This document shows, piece by piece, positions 1 through 52,799 of a DNA stretch of 52,799 bases (position 1 is its first letter; the number at the start of each line of letters is the position of its first letter). The stretch spans positions 1-52,799 of IMG/VR virus record IMGVR_UViG_3300034357_000407. The stretch is one strand, 5' to 3'. Origin of the DNA: a virus. Lineage: Duplodnaviria; Caudoviricetes. Made by a program: the position numbers and the translations under genes. Under the pieces are notes generated by a model. That model did no database searches, was not told where the DNA came from, and saw only the letters and a list, made by a program, of their open reading frames with translations.

Positions 1-2
1 CC

Positions 3-143
3 ATAAGTTATAAGAGGATTGACACGAATGAGAGTGATAGTAAGAGGAATAGGGTTGTGTTTAGCAATCAAAGTGATGCAGAGAGAGAGGTTATTCAGTC
101 ATACAATCAAGTGTTTAACTATATTCAAGAAAAAAGAAGGTAA
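3..143 (+). CDS. 3' end of a hypothetical protein, truncated by the window edge
   Basis: Frame 3 is open from the window start (ISYKRIDTNESDSKRNRVVF...IQEKRR) to TAA 141-143, 2 nt before the ATG at 146. Confidence 0.6.
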   Translation: MSYKRIDTNESDSKRNRVVFSNQSDAEREVIQSYNQVFNYIQEKRR

Positions 144-145
144 CT

Positions 146-577
146 ATGGGTATAGAAAGAGAGTTCATTCCGTACGAACAAGCGATAGCTTTAAAAGAAT
201 TAGGATTTGATGAACCTTGTGCTTCTTGTTATGGAAGTTATGTTCACAAAACATCTGAATTATTTTTAAATATTAATAATCCTGTTAATATAGAAACATT
301 AGTAAGAGAACCAACAGCATTTAATCAACCATCTTTTTACGTTAAAGCACCAACATTCTCACAAGCATTTAGATGGTTTAGAGAGAAGTATAAGTTTGAA
401 TTTCACATTGAGTGTTATAGGCATACTTCTGTAAAATACTATCAGGTACACTTAGATGACGTATTAAGTAAACATTCTTATAGTCTTGGAAAATCATTTA
501 CTTACAAAGAAGCAGAACTTGAATGTTTGAAGAAACTAATATCAATTATAAAAGAAAGTAAAAATGGAAACAATTAA
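146..577 (+). CDS. Conserved Bacteroidetes-phage hypothetical protein
   Basis: 143-aa ORF with EFIPYEQAIALKELGFDEPC...APTFSQAFRWFREK...TYKEAELECLKKLI, a pattern I recognise from Flavobacteria-type phages. Confidence 0.75.
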   Translation: MGIEREFIPYEQAIALKELGFDEPCASCYGSYVHKTSELFLNINNPVNIETLVREPTAFNQPSFYVKAPTFSQAFRWFREKYKFEFHIECYRHTSVKYYQVHLDDVLSKHSYSLGKSFTYKEAELECLKKLISIIKESKNGNN

Positions 578-815
578 GGAGAAAATTATCAATAGAGTAA
601 ATGTAATATACAATACTCTAATCAATGCAAATAAAAAAGACTCTGTATCGGAGGATGTTAAGAGTATTAGATTTGTGGTATTCAATGGTAAGACCACAGA
701 AGAATCAATTAAGATTAAGAAAATGTTTGATGTAGTCTTCGAGAGAGAATTAAATAAGAGATTACAAGAAGCAAATAATGAATTAAGTATAATTAATAAC
801 CATATAAATAAATAA
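564..815 (+). CDS. Hypothetical protein
   Basis: 83-aa ORF packed in the operon, overlapping the upstream gene. Confidence 0.7.
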   Translation: METIKEKIINRVNVIYNTLINANKKDSVSEDVKSIRFVVFNGKTTEESIKIKKMFDVVFERELNKRLQEANNELSIINNHINK

Positions 816-819
816 GATT

Positions 820-1302
820 ATGTATTTAGACGAAGCAATTTATAACATTGTAGTAAAGGAATCGAAAGAAGTTAAGGGAGAAGAAACTAAATCATTTGTT
901 GGTAGAAAACTTAAGTGTATGGAAGACAATGCAAACTACACATTAGCTGTGAAAGGAGAGGTAGTTGAAGTGGTAAATCAAGATGGTAGTGTATTAACCA
1001 TAAGCAAACCAATAAATGGTATTGATGGTATGAAGATAACTTCTTGTATGATTGGTAAGGAATTTAAACTACTAAAGAAGAAAGGCAAGAAAGATACCAT
1101 AGTTGAAGCAATTGTAGATAAATTTAAGAGCAGGAGTGATGTTGGTATTAAGAAATACAACACCACATTAGATAGGGATGACCTTACAACAGAGCAGTGG
1201 ATTGATCACGCAATTGAGGAAGGAATGGATATGATTCTATATTTAGAGAGATTAAAGAGAGATATAACTAATATTAAGAAAGCTGTAGGAGATGGAAAAT
1301 AA
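820..1302 (+). CDS. Protein with C-terminal MazG/dNTP-pyrophosphatase-like helical domain and small N-terminal beta domain
   Basis: C-terminal RSDVGIKKYNTTLDRDDL...WIDHAIEEGMDMILYLE has the EExxD pattern of all-alpha NTP pyrophosphatases. Confidence 0.55.
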   Translation: MYLDEAIYNIVVKESKEVKGEETKSFVGRKLKCMEDNANYTLAVKGEVVEVVNQDGSVLTISKPINGIDGMKITSCMIGKEFKLLKKKGKKDTIVEAIVDKFKSRSDVGIKKYNTTLDRDDLTTEQWIDHAIEEGMDMILYLERLKRDITNIKKAVGDGK

Positions 1303-1522
1303 GACACTGCAAAGGGTAATCTTTGAACTATCTGGGCAAAAGAATAATAGGGAGTTTGCAAAGTACATCAGGAGATCAGAGAGTTACACATCAAATATGA
1401 TAAACTCAGATAAGAACATAAGTGTTGAACTCGGAATTGATATGATGCAGAGAATGTATTTAGATAAGGAATTAATTAAGGATGTTATATTAAATTATAT
1501 AGATGAAGCTTTCTTTATTTAG
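1292..1522 (+). CDS. XRE/Cro-like HTH regulator
   Basis: NNREFAKYIRRSESYTSNMINSDKNIS resembles an XRE helix-turn-helix. Confidence 0.55.
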   Translation: MENKTLQRVIFELSGQKNNREFAKYIRRSESYTSNMINSDKNISVELGIDMMQRMYLDKELIKDVILNYIDEAFFI

Positions 1523-1533
1523 AAGATAGTTCT

Positions 1534-1541
1534 TATATTTG
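1534..1541 (+). promoter_or_regulatory. Bacteroidetes sigma-70 -7 element driving the ncRNA cluster
   Basis: TATATTTG matches TAnnTTTG. Confidence 0.6.
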
Positions 1542-1601
1542 CAAAGGTAAAATAGCTAAGCTGTGTAAAGCGTTCAAACTGATAATTGATTAGAAGCTAA
1601 A

Positions 1602-1677
1602 TCCAAAGTAGTGTAACTTGGTAACACAATCAATGGGCAACTGTTGATAAATGAAGTTTCGAATACTTCCTTTGGAG
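1602..1677 (+). ncRNA. tRNA-like RNA with non-canonical anticodon arm (pseudo-tRNA or tRNA mimic)
   Basis: Acceptor TCCAAAG/CTTTGGA plus G73; D arm GTGT-AACTTGGTA-ACAC; T arm GAAGT-TTCGAAT-ACTTC; middle arm ATCAATGG-GCAA-CTGTTGAT has no 7-nt anticodon loop. Confidence 0.75.
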
Positions 1678-1703
1678 CATAGTAGTTTTCTTATGATAAA
1701 AAT

Positions 1704-1804
1704 CTTTACAAATCCTGTAAGGTAGCTATTCCACTTGGTCGTTTCAACTGACAGTATAAGAAAACGGTAAACTCATAATTGACTGTCAAAAGTGGATATG
1801 GATT
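1704..1804 (+). ncRNA. Candidate structured RNA of unknown family
   Basis: Helices CTTTACA/TGTAAGG, TCCACTT/AAGTGGA and TGACAGT/ACTGTCA, with possible pseudoknots AATCC/GGATT and CGTTT/AAACG; no ORF here. Confidence 0.45.
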
Positions 1805-1808
1805 GACT

Positions 1809-1830
1809 GATGGAAAGACATCTTTTTTTT
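1809..1830 (+). terminator. Weak intrinsic terminator ending the ncRNA cluster
   Basis: GATG-GAAAGA-CATC hairpin followed by T8. Confidence 0.4.
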
Positions 1831-1860
1831 GTAATCACTTTTTTGTATTAAAATATTTTG

Positions 1861-1868
1861 TATCTTTG
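1861..1868 (+). promoter_or_regulatory. -7 promoter element for the replication operon
   Basis: TATCTTTG. Confidence 0.65.
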
Positions 1869-1872
1869 CCAA

Positions 1873-1977
1873 GTAATTTCTGTGGAGGATTAATTACAAT
1901 TGAAAATATTACAATATCATTAGAAACCTTATAAGGATTAGAGCCTCCACCTCGAAACTTATAGGGTTTTCTGTTTT
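1873..1977 (+). promoter_or_regulatory. 5' leader with two hairpins whose loops are complementary (kissing-loop attenuator candidate)
   Basis: GTAATT/AATTAC hairpin with loop GTGGAGG (1882-1888); AAACCTTATAAG/CTTATAGGGTTT hairpin with apical loop CCTCCAC (1944-1950), followed by a T-rich tract. Confidence 0.6.
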
Positions 1978-1994
1978 AAATAAATACTAAGCGT

Positions 1995-2495
1995 ATGAAA
2001 TTTTTGGAAAAAAATTTAGAAGACATTATTTGGGAAGCAAGTAATGAAAAGTTACAAGAGAGGGGTTTAAATATTTCTGGAAAGAAATTAAGACAATTAA
2101 GAATTGGTAATTATGGAATTGCTGATTTAGTTACATTTGATAGGGATTATTACCATACGGAATATCTTCATCCTTTTTTAAATATAACTGTTTATGAGTT
2201 AAAAAAAGATAAGGCTGGAATATCTGCTTTTTTACAAGCTATTAGGTATTGCAGAGGTATAAAATCTTATTTAGAAAAACATAAGCCACATATTGATTTT
2301 TCATTAAATATTGTCTTGTGTTCAAAAGAAATAGATACCAATAGTGATTATATATTTTTATGTGATTTAATTCGCTATAATGAATATGAATCTGGTCTTA
2401 TAAATTCAATATCTAATTATTCTTTTGACTACAGCATTGATGGTATACAATTTAAAGAGGAAAAAAATTACGATTTAATAAATAAAGGATTTTAA
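1995..2495 (+). CDS. PD-(D/E)XK nuclease (NucS/restriction-endonuclease-like fold)
   Basis: LEKNLEDII...GIADLV...VYELKK...AFLQAIRY motif order. Confidence 0.65.
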   Translation: MKFLEKNLEDIIWEASNEKLQERGLNISGKKLRQLRIGNYGIADLVTFDRDYYHTEYLHPFLNITVYELKKDKAGISAFLQAIRYCRGIKSYLEKHKPHIDFSLNIVLCSKEIDTNSDYIFLCDLIRYNEYESGLINSISNYSFDYSIDGIQFKEEKNYDLINKGF

Positions 2496-2496
2496 T

Positions 2497-3258
2497 ATGA
2501 ATGGATTTGAACAAATAAAAAGCTTTTACTCTTGGGTTTTTAATAACCCAGATAAAGTTAAGACAACTCATATTAGTCTGTATCTATTCTTATTAAATCA
2601 AAATAATAGATCTATGTGGGTTGAATGGTTTAAGTGTCCTTATGATTTAGCTATGCAAGGAGCGTGTATAGGTAGTAAAACAACTTACTACAAAAGCTTG
2701 AAAGACTTACAAGAATTTGGATTAATAGAATACAAAGAAGGTTTAAATAACTATAAATCTCCTTTAGTTAAGTTAATTTGCTTGTACAAATCTGTACCGC
2801 TGAGTGAACAAGCATCTGTACCGCTGAGTGAACAAGCATCTGTACAAGCATCTGTACAACTACCTGTACAACTGAGTGGACACATATATAAACTAATAAC
2901 TAATAACATTAAACTTATAACAGATAACCAAGATAAATTTGAATTATTTATTAAATCATTAAGTGAAGGTTGTGAAGTAAAACATAAATTAAAGAAATCT
3001 ATTAATCCTTCTAAAGAAGATGTTATTAGTTTTTTTGTTGAAAATGGTTATAAAGAATCTTCTGCTATTAAGGCGTTTGATTATTATAATGATGGTCAAT
3101 GGACTGATAGTAATGGGAAGAAGGTTGTTAATTGGAAGCAAAAAATGAGAATTGTTTGGTTTAAAGATGAACATAGGTTTGTAGATAGTAAAGATATATT
3201 ACCAGATAATGTTGTGGTTTGGAAAGATGGTATTAAGAGAGTTAAAACACCTTTTTAG
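2497..3258 (+). CDS. Replication initiator (lambda O / DnaD-like)
   Basis: N-terminal winged-helix-like region, central repeat linker (SVPLSEQA x2), C-terminal FDYY...W...GKKVVNWK domain; lies directly upstream of the helicase. Confidence 0.7.
   Translation: MNGFEQIKSFYSWVFNNPDKVKTTHISLYLFLLNQNNRSMWVEWFKCPYDLAMQGACIGSKTTYYKSLKDLQEFGLIEYKEGLNNYKSPLVKLICLYKSVPLSEQASVPLSEQASVQASVQLPVQLSGHIYKLITNNIKLITDNQDKFELFIKSLSEGCEVKHKLKKSINPSKEDVISFFVENGYKESSAIKAFDYYNDGQWTDSNGKKVVNWKQKMRIVWFKDEHRFVDSKDILPDNVVVWKDGIKRVKTPF
2779..2882 (+). repeat. Iteron-like repeats (putative replication origin) inside the initiator gene
   Basis: TCTGTACCGCTGAGTGAACAAGCA x2 (2791-2838), then 12-mers TCTGTACAAGCA, TCTGTACAACTA, CCTGTACAACTG; one inverted copy TGCTTGTACA at 2779; AT-rich tract follows. 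Confidence 0.7.
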
Positions 3259-3260
3259 AT

Positions 3261-5063
3261 ATGAATAAATTTATAGATTGGAACACACTTGATTTTAGAA
3301 AAACGAGTGGTAAAGAAAAGATGAGATGTCCTTCTTGTGATAGTACAAGGTCAGATAAGAAAGATAAGAGTTTATTAGTTGATCATAATTCTGGTTATGG
3401 AAAATGTTTTTATTGTGAGTCATTAACATTTAAAGAGGTTAATAAAGTTATTGCAGATACTTCATACACATTACCTAATCAAGACTGGTTTAATTATACT
3501 GAATTATCAGACAAAATAGTTAAGTATTTAGAAAGTAGAGGTATCTCTCAAACAACCGCAATTAATTTAGGTATAACAGAAGAAGATTACTACCAGCCAT
3601 CTGTTGAGTCAAAAAGAAAGAATATTGTATTTAATTATTTTGAAGGAGATATTATTGTAAATAAGAAATACAGAACATCAGATAAGAAGTTTACTCAATC
3701 GACAAATGGAAAGTCTATATTTTATAATATAAACTCAATAATAAATGAAGAAGAATGTTACATAGTTGAAGGAGAGTTTGATGTATTAGCTGTTCATCAA
3801 GTCGGAATAAAGAATGTAATTAGTGTTCCTAATGGGGCTAATGATAATGATAAGTACTGGTTAAATTCAGAAAAGTACTTAAAAAACATTAAGAAGTTTT
3901 ATATAGCTACAGACAATGATGAAAAAGGTGATGACTTAGCTGATAAGATTGCTCAAAGATTAGGTAGATGGAGATGTGAGAGAATAAACTTTAAAGGGAA
4001 AGATGCTAATGAAGATTTAATAAATTCTTGTTTACTTTCATCTCTTAGCAATAGAACAACTTACCCAGTTGCAGGAACTCATTTAGTTAATGACCTAATT
4101 GATGATATAAATAATCTTTATGACAATGGATTTCCAGATACAATATTTCCAAAACATCATTCATTTGGTAAATTAAAAGATGTATTTTCTGTAATGAGAG
4201 GTCACTTAGTTGTAGGAACAGGAATTCCATCACACGGTAAATCTAACTTTACTGAATGGTATGTATTGAATTTGATTTCAGATTATAAAATGAAGGCAAG
4301 TTTTTATAGTCCTGAACACCATCCATTTAGTTTACACCACGCAACATTTATGCAAAAGGTATATGGAAAGAATTTTTTTAAAGATTATCCAGGAGTACCA
4401 AGAATTTCTAAAAGTGAAATAAATAGATACAAAGAATGGGCAAATAATAAAATATACTTAACAGCTCCAGATAATAGTACTTCTCCTACTTGGGGTTGGT
4501 TATTAGATAGATTTAAAGAGCAAATGATTTGTTATGGTATAGATATATTTGTGATAGATGCATTCAATAAGTTAGAGTTCGACAAGAGTGGTAATAAGTT
4601 GGATCAGATAAATGAAGTTCTAACAAAGTTAACTACTTTTGCTCAGATGAATAATGTAATTATATTTTTAATTGCACATCCAACAAAGATGAAGAAGAGT
4701 GAATCAGGTATTTATGAAAGTCCTACATTGTATGATGTTTCTGGTAGTAGTGATTTTAGAAACCAAACTCACGATGGATATTGTATTTATAGAAATTTTG
4801 ATGAAGATGGAGGATATACTACATTCACAAATTTAAAAACAAAGATGACTTTTCAAGGAGAGATTGGAGCTTACTCTGAATTTCAATATGATTTAGCTTC
4901 AGGAAGATATTATGATAGAAGTACTGAATGTCCTACTCATTGTTTAATTGACGATAATTCTTATGAAAGAATTGTATATGATGAGTGTGATGCTCCATTA
5001 CCAACTCCAACACCAGACCAAGCATTTGGACCAATAGATATTAATAATGAAATACCATTTTAA
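3261..5063 (+). CDS. Primase-helicase (T7 gp4/Twinkle type)
   Basis: Zn finger CPSC...CFYC; TOPRIM VEGEFD and ATDND; Walker A GIPSHGKS; Walker B FVIDAFN; IAHPTK; SGSSDF. Confidence 0.92.
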   Translation: MNKFIDWNTLDFRKTSGKEKMRCPSCDSTRSDKKDKSLLVDHNSGYGKCFYCESLTFKEVNKVIADTSYTLPNQDWFNYTELSDKIVKYLESRGISQTTAINLGITEEDYYQPSVESKRKNIVFNYFEGDIIVNKKYRTSDKKFTQSTNGKSIFYNINSIINEEECYIVEGEFDVLAVHQVGIKNVISVPNGANDNDKYWLNSEKYLKNIKKFYIATDNDEKGDDLADKIAQRLGRWRCERINFKGKDANEDLINSCLLSSLSNRTTYPVAGTHLVNDLIDDINNLYDNGFPDTIFPKHHSFGKLKDVFSVMRGHLVVGTGIPSHGKSNFTEWYVLNLISDYKMKASFYSPEHHPFSLHHATFMQKVYGKNFFKDYPGVPRISKSEINRYKEWANNKIYLTAPDNSTSPTWGWLLDRFKEQMICYGIDIFVIDAFNKLEFDKSGNKLDQINEVLTKLTTFAQMNNVIIFLIAHPTKMKKSESGIYESPTLYDVSGSSDFRNQTHDGYCIYRNFDEDGGYTTFTNLKTKMTFQGEIGAYSEFQYDLASGRYYDRSTECPTHCLIDDNSYERIVYDECDAPLPTPTPDQAFGPIDINNEIPF

Positions 5064-5066
5064 GAT

Positions 5067-5312
5067 ATGAAATTAGTAGATAAAATACAAGAGGCACGTA
5101 GTAACAAACTTAGCGATTATTCTATAATTTACACACCTACCGCTGAAGTTATTGAGGGGATAGCAGATGAGTTTGCTATTAGTTTTTGCGAGTGGTTATA
5201 TAAATGGGATAATACTAGGCTACCTAATGGAAATTGGATTATCAAATTAGGACTTAAACCTTATACATCAGCAGAGGTGTTAGAAATATTTAAAAAGGAA
5301 AAAGGATTGTGA
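5067..5312 (+). CDS. Hypothetical protein, paralogue of 6697..6909
   Basis: IADEFAISFCEWL...LEIFKKEKGL. Confidence 0.75.
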   Translation: MKLVDKIQEARSNKLSDYSIIYTPTAEVIEGIADEFAISFCEWLYKWDNTRLPNGNWIIKLGLKPYTSAEVLEIFKKEKGL

Positions 5313-5413
5313 AAACACTTGAAAGATTAAAGTTTCGTAAAAAATACCGATTCTTCATTAGATTAAAAAATAAAATAATTTTCAACTATTTACTTTTAAA
5401 GGATAAGATATGA
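5309..5413 (+). CDS. 34-aa basic peptide (not in ORF track)
   Basis: GTG start overlaps the upstream TGA (GTGA) and its TGA overlaps the next ATG (ATGA); MKTLERLKFRKKYRFFIRLKNKIIFNYLLLKDKI. Confidence 0.6.
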   Translation: MKTLERLKFRKKYRFFIRLKNKIIFNYLLLKDKI

Positions 5414-5745
5414 ATACACATACATCGCATTTATATTATCAAGATAATAATCAGTTTGACAAAATAGCAATTGGATTAATATGGTTTAATGTTGAACAAA
5501 CTTTTATAGAAATAAAAAAAGAAAAATTAAAAATTGTTAAAAAACTAAATCCTATTGGATACGAACTTTTAAAACATACTGCTTACAGCTTTAGAACAAG
5601 TTATTTAGAACAAGGAGCTACATACGAATTGATAGAAAGGGCTTCTAGATACAATAATAATATGTTTCAAATAACACCCCCTTCTTTTATTTCTTTAGGG
5701 TGTACAGAAGAAAATTTTAATAAATATTTCGATAAATATGTTTAA
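5410..5745 (+). CDS. Hypothetical protein
   Basis: 111-aa ORF in operon. Confidence 0.7.
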   Translation: MNTHTSHLYYQDNNQFDKIAIGLIWFNVEQTFIEIKKEKLKIVKKLNPIGYELLKHTAYSFRTSYLEQGATYELIERASRYNNNMFQITPPSFISLGCTEENFNKYFDKYV

Positions 5746-5759
5746 CTAGAATATAATAT

Positions 5760-6137
5760 ATGAATACATACACCGTAAAAGATATAGCTGAGTACTGCAA
5801 TATAGATAAAACAACTATAACACATAGAATGAAGGTATTAGGCATAATAAAAGAGAATAGGAAGAGTGGTAAGGTGCTTTACTTTGATGAAGAAGAATTT
5901 GAGAGTATTATAAACTTTAAGAAGAGTCATTATAAGAGGTTGTATTCATCACTTACATATTCAAAGAAGAAGATATACATTATAGAGTACTTCTTATCCA
6001 ATAAAGATAATTCAAGCCCAGAGATTGCATCCTACTTCGATGTACCTGAGAGCTTTATAAATGCCACACTTACAGAATATTTAGAAAATAATTCAACAAT
6101 CTTAGTTGGTAGTAAAATTAATTTAGTAGATTTGTAA
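5760..6137 (+). CDS. Double HTH DNA-binding protein
   Basis: YTVKDIAEYCNIDKTTITHRMK and SSPEIASYFDVPESFINATL. Confidence 0.6.
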   Translation: MNTYTVKDIAEYCNIDKTTITHRMKVLGIIKENRKSGKVLYFDEEEFESIINFKKSHYKRLYSSLTYSKKKIYIIEYFLSNKDNSSPEIASYFDVPESFINATLTEYLENNSTILVGSKINLVDL

Positions 6138-6147
6138 AAAATAAAAT

Positions 6148-6333
6148 ATGGAATTACAACTTAAATCATACGGAAAAACAATAACCTTTAAAACTGAACA
6201 CGATGATGTTTCTTTAGAGGAATACTTTGAGGCTTTTGAAGGGCTACTTGTTCAAGCTACATTTCATCAAAAAAGTATTAGAGAGTTTATTATAGAGTGG
6301 GGTAAAGAATTAGAGGATTTTAAAGATAAATAA
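6148..6333 (+). CDS. Hypothetical protein
   Basis: 61-aa ORF in operon with A-rich leader. Confidence 0.7.
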   Translation: MELQLKSYGKTITFKTEHDDVSLEEYFEAFEGLLVQATFHQKSIREFIIEWGKELEDFKDK

Positions 6334-6336
6334 GGT

Positions 6337-6693
6337 ATGGAAATAAAATGTTATTGCGGTCATACAGATAGATGTGATTGCGAGCCTGAGATAGAGGTTA
6401 TAAAGAGTCAAGAGCTTTTATTTAATGATTTAGGGAAGTACAATTATAGATTGGTTAGAGAAAGAGATAATATGATGTGTACATCTTTAGCTATTAAGTG
6501 GTTAGAATTTGATGAGAATGGAAGATATAAAGCAGACTTTCAATCAGCAGCTATAGGGAGAAGTTTAATTATGTCTCCGTTTAATATATATTTTACTTGG
6601 CAAACAACACCAGTAACAGAAATACTTGAAGAGAAAGATAATTATATTAGATTTTCAACAGAGAATAGTATTTACGAATTATTTAAAGAATAA
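6337..6693 (+). CDS. Hypothetical protein with N-terminal CYCGH...CDC Cys/His cluster
   Basis: 118-aa ORF; C-terminal WQTTPVTEIL...FSTENSIYEL phage domain. Confidence 0.7.
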   Translation: MEIKCYCGHTDRCDCEPEIEVIKSQELLFNDLGKYNYRLVRERDNMMCTSLAIKWLEFDENGRYKADFQSAAIGRSLIMSPFNIYFTWQTTPVTEILEEKDNYIRFSTENSIYELFKE

Positions 6694-6696
6694 GAT

Positions 6697-6909
6697 ATGA
6701 AATTAAAAGAAAAAATACATCAAAGAATTAAGTATCATACAGGATTGTATAAATCTAATTTAACTAAAGAAATTTCAGAAATAGCAGATGATTACGCTAT
6801 TGAGTTTGCAGATTGGTTAACAGAAACAAGGCTTTATAATGAAGAAGTTTATAGTATGAATAATACAAAACAACTATTAGAAATATTCAAAAAAGAAAAA
6901 GGAATATGA
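6697..6909 (+). CDS. Hypothetical protein, paralogue of 5067..5312
   Basis: IADDYAIEFADWL...LEIFKKEKGI. Confidence 0.75.
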   Translation: MKLKEKIHQRIKYHTGLYKSNLTKEISEIADDYAIEFADWLTETRLYNEEVYSMNNTKQLLEIFKKEKGI

Positions 6910-7583
6910 AAATATGGCATATAAGTGATACTCATACGTATCATGATTTATTAGTAATACCAAGTGATATTGATATGATTATACATTCAGGTGATTGTAG
7001 TAATTCAAGAGACCCTTACAACAATGAACCAGAAGTTAGAGACTTCATTGATTGGTATAAAGAATTACCTATAAAATACAAGATTTATGTTGCAGGCAAC
7101 CATTGCGTCTCAATTGAGAAAAAACTTGTAACTAAAAAAGACTTTGAAGATGCTGGCATTATTTACCTTGAAAATGAGTCTGTAACAATCGAAGGGATTA
7201 AGATATTTGGATCACCACACACACCTAACTTTGGTAATTGGGCTTTTATGAAGGAAAGAACAAAGCTTGATAGGTTTTGGAGATTAGCTATTGAAGAAGA
7301 TGTTGATATTGTTATCACCCACGGTCCTCCAAGAGGTGTTTTAGACAAGTCTTACGATAGAAATCATAATATTGAATCTTGCGGAGATAAGTCTTTATTG
7401 AATAGGATATTAGAGGTGCAGCCTGCTTATTGTCTTTTTGGACATATACATAACTGCAAGGATATTATTAATGCTGGTGTGCAAAAGTTAAGTATTTGCG
7501 ATACGTGGTTTAGTAATGGCTCGGTTGTAACAGATGGTAGGTTTGGTAAATTAAGTAGTAACGGAAATATAATAGAGATATAA
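6906..7583 (+). CDS. Calcineurin-like metallophosphoesterase
   Basis: SDTH, HSGD, AGNH, THGPP and FGHIH motifs. Confidence 0.9.
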   Translation: MKIWHISDTHTYHDLLVIPSDIDMIIHSGDCSNSRDPYNNEPEVRDFIDWYKELPIKYKIYVAGNHCVSIEKKLVTKKDFEDAGIIYLENESVTIEGIKIFGSPHTPNFGNWAFMKERTKLDRFWRLAIEEDVDIVITHGPPRGVLDKSYDRNHNIESCGDKSLLNRILEVQPAYCLFGHIHNCKDIINAGVQKLSICDTWFSNGSVVTDGRFGKLSSNGNIIEI

Positions 7584-7584
7584 A

Positions 7585-7974
7585 ATGGAAAAACTTTATA
7601 GAAAAAAGAGTAATGGTAGATACCAAGAAGTTATTGGTTATACAGATACTTTATCAGATGGTATTTGGTTAGTTCAAACAAAACCATATAGTAGAAGTAT
7701 GTCTTCATTAATATGGAAAGTAGGTGATTTAAAAAGAATTGCAGATATTACAACACACGCATCATTGCAATCATACGAAGATGATTTGACAAATTACTTA
7801 ATGAAAATTACAGACAGTAGCTCAGAAGAATATAAAAGCGCTGTAGAACAAATAGGTAGTGGTTGGATAAAAGGACCCATAGGATATAGTAATATATCAG
7901 CTAGAGATTTATGTATATTATTTTTAAGACAAATAGCTATTAACATAGAAAATGAAGATAAAAGTAGAATTTGA
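7585..7974 (+). CDS. Hypothetical protein
   Basis: 129-aa ORF in operon. Confidence 0.7.
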   Translation: MEKLYRKKSNGRYQEVIGYTDTLSDGIWLVQTKPYSRSMSSLIWKVGDLKRIADITTHASLQSYEDDLTNYLMKITDSSSEEYKSAVEQIGSGWIKGPIGYSNISARDLCILFLRQIAINIENEDKSRI

Positions 7975-8143
7975 AATAGAAGTTGAAGGTGGGTTTTGGT
8001 TTGATCCAGATTGCCCAGGAGAAACCGAGTGGTTTATGAATATGCTGAATGATAAGGAAAATACGTTTGCAATACTTCATAGTAATGAAATTGGAGATAG
8101 TTTAGGTCAGTCAAATAATTTTAAATACGAAATAATAAAATGA
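7952..8143 (+). CDS. Hypothetical protein
   Basis: 63-aa ORF coupled to neighbours. Confidence 0.6.
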   Translation: MKIKVEFEIEVEGGFWFDPDCPGETEWFMNMLNDKENTFAILHSNEIGDSLGQSNNFKYEIIK

Positions 8144-8568
8144 GAAAGTTTAAATTAGCAAAGAGCTATCCAGGTTCTCCTAAAGTTGGAATTGTAGTGG
8201 AAGAAAGTGATTCTGTAAGTGCATATGTATTTGAAGATGTAGAAAATTCAATATTTTTTAAGACACCAAAGCGATATATTGAAGACAACCCTGAATATTG
8301 GGAAGAAGTTATCGAAAATAAGTTTATGGTATCTACAAGAAATTCAGCTTTTCTAAATGCATATAACGTAGCAAAAGTAAAATCTAATTACAAATGCAAT
8401 GAATATGAGGTATTGTTCAATTCAAGAGAAGATGCTAAAGAATTTATACTTTATAATAAACCTTGCTTGAGTTATGGAGATTTAATGTGGAACTTTGTAG
8501 AGGACACAAAAAAGAATAGACTTAATGTAAACATAGATGAATTACTTGAATTAATAAAGACAAAGTAA
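8140..8568 (+). CDS. Hypothetical phage protein
   Basis: KFKLAKSYPGSPKVG...IEDNPEYWEEV...ILYNKPCLS pattern seen in Bacteroidetes phages. Confidence 0.7.
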   Translation: MRKFKLAKSYPGSPKVGIVVEESDSVSAYVFEDVENSIFFKTPKRYIEDNPEYWEEVIENKFMVSTRNSAFLNAYNVAKVKSNYKCNEYEVLFNSREDAKEFILYNKPCLSYGDLMWNFVEDTKKNRLNVNIDELLELIKTK

Positions 8569-8570
8569 AT

Positions 8571-8855
8571 ATGACAGTAGAAGAAAAACTTAATAAATAC
8601 AACGAAGAGGCTATAGATAGCCTATTTGAACCTCAAGCAAAAACAGAAAAATTTGAAGGATTTATAAGTATATTTGAAAACAAAAAAGATAACATTATGA
8701 ATAAAGAAAGACAATACCTTGAGTTAATAAAGGCTCAGGAACAAATAATAAAAGAGTTGAAAGAGACTAATTGGATGTACTTCTTAGGGGGTTTTACTGT
8801 TGGTATTCTTGTTGCGTATTTAATTATTGTTTTAACAACTATAATAACAAAGTAA
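8571..8855 (+). CDS. Small membrane protein (coiled coil plus C-terminal TM helix)
   Basis: C-terminal WMYFLGGFTVGILVAYLIIVLTTIITK. Confidence 0.65.
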   Translation: MTVEEKLNKYNEEAIDSLFEPQAKTEKFEGFISIFENKKDNIMNKERQYLELIKAQEQIIKELKETNWMYFLGGFTVGILVAYLIIVLTTIITK

Positions 8856-8858
8856 AGT

Positions 8859-9032
8859 ATGAGTAATTGTGCATCACACCAAATAGAACTAGAGAGGCTT
8901 CACAAAGAGCTAGAGGAGGTAAAGAAAGAAGTAGAGTTTTATTATCTACAAGGGTATAATGACGAGAAGGTTAATAGAAGGTATCACAAACTACTTTCAG
9001 AAATAAATGGAACTAAATTAAGTAAATTTTAA
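8859..9032 (+). CDS. 57-aa hypothetical protein (not in ORF track)
   Basis: ATG 8859 to TAA 9030-9032 fills the intergenic gap; MSNCASHQIELERLHKELEEVKKEVEFYYLQGYNDEKVNRRYHKLLSEINGTKLSKF. Confidence 0.65.
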   Translation: MSNCASHQIELERLHKELEEVKKEVEFYYLQGYNDEKVNRRYHKLLSEINGTKLSKF

Positions 9033-9037
9033 GAGAT

Positions 9038-9535
9038 ATGAAGGAAGCAATAAACTTTTTAAAGGATAATAAAGGGAAGTACCTTAATTTTAAAGACATA
9101 AATAAGACGTACTACACTGATTCATTTGTAAATGCAACACCAATACCAAACATTAAGGATGCAATTAAATTAGCTGAACACTTTAAGTTAGATGTTAAGA
9201 GTGTCGATGTTGAAGTATTTAAGACAGAATACTCTAAGATAGTATCAAAGATATTAGTTGTTGGAGAGTTATTGTATAGAGAATTAAATAGATACAATGA
9301 TGACATACCAGTTATTCCAGGATTAAATAAGCACGTTAGGAATGCTGTTCGCAATGCTTCAGATAAGTTAAAGGCTTTCCATAAACTATCTGATTCTATT
9401 GTTGCAACTGGTAAAGATGAGTTGTTCTTTGAGGCTTCAGGAGACTTTGAGGAGCTGATGAATTGCATTGTTGATGGTCTTGAGAAAGATACTATGAAAG
9501 ATTTAGTGAAAAAACTTAAGAAGAATACTAAATAA
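9038..9535 (+). CDS. Hypothetical protein
   Basis: 165-aa ORF. Confidence 0.75.
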   Translation: MKEAINFLKDNKGKYLNFKDINKTYYTDSFVNATPIPNIKDAIKLAEHFKLDVKSVDVEVFKTEYSKIVSKILVVGELLYRELNRYNDDIPVIPGLNKHVRNAVRNASDKLKAFHKLSDSIVATGKDELFFEASGDFEELMNCIVDGLEKDTMKDLVKKLKKNTK

Positions 9536-9550
9536 TCAAATTTTTTTATA

Positions 9551-9558
9551 TAACTTTG
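9551..9558 (+). promoter_or_regulatory. -7 promoter element
   Basis: TAACTTTG, 20 nt upstream of ATG 9579. Confidence 0.55.
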
Positions 9559-9578
9559 ACATCAAATAAGAAATTATT

Positions 9579-10025
9579 ATGGCGAAGTATGATAGAAGAT
9601 TAATTAAATCGAAGAAGATTACCATTGATGGTATCAACTTCTCGTCTCGTTTAGAAGGTACAATGTACAAACTTCTTAAGGAAAACAATATAAACTTTAA
9701 ATACGAGTCAGAGAGCTATACACTTTCTGACTCTTTCATTTTCAATAATAACTACCACGCAAGGTTATCATCTGGTAAAGGTGATTATATTAATCGTGGT
9801 TTTAAGAAGGTAAATGATATGTCTTATAAACCTGACTTTGTAATTAGACATAATGACTATTATGCAATCATAGAGACTAAAGGTTTACCAACAGAACCTT
9901 ATAATATGCGAATGAAGCTATTTAAAGCGATGTTAAATCGACAGAATATTAAATGTGACATATATGTTCCACAAACAAATTTAGAGTGTGTAGAAACGAT
10001 TAAATTAATCCTTGAAAGAATATAA
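9579..10025 (+). CDS. PD-(D/E)XK endonuclease (DUF1064 / endonuclease I-like resolvase)
   Basis: IDGINFSSRLE...YKPDFV...IIETKG. Confidence 0.8.
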   Translation: MAKYDRRLIKSKKITIDGINFSSRLEGTMYKLLKENNINFKYESESYTLSDSFIFNNNYHARLSSGKGDYINRGFKKVNDMSYKPDFVIRHNDYYAIIETKGLPTEPYNMRMKLFKAMLNRQNIKCDIYVPQTNLECVETIKLILERI

Positions 10026-10260
10026 AGAAATGGAAATTAAACACCCAAGACACCAAGTTAATAAGGCACTCCTTGAAAGCGAGAGAATTGTCTTAATCAA
10101 TCGAATGATGAAAAAAATTAATCAAGCAACTGATTTCTTGTACGAGAGTATGGTAGACCACGAAAGAGCCTACACATTTTCTGCAATAGATAAAATACAA
10201 TCTTACTGCGAGGAAATCAAGAATGACTTTGATAAATACCTGAAAAAAGATGGACAATAA
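10012..10260 (+). CDS. Hypothetical protein (start probably ATG at 10030)
   Basis: Short helical ORF coupled to neighbours. Confidence 0.6.
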   Translation: MKEYKEMEIKHPRHQVNKALLESERIVLINRMMKKINQATDFLYESMVDHERAYTFSAIDKIQSYCEEIKNDFDKYLKKDGQ

Positions 10261-11533
10261 TCTTAAAGAAAAATTATTAAATAGAGTTAGTGAACTTTAT
10301 TTAGAGAGTCAGAATATAACTCAGTCTTGCATTACTGCTTGTCGTGAGAGTGAGGTTGAGTATAACGATAGTCTACGGAGGTCGTTCTCAAAGAAGCTAA
10401 AAGACTTAGGTCTTACAAATGACTCTGAATCAGATAGTAATAATTACTCAAACGATAAAGAAAAGAAACCTAAAGGATTTACAGCAATAGGTCCTGATGG
10501 TCAGTTAATGTCTATTGAGAAGTATTGCGAGTTTTATGGTTTAGATTGTAGTAAGATTAGGAGTTATAAATTAATATCTCACTCAGGAATACCATTTTAC
10601 AATGTTGTATTTTATTCTTCGGAAGATGAGGTTATGTTTAACCTTGAAGATAGCTTTGAAGAAATAGTAAAGAAACATATAAAACCAGTTGTCTTTGAAG
10701 ATCTAAAGACGTTAGATAATAATGATTGGTTTGATAGACTTGTTTATACTGATACCCATATAGCTATGAATGTAAATGGTAAGGATGGTGATTCTTTATA
10801 TGAAGGCAAGTGGGATAAAGAAGAGGTATTAAATAGGTTACATAAGATGATTAGTCACGTTAAGAAATTCTCTACTTGTAATACATTGATTATAGATGAC
10901 TTAGGAGATTTTATGGATGGTCTTGGAGGTAACACAACAAGAAAAGGTCACGAACTTCCTCAGAATATGAATGACAAAGAGGCTTTTGATTTAGCCTTAG
11001 AGTTTAAGATTTACTTAGTAGATTCATTGATTCATAGTTATGATACAATAGTTTGTAATAATATAACTAATGACAACCACTCAGGGGTATTCTCTTACTT
11101 TGTTTCTCAAGCTGTAAAGAATATTTTAGAAGCTAAATACCCTAATAAAGTTTATGTAAACTCTATAAAGAGATTTATACACCATTACTCTGTTGGTAAT
11201 CATACATTTGTAATATCTCACGGAAAAGATATTGGGGAGCAGAAGTTTGGATTTAAACCAAAGTTAGATGCTATTCAAGCTGAAAAAATAGACCAATATT
11301 GTAAGGAACATAGATTGTATAATGGTAATCATATAGAATTTAGTAAAGGAGATTCTCATCAAGCTATATATGACGACACTACAAGTAACGATTTTAGTTA
11401 TTACAATTATCCAGCATTCTCTCCTCCAAGCAATTGGGTCAAGACAAATTTTAAGAATAGTAAGTCTGGATTTAATTTTTTTAATATAAGTAAAGAAAAT
11501 AATACAAAAATATCAATACCTTACTGGTTTTAA
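10250..11533 (+). CDS. Metallophosphoesterase with N-terminal extension
   Basis: YTDTH, LGDFMDG, NDNH, SHG and GDSH metal-ligand motifs. Confidence 0.8.
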   Translation: MDNNLKEKLLNRVSELYLESQNITQSCITACRESEVEYNDSLRRSFSKKLKDLGLTNDSESDSNNYSNDKEKKPKGFTAIGPDGQLMSIEKYCEFYGLDCSKIRSYKLISHSGIPFYNVVFYSSEDEVMFNLEDSFEEIVKKHIKPVVFEDLKTLDNNDWFDRLVYTDTHIAMNVNGKDGDSLYEGKWDKEEVLNRLHKMISHVKKFSTCNTLIIDDLGDFMDGLGGNTTRKGHELPQNMNDKEAFDLALEFKIYLVDSLIHSYDTIVCNNITNDNHSGVFSYFVSQAVKNILEAKYPNKVYVNSIKRFIHHYSVGNHTFVISHGKDIGEQKFGFKPKLDAIQAEKIDQYCKEHRLYNGNHIEFSKGDSHQAIYDDTTSNDFSYYNYPAFSPPSNWVKTNFKNSKSGFNFFNISKENNTKISIPYWF

Positions 11534-11543
11534 ATATAATGAT

Positions 11544-11837
11544 ATGGGATTAAATAGAAAAACAATCAAACTTCTCCATAAAGAAATAGAAGCTCTTAAT
11601 GAGGTTTTAGAAGGGGATAAAGTTTTGTACAGTTCAAACTATTGGACAGGAGGTACTTATAAGGCTATAAGTTACGATGAGGCTTTAGAAAAAATAATGA
11701 AAGAACTCTCTGAAAGTGCAGAAATAATTAGAGACCTTCAAAGTAAAATGGAGTGGCTTGAAATGCAAAATAAACATTTAGAATATAAATTAGAAAACGA
11801 AAAACAAAATAAATGGTTCGACACGATATGGAAATAA
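11544..11837 (+). CDS. Hypothetical coiled-coil protein
   Basis: 97-aa ORF. Confidence 0.65.
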   Translation: MGLNRKTIKLLHKEIEALNEVLEGDKVLYSSNYWTGGTYKAISYDEALEKIMKELSESAEIIRDLQSKMEWLEMQNKHLEYKLENEKQNKWFDTIWK

Positions 11838-12211
11838 ATAGAGCAATAGAAATGGTATCACAATTTATGATAGCTTGTGACCAAGAAGTAAAAGGAAGAC
11901 CATCTAATGTAGAAGATAAAGTAGCCTCACTTAGATACAACCTTATGTCTGAAGAAAATAGAGAGTATTTTGTGGCTTGCTTACAGAATAATAAAGTAGA
12001 AATACTTGATGCCTTAATTGATATGGCGTATGTATTATTTGGTACGGTTGCTGCACACGGAATGACTGAAGAGTTTATCAAGGGATTTACTTTGGTCCAC
12101 GAAAATAATATGACTAAGGTTCAAGATGATGGAAAGGTATTGAAGAATCCTGATGGTAAGATTTTAAAGCCTATGGGATATACATCTGTTAATCTAAGTG
12201 CATTACTATAA
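11813..12211 (+). CDS. MazG-like / PRA-PH nucleoside triphosphate pyrophosphohydrolase (start may be 11828)
   Basis: LMSEENREY...EILDALIDMAYV...VHENNMTK...DGKILKP. Confidence 0.85.
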   Translation: MVRHDMEINRAIEMVSQFMIACDQEVKGRPSNVEDKVASLRYNLMSEENREYFVACLQNNKVEILDALIDMAYVLFGTVAAHGMTEEFIKGFTLVHENNMTKVQDDGKVLKNPDGKILKPMGYTSVNLSALL

Positions 12212-12215
12212 AATG

Positions 12216-12250
12216 AAAAAGGAGGGGAATTTAACCCCTCCAATTTTTTT
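12216..12250. terminator. Bidirectional intrinsic terminator between the convergent modules
   Basis: A5-GGAGGGG-AATTTAA-CCCCTCC-AA-T tract. Confidence 0.85.
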
Positions 12251-15200
12251 ACTTATTATTTTGTTTCTTTCTTATTATTTCAAAGTACTCATCGCTGGTA
12301 TCTTCATCGAAATCATCTCCCATCATTTCAATATATTTAATGTTGTCTCCTTCCATTAAATCACCTACGTTATCGTAAATATACTTAGCTCTATCTCTAC
12401 CTTTACTTACCTTATCTAATTTCTTTATAGCTGGAAGAATAAACTTTTCATCTATTTTATTGTTAGCTTTCTTTATAGCTTCCTTTAATATGCTTAAAGA
12501 TGTTTCTTCTGAGATACCTTCTTCTTTAGTAAATTCATCTAACTTGTCAGTTAACTCTTCTACTGTCATTAAATTCTCTCCGCTATAATACTTATTCTCA
12601 AGTAACTTAAATGCGTCTTCAGATAGCTCTTCTTTTATCTTAGACTCCCTTACTTTATAGTATCCTTTAGTCTTATCCATACCACCTAACTTCTTAAGGA
12701 ATTCAACTTGCTCTACAATACTCTTACGCATTAAATTAAGTCTTATATCTTCAATGTATTCTGCTTTGTGTTCAAAGCTCATCTTAGACAACTCATTCAT
12801 TTGCTTCTCATTTAAAAATGATGTATTTAAAGTCTTATCAGGTGTTAATCTAGGATAAACAGCCTTATCTAAGGTTTCTCTAAATGTATTCAATTCTTTT
12901 TCGTACTGCTTAAATTCATCTTGAGTTACTTTACCTGTTACTAAAGACCAATAATCTTTGTAATCATAACTTTCACTTCCAGCAGCTACAACATAGTCTA
13001 TATTCTTTTTAAGTTTAGCTCCAGCAAATCCAGTTCCAGTCTCTAAAGCAAATAAGAATTGGTCTGTATTTGTGTATATCTCTTTCTTATCAATTACATT
13101 ATCAATACCTCTCATTGTTATAGATATGTTTGGTGAAGCTCCTTTTAGTGCTTGCATAACTATATCTTGAGATTTAAGGTCTGAAGGATTTACATCCATC
13201 TCCATAACGTCAGGACTATATTTAATTAGAGCAGCATTCTTAATTGAAGATGTTAATGTTCCAGCAAACCCCATACTCTCAAGTATAGAATCTATGATTT
13301 TATTACCAAATTGCAATATAGATGTCTTCTTATCCGCCTTACTTTCCTCTTCTTCATCATCACTACCTCTAAGAGCCTCTTTTATCATTACAGGCAGTAT
13401 TAGTCCAAAAGACGACATAGCTATAATTCTCTTCGTCTTAGAAGCATAATCTCCATCTTTTCTTAACATTGAATTTATATCAGAACTCATCATCTCCATA
13501 ATTTGTCTTGGAGATTGCAAATATCCACCCAACCCTAAAGCTAAAGCCCACTTTTGATAAAATGCAGTACCAGTGTAAAATGGAGCGTTTGATTGTAATG
13601 TCTTATTAACTTCCTCTGCAAAGAATTCATCTATATTTTCAGTAGTCGTAGTTTGCGTATCTACTTGGTATTTACCTTTATATAGTGGGGTTAAGGCTAT
13701 AACTGATATTTGGTCGAATACTGTTGTAAATATAAGTAAGTCAGATATTAATGCTCCAGAAACCCTATAACCTAAATTATCATTTATACTTTGAATAGCA
13801 GCAACCTCAGCATTATCTTTCCTCTTATTTGTTCTCTCAATGTAGTTCTTCGAATTAACTATTGCATTATAAGCCTCTTTTAGTTCATTAAATTCTTTAT
13901 TTCTAGTTTCTTTTTTAGCTAAATTCTTTAATGTATCTTTTAAGTATTTAAGGTTTCCTTCCTTAGCATAAGCAATTGGAATACCAGTTAACTGAGATAT
14001 AGCTGAAAATGCATTTAAAGCTAACTGAGCCGCTCTAAGTGTTGATCTACTTGCTACCCAAAATCTTGATGCAGACCCTACTAAATCTTTAGAACCCATA
14101 GATGTATCGTAAGCGTCATCTCTAACTATATTTAATATCTTTGTCTTAAACTTATCATTCCAAGCCTTTCCAAAAGCACTAATCATAGCCACATTGTTTC
14201 CTTCGTTAGCGTATAAATTCCTAACATCAGATACAATATCAGACCCTTGAACTAATGTAATAGCTTCTTTTGCTATATTATCAAACGAACGTGTTACAGA
14301 CAAATCATTAAGGTTTAAGTTACCTCCAGATGTTCTAGTGAATAATGAAGGGAATAATAAACTATAATCAGCATTAGGATTCTCAGAATCTTCAAAGAAT
14401 TCTAATACATTTCCTTCGTTTGTTCCAGATAATGATTCTGCTGACAATGGGTAGTATGGTATTTTTTCAGGAAGACCATTAGGGTAAACCATATCTAAAA
14501 TCTCGTATAAATCTCTAGTGGATTTATCATCTTTAATTTTTAATGCATCCTCTTTACTAACATACTTTGCCTCACCTAAAGTATCATATCCTAATTTGTC
14601 TAATGTAGGATTAACATAATCTCTTATGTTTTCAAATAACTTAGTAGACTTATCAGCAACATCCCTAATTCCAGGATTCTCATTTACATAAGATATAATA
14701 GACTTAGCATCCTCAATTGAATATGAATTTAAGAATTTATTCAATCCTTCAGGTTGTCTAAGCATATTAAATAATGCGGCAACACCTTCATTCTTCATTT
14801 TATCGAAAGGAATATATCTACTTACAAATTGGTCTTTAAATTTCTTTATAGAAGGGTCTTTCTTAATCATTAAATCTAATTCGTCAATAATACCAAGATA
14901 GTCTCCTTCAACTTTCTTTCCATTAATATCTATGCTAAATTGAATTTCATTTCTACCAACAAAAGACCAAAGAGGACTACTCTTATCACCGCCCTTAAAT
15001 ATAGCAACAGCGGTCTTAATTACATCGTATGTATTAGACTTTAAGATTCTATTATTGTTTAAGAAATTCTCTTTACCAATAACATCCTTAATAAAGTTAT
15101 CACGAACATCTCTAAATTCACTTACTTTTCTACCAAGCTTTTCAGAGTAAACCTTTAATCTATTTATCCAATTTTTGTCAAGGAATTCTTTAGCGCCTTC

Positions 15201-18200
15201 AACCGAAAATAAAGGCTCAAAGAATTTATTAGCACTAAATGTTGCGGTGCTATATCTTCTTCTAATATCATTAAAAGCTGTTTTAATACCTTTTCTATTA
15301 GCTTCTGCACTACTAGCTACATTTGATGTAGATATTGGATTAAAAGACACGCTACTTAATCCTTTTGTATCTGCAATAAAGTTAGATTTACCTGATTTGG
15401 TATTCAAGTATATCTTACCATTAAAGATAATACCACCTGAAAATTTATCAAATATCTTATCAATCATACCGTCAGACATTGATACTGTTCTCTTAGGCTC
15501 AATACTCTTATTCTTATTTAAAGAAATTATAGCTAATCTATTTGCATTCTCTCTTGATTTAGAATCTCTTGCTTTATTTATAGCTTTTCTTGCCTTAATA
15601 CCATCTTTTAATAGTTTATTTACCTCTAAGTAAAATACAGTCTTATCAGCTATTGTGGGATTAGTTATTTTGGCAAAATTCTTCTTAGCCTCTTCAATCT
15701 TCTTCTTAAATTCGTCAGTTACTTTAGTCTTAGTTACTTTTCCAGAAGTTTTATCCTTATAAAAAGTATCTTTAGATGCTTCCTTGATTTTCTTGTCAAG
15801 TATAGCCTCATCTTTTAACTCTCTTCTAAGATATAAGTCATCTATAATATCATTAATCTTTTCTGCTTGCCCCTCAAAGTTCATATCAGTTGTATTTTGA
15901 ACTATTGACGTTATTTTTTGATAAGCAGACTTAATAATATCAGAGGCATCAAGACCAACTAAATTAGACTTTACAAATTGATTTAAGTCTTTCTTTAACT
16001 TATAAATTTCTTTAGCTCTATTTTTCGTTATAGATATAGCTTCTTTTGCTACATTAAATAACTCTTGTAGTTGACTCTTAACTTCTTTTAGTGGTTTTAC
16101 TTTTTCTTCACCTTGCTCGGTAGGCTCTTCAGGTTTTGCTTCGGGTTCTCCTTGCTCCACTTCTTCGCTAACTGCGGTTTCTGGCTGTACAGGAATTTCA
16201 CTTGTTGTTTGCTCTTGAATGGCATCTTTGTCTTCTTTTTTAGTTGATAATTGTTTTAACGCATATTCTTTTAAATCAAAATCAGAAACAGATATATAAC
16301 CCATATCTCTAACGAGCTTTATACCATCATTTATAGCTTCCGCAAGAGTTTTACCTGCTTTATAAGAAACTTTGATTCCTTGTAAGAATTTTTTAGCAGC
16401 ATAAGCTGGTAGAGCTATTGAAGCATCAAAAGCACCTTTACCTTTTAAATCTAAAGCACTTATAGCTTTATCTAATAGTTTCTCAATTCTATCTCTTTCA
16501 TCTTTCTTAAAGCTTTCTATTAAGTTTTGAGCCTCTTGTAAATCTTTCTTATCTGCCTTTGTTTTTTTAGCTTTAAATACACCAATAGCTTTATTTCTTG
16601 TAGCCTCATCTCTAATACCAACAAGTTTGCCTTCAGGATTTACTTGTGATACAGCGAATGTTCCATCTTGTTTTTTGGTTACTTGAAATACTCTTTGACC
16701 CACCTTAACTAAGTCTTTATTCTTAGATTTCTTAACTAATTCATCTAATATTTCTTCTTCTATTTTAGCTAATAATTCTTCTGACTTCTTTTCTTCTTCT
16801 TTAAGTTCGTTAAGTGTTTTGGATTGAAACTCTTCTCTTCTCTTTCTTCTTTCTTCAGAATTTCTTTTCTTTTCTTCTGCTTTTATTTCTTTATCTGTTT
16901 TTCCAGCAACTTCTTTACCAGCAACTTGTAAATTAAGTTTTGTCTCTTTTTTATCAGATTGCAATGAAACATCTTTTAAAATTCTTTCTGCTTTTTCTCC
17001 AGACAATCTTCTTACAAGACCAGTTTCTTTTTCTTTTAACTTAACAACAGCTTTTCCTTTTTTATCTCTCGCTCTACTTACAAACTCATATTCTTTACCA
17101 TCTACTTTTACTACTGGTATTGATTTGCCTTGCTTAGCTTCCGTTCTTACTCCTTCTTGAGGGAATTTAGAAATACCAAAAGATGCTATAGGTCTGTTAG
17201 AATCTTCGTTAACCTTTCCTAGCTCTATTATTTCATTATTTGTTTCAAATACAATAGTGTTTTGATTGGTATCGTCTATCTTAATCATACCTTCTTTTGA
17301 TCCGATATATCCTTTTTGACCGATATTATCAGATAAATTTCCCTCTATTCTTTGTTCAGTAACTTCTTGTCTTAAAGCCTCTATCTCGTCTTCTGGAATA
17401 GTTACTACCTCATCTTCTTGTATTTCTAAATCTTCATCTTTAGTTGTTATTACTTCTTCTTGTGTTTGCACCCCTGCATCGACTTGCTGTGTTGTGCTAA
17501 CGGCTTGTTCTTCGGTTGTGGTTGTAGGCTTTTCTTCATTGGTGATTTGCCCATCAGTTTGCTTTCTTTTTGCATCTTCTTCTATTTTTTGGTTATATAA
17601 TTCTTTTGCTTTCTTGTCTATTAATTCTGCATTTATATTTATTGAAGCTTCTTCTTCTCCTTTATCAATCAATGCTTGTTTTAATATATTTTTTGCTTCA
17701 TCTTTTAATTTAGTCTGAACTTCTTCAGGTAATAAATCAAATGATGTTTTACTTCCATCTATTAACGCATCTCTGTTAGAAATCAACGAAGTGTATAATT
17801 CTTTTTGAGCATCTAATAATACCTTCTTTTCTTCTTTAGACAATTCTTTGTTCTCATTTATCTTATTAGCCTCTTGAAGTGTATTATCTATTTCTGTATT
17901 TAAAGATTCAATAGCGCTTACTCCTCCAGCATCTTTCTTGACCTTATCTATTATAGATAAATTGGTCTTATCTATATTTGATTGTATCTTGGAAATTCTA
18001 TCAAAATATATAGCTTTAGTTTCCTCACTAACATTTTCACCAAGTTTTCCTTTCCAATAATATAACTCTTTTTCAAGTTCAGAAATCTTATTCTTGTCAG
18101 AAGTAGATGCAATTCTATTTATAACACCCCTCCCCATAAGTGGGAATATTTTAGATATTAATGTAAATGTTGTAGTATCTTTTATTACATCATCAATAGA

Positions 18201-20399
18201 TTGACCTATATTCACGCCATCTTCATTAAGTACAAATACTCTTGATAAGTCTTGGAATATTTCAGCTAAAGACTCTTCTGTGTTCTCTTTTAATAAATCA
18301 GTACCAAGTTCTTTTGCCTCATCTAATCCTTTTTTGGTCCAGCTTTTCCAAAATATATTAGCAGTCTCTGGTTTTGAAAGTAGCGAGTTAAATGATTTTG
18401 ATAATCTTAAAGCTGTTGGTAAATTACCTAATATATCAGCTCCTCCAGTGATACCACCGTGAATTAACTTTTCGGCAAACGTGTGTACTTTACCTATCTC
18501 TCCAGGCTCAACTAAACCTCTTTTAAATCTCTCTTCAAATTCTTCAGATTCTCCAACACCTCTACCGAAACCTGATGCAAAATAAACAGCAGATTGTCTT
18601 AATAAAGGCATAGCTACTTTTCCATATCCTGCAAGCATAGGTAAAGCCATTTGACCTGTTTGAGTAGCTGTTACATCTGATACATAGTTTAGTAAACTAC
18701 TTGCGTTAGTCACTTCCTTTACATCTTCTCTTACAAGTTCTTTTTGTTTGCCTAACTCTTTAGAAAAGTCGTAGTAATTATAATCTTTAAATACTTTATT
18801 GAATAGGTATGAGTCAGCTCCTTGTAAAGGAAGACCTATTTTACCTTTAAGTTTGTCTGATAATTCAGCTAATGTTTGAATTGTCTTAATAGTTCCATTA
18901 ACTGTTTCTGCTGCCGATAAATAAACCTTATCTCCAAAAACACCGTCATAACTTCTTCTTGAGTTATCGAAGTCGTCATAAGCATCTTCTTTTCCAGTGA
19001 ATGATTTATCAAATTTCTCTATGTAGTTAAGTTGAGTATCTAATACAGAATTAAAGTCATCTGCCTTATATTTAATTTCTTCCTCTAACTTACTAACTAT
19101 TTGCTTTAAATTAGGATTTATAGGGCTAGATGCAGCTTTATCTTTATTAGTTTCATAGTAAGATATAAAATCTAAATCATCTTGATTCTTATCTTCTTTA
19201 TTTAAAAGACCATTGTATATATCTGTAGCGTAATCAAAGTTACCAAATATTATCTGGTGGTTTAATACATTCTTAGTTTGCTTTAAGTCGTTATAAAAAC
19301 CATCTACCTTCTCTTTGTTTAGCTTTAATAGGTTTGAGTATTTTACAGACTCTTTATTTAGTGTATTGTATCTTTCAAAATCATTTATTCTTAATGCATC
19401 TTGAATTTTAATAACTTTACCAGATTTAGGATCTACATATTCCTCATTTTTTATTTCGTTTAAGAATTCAGCGTCTTGATTCTCAATATAATTATCCTTA
19501 GCTTCCTTTAATTTTATCTCTTTTGCTTTTTCTTTTAACTGTTCAGGAGTTACGCTTTTACCTTCTTTTTCAAACTCTTGCTTTGCTTTATTAAAGTATT
19601 TATCTATAGATGTTTTATAAGCTACAACTCCAGTACTTCCTATTACTTCACTTGCTTTTTCTCCAATACCAAATGGTAGATTAGAAGCTAAAGCTAAGGC
19701 TGTATTCCAAGAGCCTCTTGCAAAATTTTCTACATTATTAATAAATCCTTTACCAGCTAAAGCATCTTCGAAATCTATACTTTCTTTTGTTAAGTAATTA
19801 TCAAGACCTTCTTGTTGAGCCGCTTTTCTTTGCTTTTGTTTTTCAGACACCACTACGCTTAATGGAGATACTGGAGCGACTTTAAAATCATTATCAACTT
19901 GAGCAGATACAGCTTCCGTAAATGTCTTTGGTTTTACATTGAACTGAGAAGTTATATCTACTACAGGTTTGTTATCAATTACAGCAATTTCTTTTTTCTT
20001 TGCTTCTTTAAATTCTTTTGACTTTTGCTCTGTAAAAGACTGAATAGGTGCGCCAAATAAGGCTTTATTTTTCCCAACAGAAGATGCCGAAGCCCCAGTT
20101 TGAAGAGGTTTTCCTCCAACCGAAAAAGACTTTGCTTTCGTTTGTTGTACAGGAGATACCGAAGGAGCTTCTTCTGAAGTACCAGTCGAAACTGAATTTT
20201 TTTTTTGAGAAGAATTTACGCCAACTAATACCTTGAATTCGGTTATATCTTTTTTATACCCATTATCTCTGAATAATGAATATGAATCTTCTAAAGCTTT
20301 AGGGTTTGTGTTTAATAAAACCTTAAAATCTTCTATTGATTTTTTATATCCATTTTGCTGAAATAGAGCAAAAGCGTCTTGTATTGCTTGTTCGTTCAT
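12249..20399 (-). CDS. Giant (2716 aa) internal virion / DNA-ejection protein
   Basis: Last gene of the podovirus-type structural operon, after two other candidate ejection genes; helical and K/E-rich, with hydrophobic segments near the C-terminus; no catalytic motif recognised. Confidence 0.65.
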   Translation of the reverse strand: MNEQAIQDAFALFQQNGYKKSIEDFKVLLNTNPKALEDSYSLFRDNGYKKDITEFKVLVGVNSSQKKNSVSTGTSEEAPSVSPVQQTKAKSFSVGGKPLQTGASASSVGKNKALFGAPIQSFTEQKSKEFKEAKKKEIAVIDNKPVVDITSQFNVKPKTFTEAVSAQVDNDFKVAPVSPLSVVVSEKQKQRKAAQQEGLDNYLTKESIDFEDALAGKGFINNVENFARGSWNTALALASNLPFGIGEKASEVIGSTGVVAYKTSIDKYFNKAKQEFEKEGKSVTPEQLKEKAKEIKLKEAKDNYIENQDAEFLNEIKNEEYVDPKSGKVIKIQDALRINDFERYNTLNKESVKYSNLLKLNKEKVDGFYNDLKQTKNVLNHQIIFGNFDYATDIYNGLLNKEDKNQDDLDFISYYETNKDKAASSPINPNLKQIVSKLEEEIKYKADDFNSVLDTQLNYIEKFDKSFTGKEDAYDDFDNSRRSYDGVFGDKVYLSAAETVNGTIKTIQTLAELSDKLKGKIGLPLQGADSYLFNKVFKDYNYYDFSKELGKQKELVREDVKEVTNASSLLNYVSDVTATQTGQMALPMLAGYGKVAMPLLRQSAVYFASGFGRGVGESEEFEERFKRGLVEPGEIGKVHTFAEKLIHGGITGGADILGNLPTALRLSKSFNSLLSKPETANIFWKSWTKKGLDEAKELGTDLLKENTEESLAEIFQDLSRVFVLNEDGVNIGQSIDDVIKDTTTFTLISKIFPLMGRGVINRIASTSDKNKISELEKELYYWKGKLGENVSEETKAIYFDRISKIQSNIDKTNLSIIDKVKKDAGGVSAIESLNTEIDNTLQEANKINENKELSKEEKKVLLDAQKELYTSLISNRDALIDGSKTSFDLLPEEVQTKLKDEAKNILKQALIDKGEEEASININAELIDKKAKELYNQKIEEDAKRKQTDGQITNEEKPTTTTEEQAVSTTQQVDAGVQTQEEVITTKDEDLEIQEDEVVTIPEDEIEALRQEVTEQRIEGNLSDNIGQKGYIGSKEGMIKIDDTNQNTIVFETNNEIIELGKVNEDSNRPIASFGISKFPQEGVRTEAKQGKSIPVVKVDGKEYEFVSRARDKKGKAVVKLKEKETGLVRRLSGEKAERILKDVSLQSDKKETKLNLQVAGKEVAGKTDKEIKAEEKKRNSEERRKRREEFQSKTLNELKEEEKKSEELLAKIEEEILDELVKKSKNKDLVKVGQRVFQVTKKQDGTFAVSQVNPEGKLVGIRDEATRNKAIGVFKAKKTKADKKDLQEAQNLIESFKKDERDRIEKLLDKAISALDLKGKGAFDASIALPAYAAKKFLQGIKVSYKAGKTLAEAINDGIKLVRDMGYISVSDFDLKEYALKQLSTKKEDKDAIQEQTTSEIPVQPETAVSEEVEQGEPEAKPEEPTEQGEEKVKPLKEVKSQLQELFNVAKEAISITKNRAKEIYKLKKDLNQFVKSNLVGLDASDIIKSAYQKITSIVQNTTDMNFEGQAEKINDIIDDLYLRRELKDEAILDKKIKEASKDTFYKDKTSGKVTKTKVTDEFKKKIEEAKKNFAKITNPTIADKTVFYLEVNKLLKDGIKARKAINKARDSKSRENANRLAIISLNKNKSIEPKRTVSMSDGMIDKIFDKFSGGIIFNGKIYLNTKSGKSNFIADTKGLSSVSFNPISTSNVASSAEANRKGIKTAFNDIRRRYSTATFSANKFFEPLFSVEGAKEFLDKNWINRLKVYSEKLGRKVSEFRDVRDNFIKDVIGKENFLNNNRILKSNTYDVIKTAVAIFKGGDKSSPLWSFVGRNEIQFSIDINGKKVEGDYLGIIDELDLMIKKDPSIKKFKDQFVSRYIPFDKMKNEGVAALFNMLRQPEGLNKFLNSYSIEDAKSIISYVNENPGIRDVADKSTKLFENIRDYVNPTLDKLGYDTLGEAKYVSKEDALKIKDDKSTRDLYEILDMVYPNGLPEKIPYYPLSAESLSGTNEGNVLEFFEDSENPNADYSLLFPSLFTRTSGGNLNLNDLSVTRSFDNIAKEAITLVQGSDIVSDVRNLYANEGNNVAMISAFGKAWNDKFKTKILNIVRDDAYDTSMGSKDLVGSASRFWVASRSTLRAAQLALNAFSAISQLTGIPIAYAKEGNLKYLKDTLKNLAKKETRNKEFNELKEAYNAIVNSKNYIERTNKRKDNAEVAAIQSINDNLGYRVSGALISDLLIFTTVFDQISVIALTPLYKGKYQVDTQTTTTENIDEFFAEEVNKTLQSNAPFYTGTAFYQKWALALGLGGYLQSPRQIMEMMSSDINSMLRKDGDYASKTKRIIAMSSFGLILPVMIKEALRGSDDEEEESKADKKTSILQFGNKIIDSILESMGFAGTLTSSIKNAALIKYSPDVMEMDVNPSDLKSQDIVMQALKGASPNISITMRGIDNVIDKKEIYTNTDQFLFALETGTGFAGAKLKKNIDYVVAAGSESYDYKDYWSLVTGKVTQDEFKQYEKELNTFRETLDKAVYPRLTPDKTLNTSFLNEKQMNELSKMSFEHKAEYIEDIRLNLMRKSIVEQVEFLKKLGGMDKTKGYYKVRESKIKEELSEDAFKLLENKYYSGENLMTVEELTDKLDEFTKEEGISEETSLSILKEAIKKANNKIDEKFILPAIKKLDKVSKGRDRAKYIYDNVGDLMEGDNIKYIEMMGDDFDEDTSDEYFEIIRKKQNNK
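16097..16225 (-). CDS. Nested +1-frame 42-aa basic protein, MPFKS-type
   Basis: ATG 16225 to TAA 16099-16097: MPFKSKQQVKFLYSQKPQLAKKWSKENPKQNLKSLPSKVKKK; A-rich upstream context. Confidence 0.65.
   Translation of the reverse strand: MPFKSKQQVKFLYSQKPQLAKKWSKENPKQNLKSLPSKVKKK
17450..17575 (-). CDS. Nested +1-frame 41-aa basic protein
   Basis: ATG 17575 to TAA 17452-17450: MQKESKLMGKSPMKKSLQPQPKNKPLAQHSKSMQGCKHKKK. Confidence 0.5.
   Translation of the reverse strand: MQKESKLMGKSPMKKSLQPQPKNKPLAQHSKSMQGCKHKKK
20065..20206 (-). other. Putative -1 frameshift / transcriptional slippage site with aromatic-rich alternative C-terminus
   Basis: A10 run (T10 at 20197-20206 on +); the -1 frame reads FSFDWYFRRSSFGISCTTNESKVFFGWRKTSSNWGFGIFCWEK to TAA 20067-20065. 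Confidence 0.55.
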
Positions 20400-20430
20400 T
20401 TATTGTTTTTTTTGAATATATTATAGTAAA

Positions 20431-21921
20431 CTAATAATTTGTAATTCTTGATTTTATTTCAGGTTTCTTCTTATTAAACCCAGCTAACTCTCTGTATTTA
20501 TCAAACAACTCATCAGTAGAACTTAATCCCAATGCATTTGCTACATTACCAGCTTGGTCATCTGCTTCTCTAGGTATAACTAATTCGTTTCTGTTAGTGG
20601 TCTTTATTCCAGACAAACTTCTTTTAGCTAATTCAAGTTCATTCTTCTTTTCGTTATAAGCGTCTGTATTACTTCTTAATGAAGCAAGTTGTTTTTCTAT
20701 GTCACTAACGTCTTCTTTTGTATATGTTTGACTTTCTGTACCAGTAGGCTCTGAATACTTAACTTTTATGAATTCCTTACCTTGTGCATTCTTAACCATA
20801 TATACGTTAAGTAATACAAGATTATCTACTACCTTAGTACCAACAGGTTTTCCTTTTTCATTATAAACATTCACCTTCAAAGAAGATACTCTAGGGTTTT
20901 TAGCCCCAGAGGCATCCCAAGCGTGTCCTTTACCTCCTCCAGGTAATCTAAAGTCAGTAGGTTTAATTATTTCCTTCTCGTCACCTTTACCTCCTCCATT
21001 ATTACTAGGTGGCGCTCCATAACCTCTCTCAACTTCTTTACCGTATGATTTAGCCATATTATCATAAAAGTACTTAGATGCCGCTTTCTTTTCGTCATCA
21101 GTCCAATTACTTGTCTTTCTCACTTTAGTTGTAGGCTTCATTTCAGATTGATACCATTTAGTCATTGCTGCGTTATCTCCAGCTAATGCGTCTGCTGCTA
21201 ATTGTATAGCTTCTCTTTGAGGTTGAGCCTCTGGAGAATTTATATCTCTAACCTTAACATTGCTATAATAACTACCACTTTCTTTTAATGGAGCTGTAAC
21301 TCTATCTACAACTTTTTTATATTCATCATTTAATTCAATATCCCCTACAAGATTTAGATTGTCTTTTACAAACCCACCTATATATTGAGGCTCTCTCTCT
21401 GTACCATCTTGGTCATACAATTGAACAAATCCTCTACCATCTTTAAATATGTACTTAGCCTTACCATCTCTAAGTTGTTGTAAATCAGACATTACTTCAT
21501 CGTAATTATCTTTATTCAACTTACCAGATTTAGCTAAGTCTTCAGCTGTCTTAAAGTAATCTGCCAAACCTTTGGCTTCATTTGTTATGGTATTCATTTC
21601 GTTTACAGTCTTATCGTATTCGTATAGATACCTAGAATCACCAGTTTGTTCGTATAGTTTTTTATTCTCTATTGCACTATTATAAAAATCCTTATACAAC
21701 TTAGACATAGATTCATCATAGCCAGTTAGACCAGAAGCTGAATAAGCATCAGGGTCTTTTCTATCTTTTAATTCATCTGCCTTTGCTTTTGCTACAGCCG
21801 CAGCCTTAGCCTTCTTTTCTGCATCAAGTTTATCAAATTCAGCCTTAACCATTCCTCCAAAGTCAGGACCTTGAATCGGTTGTACTTGAGCGTATGTTCC
21901 TACATTACCTACTACTGCCAT
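20431..21921 (-). CDS. Putative internal virion / ejection protein
   Basis: 496-aa helical protein between the pilot-like gene and the giant gene. Confidence 0.55.
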   Translation of the reverse strand: MAVVGNVGTYAQVQPIQGPDFGGMVKAEFDKLDAEKKAKAAAVAKAKADELKDRKDPDAYSASGLTGYDESMSKLYKDFYNSAIENKKLYEQTGDSRYLYEYDKTVNEMNTITNEAKGLADYFKTAEDLAKSGKLNKDNYDEVMSDLQQLRDGKAKYIFKDGRGFVQLYDQDGTEREPQYIGGFVKDNLNLVGDIELNDEYKKVVDRVTAPLKESGSYYSNVKVRDINSPEAQPQREAIQLAADALAGDNAAMTKWYQSEMKPTTKVRKTSNWTDDEKKAASKYFYDNMAKSYGKEVERGYGAPPSNNGGGKGDEKEIIKPTDFRLPGGGKGHAWDASGAKNPRVSSLKVNVYNEKGKPVGTKVVDNLVLLNVYMVKNAQGKEFIKVKYSEPTGTESQTYTKEDVSDIEKQLASLRSNTDAYNEKKNELELAKRSLSGIKTTNRNELVIPREADDQAGNVANALGLSSTDELFDKYRELAGFNKKKPEIKSRITNY

Positions 21922-21923
21922 AA

Positions 21924-22652
21924 TTATCTTTGAAATAAATTATTTTGAGGACTAACAAATTGACTTTGAACAAATCCTCCTAAATTACTTGGTACTTGTC
22001 CAAATTGATTAGATGTTGGAGATCCAAAACCTTTAGCTATATCCCCCATATTTTTGTAAAAATCAAAACTAGATTTATTTTCTGTAGTTGAAGTATTAGA
22101 GCTTTCAGAAGGCGGTGTCGGTGGTTTTTTCTTGTCCTTAATAGATTTATCCCAAGCACCAAGACCAGAAATAGTACTTTGAGCCATCCCTCCAATACCT
22201 TGCATCATCTGTTGATTGCCAGCATTGTATTGTGAAGACAACCCTGATATATCTTGCATCTCTCTTTGCTCTTGCATATTTCTAATGTTAGCCTCGTCTT
22301 GAGCGTACATTTGGTCTATCTGTTTTTGTTGCGCATCTAATTCAGCACCAATTTGTCTATTAAGCATTTGATTACCTGCTTCAACTCTTCCAAGACCTCC
22401 AAGTACACCTCTAACACCAGCACCTTGTAAAGCACCAACTTGTGTAGCAGCTAATCTTGCTTGCTCCTCTCTTTGTAGGTCTGCACCTAAAGTGGAAACT
22501 TGCATTCCTTCTGCAATATTATTAAACTCTTGTCTTTGATAATTATCTAGGGCATTTTTTGCGTCTCTCGCATCCTTTGCCCCTTTTATAGCTTGGTATC
22601 CAGAACCTAATAGTCCTACACCTGCCATTGCAATCGAAGTTGCTGCTGCCAT
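21924..22652 (-). CDS. Putative DNA pilot / small ejection protein
   Basis: G/A-rich hydrophobic N-terminus (MAAATSIAMAGVGLLGSG), Q-rich coiled coil, typical position. Confidence 0.6.
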   Translation of the reverse strand: MAAATSIAMAGVGLLGSGYQAIKGAKDARDAKNALDNYQRQEFNNIAEGMQVSTLGADLQREEQARLAATQVGALQGAGVRGVLGGLGRVEAGNQMLNRQIGAELDAQQKQIDQMYAQDEANIRNMQEQREMQDISGLSSQYNAGNQQMMQGIGGMAQSTISGLGAWDKSIKDKKKPPTPPSESSNTSTTENKSSFDFYKNMGDIAKGFGSPTSNQFGQVPSNLGGFVQSQFVSPQNNLFQR

Positions 22653-22663
22653 CTTATATATTT

Positions 22664-23071
22664 TTATAGTATTTTTATTAATTCAGTTGTTCCTCTTGTT
22701 CCTATAGAGAATCCGTTCCCTATATATTTGTTAATTAAATTTTCATTCTTAATAGACGAAAACGCAATTGAATAACCTAACTCTTTAGCCGAGAAAGATA
22801 GTTCATTTAACACGCTTAAAATAGCCTCATTTCTTTCTTCTGATGTGGTCTTAGGGTTTGTAACCATAAACTCTATCCACACCATATTGGAATTAGTGGT
22901 ATACATAAAACCACAAGCTAAATCTTTACCTCCTTCTGAGGCTATAACCCCATTGAATTTACCTAAGTCATATTGCGGTAATGCCTTGATTGATGGGGCT
23001 GGAAATCTCCAAAAACCCCACCATTCTGTTAGCATTTTATAATCAGTATGTTCAGCAATTCTTATATCCAT
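22664..23071 (-). CDS. GNAT-fold acetyltransferase-like protein
   Basis: ACGFMYTTNS...WIEFMVTNP...AKELGYSIAF...YIGNGF pattern. Confidence 0.6.
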   Translation of the reverse strand: MDIRIAEHTDYKMLTEWWGFWRFPAPSIKALPQYDLGKFNGVIASEGGKDLACGFMYTTNSNMVWIEFMVTNPKTTSEERNEAILSVLNELSFSAKELGYSIAFSSIKNENLINKYIGNGFSIGTRGTTELIKIL

Positions 23072-23075
23072 ATTG

Positions 23076-23083
23076 CAAAGATA
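23076..23083 (-). promoter_or_regulatory. -7 promoter element only 4 nt before the ATG (leaderless or near-leaderless)
   Basis: Minus strand reads TATCTTTG-CAAT-ATG. Confidence 0.6.
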
Positions 23084-23089
23084 AAGTAT

Positions 23090-26000
23090 TTATTCAAAAG
23101 ATTTTGCGACTTCTGAATTTATAGCGTACACCTCAGCGTAACCTGTAGTTTGTAAATTAAACCTTGTATTCATATAATACCCTCTAATGCCAGATGTCTC
23201 AATTGAGCTTGACTTAGCTGATAATATAAAGTCTCCTACACTAACTGTAAATGAAAGCATAGGTTCAGGACTTATAGTTATATAATCAGGTCCTATTGCT
23301 GATACAGTTCCAAATAAACTGCCGTTTGTAATGTAAATCTTATCACCCACACTAACCAAACTTGGAACTTCGCTTAAGAAGTAATTACCACCAGTTATAC
23401 TTTGCACAACACCTAAACCTGTTACGGATATAGTACTTAAATCTAAAAAATCATTCCCTCTGATGTAAGAGTAGTAAACACCCTCTTTATTTAGGAAGTC
23501 AGAGGAAGATATATATCCGTTCTGCATATCTGTATTCATAGCCACATTCCAAGCTGAATTACCCTCTATAGATATATTCTTAAATATCTTTCTTGTTGAA
23601 GGCTCTTCGTTAAAGTTGAATGCAAATGTAGATTGACCTAATGTTCCATAAAAGTTATTATAAGACCCTACATTGTGCTTGTAAACATCTGCTCCTTTGA
23701 ATGATAAGAATTCATTGTTTACTCTCAACATACTATCAGGGTCGAATGATTGTCTACCTAAAAATCCATTTACCTCTGGAGAGTAAGACCAAGTAACATA
23801 ATCATACTTAACTGGTAAAGAAGTATAATCTTTCCCCTTAATCTTGTACTTGATATTCATAATGTATATATCAAAGAATGCATCATACTGACCAATTACA
23901 TTTACAATTTCATTGTCTCTAAATAGGGTCTTAAAATAATCCCTCATTCCTGAATTACTTATCTCACTAAGACCATTAGAGTTATTCATTCCTAATACCA
24001 CACCTCTCTTGTCATCAGTACAGAAAGCATTTGTTCCGTAGTCATCATAAGACTCAGGGTGTGATGATATTCCATACTCTCCAGCATATAATACTTGTTG
24101 ACCTAATACATCTTCAATTCTTGATAGGTTAGTTGTCGCATCTGTGTTGTATAATAAATCCTTACCATACAATACCTTACTCCATTTATCCTCTTGAATT
24201 ACAAGTAAATCAGTTTGGTCTGAATCAAGTCTTATAATACTTCCGTATCTCTTCTCTAAATCATCTTTGTAATTAGCTAAATATAAGTTAAACTCATTAA
24301 GTCTATTTACATTTGTGCTTTCCTGATATATACCAGAGTATGTTAAGTCTGCGTATCTATTTACTTGTCTATATATATCTTCACTAACTGCATTTACAGC
24401 GTAATCTAAATTTAAGAAGTTTGTAGTCATCTCATCTCTAACAGATATACTTTCAACACCATTACCAAAACAATAGCAATTAAACACATCACTTAACGTG
24501 TGAGTTGTGAATTGATACTGACCATTATTTATTACATAAGTTCTAGGAGTTTCCACATATACGTTATTATCGCTATCTAATGGTATTGTTTCAAATACAG
24601 GTATACTAGATCGAGTAACATATATATCTGTTTTTGTTCTTATATATCTTTTCTTATATCTACTTGTTCTAGGTTTAAATGATATTTGAGTTCTACCAGC
24701 TGGATCTGGAATCCATTTGTAATCCATCTTGACATCTCCTTCAACTGCAAATTTCTGATAAGCATTTGATGGTTCAATTATATCTTCAAACACAGCTCTA
24801 AAGTCAGCATAATCTCTTGTAAGTAAATACTCTTGGTCTATTTTATTTTCAAATGAACCACCACCTCCTCTATTGCAATAAGATACGAATCTAAGTACAT
24901 TTCCACTTGTAAATCCTAATGGTGTTCCAACTGGAAGCTCTATTTTAGCAGACGCTATATAATAATCATTTAGATACTTACCGTACGTTCCTTGGAACTC
25001 TAAAAAATCATCCTCTGAAACTCTTAAATCAAAATTACCAGCCTTTACCTTAAAGAAAAAACCACTATCTGTATCTGTATCTATTTCGTCTTTATCGTAA
25101 AACTTAGCTTCTAATACCTTTACTTTTACATAACTATTTAAAGGTCCGTTTAAATCGCTCTTAACAACAAGGTAATCACCATCTTTTACTTTATTCTTAT
25201 TATCCCCAACAAGTTCTAAGTAAGAAAATAAATCTACATTGTAAACTTTCTTTGTAAATATAGTATCGTATTTTCCTCTATTATACTTTACAGCAAATTT
25301 ATAATACTTAGCCCAACTAGGAGGTGTTCCAGTAGTCGTTACTTTTAATACATTTTGAGTTACAGAATCGTCAGACTCTACATATACGCTGTTGTTCTTT
25401 GAGTCTATTACAGTTGTCTTTCTTCCTTTATTATCCAAGAATACCATACCCACTTCGTAATCTCTTGAAGAGTGCATACTTGTAAATAACGTTCCTAATG
25501 AATATGATATTAATACACCTTCGCAAAAAACATAATCTATCTTCTCTTCTAAATCACCACTTCCAGTTTCTTCTACATCTAATGTTCTATTTGGTATTAT
25601 TAAGTTTAATACGTTTGTAATAGTGTTGAAACTCGTTAATAACGGATCTACCACAACATTGATAGCTCCAGGTATATTTGAATCAGGATCTGCTAATTGT
25701 GCTGAAAAGAACGTTTCAAGTTGAGATATAAAGTTAGAGTTTGTTATAAAATCCTCTTTAGTTAAGTAAGTTCCATTAACTGTATATGGAAACGTATATA
25801 AATTAAGATTGTCTATAGGTGGCAACAAATCATTTGGAGAGAAATAACTTCTTATATCAAACTCAAATAATATTTGTGTACCATCTGTAACTGGTATATT
25901 TGTAAAATCAATATCTAAAGATTTCTTATTTATAACATTGTCGTTATTAGAAAATAATTGATAATAATCATCTGAATCAAATCCCTTTTGAGATGTTGTA

Positions 26001-27511
26001 ATACCAAATAAAAGAGAATTCACTAATCTAAACGTAATCTTTGGTTTTACAAGTAATGGTAACGTACTTTCTATTTCGAAATAAACCTCTACGCTTTCAC
26101 CTGGAGCTAATTCGTATCCAGGAGTACTCATTCCCCAAGATTCAGTTGAGTTGACTTGATTAGTTCCAATAGAAAAAGATGTAGGAATTCCATCAAAGTA
26201 CATTTTTAATGTAAATGGTACAGAAGAATAAGTAGCTTCTTTTTCTGTTTCAACAATAACCCTAACCCACCTATTATCTGTGACTTCTGTGTTTGTAATT
26301 GTAGCTATATTGGTAGTGTAGTCCATAGCTATTCCAATACCTGCGTTTATTTCTGTTACACTATCTGAAACACCCCATATATCTAAAAGAGCTGGTAATA
26401 CGTCAGGAGCTTCGTAACTTCCAACTTCCTCTATATCTAACGTATTAATAGTTTGACTATCATAGTCAACTGAAAAGTCTATTTTAGAATCTATATCTCT
26501 ACCCTCTACAAAATTACCATAAACTAATCTATTACCTATTCTTGCTTGCGTATAAGCGCTTAATGGAACGTTATCAAAACTCCTAAAGAATTCATTTTCA
26601 GATAAAACATTGTAAACCTTATAATTATCAAATAAATAAGATTTATTAAAGTTGTTAGCCCAAACTTCATCTGCCTTATTTAGTTTTATAATAGAGTAAA
26701 CATTGTTGCTATTAGATATCTTAAATACCAACTCTATTTCTTCTACTTCTCTTGGTCCTGTGTTAAAAGATATTTGATAAGACTTAGATATATTCTCCAT
26801 AGCTAAGTTTGTTGACGTATCTAAATCAACATTAAAGCTACCTGGAGTAAATGCATAAGGACTCCACGAAGAAAAAGAAGAGTAATATCCATCTTTATAT
26901 CTATATCTGTATGCAAATGATAGGAATTTATCTCTAAGGAATCCTGCGAAGTCAACATTAGTAGATTGAACTTGAACTACACTTGGAGCAAATATAGGGG
27001 AAGGTTTCATTACAGATACTTCATCTTCTGTAAAACCATCAATACCATAAGTCTTAGCTCTCTCTATATTGATTATTCTTGGAGGGTTTAGACCATCAGT
27101 CCAAGATAATAAATCATACCCTTCTACACTTACAAATAAGTCAGAATGCGATATACGATATTCCTTGTCAAACTTTAAGACACCTGTTCCGTGAGTAGAC
27201 TGAAGTACTATTTCTGTGGTATTATCAATTATATTGTATTGAATAACATAATCGTAAGAAGGAGATGTTACAAAATAGAAAGCTCTGTTCTTTGCATCAT
27301 CCTCTATACTTCCAATTGTTTCAGAATTAGCTATGTTTAAAGACGTAACCTTTAGATTGCCCTTTACATTCTTTAGCACACCAACACCACCATTATCTTC
27401 AGAAATAACCATTACATTCTCTGCATCAGTCATCTGACCATTTGGTGTCAATCTTTCGTCAAAATCTTTGTTAATTGTCGCCTTGAGAAAATTATTTTTT
27501 ATTTTAGCCAT
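23090..27511 (-). CDS. Tail stabilisation / nozzle protein (P22 gp10-like, crAss muzzle-like)
   Basis: 1473 aa; N-terminal NKDFDERL...DAENV, WTDGLNPPRIIN, FAYRYRYKDG, GNRLVYGNF and YGISSHPES beta-propeller-type motifs. Confidence 0.75.
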   Translation of the reverse strand: MAKIKNNFLKATINKDFDERLTPNGQMTDAENVMVISEDNGGVGVLKNVKGNLKVTSLNIANSETIGSIEDDAKNRAFYFVTSPSYDYVIQYNIIDNTTEIVLQSTHGTGVLKFDKEYRISHSDLFVSVEGYDLLSWTDGLNPPRIINIERAKTYGIDGFTEDEVSVMKPSPIFAPSVVQVQSTNVDFAGFLRDKFLSFAYRYRYKDGYYSSFSSWSPYAFTPGSFNVDLDTSTNLAMENISKSYQISFNTGPREVEEIELVFKISNSNNVYSIIKLNKADEVWANNFNKSYLFDNYKVYNVLSENEFFRSFDNVPLSAYTQARIGNRLVYGNFVEGRDIDSKIDFSVDYDSQTINTLDIEEVGSYEAPDVLPALLDIWGVSDSVTEINAGIGIAMDYTTNIATITNTEVTDNRWVRVIVETEKEATYSSVPFTLKMYFDGIPTSFSIGTNQVNSTESWGMSTPGYELAPGESVEVYFEIESTLPLLVKPKITFRLVNSLLFGITTSQKGFDSDDYYQLFSNNDNVINKKSLDIDFTNIPVTDGTQILFEFDIRSYFSPNDLLPPIDNLNLYTFPYTVNGTYLTKEDFITNSNFISQLETFFSAQLADPDSNIPGAINVVVDPLLTSFNTITNVLNLIIPNRTLDVEETGSGDLEEKIDYVFCEGVLISYSLGTLFTSMHSSRDYEVGMVFLDNKGRKTTVIDSKNNSVYVESDDSVTQNVLKVTTTGTPPSWAKYYKFAVKYNRGKYDTIFTKKVYNVDLFSYLELVGDNKNKVKDGDYLVVKSDLNGPLNSYVKVKVLEAKFYDKDEIDTDTDSGFFFKVKAGNFDLRVSEDDFLEFQGTYGKYLNDYYIASAKIELPVGTPLGFTSGNVLRFVSYCNRGGGGSFENKIDQEYLLTRDYADFRAVFEDIIEPSNAYQKFAVEGDVKMDYKWIPDPAGRTQISFKPRTSRYKKRYIRTKTDIYVTRSSIPVFETIPLDSDNNVYVETPRTYVINNGQYQFTTHTLSDVFNCYCFGNGVESISVRDEMTTNFLNLDYAVNAVSEDIYRQVNRYADLTYSGIYQESTNVNRLNEFNLYLANYKDDLEKRYGSIIRLDSDQTDLLVIQEDKWSKVLYGKDLLYNTDATTNLSRIEDVLGQQVLYAGEYGISSHPESYDDYGTNAFCTDDKRGVVLGMNNSNGLSEISNSGMRDYFKTLFRDNEIVNVIGQYDAFFDIYIMNIKYKIKGKDYTSLPVKYDYVTWSYSPEVNGFLGRQSFDPDSMLRVNNEFLSFKGADVYKHNVGSYNNFYGTLGQSTFAFNFNEEPSTRKIFKNISIEGNSAWNVAMNTDMQNGYISSSDFLNKEGVYYSYIRGNDFLDLSTISVTGLGVVQSITGGNYFLSEVPSLVSVGDKIYITNGSLFGTVSAIGPDYITISPEPMLSFTVSVGDFILSAKSSSIETSGIRGYYMNTRFNLQTTGYAEVYAINSEVAKSFE

Positions 27512-28359
27512 TTCTTTCTACCATTAAATAATATGAATAATTCACCACCTCTTAAATCTAACATTCTGATATTAGCATTTTGTAGGTCTCTATAGTAGTC
27601 TTTCTTAGCTCTATTAATTATGTACTCTTGAACACCATACTTATTATTTAAGATAGCGTACTTCACATAACTATATAAGGCTTGCTCAGCTAATTTATGT
27701 ACCATAACTTCGTCTCCATTATTGTACTCAAGACCATCAGATACATACTCTAATACAATTACTCTACCACCAATATTAGAATAGAATGACATTACACCTT
27801 TTCTCTTATCTATACTAAAGTATCCATTTGCATTAAGTGAAGGATTAAGACCGTAGTTAGGACCAGTTAAGTCGTGATCACAATAGCTATTATCTCTACT
27901 AACTATTCTTTCATTGTACTTTTTAAATGTTTCTGTTTCATTAGCCTCTAAAGGGTATCCATTTTCATCAAACAATATATTGAATTCGTGGTCTTGTAAA
28001 TAAGCTGTGCCAATTAGTGTTCTTGAATCTTTAGATAATGTTCTTAATAGTCCATCGTTACCTAATACAGAAACCCTAACATAAGAAACAAAGTCGTGAG
28101 GAAGTGTAAGTAATAAAGAATCACTTAACTCTAATTCTACAACCTTTACTTCCTTTAACGTATCGTAATTAAACTCTTGAATACCTCTCTTAAAATGTTG
28201 TAATACATTATATCTCTTTACATTAGATAGTAACCTATCGTCTCCGATTTGTTCTAACATAAAATTATTAACCAATTGAGATAGAGATACATACTGATAA
28301 CTACCCCAATTATCCTCGTTATTATAGTAATTTATTGGTGGTAAAATTTGGTGTGCCAT
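27499..28359 (-). CDS. Tail ring / adaptor structural protein
   Basis: KRGIQEFNYD, LPHDFVSYVRVS and VLEYVSDG motifs; position upstream of the nozzle gene. Confidence 0.7.
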   Translation of the reverse strand: MAHQILPPINYYNNEDNWGSYQYVSLSQLVNNFMLEQIGDDRLLSNVKRYNVLQHFKRGIQEFNYDTLKEVKVVELELSDSLLLTLPHDFVSYVRVSVLGNDGLLRTLSKDSRTLIGTAYLQDHEFNILFDENGYPLEANETETFKKYNERIVSRDNSYCDHDLTGPNYGLNPSLNANGYFSIDKRKGVMSFYSNIGGRVIVLEYVSDGLEYNNGDEVMVHKLAEQALYSYVKYAILNNKYGVQEYIINRAKKDYYRDLQNANIRMLDLRGGELFILFNGRKKWLK

Positions 28360-28369
28360 CTATTATATT

Positions 28370-29095
28370 TTATAATTGTTCGTTATTTATGCTTGCGGTT
28401 TCCATTGCTTGCGCTATCTGTACCACATCATTCTCTCTAATTTCAATACCACAATATCCTAATATCTTGATAACTAAGTCTGAAAAGAATTGTTCTGGTA
28501 ACTCAAAGTCTTGGTAGTCAGTTGCAGATGCATTAAACAAAGGGTTTCCTCCAACACTTAAGTAAGTCCATTTCGGTGCTTTAGGTTTTCTGATATAAGT
28601 ACCTATGATTGTAGCTGTATTATCTATTGGGAAGATTCTATATTTACCATTAATACCAACATATACAGGGTATTCTGCTGTAGGTGATATTAGATTATTA
28701 TTAAGTAACTTGGTTATCTCTAATTTACTAACCTCTTCAACCTCTATTCTTCCAGAAAATTGATTTGCTCCATTTGGCAATCTTTCTATCTTAACACCCT
28801 TGTAAAAATCAGTTGTAGTATATTGATGTAAGCCACTTTCAGTTGTTAAGGATAAATTAGCCTCAGAAATAAATACATCAAACGCCTCTCTAATATGCTT
28901 TGGTATATCTGAAAATTCAGAGTGATACATTCTTGCATTTTGCTTAGATATAGCCTTAGAGTACTTGTGAAATAGCTCTTCGAATATAGCCATTTGTGCT
29001 AATTCAGAATATAAATTAAATTCTAAAGGACTAACATAGCCTCTATTGTCTTTATTTAATATAGCTAATACCGTAGTATATACTTGATTTATCAT
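28370..29095 (-). CDS. Tail ring / tubular protein
   Basis: VYTTVLAILNKDNRGYVSPLEFN...YIRKPKAPKWTY...QDFELP. Confidence 0.7.
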   Translation of the reverse strand: MINQVYTTVLAILNKDNRGYVSPLEFNLYSELAQMAIFEELFHKYSKAISKQNARMYHSEFSDIPKHIREAFDVFISEANLSLTTESGLHQYTTTDFYKGVKIERLPNGANQFSGRIEVEEVSKLEITKLLNNNLISPTAEYPVYVGINGKYRIFPIDNTATIIGTYIRKPKAPKWTYLSVGGNPLFNASATDYQDFELPEQFFSDLVIKILGYCGIEIRENDVVQIAQAMETASINNEQL

Positions 29096-29114
29096 TTGTA
29101 AGTAAATTTATTTG

Positions 29115-29122
29115 CAAAGATA
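29115..29122 (-). promoter_or_regulatory. -7 promoter element
   Basis: Minus strand TATCTTTG. Confidence 0.6.
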
Positions 29123-29128
29123 CAAAAT

Positions 29129-29159
29129 AAAAAAAAGCCCCTAATCAATAGAGGCTTTT
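29129..29159 (-). terminator. Intrinsic terminator
   Basis: AAAAGCCCCTA/TAGAGGCTTTT inverted repeat with A tract on + (T tract on -). Confidence 0.7.
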
Positions 29160-29189
29160 GCATTTCACATAAAACTAAATGAGTGCGTA

Positions 29190-29939
29190 TTATTTTATCT
29201 TACTTTGAACGTACTTATTAAAGGCTTTTCCTTCGTCTGTATCGTTCATCCATCTTGCAAGTGTGTTGAACTTGTCTGTCTCGTCAAATGGAACTTTACA
29301 TAATAATGTTTCACCATTATAGAACGCATTTCCTTTGTATTGAGCAAGATTTAATTCTGTAGCTCTTACAGCTAACCCTTTTAACTTGGTTAGATCATCT
29401 GAAGCTAACTTCATAAAACTTTCTGGATTTGATTTAGCGTATAAGAATACATCTCTCTTAACCTCTGCTGTTTTCTTAGATAATACTGAACTACCATATA
29501 ATGATAATGCAATACTTTCAATTTCAGGTAAAGTTAATGCCATAGCTGTTTGTAATGCTTCCATTTCAACCTCTAATGAACTTAACTCTTTCTCAGCAAT
29601 TTCATCTGGTTTAAATTCTTCAAATACAACTCCATTATCAGGAGTAATGTCTAAGAATTTTTGTAATTGTGGATTTGTTCTTGGAACGGTAAGTTTTCCG
29701 TTTTGAAAGATAATTGAACCTAAAATAACGTCTCCGCTTTGTTCGTCTTCAAATACCGACATTTGATTTGTTCCATAACATAAACTCTTTAATGTTTTTT
29801 CTTCTTCGTCAAAGAATTGTAATGGAGACCCCTTCTTATGTCTATTTCTTAAGAATAGTTGCATAGGTGGGTTTTTCGCAAGCAAGATATATGTCTTATC
29901 TTTTACTGCTTCTTCAGTTTTTTTAGCTTTTACTGCCAT
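29190..29939 (-). CDS. Conserved capsid-associated hypothetical protein
   Basis: 249 aa; follows the capsid gene in the structural gene order. Confidence 0.65.
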   Translation of the reverse strand: MAVKAKKTEEAVKDKTYILLAKNPPMQLFLRNRHKKGSPLQFFDEEEKTLKSLCYGTNQMSVFEDEQSGDVILGSIIFQNGKLTVPRTNPQLQKFLDITPDNGVVFEEFKPDEIAEKELSSLEVEMEALQTAMALTLPEIESIALSLYGSSVLSKKTAEVKRDVFLYAKSNPESFMKLASDDLTKLKGLAVRATELNLAQYKGNAFYNGETLLCKVPFDETDKFNTLARWMNDTDEGKAFNKYVQSKIK

Positions 29940-29964
29940 ATTAAATTAAATTAAAATTATTCTG

Positions 29965-29972
29965 CAAAGATA
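29965..29972 (-). promoter_or_regulatory. -7 promoter element followed by a TTTAA-repeat leader
   Basis: Minus strand TTTCG-TATCTTTG-CAGA...TTTTAATTTAATTTAAT-ATG. Confidence 0.65.
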
Positions 29973-30021
29973 CGAAATAAAATAAGTTGTAATTTTAACT
30001 TTTCGTTTAGAAGTAATTATA

Positions 30022-30029
30022 TATATTTG
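30022..30029 (+). promoter_or_regulatory. -7 promoter element for the homing endonuclease
   Basis: TATATTTG, 14 nt before ATG 30044. Confidence 0.55.
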
Positions 30030-30043
30030 TAAAAAAAATAAAG

Positions 30044-30832
30044 ATGGCGTACATTTATAGACATATACGAAAAGATACAAATCAAGTTTTTTATATTGGC
30101 ATAGGAACTGATAATAAAGGAAAGCATACTAGAGCTAAAAGTAAAGCAAGAAATAGATATTGGAAAAGAATTGTAGAAAAAACAAACTATGAAATTGAAA
30201 TACTATTTGATGACATAACAAAAGAAGAGGCTATAAGCAAGGAAATAGAGTTCATATCTATATATGGAAGAAGAGATTTGAATAAAGGTACTTTAGCTAA
30301 TTTAACTGATGGAGGAGAAGGTGTTGTAAATATGAGTGAAGAAGGTAAATCTGTACTAAGAAAAATTAGACAAAATACAGTAATGTCTCAAGAACAAAAA
30401 GATAAGTATTCGGAAATGTTCAAAGGTAGTGGTAATCCTAATGCATCTAAGATAATATGTGGAAAAACATTACACATTTTTGATAGCATTCAAGAAGCTG
30501 CTGAATTTTTAAAAATAAACAAACACACTCTTAGAAACAATATTAACGGAAAAAACTGTAATAAAATTGGTTTTTATTACTACAAAGACTATTTGGAAAA
30601 AGGACTTGAAGTATTAGAAAAAGAAAGACTTCTTAAAATAAAACAAGTAAAAGAAGAATTGAGTCAAAAAAGAAGCAATAATGCCAGCAAGAAAGTTATA
30701 AATACAATGACAGCAGAAGTTTTTGATACAGTAGCTGATGCTGCAAAATCTATAGGAATTACAAGTCTTCATCTTTCATCAATGCTTGTAGGCAGAAATA
30801 AAAACAAGACAGGTATGAGATTTTATGGATAA
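30044..30832 (+). CDS. Free-standing GIY-YIG homing endonuclease with NUMOD DNA-binding repeats
   Basis: YIYRH...FYIGIG N-terminus; NLTDGGEG; NUMOD1-like FDSIQEAAEFL and FDTVADAAKSI. Confidence 0.85.
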   Translation: MAYIYRHIRKDTNQVFYIGIGTDNKGKHTRAKSKARNRYWKRIVEKTNYEIEILFDDITKEEAISKEIEFISIYGRRDLNKGTLANLTDGGEGVVNMSEEGKSVLRKIRQNTVMSQEQKDKYSEMFKGSGNPNASKIICGKTLHIFDSIQEAAEFLKINKHTLRNNINGKNCNKIGFYYYKDYLEKGLEVLEKERLLKIKQVKEELSQKRSNNASKKVINTMTAEVFDTVADAAKSIGITSLHLSSMLVGRNKNKTGMRFYG

Positions 30833-30860
30833 AAAAAGAGGGGCTATAGACCCCTCTCTT
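30831..30860. terminator. Terminator downstream of the major capsid gene (likely bidirectional)
   Basis: A7-GAGGGG-CTATAGA-CCCCTC-TCTT. Confidence 0.8.
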
Positions 30861-30890
30861 ATTATAACTAATTGATTATCAGATAGTTAC

Positions 30891-32231
30891 CTACCCCTTA
30901 ATTAGGACGAAATTATTACGACCACACGTAACTAAGGCTCTTTCTGTAAGAAAATGCATTTGGTTAGCATCTAAGTCAGAGTTATTAGCTCCACCTGCTG
31001 AACCAGTAGTCCACACTTTGTAACGTCTGTCTTCAGTACCTGACTTACGGTATTTAACGTGTAAGAATGGTAAAGTAGCATTAGCCCCTAAAACCTCATC
31101 TCTAACAGTTTTTGTTCCAGAAGGACACATAACACCATTGATTGCAGCGTTACCAGTGAACAAACCACGAGCAGTTGGATCATCTAAGTATTTCCATTGA
31201 GATTTGTAAATTTCGTAACCAGCAACTTTGAAACCTGAGAAACCTAAGTTTAAAGCTGTATCTTCGCTGTTATTGAAAGCTCCGTAAGAAGTACCTCCAA
31301 CACCGTAAGAATTTTGAGCAGCTAACAAGTAATCAATAGCTCTATCTTGTTCGAAATCATTGAACATCATATATTCAGAAATAGCACCTTGTTTGTTTAA
31401 ACGAGATAAAATTTCATCTATATCATCCATAGTAGAAATTACACCAGAGAATACGTTACCTTGAGCAACAGCTTCGAAGAAACCTTCAGTACCTGTGAAC
31501 CCAGCATTAGCAGCAGCAGAACCAGTTTCGAAAGAAACACCCTCTACCATACCCATCTCGATATAGTCATCAAATCTTTGACGAGATTGCGCTCTTGATT
31601 TTAAGTACCATAAGTACCCATTACCACCTTCTCCTTCAACTTCAATCCAACCAACTTGAGCCATATCAGAACCATTAACTTCATCTAATTCTTTGATGAT
31701 GATTGGTTTGTTCTCGAAGATGTCTGGAGTAGCCTCTAAAGATTCAGCTCTACCATTAGTTCCTTTTTTATACTCATTAGAGTAAGTGAAAGCTTTAATA
31801 GCTGTAGTAGCAAATCCTGTAAAACCTGTAGTAGTAGAAGGAGCAACTGTAAATGTATCAGCAGTGATAGCTGTTACAATACCTTTAACCTCTAATGTAC
31901 CATCATTTAAGATTACAGTATCATTTAAACGGAAAGGGTGTGCTGTTAATGTTAAAACACTAGAAGAACGTGTAATACCTGTACCAACTGGTCTTAAACG
32001 ACCTTCTTCAGACCATTTAATTAAGTCAGATTGGATAGCCATTTCTTGACCCATTTTCTCTAAGAAACCTTTTAATGATTGGTTTCCGTAACGAGAGAAT
32101 TCTTTCTCATACAATTCAGGTAAGAATTGATTTGTGAAGTCGAAATCAGAGGCGTTTAAGTAACTACCAGGTGTGATTTCTTTTGTTGCAGTAGGAGTTA
32201 AATTAACTCCTGGACTTGAATTTAATGCCAT
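30891..32231 (-). CDS. Major capsid protein
   Basis: 446 aa after portal and scaffold; QFLPELYEKEFSRYGN, IKWSEEGR, GTEGFF; high-expression-type codon choice. Confidence 0.85.
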   Translation of the reverse strand: MALNSSPGVNLTPTATKEITPGSYLNASDFDFTNQFLPELYEKEFSRYGNQSLKGFLEKMGQEMAIQSDLIKWSEEGRLRPVGTGITRSSSVLTLTAHPFRLNDTVILNDGTLEVKGIVTAITADTFTVAPSTTTGFTGFATTAIKAFTYSNEYKKGTNGRAESLEATPDIFENKPIIIKELDEVNGSDMAQVGWIEVEGEGGNGYLWYLKSRAQSRQRFDDYIEMGMVEGVSFETGSAAANAGFTGTEGFFEAVAQGNVFSGVISTMDDIDEILSRLNKQGAISEYMMFNDFEQDRAIDYLLAAQNSYGVGGTSYGAFNNSEDTALNLGFSGFKVAGYEIYKSQWKYLDDPTARGLFTGNAAINGVMCPSGTKTVRDEVLGANATLPFLHVKYRKSGTEDRRYKVWTTGSAGGANNSDLDANQMHFLTERALVTCGRNNFVLIKG

Positions 32232-32266
32232 TTGTGTGTGTTTTTGTTTTTTTTATTATTTCTTTT

Positions 32267-33286
32267 TTATACTAATTTAAACTTTGTGCCAGTAGATATA
32301 CTCTCTGGCGCTCTACGCATTCCCATATCTATGTTCTTACTATTTCTAACCTCATCCTCGATAGCTTTAGCTTTAGCTGTTTCATATACGTTTGATAAGA
32401 TTGATTCATAATTCATAGCTACATACAATGCTTTGTGGTATCCTTCAGGGTCTTTGATAAAACCATTCTCATCTAAGAACTTTCCTAAAAAATTCATCAC
32501 ATTTGATTGTGTCTCTTTCGTAGATTGAATATTTGAAGGTTTGTGATTAATAACTTCTTCACCAACTTTAAACTCAAAACCTTTGAATTCATTGCTAAAT
32601 AAATTATCAGTCTCCTTCAAGAATATTTCATTCTGTTTCTGAGATAATTCTTCTTGCCCTTTAATTGAATCTACAAACTCCTTAGCACTTTTGTATTCAG
32701 CTGGAATTTCTGTATCACTAGACCCTAATGGTACAGCATATTTTTCCTTTTGTTTATTAAAGTATTCTAAGGCATCTGCGTGAGCCTTCTTAAATGCACG
32801 AGTCTTTTTTCTTATATCCTTATCGTCATCGATGTCTTCATCATAAGCGTATGCATCTAAAAACTCATCTTGAATATCCTCATTGTCGAATTCAGGATTC
32901 ATTTCTCGCATATACTTCTTAACGACATCTTGCTCGTCTAATTCAGAATAGTCTTTTTGGTATTCTAAAAAATCATTATACCCTCTACCTGTTTCCTCTT
33001 TAAACTCTAAGTATTTTTTAACATCTTCTGGTAATTCCTTGCTTTCGCTTTTAGGAGCTACCTTAGATAATAATTCTTCCTTAGTCTTAAGGTATTCTAA
33101 TACGTCATCGTCATTATTAAATGTAAGAACTTTTTTATCTTCTATAATATCATCAAGTGTGTCATCTGTTGTTGTAACCGAATCTGTAATTTGGTCGTTC
33201 ACTTCAGACAATCCTTCATTATCAATGATTACATCATTATTTTGAACATCAGAGTACTCAGACCCTTCTAATTTCATTTTAAACAT
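32267..33286 (-). CDS. Capsid scaffolding protein
   Basis: Acidic and helical, between portal and capsid; ELPEDVKKYLEFKEETG. Confidence 0.7.
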   Translation of the reverse strand: MFKMKLEGSEYSDVQNNDVIIDNEGLSEVNDQITDSVTTTDDTLDDIIEDKKVLTFNNDDDVLEYLKTKEELLSKVAPKSESKELPEDVKKYLEFKEETGRGYNDFLEYQKDYSELDEQDVVKKYMREMNPEFDNEDIQDEFLDAYAYDEDIDDDKDIRKKTRAFKKAHADALEYFNKQKEKYAVPLGSSDTEIPAEYKSAKEFVDSIKGQEELSQKQNEIFLKETDNLFSNEFKGFEFKVGEEVINHKPSNIQSTKETQSNVMNFLGKFLDENGFIKDPEGYHKALYVAMNYESILSNVYETAKAKAIEDEVRNSKNIDMGMRRAPESISTGTKFKLV

Positions 33287-33315
33287 ATAGTATTTGATTT
33301 AATTAAATTTCTCTG

Positions 33316-33323
33316 CAAAATTA
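33316..33323 (-). promoter_or_regulatory. -7 promoter element
   Basis: Minus strand TAATTTTG-CAGAG. Confidence 0.55.
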
Positions 33324-33341
33324 CAAAATAATAGTTTTTAT

Positions 33342-35783
33342 TTATCGTGGCTCAAATTCTGATAAAGAAAACCCATCAAGACTATCTTCATTCGATTCAA
33401 ATGACACCGCAGGTAAATCTTTTTTACGTTGCTCTATCATCTTAGATTGCTGTGTAGCTTGTAATTTTGTTCTCTCATCTTTTCTATCCTCCTTCATTTG
33501 TTCTTTGGTCTTCATACCATCAACCTCAATCCCCTTAAGTTGCATTTGGTATCCAAACTCTTTCTCCATAAGCATAAGTTTCATTTCAACTTCAGCCTTC
33601 ATCTTTTCTATCTCAGCAGCTACTCTTGCTTGTTCTACCATAGCTTTACTTTGACCTTCTAATTGAATTAACTGAGCTTTACCTTCTGAAGCAGCTTGTG
33701 CAGATTGCATATTGCCTTGAGTTTGAGCATTAATCTCTTGCATTTTTTGCTCTTGTCTCTCCTTCATTCTCTTCTCCTTCTTAATAGAGAGGTATTTAGA
33801 GGCTAATGATAAATTCTTAATACCAAGAATAGCATACTTATCTTCTACTCCAAGATTTCCTTGTTGAATTTCAAATGTAATATCCCCTTCTAATTTAGCT
33901 CTTTCTTCTTCGTCAGGTGTTAATTCGATATTTATAGCAAAGTCGTGGATATACATATTCTTAATCTTATCCAACGCTGTAACATTATTAGCTGATATTT
34001 TGTTTATTAAGTTTTGTTTGGTCTCAGAGAATTGTAATACGTCTGCAATACGAATTGTAATACATTTAGCTAACTCTCTAGTTACAAACATACTTCCTGC
34101 TAATATATGTCTTGTCGCTACATTTGAAGAATATGCAGCCATCTTTTGAATACCAACTAAGCTATTCTTATCAGGGTTGCTAGCGTCAATAGCCTGGTTA
34201 ATCCCTGTTACAGAGGCAATCATATCCATAGATATTTGAATTGAATTCCATAACGAACTAATCTTATCTTGACCCGATGAATGTCTAATCTCTTGAATAG
34301 GCACTTTAGCGTTATTAAATTCACCACCAACATTAGAACTTCTACCAATAACAGAACCTGTTTGGAAGTACATATTCATAGCATCTTCTACGGTGTATTT
34401 GTTTCCTCCTCCAAGATTAATACCTACTAGTCCATCAACATCAATGTATTGACCATCAGGAACAACTCTTTGTTTTATTTGTTGTAGCTTTAACCAAGAC
34501 ATTTGAATGTCATCTGCAAAAGGTATCATTCTATTAACTGTAGAGTCGATATATCCTTTATACATTTTAGGAGCAATACCAATGTAGTTAGGTTGTACTT
34601 TATTTAAGTTTGATTTCTCCTTAACCATATTTTTACAAACCTCCCACTTTAATAAGATATTTGTACCTAATACCAATATACCTTCAAACCACACCTCTTC
34701 AATCTTAGTTAACTTCTCGAAGTCGGCATCTCCTGTTCCTTTATATACAAAGTCGTTATCTTTTGCGATAACTTTTAATCCACCCTTTGAATTCTTCTTC
34801 TTCTTCCAAACCTTCTCTCTTGACGTTTTATAGTTAAAGTATAGTAAACCTAATTTACCATCTAATACATCTTGAGACTGACCATTAAGATTTAATTCGT
34901 AGTAGTTATTCCAAGATGAAGATATGCTTTGTAGTCTTTGTCTTTGTTCGTCAGTTAGATTTGGAAATTCCTTATAAACTTCAGATAGGTTTGTATTCTT
35001 GTATTCTCCATAGTAGAAGCAATCTTGAAAGTAAGGGTCTTCTGTATACGACCAAATTAAGTTTGCAGGGTCAACGTATTCAATTTTAATTCCGTCTCCA
35101 GGAACAAATCTGTGTTTTCCAAAACCAACGCCAATCTCGATTATATCCTTCTCTATTTTTCTTCTTGTAATTTCGTTGTAGTTATTCTCTTTAAATACCG
35201 TTTCAACAGCTATCTCAACAGCTTGCTCAATTGGTGGTTTAAATTCAAACTCCATCTTAATATCTATCTCATCTTCACTTTCTGGTATCTGATCTAAAGG
35301 CACAGAAGTTACTTCAATTCCAACATCATTCTTTATTTTTTGAGCTAACTCTTTTCCAATCATATCTGTCTTAAGATTCTCTCTCTTCTTTGATTTCTCT
35401 TCAACAGACGTAGGGTCTACTGCAATAGCGTTAATAGAGAATTCTCTCTGAGCCATTCCATTAGCAATTATATCTACATATTTAGGGATAACTGGTATAA
35501 CCTTCCAATCTAAATTCAAATAAGACATATCTCCATTAACAGCGAAGTACTCCTTATATCTTGCAACACTCTGCAATCCATTAGCATACATTCTTCTCTT
35601 ATGAAACTCGTCTCTTTGTTGATAATACTTACAGTTTGAACCTTCTCTCTTAAACCACTCATATTGAATAGCTTCAGCAACTTGTCTACCGAAATCACTT
35701 CCCTTTTGAACCTCAAATGGTACGTTTTGATTTGGAAAACTTCTGTAAGTAATGGAAATACCTTCCGCTTTCTTCTTTATCAT
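33342..35783 (-). CDS. Portal protein
   Basis: 813 aa directly after the terminase; SYLNLDWKVIPVIPKYVDII, YVDPANL, YFQTGSVIGRS; long C-terminal coiled-coil barrel. Confidence 0.85.
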   Translation of the reverse strand: MIKKKAEGISITYRSFPNQNVPFEVQKGSDFGRQVAEAIQYEWFKREGSNCKYYQQRDEFHKRRMYANGLQSVARYKEYFAVNGDMSYLNLDWKVIPVIPKYVDIIANGMAQREFSINAIAVDPTSVEEKSKKRENLKTDMIGKELAQKIKNDVGIEVTSVPLDQIPESEDEIDIKMEFEFKPPIEQAVEIAVETVFKENNYNEITRRKIEKDIIEIGVGFGKHRFVPGDGIKIEYVDPANLIWSYTEDPYFQDCFYYGEYKNTNLSEVYKEFPNLTDEQRQRLQSISSSWNNYYELNLNGQSQDVLDGKLGLLYFNYKTSREKVWKKKKNSKGGLKVIAKDNDFVYKGTGDADFEKLTKIEEVWFEGILVLGTNILLKWEVCKNMVKEKSNLNKVQPNYIGIAPKMYKGYIDSTVNRMIPFADDIQMSWLKLQQIKQRVVPDGQYIDVDGLVGINLGGGNKYTVEDAMNMYFQTGSVIGRSSNVGGEFNNAKVPIQEIRHSSGQDKISSLWNSIQISMDMIASVTGINQAIDASNPDKNSLVGIQKMAAYSSNVATRHILAGSMFVTRELAKCITIRIADVLQFSETKQNLINKISANNVTALDKIKNMYIHDFAINIELTPDEEERAKLEGDITFEIQQGNLGVEDKYAILGIKNLSLASKYLSIKKEKRMKERQEQKMQEINAQTQGNMQSAQAASEGKAQLIQLEGQSKAMVEQARVAAEIEKMKAEVEMKLMLMEKEFGYQMQLKGIEVDGMKTKEQMKEDRKDERTKLQATQQSKMIEQRKKDLPAVSFESNEDSLDGFSLSEFEPR

Positions 35784-35791
35784 TTTTTACT

Positions 35792-38422
35792 TTATTTATT
35801 ATAAGTCTTAAAATTTATAACTATATCCTCGGCAACTTTTTGCACTGGAGCATACATTTTTCTATTAACCGCCATTATAGCTAAACCAGAGCTAATAGAG
35901 GCATCAAATTTTGTTCTATTATTAATATCAAACTTCATCCAATCCTTTAGCGTGTCATTAAACACTATATTCTGTGGTACTTCATCGTCATCTACATTAC
36001 TACCAACGTATTTCTCTATGTAAGATTCAATAGCTGTTGCGTGCATTTGCTTAACATCCTCGGAAGAGTTAGGCATACCTCCTAATTCCTTCTCTGTTGG
36101 TGAAAGCCTATTTTCAGTCTTATCAAAACGAGTTATACTAAAACCTCTATAACCTCTATTCTTAAAATGGTACAACAAACGTGGCTTATTATTCTCTGCC
36201 AATATAGGCATACCATAAAATACACAAGCCATTAATACATCTTCAAAGAATATCTCTGCTGTCTTTGGTCTTGCTACATACTCTAAAAAAAATGTATGAT
36301 TAGGTGCATTAGAAAAACTAAATCCTGTTAGTCCGTGTAAAGCTCCCTTTGAAGCTCTATTTGTGTCCTCATCATAAGACCCATCCTTTCTAACACCTTC
36401 TACTGTTCCTGATATATCGTATGTATCACAACCAAAAGCCCCTATATCTCCATTTAACGGATATTTTGAGTGTCCTCCTGGACCACTTTTTGTTTCAAAT
36501 TTATTCCTCATCTCCTCAGGTGGTATCCAAGATAGTTTAAATCTTCCTTTCTCATTAGGGTAAAAATCAACTATTGTATCCTTAATACCATCTCTCCATT
36601 GGAAATTACCAATAGTAATCTTACTATCAGCATCGTGGTCTTCATTTATCTTTATCTGGTCTATTATCTTTTCTATGTTAAAGGTAGATTGCAATAACTC
36701 GTCTCTAAAGGCTTCATCTATAGTCATAGGGAATGCTCTTAATTCCTCGTTATAAGAAATGTCGCTTTCCTTTCTCTTACTACTTCTCTTCGCCTCTAAG
36801 AATTGAACACTACCGATAGTCTTCTTATCTCCGTACACATTATAATAAAAACTACCCTTCTCTATAACTTCGTGGCAAACACCATACTTATCTGTAAATT
36901 CCTCCATATTCTTGTGAGCTGGAAGAAAGTACGAGTATAAACCTGATGGTGTTCTACCTGTAATCTTATTTCTCTTCTTAATACTTGATGATTTATACAG
37001 CTTAAAGAATTCCTCTCCACCCTTATTCATCGCATTAACAGTAGAACCTATAAATGCCTTTCCTACAATTTTACCACCTGTATCGAATGTTGGTGATACT
37101 TGACCCCAGTGCTTCTCAAAGTTAGCAGGCTTTTCCCATTTAGATGCCTCATCTCCAAGATACCTAAACATCTTTTGACCATCATAAGCCGAATCTTTTG
37201 TTGGTAAGAAATCCACCAATGTATTTAAGTAGTCATCTGTATTTGTATCTCTATTTTTTTTGGATAGTTTGCTTTTATCTTGTGGTCTTGCAAAGTCTAA
37301 TGCTTTCTTTGAATCTTCAATCCCTCTTACAATAGGCTTAAAGAAGAATGGTAAATTAAGGAATGCGTAACTAAACTTAGAGAATGCCTTTGCAGCATCA
37401 TCATTAGTCTTTGATGTCATACCTATCCTTGCATTTGAAGTTGAGGTTGCATCATTAAGTAATTGACATATAATTTGATATGTATAACCTGTACGTCTTG
37501 ACTTTACAAATAACTCACCTAAACATCTCGGGTCTACAATACAAGCCTCTGTGAAATAAAACATATCTCTCTGAGCTGTCCTGAAGTCCATATACCCACC
37601 TGAATCCTCCATCTTTACCCACTGAAGTGCAAAGTAGTGACTACCAGTTAGGTATTGAGGTTTTCCATTATTCATAAACCAAATACCTTCTCTTCTCCTT
37701 CTGAATTCCTCTATAATGTATTCCGTATATGCTTCTGCATTTTCTTGAGATAAACCATTTGGAACATCTAATCTTCTCCAATATTGGTCTTCTTTCTTTT
37801 TATCCCAGAATAATATATCTTTCCTATAAGGTACTTTTGGTAGGGTAATATTTAAACCACTAAGGTTTATAACTTCACCTTTTGTACCATTAGGGTCTAA
37901 TATGATTGAGTCATTTTCTTCATCATACCATTCCTTATAATAGTTCTTTCTTGGTAAAAATTCTCCACAAGAAAACTTCTCGGGATACCCTCTCTTAAAT
38001 TCATTCTCCTTAAGATTAATTTTATCAGCATCTATCTGAAGTCTTAATTCAATAAGTGATGAATCAATTTCTACAATTGCTTGGTGAATTGAAGGTTTAA
38101 CTGAAATAGCTAAGTGGTGTTTTGACGGATCTAAATCATCGTAGTCAATCTTTGAACGTAAAGCGTCTCTAAGAACTCCTAAGGCAATATCTCCAGCTTT
38201 AACAAGTCTTACTACATATTTCTTAAATTTATCCTCAGAAGGTGCGTTTGTGCTATTCTGCCATCTAAGGAGTAATTCCTTACCATACTTAAATGAATCA
38301 ACTTTAGCCTTTACAATAGTCTTTACTTTATCGGGTTCAATTAAAGACATATCAGTGCTATACTCTAATCCTTCGATTACAGTTTCAACAGCTATCTCTA
38401 TATCTTTACTTAATCCTATCAT
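35792..38422 (-). CDS. terL: Terminase large subunit with N-terminal extension
   Basis: Walker A VKSRRTGYT, Walker B YLGDEASK, GST coupling motif, nuclease FGCDTYD and AENNKP. Confidence 0.9.
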   Translation of the reverse strand: MIGLSKDIEIAVETVIEGLEYSTDMSLIEPDKVKTIVKAKVDSFKYGKELLLRWQNSTNAPSEDKFKKYVVRLVKAGDIALGVLRDALRSKIDYDDLDPSKHHLAISVKPSIHQAIVEIDSSLIELRLQIDADKINLKENEFKRGYPEKFSCGEFLPRKNYYKEWYDEENDSIILDPNGTKGEVINLSGLNITLPKVPYRKDILFWDKKKEDQYWRRLDVPNGLSQENAEAYTEYIIEEFRRRREGIWFMNNGKPQYLTGSHYFALQWVKMEDSGGYMDFRTAQRDMFYFTEACIVDPRCLGELFVKSRRTGYTYQIICQLLNDATSTSNARIGMTSKTNDDAAKAFSKFSYAFLNLPFFFKPIVRGIEDSKKALDFARPQDKSKLSKKNRDTNTDDYLNTLVDFLPTKDSAYDGQKMFRYLGDEASKWEKPANFEKHWGQVSPTFDTGGKIVGKAFIGSTVNAMNKGGEEFFKLYKSSSIKKRNKITGRTPSGLYSYFLPAHKNMEEFTDKYGVCHEVIEKGSFYYNVYGDKKTIGSVQFLEAKRSSKRKESDISYNEELRAFPMTIDEAFRDELLQSTFNIEKIIDQIKINEDHDADSKITIGNFQWRDGIKDTIVDFYPNEKGRFKLSWIPPEEMRNKFETKSGPGGHSKYPLNGDIGAFGCDTYDISGTVEGVRKDGSYDEDTNRASKGALHGLTGFSFSNAPNHTFFLEYVARPKTAEIFFEDVLMACVFYGMPILAENNKPRLLYHFKNRGYRGFSITRFDKTENRLSPTEKELGGMPNSSEDVKQMHATAIESYIEKYVGSNVDDDEVPQNIVFNDTLKDWMKFDINNRTKFDASISSGLAIMAVNRKMYAPVQKVAEDIVINFKTYNK

Positions 38423-38961
38423 AAATGTAGTATGATTCTATTTTGGTTAATCATATACAGCTTCTCGTCAAATATCTTAAACTCGTATTCTGAATCTTTC
38501 TTAACACCAATCAATGAACCTTCTTTTAGGTCAGACATATCTTTGTTCTTGTATTTTAAGATACATATCTGTTCATTCTCTTTATATCCTTCATACTTAT
38601 CATTGATAGTTGTGGGTTCTATAAAACAAAATGGAGGTAATGCAATTTTATTATCTCCCTTTATAACCATATAAGCTAATTCCTTCTCAACATAAAACAA
38701 GTCATCTTTAATATGATATTTACTCTCTAAAGGAAATCCTTGATTATTATATTGAATTCTAAAGGTATTATGGTGTACAACTATTGTATCTCCAACTTCT
38801 ACATCTCCTTCGTAACCAATAGGTGTTGATATTACCTCTGCTAATCTTTGTGTGAAGTTGTGGTCCTCAACAGATATATTTAAAATTAATCCATTAGATG
38901 AATTATTAGAATACCTCTCTTTATTAAGTGGTCTAACTATAAAGTAATGTGGGCTTCTCAT
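38419..38961 (-). CDS. Tandem GroES-like co-chaperonin
   Basis: Domain 1: FIVRP...SNGLIL...AEVISTP...VEVGDTIVVHH; domain 2: ALPPFCFIEP...LKEGSLIGVKKDSEYEFKIFDEKLYMINQNRIIL. Confidence 0.65.
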   Translation of the reverse strand: MRSPHYFIVRPLNKERYSNNSSNGLILNISVEDHNFTQRLAEVISTPIGYEGDVEVGDTIVVHHNTFRIQYNNQGFPLESKYHIKDDLFYVEKELAYMVIKGDNKIALPPFCFIEPTTINDKYEGYKENEQICILKYKNKDMSDLKEGSLIGVKKDSEYEFKIFDEKLYMINQNRIILHL

Positions 38962-38965
38962 AAGA

Positions 38966-39190
38966 CTATAATTGCGTATAGTATTCGATATGAATTACAT
39001 TGCTTAAATTAAAAGACTTCCATATAGCCTTTACATCGCTATCTATTTCCTTTACATAGATGTCAAAGAACATATCTTCCTTTATTATATCTGAAACTAC
39101 TCCAGAACCACCAAATACATTGCTGTTTACCTGGTAGTGCATAATATTGTTATTATCCATCTTAACGGATATCTTTCTTACTAAATTCAT
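38966..39190 (-). CDS. Conserved small hypothetical protein
   Basis: LVRKIS...MHYQV...WKSFN...IEY; heads the packaging operon. Confidence 0.7.
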   Translation of the reverse strand: MNLVRKISVKMDNNNIMHYQVNSNVFGGSGVVSDIIKEDMFFDIYVKEIDSDVKAIWKSFNLSNVIHIEYYTQL

Positions 39191-39214
39191 ATTAAATTAA
39201 ATTAAAAATATATG

Positions 39215-39222
39215 CAAAGATA
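39215..39222 (-). promoter_or_regulatory. -7 promoter element followed by a TTTAA-repeat leader
   Basis: Minus strand TATCTTTG-CATA...TTTTAATTTAATTTAAT-ATG. Confidence 0.65.
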
Positions 39223-39223
39223 A

Positions 39224-39784
39224 TTAAAATATAGGAATACCTATTCCCAATGAAATATAAGGCTTTAGCGTTTGTGTTTCATATCCAATACCACCTTTCA
39301 ATAATATCTTATTCCTTAAATTCCAATCAACCCCTAAATTCAATTGATTATTGGTATTGTATGATGCTGATATAAAAGCCTTGCTTCTGTCTTTGTATTT
39401 TGTAATTGTGGTTTCCTTTATAGAATCATAGCACTCTATTGTAGCGCAAAAATCTAATAGCTCTCCAGTTGTTGTTATCGTAGCGACCCCTGAAGATCTA
39501 CTGCCTTTTATCGTTTGAGTATATACTCTTGCCTCAATTGACGTTGTGTCTGGTTTATCTAAATAAACTAAAGATGTATCAGTCTTTCTGATGTATACAT
39601 TCTTGTATTTTGTAACAACTTTTCCGTTAAGTTTTAAAGTATCTGTAACTTTAACCACTTTAGTTTTAGTTACTACCTTGTCTTCTTTTTTTGGTTCTTC
39701 ACAAAATTGCAATAGGGTTGCACAAAGTACAAACCCTATTACTGCCGATATTATGTTTTTTTTATTCATACAAACTTTATACAT
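39224..39784 (-). CDS. Membrane-anchored or lipoprotein, spanin candidate (start probably 39769)
   Basis: MNKKNIISAVIGFVLCATLLQFC signal with Cys; C-terminal amphipathic beta strands ending in F. Confidence 0.5.
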   Translation of the reverse strand: MYKVCMNKKNIISAVIGFVLCATLLQFCEEPKKEDKVVTKTKVVKVTDTLKLNGKVVTKYKNVYIRKTDTSLVYLDKPDTTSIEARVYTQTIKGSRSSGVATITTTGELLDFCATIECYDSIKETTITKYKDRSKAFISASYNTNNQLNLGVDWNLRNKILLKGGIGYETQTLKPYISLGIGIPIF

Positions 39785-40961
39785 TGTAGTAATTAGTTAT
39801 TGAAGAAGGGGTTATTCCATTGAATGACTTTCCGCTTGTACTTGAAGATATGCATCCAACAAGTAAGTGTATAGAGAAGTAAGATAAATCGGCTGACCAA
39901 TAATCAATTAAAGGAAACTTAACTCTAAGATTATCTCCTGATATAGAATGACCTGTTAATGGTATTGTGTATATTGCATTGTCACCATTCTTATAATGAA
40001 ATGCCACATATCCAAAATTATCAGGTGAATTACTTACAATTCCTTCTTCAAAATAAAAATCTATTGCATTTATAGGTTCTGTTTCCTCGTCAAAAGAAAA
40101 TACACCTCCATCGCCATAATAGATAGTATCGGTGTGGGGATTTATTAAATATGTCTTAAGTAAAATTACATCTTTTTGTTCGTTGTATGTTATCTCAACT
40201 TCTCCATCAGTATTTGTAACCGTTATTTCATCTGAACCAGATGTTACATCTGTTATATAATCACTTGGTATATCAGATAAGTACGCTATAGTTCCAGATG
40301 CATTTTGAAGTGTAGCATTTCTATTTGCTGTTATTGAAGGGTATATTACATTGTATGAGTATATACCAGATTTCATTTTTATTTCTTTATCACTAATACT
40401 TCCGATAAAAGAGCCTGATGCCTTATACACATTAAGCGCTTCTTTTGATCCTTCTATAGCACAACCATAATCTGTATTATCCACGTTATCCCACAAGTAA
40501 ACTTTATTGATAAATACATTATTATCGAAAGACTCATTTCCTTCACTTAATACTGAATCTAAATCTTGTCTATTTGCGTTAATAACTGACGTAATATCTA
40601 TCTCTGTGAAATCGCTTGATACAACTTGAGTTTCATCAATACCATAGGTATCGTTATTTTTTCTAAATATAAATGTTCTTCCATTTAAAATTAAGAAAAC
40701 AATCTCATAATGTAATACAATAATTGGAGTTTCTGAATTGTTGAAATAATCCTCAGGAGTTGTTTCCTCCGAATCATTATCTACAATTGTAGTTATCTTT
40801 AAATTTCCTCCAGTTTCAGGGTCTAACCCGCTTAGTACATATTCTCTTAATGCTGATACTTGATAATTCTTTGTTTGGTCAAAGTTATCGTTATCACTTC
40901 CAATTACAATATCGTTATCTGATATTAAGGTATCTATTGCGTATGTTTTTATTCTTGCCAT
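39777..40961 (-). CDS. Fibre / structural protein with shared N-terminal anchor
   Basis: N-terminus matches 40970..41428; DLDSVLSEGN and NASGTIAYLSDIP fibre-type motifs. Confidence 0.6.
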   Translation of the reverse strand: MARIKTYAIDTLISDNDIVIGSDNDNFDQTKNYQVSALREYVLSGLDPETGGNLKITTIVDNDSEETTPEDYFNNSETPIIVLHYEIVFLILNGRTFIFRKNNDTYGIDETQVVSSDFTEIDITSVINANRQDLDSVLSEGNESFDNNVFINKVYLWDNVDNTDYGCAIEGSKEALNVYKASGSFIGSISDKEIKMKSGIYSYNVIYPSITANRNATLQNASGTIAYLSDIPSDYITDVTSGSDEITVTNTDGEVEITYNEQKDVILLKTYLINPHTDTIYYGDGGVFSFDEETEPINAIDFYFEEGIVSNSPDNFGYVAFHYKNGDNAIYTIPLTGHSISGDNLRVKFPLIDYWSADLSYFSIHLLVGCISSSTSGKSFNGITPSSITNYYNV

Positions 40962-40969
40962 AATATTTT

Positions 40970-41428
40970 TTAATTATAAACTCTTATTTCTATTGTTGTT
41001 AAATATAAACTGTCCAATGAATTACCTGATATATATATATTAGTTATTACAACTTCATTATTATCATTTCGTGCTCCTCTTACAATATAATCATCAGCAA
41101 ATCCACTTGTTGTGATAAATGTAGCAGTTTTGTTCTCTTTAAATAGTCCATTTGAATTAGCTACATAAGCTCCTACATCTAAGTAAGTAAACCAAATATT
41201 GCCAATAGTATTTTCCAATACAGTAGCTACAGGAGCAGAAGTTCCCGATTGAGTTAATAAAGCTGTATACACTTTATATGGTCTTGTATCTAACCCATTT
41301 AAGATATAGTTTTTTAGTGCTGAAATTAAGTAATTCTTTGTTTTGTCAGAATCATTAAAATCTGTACCAATTAGCCTGTCGTTTGCATTGATTGTATTGT
41401 CGTTTGCGTATGTCTTTATTTTTGCCAT
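40970..41428 (-). CDS. Short fibre / structural protein
   Basis: Shared N-terminal anchor; YKVYTALLTQSGTSAPVATVLENTIG...IEIRVYN C-terminal domain. Confidence 0.6.
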   Translation of the reverse strand: MAKIKTYANDNTINANDRLIGTDFNDSDKTKNYLISALKNYILNGLDTRPYKVYTALLTQSGTSAPVATVLENTIGNIWFTYLDVGAYVANSNGLFKENKTATFITTSGFADDYIVRGARNDNNEVVITNIYISGNSLDSLYLTTIEIRVYN

Positions 41429-41430
41429 AT

Positions 41431-41895
41431 TTATTCTTTTATTTCAAAATGTTGCCAATCGTAATTCTTCTCTCTACCTAATGATATAAATCCGTGTTTA
41501 TAAAATATATCAATCATAGGTTTATATTCTGGTTTAGCAAATCTTGCTGTCTTTGACGTTTCTTTTAATTGGTTTCTACCAGGATCTAAATCAATCGAAA
41601 TTCCCCAAGAATGCGTACTCCAATCATCACCGCCTCTCATCTTTCTAAAATTAAAACAACCTCCAAATAAATCAATACCAAGTTCAACTATCTTATTATA
41701 TCCATAAACTCTGTGTATCTCATTAAATACAGCAAGGAATCTAGCTCCAACTAATTTATGGCATCTCATTTTAGTAACCTTTGTATCTGTATCCCAAGCT
41801 AATCGCATAGGGTACGGAAGATTAATAGTCATAAGATAGCCTTCACCAGTTACGTTAGGTTTTCCGTATTTAGAAATTATCTCCTTTGTTGTCAT
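41431..41895 (-). CDS. Endolysin, M15 family (L-Ala-D-Glu / D-Ala-D-Ala) peptidase
   Basis: GGCFNFRKMRGG...STHSWGISIDL...DWQHFE zinc-peptidase motifs. Confidence 0.88.
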   Translation of the reverse strand: MTTKEIISKYGKPNVTGEGYLMTINLPYPMRLAWDTDTKVTKMRCHKLVGARFLAVFNEIHRVYGYNKIVELGIDLFGGCFNFRKMRGGDDWSTHSWGISIDLDPGRNQLKETSKTARFAKPEYKPMIDIFYKHGFISLGREKNYDWQHFEIKE

Positions 41896-42049
41896 TTTTT
41901 TTATTCTTTAATAATTCTATGGTCTTTAATATGGTATAAACAATAGAAACACATAAAAGGAATATCTTTAATGTAGCTTCTACATTAGAAAAACTTACAG
42001 CCATAGCAAGCGAATTTAGTCCGTATATCTTCAAATCGTTAAGTGACAT
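41870..42049 (-). CDS. Putative holin, 59 aa (not in ORF track)
   Basis: MSLNDLKIYGLNSLAMAVSFSNVEATLKIFLLCVSIVYTILKTIELLKNKKNDNKGDNF; hydrophobic helices and charged tail; overlaps the endolysin start. Confidence 0.65.
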   Translation of the reverse strand: MSLNDLKIYGLNSLAMAVSFSNVEATLKIFLLCVSIVYTILKTIELLKNKKNDNKGDNF

Positions 42050-42245
42050 TATTGTTCTTTGCTTTAATTAAACGCTCTGCTATGTTTGTAGCTCCTTCTA
42101 CGGCTATATACATTGTAGCTACTATTGTCCAGTTATCTGAATCAACCTTGCTAAAGAATAATGCAATTGAAGCAACAATAAATACCGTTAACTTTCTGCT
42201 TATCCATTTATTTAGGTAAAGGTCTATTTTTTCTTTTCTACTCAT
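42039..42245 (-). CDS. Second holin-like membrane protein
   Basis: SRKLTVFIVASIALFF and WTIVATMYIAVEG, two TM segments. Confidence 0.6.
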   Translation of the reverse strand: MSRKEKIDLYLNKWISRKLTVFIVASIALFFSKVDSDNWTIVATMYIAVEGATNIAERLIKAKNNNVT

Positions 42246-42441
42246 CTATACAAGGTGTATATTCAATCCTTTCTAGCTCATTTAATTGGTCGTAAATTGG
42301 CTGAAATGGTTCGTATGTAAGTGCATCAAGACCGATATACCATTTATCTGCTCCATCTTTTACAAACTCTAATCGGCAAATGCCATTTGTATAACCATTT
42401 AAAGCATTGTATTGTTCTGTATTTGGATGTAAAACTATCAT
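42238..42441 (-). CDS. Small hypothetical protein (possible fibre chaperone)
   Basis: 67 aa directly after the fibre gene. Confidence 0.55.
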   Translation of the reverse strand: MIVLHPNTEQYNALNGYTNGICRLEFVKDGADKWYIGLDALTYEPFQPIYDQLNELERIEYTPCIDE

Positions 42442-42442
42442 A

Positions 42443-43267
42443 TTAAACTAAATTTGTCATATAAGTATTAATTGCATTGTATAAGTTTGTGTTCAAAGTT
42501 GCATTTCCTCCTGCTGTAACTAAAGAAGCACCCATACCATAAACAGAAATTGTATGGGTACCATAATTTAATGCATTTGGAGTTGAACCTCCAGATGACC
42601 TAAAAATTAATTGAGCAGCTGAGGAACTTGCTGTACTTGTAGTAGTACCGCTTACACTTAAAGTCGTATTTTGAAAAAGTCTTATTTGGTTACTAGCTGG
42701 TCTATTTATTGACTTCAATCCTACTCCTGATAAAGCACCAATAGCATTACTTGTTGTTCCGTTGTTGATATTTTGTGTATCAGGAGTTCCTGCAAAAGTC
42801 ATCCTATTAACGCCATTAGACATAATACCATCTATAAAACCGATACCAACGTTTTGAATCCAAGCAAACCTACTCGCATCATCTTTTTGATAATTCACTC
42901 CTTGAGATGATGGTATAAAGTTTGTTGAAATAGAACCTGTGCTATTATTAGTAAAACCAACATTTGTAGCAAAAGTTAATGGATTTGTTAATGTTCCTTG
43001 ATATGATGTGGGAGTTTTCCAATTCAATGAAGCAAATGCATTTGTAGCACCTGTCCCAGTTGCAAAAACATAAAACACATCAAGTTTATCCCAAACACCG
43101 CCTGCTTTTAAATCTAAAACTAACTGATTTTGTACAATTTGTTGTGCATCATTTGGCAAATCATAATTAAGTCCAACAGCTCTATTTAATATTGCTTGAT
43201 AAGATGTGTCGTATTTAATACCAGAAGACCTATTAGCTCCTATTGCGTTTGCTATTGCTATAAACAT
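42443..43267 (-). CDS. Head fibre / spike protein with lectin-like domain
   Basis: N-terminal MFIAIANAIG peptide; LKAGGVWDKLDVFYVFA domain; T/S/G/N-rich. Confidence 0.55.
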   Translation of the reverse strand: MFIAIANAIGANRSSGIKYDTSYQAILNRAVGLNYDLPNDAQQIVQNQLVLDLKAGGVWDKLDVFYVFATGTGATNAFASLNWKTPTSYQGTLTNPLTFATNVGFTNNSTGSISTNFIPSSQGVNYQKDDASRFAWIQNVGIGFIDGIMSNGVNRMTFAGTPDTQNINNGTTSNAIGALSGVGLKSINRPASNQIRLFQNTTLSVSGTTTSTASSSAAQLIFRSSGGSTPNALNYGTHTISVYGMGASLVTAGGNATLNTNLYNAINTYMTNLV

Positions 43268-43268
43268 A

Positions 43269-43535
43269 TTACCAAAGAGCTATGATGTTAGATGCTGTTG
43301 TTCCTGTTGAATAAACCCTAACTACCTGCACTGGTAAGAAACTACCATCTTGGAAGTTTGTAAAAGTTACTTCATCTCCTCCGACAGTCAATACTTTTAA
43401 ATTACCTTTCGTACCAACGTAAAGCACGCAGCCTCTATTTGGTGTTCCTGCTTCTGAAGATAATGATGGAATATTAGCTGTATTACTTGGTGTTACAGCT
43501 GCCGCTCTATTTGCTTGTAATTTTTGATATGACAT
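43269..43535 (-). CDS. Head spike base protein (RcGTA Rcc01079-like)
   Basis: AAAVTPSN...LYVGTKGNLKV...VTFTN...LPVQVVRVYSTGTTASNIIALW. Confidence 0.7.
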   Translation of the reverse strand: MSYQKLQANRAAAVTPSNTANIPSLSSEAGTPNRGCVLYVGTKGNLKVLTVGGDEVTFTNFQDGSFLPVQVVRVYSTGTTASNIIALW

Positions 43536-43561
43536 TTTATTTTATATTTTTAAGTTATTAT

Positions 43562-43810
43562 TTACCATAGTTTTGTGCAAGCTAAATGTCTTGGCGTACC
43601 AGGTTTAGCTGTATCGCACTTGTGTCTTGCGTGAAAATTCTTTTTTCTTTTACTATCCTTATGTTTTGTAAAATCAGAGTAACCTTTAGCACCTGCGTGA
43701 ACTAAAGTTTCCTTTCCGTTTACACAATACTTTTTCATTATTTTCTTTCCTGGTCGAGTAGATTTCCTAACCTCTCCACACTTCATACTGCTTTTTACTG
43801 ATTCTGCCAT
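43562..43810 (-). CDS. Small basic protein, DUF5754-like (start re-called at 43810)
   Basis: KSTRPGKK...LVHAGAKGYSDFTKHKDSKRKKNFHARHKC...W; a promoter lies inside the longer ORF call. Confidence 0.7.
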   Translation of the reverse strand: MAESVKSSMKCGEVRKSTRPGKKIMKKYCVNGKETLVHAGAKGYSDFTKHKDSKRKKNFHARHKCDTAKPGTPRHLACTKLW

Positions 43811-43828
43811 AATTTTAATAAATCTCTG

Positions 43829-43860
43829 CAAAGATACGAAATAAAAAAAGTGTATATTTG
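43829..43860. promoter_or_regulatory. Back-to-back divergent -7 promoter elements
   Basis: Minus TATCTTTG at 43829-43836; plus TATATTTG at 43853-43860. Confidence 0.65.
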
Positions 43861-43883
43861 CAATATAAAAAATCAAATTTATT

Positions 43884-45446
43884 ATGGTTATAAAAGAAGT
43901 TAAATTTAATCAAGAAGCAAAAGAGCCTTTAATTAAAGGTATCTCAACGGTTTGTGATGCAGTTGCTACAACTATGGGATATAGGGGTAGAACAGTATTA
44001 ATTGAGAGTCCAGGAGGACTACCAATCGTAACAAAGGATGGTGTATCAGTAGCGGAAAGTATTTTCCTTGAAGATGCAACAGAAAGTTTAGGTTGTGAAT
44101 TTGTAAAACAAGCTTGTAGAAAAACAGTTAACGAAGCGGGTGATGGCACAACTGGTACAGCTGTACTTACAAAGGCAATTATCGATAATAGCCAGAAGTA
44201 TTTAAAGAAAGGTGAATCAGCAATCGATTTAAAGAATGGTATTGACTTTGCCGTAAAAGAAGTTGTTGATTATATCAAGAGTACATCTAAAGAAGTTGAT
44301 GATTCTTATTTATTTGATGTTGCAAGAATATCTGCAAACAATGATTCTGAATTAGGGGAGATAATCGCAAAAGCATTTATATCTGCTGGAAAGAATGGAG
44401 TAGTATCTTACGAGCAATCAGAAAGTTCAGAAACCTATTTGGACTTTATTGATGGTATGCCGATTGCAAGAGGGTATGAATTTGAGGGATTTGTAAATAA
44501 ACCAGAGAATAGATCAATTGAGTTTAACAACAACCCTTTCATATTACTATCAAATAGAAGATTTCAGAATATTACAGAATTACTGCCTGTTATAGAATTT
44601 TGTCACCACGCAAAGAAAGAGCTACTTATCATTTCTGAAATGGAGTTTGAGGTTATGAAGGTGTTATATGCCAATAAAAAGAATGGTCTTAAGGTAGCTA
44701 CAATTATACCGCCAAGTATAGGTGAGAAGCGTAGAGATTACTTAACTGACATTTCCTTGGCAACAGGTGGTTTAATTATTGATTTAGATACCTCTACAAA
44801 CATTGAAGGGTATGATATGAATGAACTACTTGGTAAATGTAGTCGATTGACTGTAACTAAAGATGATACTGTATTGTTCTTTAATGAGAAACCTAATGCA
44901 GATAGGGTTCAATCAAAGATTGAAGAGCTGAATAAAGTAATCAAGAATTCAAATAACAATTTAGAGAAGGAATACTTAAGAGACCGTATCTCAAAATTAG
45001 CTTGTGGTGTTTCTGTAATTAAAGTCGGAGGAACAACTGAAGTAGAAATTAAGGAGAAGATTGATAGAGTAGATGACGCAATCAATGCGGTTAAGAGTGC
45101 GATATCAGAAGGTGTAGTTGTAGGAGGAGGTTTAGCGCTATATAACGCCTCTTTAAAGCTCGTTCCTGTATCAAAAGGATATAAGTGCCTACTTGAGTCA
45201 ATTCAAGCTCCTATGCGCACTATTTTAAGTAATGCAGGGGTTAAGTTGGATTCGATTGAAGGAAACTTATTAGCACAAAAAGATAACTACGGATATGATG
45301 TTAAGGATTACGAAATTGTAGATATGTTTGAGAAAGGAATTATAGATCCTTCAAAGGTAATTAGATTAGCCTTAGAGAATGCTGCAAGTGTAGCTACAAC
45401 AGTTTTATTAACCAATACCACAATAACACATAAAAGAAGTAACTAA
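43884..45446 (+). CDS. groEL: Phage-encoded chaperonin GroEL
   Basis: VTKDGVSVA, AGDGTT, ISANND, VGGTTEVEIKEKIDRVDDA, GIIDPSKV; lacks the GGM tail. Confidence 0.97.
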   Translation: MVIKEVKFNQEAKEPLIKGISTVCDAVATTMGYRGRTVLIESPGGLPIVTKDGVSVAESIFLEDATESLGCEFVKQACRKTVNEAGDGTTGTAVLTKAIIDNSQKYLKKGESAIDLKNGIDFAVKEVVDYIKSTSKEVDDSYLFDVARISANNDSELGEIIAKAFISAGKNGVVSYEQSESSETYLDFIDGMPIARGYEFEGFVNKPENRSIEFNNNPFILLSNRRFQNITELLPVIEFCHHAKKELLIISEMEFEVMKVLYANKKNGLKVATIIPPSIGEKRRDYLTDISLATGGLIIDLDTSTNIEGYDMNELLGKCSRLTVTKDDTVLFFNEKPNADRVQSKIEELNKVIKNSNNNLEKEYLRDRISKLACGVSVIKVGGTTEVEIKEKIDRVDDAINAVKSAISEGVVVGGGLALYNASLKLVPVSKGYKCLLESIQAPMRTILSNAGVKLDSIEGNLLAQKDNYGYDVKDYEIVDMFEKGIIDPSKVIRLALENAASVATTVLLTNTTITHKRSN

Positions 45447-45697
45447 TGAAGGTAGTATTAAGTAACATTTTAGTTAAGGAAATTAAGGAAGACGTGAAGA
45501 CAAGTAGCGGTCTTTATTTAGGAGATGGTCAAGATATTAAGTTTCACAGAGGTGAAGTAATTGAGATTGGAGAGAATGTAGATAAGGTTAATGTTGGAGA
45601 AACCATTTGGTTTGATAGACACAGAACATACCCTATCAATTATCAAGGAACTGAATACTTGGTTATGGGGTATGAAAATGTAGTAATTGTAGAATAG
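45446..45697 (+). CDS. groES: Co-chaperonin GroES
   Basis: KTSSGLYL mobile loop, GEVIEIG, VNVGETIWF; translationally coupled to groEL (TAATG). Confidence 0.9.
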   Translation: MKVVLSNILVKEIKEDVKTSSGLYLGDGQDIKFHRGEVIEIGENVDKVNVGETIWFDRHRTYPINYQGTEYLVMGYENVVIVE

Positions 45698-45722
45698 GCG
45701 TTTCAATTTTTTCAAAGAACAC

Positions 45723-45754
45723 AAAAAAAAGAGAGGGTTTAATCACCCTCTCTT
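45723..45754. terminator. Terminator between groES and the convergent gene
   Basis: AAGAGAGGGT-TTAATC-ACCCTCTCTT with A8 on the left; overlaps the stop of 45739..46431. Confidence 0.7.
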
Positions 45755-46431
45755 ATTATTTCATCCTCTAAATGATTTCCTAAACCACCATTTAAAATTT
45801 CATTCCTCTTCTTGTTATACTCAACCATAAGTTTTGCGATCCTCTTATCTTTATAACTTGTTTCGTAGCTATTAAAGAATTTATTACTTGAAGAGTACTC
45901 GCTAATTTCTTCTTGCATAGTTAGTTTCTTATATATACTAGAAACCCTTCTATTTGCCTTTATGGTTAATCTATACAATCTATTTCCTGCAACCTTAATC
46001 ATTGTATTGCCAGGAAGAGCCTCTATCAATCCTAAATCAATAAACCTCTTTATGCTCTTGTTTTTTTGAAGCATTGCTGAGTTATATACATCAAACTCCT
46101 TCTTTGAGAATAGTGGCTCTGAATAAAAGTACATAAGCATCTCTATTTCATCAATAGTTAAATCATACATTACAGAAGCCCATCTCTTTACAATACCATA
46201 AAACTTCATAAAGTCGAACTCTCTATTGCAAGATATAACCTTTACAACCTTCTTCTTGAGTGGTCTTTTTTTTGACCTCTCGTACTTCCGCTTCATTGGT
46301 CTATACTTCTTTGCTTTATGTATAGTACTATCTGCAATTGGTTTTATTAAGAAACTATTGATTTCAGACAAGACTTTCTCTTCCTTGAGTGTTTTTTCAT
46401 TCTGCTCTAAAAAGTCCTTAAAATCGCTCAT
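45739..46431 (-). CDS. Winged-helix (MarR-like) protein with basic N-terminal extension
   Basis: LTIDEIEMLMYF...IKRFIDLGLIE...LYRLTIKANR. Confidence 0.5.
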   Translation of the reverse strand: MSDFKDFLEQNEKTLKEEKVLSEINSFLIKPIADSTIHKAKKYRPMKRKYERSKKRPLKKKVVKVISCNREFDFMKFYGIVKRWASVMYDLTIDEIEMLMYFYSEPLFSKKEFDVYNSAMLQKNKSIKRFIDLGLIEALPGNTMIKVAGNRLYRLTIKANRRVSSIYKKLTMQEEISEYSSSNKFFNSYETSYKDKRIAKLMVEYNKKRNEILNGGLGNHLEDEIIREGD

Positions 46432-46434
46432 AAA

Positions 46435-47271
46435 CTATTTCTTTTTGCCTCTTTGTTTAGAGTCTTTTATTTTTTTTTCTAATGTTGGTAATTTAATTCC
46501 ATTTGATACAGAAAAGTTGCTAATACCAACAAGATATACGTTAACTAAAGGATATTCAATTCCATTAACTTTTATAAAACAATTGCTTATCTCTTTTTTT
46601 AATTTATCATATCTTTCCGATCCTTTTAAAAACCATTTTTTTGAATAGCCTGTTTTATTTAATTTATACAAAGACTTTGAATCAAGTCCTGTATTTTTAA
46701 AAAACACATCTTTATCGTTTAACGTATGTTCTTCATTGTTTAAATTTATAACTGTCAATCCTTTTCGAAAAGAATCTTTTTTAGTATTTCTTCTTTTTTT
46801 AAATGTTTCTTCGTTTATTAAATTTATCCAGCTTCCTTTTGTTTTTCCAAATAACTCACTTATTTCTCTGTAACTTATATTTGGATTAGAAAATAACTCG
46901 TTTATGTATTCTTCTTCTTTATGCAGTTCTGGTATTTTTTTACTATAAAAACCTCCTAAAGCAGTATTGTAATTACCTTCATTAATAACCCAATCGGTAT
47001 TTACGATAATTGACTCCTCTTCATAAGCTTCTTCAATCGTATCAAAAAAACAAAGTACTTCCATTTTGAAATTAGAATATCCGTATTTATTTACCGCTCT
47101 AACGAATTTATTAGAGTTTCCTCTTTTAATTTGAGAATCACAAGAAGCTTTACTTTTTATTCCATTCCCTATATATCCATCGTTTATATTATTTGTAGAG
47201 TGAACTCCAATATATGTCTTTCCGTTTAAAGTATTTTTAGTTTGATATGTGAAATTATATTTCTTGTTCAT
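46435..47271 (-). CDS. Free-standing GIY-YIG (Seg-like) homing endonuclease
   Basis: FTYQTKNTLNGKTYIGVHST...GYIGNG...KYGYSNF...YNTALGG; C-terminal HTH-like segments. Confidence 0.85.
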   Translation of the reverse strand: MNKKYNFTYQTKNTLNGKTYIGVHSTNNINDGYIGNGIKSKASCDSQIKRGNSNKFVRAVNKYGYSNFKMEVLCFFDTIEEAYEEESIIVNTDWVINEGNYNTALGGFYSKKIPELHKEEEYINELFSNPNISYREISELFGKTKGSWINLINEETFKKRRNTKKDSFRKGLTVINLNNEEHTLNDKDVFFKNTGLDSKSLYKLNKTGYSKKWFLKGSERYDKLKKEISNCFIKVNGIEYPLVNVYLVGISNFSVSNGIKLPTLEKKIKDSKQRGKKK

Positions 47272-47274
47272 AAT

Positions 47275-47538
47275 TTATTTTCTTGCTCTTATATCTCCTT
47301 TTGTGCCACCGTTTTTTGAATTTCTACCTCTATTAACAGATTGCTTAACCATTTTTTTGGTAGCGTGGTCGTAGTCTTTACCATCTCCATTACCATAAGT
47401 CCCCCTATCTCGATTAACCTTATTCAATTCAACCCTCTTCTTAACTTGTTCAGGTTTTTTATTATACTCCTTTTGGTACGCATCTTTCTTTGCTTTAGCC
47501 TTCGGATTGTCTTTATAGTACTTAGCAGTTTCTTTCAT
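47275..47538 (-). CDS. Small basic protein with degenerate HNH-like motif
   Basis: GDGKDYDH...NRGRN. Confidence 0.55.
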   Translation of the reverse strand: MKETAKYYKDNPKAKAKKDAYQKEYNKKPEQVKKRVELNKVNRDRGTYGNGDGKDYDHATKKMVKQSVNRGRNSKNGGTKGDIRARK

Positions 47539-47917
47539 ATTTCTTCATTTCGTTTAATAATTCATATCTTTCTCTTGTAATTAATTCATCTTCAATTAGT
47601 TGTTCAGCTTCATCAAGTCTGCCTTCATATACTAGATCATCTAACTCATCAGAGAAGACAATTGAGTTTGATTCTAATAGTACATCGCCTCTTCTGTCAT
47701 ATATAATATCCTCTTCCTGATTACACACAATAGAGGCTATAATTGATATTGGTATTGAAGTTGACATATAATCATCTTTGTTTGTGTTGTGTAGCTGGTC
47801 TATTGAATCATAAATCATTCTAGCTAACTCGAAGTTATTGTCTTCATCTATAAAGTTATCTACTCGATTAAATAATTCTACATTTATTGCAGTAAATTCT
47901 GGGCTGTTGCTTTCCAT
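47522..47917 (-). CDS. Acidic hypothetical protein
   Basis: 131-aa ORF coupled to neighbours. Confidence 0.65.
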   Translation of the reverse strand: MESNSPEFTAINVELFNRVDNFIDEDNNFELARMIYDSIDQLHNTNKDDYMSTSIPISIIASIVCNQEEDIIYDRRGDVLLESNSIVFSDELDDLVYEGRLDEAEQLIEDELITRERYELLNEMKKYERNC

Positions 47918-48237
47918 TGATTGTCTGTTACGTTAATTACCTCTGTGTATGTTCTTCTACTTATTTCTCTTAATTCTGTTTCGTCATTATCAAGGTGTAT
48001 ATCTACTCCTTCCATATAATGTTGTTTCTTATCTCCATTAGTGTAAACAATTTTGTTTATACCAAGTTTATTAGTTATCTTTATTAAGTCTTGATTAAGG
48101 TATTTGCTATGCCTTGTTGTAGTCACAATTACATTATATCCACCTTCAATTAACTCCTTAGCGTATTCTTGTACTGATGGTAATGATAATGTGGCATCAA
48201 AATCAAAACTTACTGTTATGTTATTATTTTCTACCAT
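47884..48237 (-). CDS. HAD-superfamily phosphatase
   Basis: VSFDFDATL (DxD motif I), VTTTR (II), K (III), HLDND (IV). Confidence 0.8.
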   Translation of the reverse strand: MVENNNITVSFDFDATLSLPSVQEYAKELIEGGYNVIVTTTRHSKYLNQDLIKITNKLGINKIVYTNGDKKQHYMEGVDIHLDNDETELREISRRTYTEVINVTDNQWKATAQNLLQ

Positions 48238-48239
48238 AT

Positions 48240-48566
48240 CTAATTTACATCATTAAAGTACATTTCGTCATCATTCTCTTCATACACAAAAGACCATTTA
48301 GTGTAATGATAAAACTTTGTGTTTTGTAATATATTAAGTCTATCTAAAACCGCATAATCATCAACATTAATTATATTATCGTCTATTTTGCCGAACATAT
48401 CGTAGAAATCTGTTCCTATCAAGACCACTACGTCAGGCATAGAATCGTCAGATTGAAAATTAACCAATATTTCTCCCTTGAATTTATTTGCTAATAGTAA
48501 TGAGAATAAAAATACATTTGGTCTCTTTATCTGTGAGTTAAAATCCTCTATAAATCTTTCAATCAT
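48240..48566 (-). CDS. Hypothetical protein
   Basis: 108-aa ORF with its own promoter. Confidence 0.65.
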   Translation of the reverse strand: MIERFIEDFNSQIKRPNVFLFSLLLANKFKGEILVNFQSDDSMPDVVVLIGTDFYDMFGKIDDNIINVDDYAVLDRLNILQNTKFYHYTKWSFVYEENDDEMYFNDVN

Positions 48567-48582
48567 AAATTAAATCTTTTCA

Positions 48583-48590
48583 CAAAAGTA
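48583..48590 (-). promoter_or_regulatory. -7 promoter element
   Basis: Minus strand TACTTTTG. Confidence 0.55.
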
Positions 48591-48592
48591 AT

Positions 48593-48624
48593 AAAAAAAG
48601 ACCAAACAAAATGAATGGTCTTTT
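48593..48624 (-). terminator. Intrinsic terminator
   Basis: AAAAGACCA...TGGTCTTTT inverted repeat with A tract on +. Confidence 0.6.
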
Positions 48625-48651
48625 AATTGTAATCTGATTAAGTAATTTAAC

Positions 48652-48948
48652 CTAAGATACCGCAGTAACGCTTTGACTTACCCAAGCAGTAGCTGCTGTT
48701 TTTGTGTAAACTAAACCGCCAGCAGAAATACTTCTACACACAACTCTTGTTCCAATAGGATTTGTTCCATAAGTTGAGTTTAATGTTGCTAATGATAATG
48801 CAGATGTAGTTGTATTAACTACTAATCCTAATAAGTCGTCAGCAGTATATACTTCTGTTGTACTTCCGATTGCACTACCTCTTTTTTCTTCAATAGATAC
48901 ATCTGCTGATATACCTACAAATTGTGTTCCAGTTGGAATTGTTGCCAT
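48652..48948 (-). CDS. Small structural (decoration-like) protein
   Basis: T/S/A-rich; N-terminus shared with 48978..49622; followed by a terminator. Confidence 0.55.
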   Translation of the reverse strand: MATIPTGTQFVGISADVSIEEKRGSAIGSTTEVYTADDLLGLVVNTTTSALSLATLNSTYGTNPIGTRVVCRSISAGGLVYTKTAATAWVSQSVTAVS

Positions 48949-48977
48949 AATCTTCTTTTTATTATTTGTTTTATTTA

Positions 48978-49622
48978 TTAAAATGTTTTACTTAATGTAA
49001 ATATCTCTGAATAAATTGAATCTGCCACATTAGCTGAACCCCATTGAGCAGTTACATCTAATGTATTACTAATCGTTGTATCAAATGTATCACCATTTAT
49101 AATACTAAAGTTAGTTCCTTCGAAATTCAACCCAGAGTTCTTTGTGTATGAGAAAATACCACCAGAAGCAATAGAAGCTGTACCTGCACCACCAATTTCT
49201 CTAATTGTAAAGTAAACATTAATTTCCCAATGTCTATTTGTTATGGTATCTAAGTCAATTATACCTGTGTCAGCAAGTACTAAAGAGCCTGCCTTAATCT
49301 TTAATCTTAATGTGGCAGCTGAATTACAAGATATATGACCAATTAACTTTGCGTGGTATGAATCACCAACCTTAAATGCATTTGCAGGAACAGATAATGA
49401 TCCAATACCGATACCAATTAAACTACTCTCTGTAGTTGTATTTGCTATTGGAGTACTACTTGTTGTTTGAGAGAACAAACCTACTAATGGATTTATATAA
49501 CCATAAATATCCTGTAGCGAGTAGTATTCTGTCTTAGAATTATTAAGAGACCCTTTCTTTTCTATTAAATCAACCTTAGATGAATCTACACCTAAGAATC
49601 TCGTATTGGTATCTATAGACAT
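48978..49622 (-). CDS. Structural protein with beta-sandwich C-terminal domain
   Basis: Shared N-terminus; GSLSVPANAFKVGDSY...FDTTISNTLDVTAQW domain. Confidence 0.55.
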   Translation of the reverse strand: MSIDTNTRFLGVDSSKVDLIEKKGSLNNSKTEYYSLQDIYGYINPLVGLFSQTTSSTPIANTTTESSLIGIGIGSLSVPANAFKVGDSYHAKLIGHISCNSAATLRLKIKAGSLVLADTGIIDLDTITNRHWEINVYFTIREIGGAGTASIASGGIFSYTKNSGLNFEGTNFSIINGDTFDTTISNTLDVTAQWGSANVADSIYSEIFTLSKTF

Positions 49623-49625
49623 AAT

Positions 49626-49760
49626 CTATTTCTTCTTAAAAGCAGTACCCATCTTCTCTTTCTTCTCGAAAGCCTTACCTTCTTTTTTCTCGTGTTTAGC
49701 CTTAGCTGTTTTAGAAGTGTATTTTTCTTTTCCTCCGTATTCTTTAATCATTTTTTTCAT
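49626..49760 (-). CDS. 44-aa lysine-rich protein (start re-called at 49760)
   Basis: MKKMIKEYGGKEKYTSKTAKAKHEKKEGKAFEKKEKMGTAFKKK; promoter at 49789-49796. Confidence 0.65.
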   Translation of the reverse strand: MKKMIKEYGGKEKYTSKTAKAKHEKKEGKAFEKKEKMGTAFKKK

Positions 49761-49788
49761 ATCGTAGAATGTTTTTATTTTTGATTTG

Positions 49789-49796
49789 CAAAGATA
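49789..49796 (-). promoter_or_regulatory. -7 promoter element
   Basis: Minus strand TATCTTTG. Confidence 0.6.
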
Positions 49797-49800
49797 CAAA

Positions 49801-50013
49801 TTATTCAACCACATTTATAAAGTTTCCATTCTTATCGTGTAATGTGGTTAGCTCAAACTTTTTATCTAAACCACTAAGTACCACTTCGTTTAATTGAAAT
49901 ACCATCTGAAATACATTGAAGTCAACTGAACCTCCGTTCTCTTTGTAGTATCTATAAAACCAACCTATATCGAATTGATTGGTATTCCTCATTTGAATGT
50001 ATTGCTCTTTCAT
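49801..50013 (-). CDS. Hypothetical protein
   Basis: 70-aa ORF in operon. Confidence 0.65.
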   Translation of the reverse strand: MKEQYIQMRNTNQFDIGWFYRYYKENGGSVDFNVFQMVFQLNEVVLSGLDKKFELTTLHDKNGNFINVVE

Positions 50014-50016
50014 AAC

Positions 50017-50214
50017 TTATTCATTTACATATTTGAATTGCCAATATTCTTCTCCATTGTGAAATATACAATCTAACTTACCAATTATTTTAGGTCCAAA
50101 TTTATTAATTAAGTATTCAGCGTATTCATCTGATTTAACTTTAAAAAGTTCGTCACTCATTTCAATACCCTCTTTTAAGTGTATTCTTTTTGCAATGTAT
50201 TTTTTATCTATCAT
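50017..50214 (-). CDS. Hypothetical protein
   Basis: 65-aa ORF in operon. Confidence 0.6.
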   Translation of the reverse strand: MIDKKYIAKRIHLKEGIEMSDELFKVKSDEYAEYLINKFGPKIIGKLDCIFHNGEEYWQFKYVNE

Positions 50215-50217
50215 ATC

Positions 50218-51129
50218 TTATTTGTTTTTAAATTCTCTTAACCAATTATTATACTCATCTAAAGAATCTTGTACCTCGTCTTCTAACCATAAATTATATA
50301 CTGTATTTATATGTAGATTAGACTTTCCAGCTACTTTTCTCTTTGTAAGCCTTGTTTCCATTTCTTCTTTGAATTTTACTATAGATGAGCTTATGGTAAA
50401 TACATTAGACATCTTTACGAATTCAGCATATATACTTGTCTTGAATACATCAGTATTATATTTATCTATATCATTCTTAAATAATGCATATACATTGCTT
50501 ATTGTTTTCTTTGGTATACCACTTAATTCTTCTATGTCAGATATAGTTAAGAATGTATTCCCTTTATTACCTTCCTCTATTAATAGATTAACAGCATTCT
50601 CTATTTTATTTAATGTTTGTATTCTTTTACTTTTATTATATTGATTCATAACGAGCTTTCTTTTACCCTCATACAATACACCTTCTATAATTTTATCTTC
50701 ACCACCAATATTAGTGTATGGTCTTACCCAAAAGTATTTTTTTATTATTGGTCTTACTTCATACAAACCACTCTTTACCTTCTTTATATTCTTTAGTATT
50801 ATGTTCCTATCAATATGAAAAGAATCGGTATCAAAATAAGTTTTGCATACAAGGTCCATATACTCAAATAAAACCTCATCTGATTTATCTATATTCAAAA
50901 ATGCCACAACAGAAGCAACCCTAAATGCATTAGCAAAGTTACCTCTTGATACATTGCAGTATGCACTATAGTTATAATACCCATCATCTATGTAATACCC
51001 TGCTAGTGTTCCATTACTACTATAAACTTCTGTACCTATTCTTTCTGCCTCATCTAAATCTATCTCACTACTTGTAAGTATTAATTTATTAGATACCAAA
51101 CATTCGCTTAACCTGTCAATCAATTCCAT
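50218..51129 (-). CDS. DNA-binding protein with two C-terminal HTH motifs (start re-called at 51129)
   Basis: LTISDIEELSGIPKKTISNVY and LTKRKVAGKSNLHINTVYNLW; the promoter at 51151-51158 lies inside the longer call. Confidence 0.6.
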   Translation of the reverse strand: MELIDRLSECLVSNKLILTSSEIDLDEAERIGTEVYSSNGTLAGYYIDDGYYNYSAYCNVSRGNFANAFRVASVVAFLNIDKSDEVLFEYMDLVCKTYFDTDSFHIDRNIILKNIKKVKSGLYEVRPIIKKYFWVRPYTNIGGEDKIIEGVLYEGKRKLVMNQYNKSKRIQTLNKIENAVNLLIEEGNKGNTFLTISDIEELSGIPKKTISNVYALFKNDIDKYNTDVFKTSIYAEFVKMSNVFTISSSIVKFKEEMETRLTKRKVAGKSNLHINTVYNLWLEDEVQDSLDEYNNWLREFKNK

Positions 51130-51150
51130 TATATACTTTATTTTATTACA

Positions 51151-51158
51151 CAAATATA
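51151..51158 (-). promoter_or_regulatory. -7 promoter element
   Basis: Minus strand TTTCG-TATATTTG. Confidence 0.6.
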
Positions 51159-51743
51159 CGAAAATATACAATGCAATTACACCCTTGTATAAGTATACAA
51201 CATACCACTTAATCATTCTATAATATAACCTATATCAATGGCTAAGGTGTATCTTGTATGTTTTTTATATTCTAGTTAGATAAGTGTGTTGTATTTCAGT
51301 TAGTATGGTCATTTGTTGGTATTATAACCCCGCCCAACGATCACCACCCTCCCCGCCAAAACTTTTCTCCATTCAGTACGGGGGTCTACTTTCAAAATGT
51401 TTCTCTCAAAGTTTTTGCCTTTTTAGGCTGCTTTAATGTTGTGGTATTTTATCAACCTACAATTTAAGGCAATAACATTGCATGATCTTTATTAGTTGTT
51501 TTATAGTTCTATTTTTTAAAACCAAAGTACAAAGGTTTATTTTTTTTGTAGGTCCAACCGAAGGACCAAACGAATATATTTTTAAGGTCCTTTGTGTTGT
51601 TTGTCGGTGCAACTATTCTAAAAACCTAAATTAAAATTTCACTAAAATAACTACATTATAAAAGTCAATATAGAATTAAATTATAATATCATAAAATTGT
51701 ATAAAATGTAACTACTTGAAAATCAATATACTTGAAATAAAAC

Positions 51744-51866
51744 TGTTAAAACTTTGTTAAATTTTTACCTAAGTTATTGTTATTCTAAAATAAATAACTA
51801 ATTTTACATCATGTTAATAAGGTTAAAAAATAAGGTATTAAAAAAACTTTGTTAACTAAATGTTAA
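51744..51866 (+). repeat. TGTTAA direct repeats, two pairs with 11-bp period
   Basis: TGTTAA at 51744/51755 and 51850/51861, single copy at 51812. Confidence 0.55.
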
Positions 51867-51894
51867 AATTTATACAAGTTTAAAAATACTTTTA

Positions 51895-51902
51895 TACTTT
51901 TG
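51895..51902 (+). promoter_or_regulatory. -7 promoter element for the putative early gene
   Basis: TACTTTTG. Confidence 0.55.
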
Positions 51903-51953
51903 ACAAAGAATTAAACAAGTAAAAAAAATAATCTAATTTAAAATTTATCAATC

Positions 51954-52511
51954 ATGAAAGCAACAGTAAAAAACAACAGTACAAAAGTAGCAACTAAAAA
52001 AGCTAATTCAAGAGTAGAAAATTTAATTGTATCAAATGTAAATCTAGTAAAAGAAACCAAGGCAAAAGTTGTAAAAGTAGCTAAAACAAAAGAAGAAATA
52101 GCACAAAAAAGATTATTGAACCCACAATTTTCGCACCTTGTTAGTAAACAAAAAAAGACAAATGAATTACTTTACAAAAGTGATGCTACAAAAGTTTTAA
52201 TAGGTGCAAAAAAGATAATTGACACTATTGAAATTGAAAGCTATAATTTATACGAAAATGCAAACTTAATAGACAAATGTAAAAGTTTTATAAACTTTGT
52301 AACTAAAACCAACAAAGCAAATGAAATAGTTAATGCGGAATTGTACAAAGGTATTTTATCAAATGTACGTACAACAAAATCTGGCTTATATAATGAATTT
52401 TACTTTGCCCAACTAGTACAAAAAATAGTAACGTTATCAATTAATAAAGGTTATGATTTTCAAACAGCCTTGAATATAATATCTGAACAAAAAAGAAACG
52501 ATAAAAAATAA
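51954..52511 (+). CDS. Basic hypothetical protein, probable first early gene
   Basis: 185-aa K/N-rich ORF after the long non-coding block. Confidence 0.7.
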   Translation: MKATVKNNSTKVATKKANSRVENLIVSNVNLVKETKAKVVKVAKTKEEIAQKRLLNPQFSHLVSKQKKTNELLYKSDATKVLIGAKKIIDTIEIESYNLYENANLIDKCKSFINFVTKTNKANEIVNAELYKGILSNVRTTKSGLYNEFYFAQLVQKIVTLSINKGYDFQTALNIISEQKRNDKK

Positions 52512-52576
52512 TATCGAAACGGTTACTTTGTAGCCGTCATACAATAGCCTTTAAATTGTATCTGAAGAGTTAGGCA
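52512..52576 (+). ncRNA. Type II hammerhead ribozyme
   Basis: C-GAAA(52516-19); stem III CGGTTAC-TTT-GTAGCCG; GTC cleavage triplet (52536-38); stem I ATACAAT/ATTGTAT; CTGAAGA (52562-68)-G; loop I GCCT can pair with 3' AGGC. Confidence 0.85.
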
Positions 52577-52799
52577 CGTTCATAGTAATACAAAAACTGT
52601 TTTTTAAAATTTAGTTTTATTAGTGCCTTGTTGCCTTATAAAATGCAAAAAATTTTATTAGTACTTACAAATGTAGTACGCAAAAAACATATTACAGACA
52701 TATTGATAATGACTATAAATTAAAACCCGTGAGTCAAACGGAGGCTTGAATATAATTAAGGGACTTTTGTATGTATACGTTTATGTATATAGTGCAAGG

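Follow-up and report, generated by a model that had tools for sequence, protein, structure and literature searches.

A giant virion gene of an Elemovirus-like Flavobacterium phage carries three conserved second frames and likely makes four proteins

How many proteins does one giant phage gene make? The question is raised by a 2716-codon ORF (12249..20399, minus strand) in the window, the whole stretch of 52,799 nucleotides analysed here (positions 1 to 52,799 of IMG/VR record IMGVR_UViG_3300034357_000407), whose source is a freshwater, Elemovirus-like Flavobacterium phage. The kinship with Elemovirus is judged from protein identities; the 446-aa structural genes of Flavobacterium phages elemoA–F are 87–90% identical to that of the source phage. 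Family scans of the 2716-aa protein returned no Pfam and no PHROG match. The elemoD "structural protein" is 82% identical to it across 37% of its length, and the annotation of its positional counterpart in phi18:3 is based on MS/MS. The giant protein is a mosaic, with 2716 aa in the source phage and about 3700–3760 aa and a different C-terminal part in elemoA and elemoD. Upstream on the same strand lie a 496-aa gene (20431..21921), which has no Pfam or PHROG family match, and a 242-aa virion protein gene (21924..22652), which is weakly T7 gp14-like (PHROG 13764, E 8e-43; Pfam T7_gp14, E 4e-5, under its cut-off). The sizes 242/496/2716 fit a T7-type gp14/15/16 row, with the T7_gp14 match, below cut-off, in the first gene only and the 496-aa gene as the putative positional equivalent of gp15. 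From gene position, we infer that the giant protein is likely the DNA-ejection (internal core) protein, the last of this three-gene row. An element, TATCTTTG (23076..23083, minus strand), which resembles the Bacteroidetes −7 promoter by consensus match only (consensus as given in PMC6847099), lies upstream of a four-gene row and is a candidate source of its shared mRNA; five further minus-strand occurrences of the octamer are read as intergenic. A bidirectional terminator-like hairpin (12221..12241) lies 3′ of the giant gene.

Three segments of the giant gene can be read in a second frame, all of them on the minus strand and all where the original prediction had placed them. The first is a −1-frame tail of 44 codons (20065..20199), which is open from an A10 run (20197..20206; codons 65–68 of the giant ORF), the likely slippage site, to a stop at 20065 and has no ATG of its own. 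The other two are basic +1 microproteins, ORF-A (16097..16225, 42 aa) and ORF-B (17450..17575, 41 aa), each with an AAG-ATG start and an AAG-TAA end; in the main frame their starts read GAT-GCC and GAT-GCA, respectively, Asp-Ala in both cases. The three segments are GC-richer than their surroundings, as had been claimed (0.43–0.46 vs 0.31 for the whole gene; at or above the 99th percentile of 150-nt windows). The net charge is +12 for ORF-A and −12 for the host segment beneath it, and +11 and −5 for ORF-B; the pairing of an acidic linker with a basic peptide is genuine and is found again in further host genes. When the main protein was resampled with synonymous codons, the tail frame stayed open in 0.6% of cases, while ORF-A and ORF-B were open with an ATG in 34% and 15%, respectively; the giant gene contains 18 +1 ORFs of at least 15 aa that start with ATG. 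Judged by this genome alone, the two +1 ORFs do not exceed chance, and the argument must come from homologues. There, all three second frames are kept, each with purifying selection acting on its own reading; comparison of the sequences thus establishes that they exist as selected frames. Consequently, the giant gene likely makes four proteins. The opposite extreme, in which none of the three frames is more than the chance shadow of a low-complexity linker, would suit the resampling values of the two +1 ORFs and is exceedingly improbable: it is opposed by codon-position shifts with controls, by tract statistics and by a free-standing gene family, and for ORF-A and the tail the homologue comparisons described below have already refuted it. 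All three hidden frames are present in the giant genes of elemoA and elemoD, whose two database records do not annotate them. A layer of phage genes has thus been missed by annotation, with three selected frames in a gene of 68 cultured Elemovirus records.

What joins the tail to the start of the giant protein? The N-terminal leader (20207..20399), about 64 aa with two helical-type repeats in an alignment of 39 leaders and no Pfam family above cut-off, is common to the long product and to a predicted short isoform of 111 aa consisting of leader plus tail. In 76 of 78 homologues (all except L042 and L045), a run of at least nine A's occurs within codons 1–110, vs five such runs in 595,731 nt elsewhere. 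In a set of loci picked by the neighbour gene, regardless of hidden features, 11 of 11 keep the run, and it is also present in the giant genes of the cultured phages phi38:1 and Gundel_1. Elsewhere in 580,662 nt, A7 is common (229 occurrences) and A10 or longer is absent; the whole window has only two such A-run places vs 9.5 matches expected. The site has been retained in Elemovirus, in Pervagoviridae and in Pachyviridae, so that three or more groups of podoviruses of flavobacteria share it. It likely acts either by one A added in the RNA or by a −1 ribosomal shift. The same four products would arise if −1 ribosomal frameshifting on A_AAA_AAA, and not polymerase slippage, were the source of the short isoform; we regard this as decidedly unlikely. 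The heptamer is in frame in 73 of 73 distinct tract contexts, G directly follows the run in 61 of the 73, and the DNA length of the run is constantly A10 in 29 of 29 assemblies checked, all of which would suit a ribosomal shift. However, the heptamer requires only seven A's, yet 9–11 are kept across homologues and in three different codon phases. Frameshift stimulators are also scarce: no conserved 3′ stem-loop was found at the run (median fold z −0.6, 8/73 below −2), and SD-like words precede it in only 12/73 contexts.

Five GenBank records bear on the same choice. In phi18:3, phi19:3, phi46:3, phi13:2 and Panino, four of these records being from near-identical phages, the run is A9 and the leader is out of frame, so the giant protein would there require one added A. 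A ribosomal mechanism would demand a −1 shift for the giant protein and −2 or +1 for the tail. These records may be homopolymer under-calls; as deposited, they suggest that one gene has been split at the slip site. Two database proteins have leader and tail joined in frame. Read contigs over 15900–20500 (two freshwater metatranscriptome runs, one doubtful RNA run and one DNA run) list no indel at the A10, at low depth and with the run barely covered.

We keep transcriptional slippage as the preferred route, for which precedents are known. According to PMC5009743, it is efficient on nine A's or T's; Thermus thermophilus dnaX makes tau and gamma by transcriptional slippage on nine T's/A's, and Shigella spa13, mxiE and spa33 are further cases. 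On that description, dnaX and the giant gene share a homopolymer of at least nine within the ORF, with the long product in the genomic frame and the short one from extra-A transcripts (predicted here). However, both other frames of dnaX stop at once, whereas the −1 frame of the giant gene encodes a selected tail, and its site, unlike that of dnaX, is in the 5′-proximal part of a virion gene. In T7, gp10A and gp10B are two virion products that share an N-terminus through a ribosomal shift. Phage tail-chaperone G/GT likewise uses a −1 frameshift (PMC5009743). In both systems, and by prediction in the giant gene, a fixed proportion is set between two virion-related products that begin with the same N-terminus; the ribosomal shifts of G/GT and gp10A/10B lengthen a short gene, whereas the shift in the giant gene would cut 2716 aa to about 111 aa.

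The tail itself is cationic and rich in Phe, Trp, Tyr and Gly. Its motif occurs in 57 of 69 distinct tails vs 39 of 7357 background windows, and Gly makes up 13.6% of tail residues vs 5.7% expected. Substitutions by main codon position are 55/98/65 in 23 independent pairs, with the peak at position 2, whereas two control regions peak at position 3 (54/33/96 and 39/28/81; P 2e-8 and 2e-7 vs the tail). Across homologues the tail is 12–61 aa long. The short isoform had been suggested to be membrane-active; the tail is not a transmembrane helix: 0 of 73 tails reach a mean hydropathy of 1.6 over a 19-residue stretch. Instead, the tail is modelled as a four-stranded beta-meander with short strands (pLDDT 94), with no structure match at E below 0.001 in viral or PDB libraries; modelled as a four-copy complex, it scored 0.10, a value that speaks neither for nor against such a complex. 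Some homologue tails resemble a Trp-rich helix and not strands, and the tails are thus without a single fold. No homologue of the tail was found outside the host gene in a search that is weak with so short and low-complexity a query. A product of A deletion was considered separately. Read in +1, the sequence 3′ of the run has no stop for 78 codons here, and for 33 vs 21 codons under the null in relatives; this product was rejected as a by-product because the frame shows no excess beyond the tail stop (15 vs 18 codons under the null) and, within the tail, main position 1 varies least.

Is ORF-A equally constrained? It is nested in +1 at 82 of 82 loci, and its substitutions by main codon position are 297/102/55 (36 pairs), with flanks of 43/26/88 that are alignable in few pairs only (6/36 on each side). 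Because 80 IMG/VR loci (of 394 confirmed matches) were picked by likeness to ORF-A, ORF-A counts are biased; the set picked by neighbour gene gives 34/11/5 (4 pairs, partly redundant). The AAG-ATG and AAG-TAA signature that had been proposed holds for both ORFs here and not in general: among 88 nested copies of ORF-A, 47 have the former, 28 the latter and 17 both. Both +1 ORFs have start contexts of the Flavobacterium type. Using the start-context determinants set out in PMC6847099, 74% of 62 ORF-A starts have at least three of four A's at −3, −6, −12 and −13, vs 16% of other +1 ATGs and 44% of A-rich ones. The ORF-B starts, with 38% of 8, are not above that A-rich background. No TANNTTTG occurs on the minus strand near either ORF that might serve as an internal promoter, and sigma-70 matches in that role are below chance.

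With respect to its origin, ORF-A had been taken for a frame overprinted de novo on a linker. It is not, because it belongs to a widespread family, here called MPFKS, of 896 clusters with free-standing members and, among the genomes checked, one copy per genome. The would-be host frame contains a stop in 57 of 107 distinct family copies, and 33 copies are nested in scaffold-like genes. The host genes are of at least three unrelated kinds (giant, scaffold-like and small HTH-like), and every nested copy found is in the +1 frame over an acidic segment. Thus ORF-A, judging from the family, is likely an old gene that was later engulfed, which would make the acidic linker the newer frame. In a quickly built family tree of 134 rows and 42 columns, the giant-nested copies form one group (support 86) and the scaffold-nested copies are intermixed with free ones; since 67 of 129 branches are open, the tree does not fix the number of captures. 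The giant gene of L094 is without ORF-A, and no copy was seen in the examined stretches of Panino, phi38:1 and phi18:3. Together with L042 and L045, these exceptions show that neither ORF-A nor the A run is universal. The modelled ORF-A has two helices (pLDDT 86), no Foldseek match and a best VIA Z of 2.2. PHROG 1375 weakly matches residues 3–27 (E 1e-3; other family members down to 6e-7). DUF3008 (PF11450), listed for an Atlas cluster in 15% of its members at 0.86, served as a lead only; a Pfam scan of 28 family members gave 0 matches to it, and kinship was not confirmed.

ORF-B is narrower, found in Elemovirus-like phages only, and here a reading with three real products must be weighed, in which ORF-B is a +1 shadow of a linker rich in Thr, Gln and Glu that was kept by descent in one clade. 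ORF-B is of low complexity, its chance of being open is 0.08–0.61 per copy, and its copies are related and were found by +1 likeness or by Lys-richness. Moreover, no homologue was found among called proteins of 22–72 aa or, in a search weakened by a short low-complexity query, outside the host gene. However, ORF-B occurs in 9 of 10 long-enough loci picked by neighbour gene, and the tenth has a 28-aa Lys-rich +1 ORF at a similar place. Identity in +1 exceeds that in the host frame in 52 of 55 pairs of 11 distinct copies, substitutions by main codon position are 21/9/5, and 18 changes are silent in +1 only vs 4 in the host frame only (P 0.002; 4 independent pairs). The ATG is retained while the host codon varies (GAT, AAT or TAT), and the terminal Lys-stop likewise survives codon changes and indels. 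We thus consider a mere shadow quite improbable, and retain ORF-B as the likely fourth product.

We propose, with somewhat better than even confidence, that one late mRNA yields the 2716-aa protein, the 111-aa slippage isoform, ORF-A and ORF-B. Host polymerase would add an A at the A10, so that a fraction of the mRNAs would encode the leader fused to the cationic aromatic beta-tail. Long and short products probably reach one and the same site in the head by way of their common leader; as for the tail, its probable role during ejection is to bind nucleic acid or the surfaces of membranes or LPS. For ORF-A and ORF-B, ribosomes would begin internally at their own A-rich AUGs, without a Shine-Dalgarno sequence. 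ORF-A would be a microprotein long part of the head module, its gene having come to sit within acidic disordered segments that tolerate being its −1 shadow, and it would most likely end inside the head, on DNA. ORF-B may be a younger, lineage-restricted basic peptide built like ORF-A. No fold or sequence match points to a function for ORF-A or the tail; charge and gene neighbourhood bear on a possible role as a DNA-condensing core peptide. A wider formulation is possible, though we hold it doubtful: acidic linkers would be landing sites for a portable MPFKS gene that was engulfed several times in the +1 frame of unrelated head and core genes, each linker its shadow, the slip site would apportion the giant ejection protein and a membrane-binding beta-tail isoform, in some cultured phages slippage would be the only way to make the giant protein, and one cistron would supply four virion components.

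Alternatively, the products may be made and act in the infected cell, not the particle, an unlikely reading to which we nevertheless give weight. ORF-A would then be an assembly or packaging factor or a host-binding peptide, and slippage would serve to reduce the amount of giant protein made, with the tail as a mark that hands the by-product to a partner or to decay. Free MPFKS copies cluster by terminase and portal, 14 of 24 sampled free-standing loci having head-gene neighbours (terminase, portal, adaptor or scaffold) and 10 of 24 no detected head-module neighbour; one, the annotated family gene of Streptomyces phage FlowerPower, adjoins holin in the lysis module. Furthermore, the conserved core of ORF-A (M1 P2 F3, P17, A20, L35 P36) is hydrophobic and suits protein binding, and tails of unlike fold serve one and the same site. 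However, a plain dose valve needs just a stop and not a selected tail of 12–61 aa, and MPFKS is also found as the N-terminal module of longer proteins, several of which end in V-x-E, presumably resembling prohead-protease sites. Among known basic internal virion peptides are phiX174 J and the T4 internal peptides. Like these, ORF-A is small, strongly basic and encoded near head genes; a PDB search gave no likeness in sequence or fold.

Nested phage genes are familiar from lambda Rz1 in Rz and from phiX174 B in A and E in D. Similarly, ORF-A is small and complete, with its own start and stop, and lies within a larger gene that is read in a different frame; Rz1, in contrast, sits inside its own partner, whereas ORF-A sits inside unrelated hosts. 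We found no description of these frames in a literature search that had the elemo-phage description and Cellulophaga phage proteomics outside its range; a term look-up of "frameshift" in the searchable text of PMC7077304 and PMC8776804 gave no occurrence. Cultures exist of elemo, phi38:1 and phi18:3, and all predictions are thus testable by one infection. An abundant 40-aa family linked to head genes is now flagged, and one small gene that occurs both free and nested in several hosts offers a natural test of how overlapping genes originate and which frame came first.

What does the giant gene of this phage encode? By sequence comparison, the window is from a Flavobacterium podovirus close to the genus Elemovirus; the virus record is 86% complete, and its 446-aa structural protein shares 87-90% identity with the elemo phage counterparts. 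A minus-strand gene row comprises portal, scaffold-like, capsid-like, crAss-muzzle-like and T7 gp14-like (below cut-off) genes and a 496-aa gene, and ends with the 2716-aa ORF (12249..20399), which from its place in the row we infer to be an ejection protein. In phage phi18:3, the positional counterpart carries an MS/MS-based annotation as structural. The phage also encodes GroEL- and GroES-like proteins (window 43884-45446 and 38419-38961). The original prediction placed three second frames in locally GC-richer segments of the giant gene: a −1 tail (20065..20199) behind an A10 run (20197..20206) and two +1 ORFs, ORF-B (41 aa, 17450..17575) and ORF-A (42 aa, 16097..16225). All three lie where predicted, and in GC content their segments rank highest within the gene. 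In this genome alone, synonymous resampling kept ORF-A in 34% and ORF-B in 15% of trials; both are within chance, so a proper test required relatives. Substitution counts across homologues indicate that the tail, ORF-A and ORF-B are all selected in their own frames, as the prediction would have it. The three second frames are well supported as sequence evolution, and their expression and function are predicted.

The A-run is a conserved feature of the gene. Among 82 homologues, which were not chosen for the run, four were dropped as cut; 76 of the remaining 78, all with intact 5' ends, carry a run of at least nine A's within the first 110 codons, and the 595,731 nt that make up the remainder of the same 78 genes contain five. 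A neighbouring 242-aa gene served to pick a second set of 13 loci, of which 11 reach the giant gene; all 11 have the run, as do the cultured phages phi38:1 and Gundel_1. Run length is 9-11, in all three codon phases, and the DNA run is A10 in 29 of 29 assemblies (two subgroups); elsewhere, A7 is common and A10 absent. The whole window avoids such runs (2 places versus 9.5 expected matches). Its only other A9 run (46470-46478) lies close to the 3' terminus of a gene for a GIY-YIG homing endonuclease, and an A9 also occurs in a GIY-YIG-like gene of locus L094.

Downstream of the run, 12-61 codons of the −1 frame are open and encode a cationic, Gly- and aromatic-rich, strand-like tail, with a four-residue motif in 57 of 69 distinct tails versus 39 of 7357 background windows. 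Tail substitutions by main codon position 1/2/3 number 55/98/65 (23 independent pairs), as expected under selection on the −1 frame; the control counts are 54/33/96 before the tail (10 alignable pairs) and 39/28/81 after it (8 pairs). It is very likely that the tail is a real coding frame whose product is under selection. The predicted short product of the window has 67 + 44 = 111 aa, and its tail is predicted to fold as a four-stranded meander (pLDDT 94); other tails show two or three strands or, in a few cases, a helical appearance, and none of 73 contains a transmembrane-helix stretch. Two database proteins from short contigs (P0165 and P0166; 82 and 98 aa) match the predicted short isoform, joining in one frame an aromatic tail to the leader, the N-terminal ~64 aa common to the long and short products. 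This joining may stem from slipped RNA or from sequencing error.

How would the short product be made? Polymerase slippage is the likelier route: the run is kept at 9-11 A's in all three codon phases, and no 3' structure was found downstream of it across the homologue contexts. RNA polymerase slips efficiently on 9 A's or T's, and T. thermophilus dnaX makes use of this (PMC5009743). A −1 ribosomal shift is a less likely alternative; every A-run contains A_AAA_AAA. Five GenBank records have an A9, with leader and giant ORF in different frames: phi18:3 (L362:20507-20515), phi13:2 (L363:3268-3276), phi19:3 (L364:6250-6258), phi46:3 (L365:5313-5321) and Maribacter phage Panino (L360:18750-18758). 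In the four Cellulophaga records the gene appears as two pieces, and the Panino record starts the giant ORF downstream. In these records one added A leads to the giant ORF, and two added or one lost to the aromatic tail. If the A9 is real, making the giant protein would require an added A, a situation that slippage matches best; four of the five are near-identical phages, and the out-of-frame A9 may reflect homopolymer under-calls.

ORF-A is nested in +1 within a long host frame at 82 of 82 loci (elemoA, elemoD and 80 loci selected from 394 confirmed IMG/VR hits for their similarity to ORF-A), and it is present in 9 of 10 long-enough loci of the unbiased set picked through the 242-aa gene. Its substitutions by main codon position are 297/102/55 (36 pairs) and, in the unbiased set, 34/11/5 (4 pairs); those of its flanks, of which just 6 of the 36 pairs could be aligned on each side, are 43/26/88. 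Reported start determinants in F. johnsoniae are A at −3, −6, −12 and −13 (PMC6847099); at least three of the four are found at 74% of 62 ORF-A starts, versus 16% of other +1 ATGs and 44% of A-rich ones. We consider it almost certain that ORF-A is a gene. In the elemoA and elemoD giant genes (L001 and L002), a short truncated duplicate of its start lies upstream of the full copy (~codon 1089 and 1152, respectively), which suggests that domain insertions occur at these linkers. Another +1 ORF family (57-118 aa; 7 loci in the cluster), absent from the window, lies inside the giant genes of L016, L031, L046, L050 and L073.

The original prediction cast the linkers as coding space for overprinted partners. 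For ORF-A, the reverse probably holds: ORF-A appears to be an old gene and the acidic linker the newer frame, because its family, MPFKS, spans 896 clusters, has copies with a stop in the would-be host frame and free loci near head genes, and is single-copy per genome (5 of 5 near-complete genomes with a giant-nested copy). The 896 clusters, from a profile search, consist largely of called proteins in which the motif starts at residue 1. Two pattern scans (the second of a sample of ~1900 stretches) gave 153 distinct copies. Setting aside 46 located at the ends of contigs leaves 107: in 57 the would-be host frame contains a stop, 33 lie within a scaffold-like gene, 5 within HTH-like ORFs and 2 within other giant genes, and 10 are other cases. 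The scaffold-nested copies (L211:3022-4218 and L204:3019-4227, both minus strand, and 31 more loci) occupy +1 in the acidic N-terminal region of the host gene, between portal and capsid genes, and are selected in their own frame (36/48/101 by own codon positions). This host is 38% identical to window 32267-33286, in which no nested family copy was found. The HTH-like ORFs (125-139 aa; L101, L119, L122, L140 and L171) hold their copies +1 near the start, that of L171 lying just upstream of terminase genes. Of 24 sampled free loci, 14 adjoin terminase, portal, adaptor or scaffold genes (1-3 neighbours scanned each). The 42-column family tree is too short to count captures. The module also stands at the N-terminus of many longer proteins (P0031-P0148; up to 851 aa), and in several it ends in V-x-E, which we take to resemble a prohead-protease site.

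ORF-B was found, among the searches made, only in Elemovirus-like phages, as 11 distinct copies of 36-44 aa. Each begins at an ATG and has a Lys-rich end before its stop, with GAT, AAT or TAT as the overlying host codon at the ATG. In 52 of 55 pairs, which are not independent, identity is higher in +1 than in the host frame, and in four independent pairs 18 changes are silent in +1 only versus 4 in the host only (P 0.002). Its start context is no better than the A-rich background. In two relatives, 49 codons separate it from a downstream ORF-A, an arrangement that resembles a nested operon of two genes. That ORF-B is a gene is probable. Three more small, free-standing K-rich ORFs (82, 87 and 62 aa) lie on the minus strand at window 43810, 47538 and 49814.

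We propose that a late mRNA would cover the gene row, perhaps from a −7-type element at 23076. TATCTTTG octamers recur on the minus strand at window 23076, 29115, 29965, 39215, 43829 and 49789, apparently between genes, and are candidates for Bacteroidetes −7-type late promoters; no promoter match precedes ORF-A or ORF-B, which would start internally. Most ribosomes would make the giant protein, and a share of transcripts would gain an A and yield leader plus tail. The leader would direct the short product to the destination of the giant protein, and binding to membrane, LPS or nucleic acid would be the task of the cationic aromatic tail. Charge, together with the family's setting in the head module, suggests that ORF-A and ORF-B are peptides packed with DNA; an assembly role in the cell is possible, and structure searches gave no function.

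Each component is of a known kind, slippage as in dnaX on the one hand and nested genes such as Rz/Rz1 on the other. In the literature searched, we found no description of slippage and nested frames joined in one virion gene, of a selected tail behind the slip site across several phage groups, or of one small gene embedded in several hosts that are unrelated. In the elemoA and elemoD records, the annotation shows a single CDS; all three second frames are present in cultured Elemovirus.
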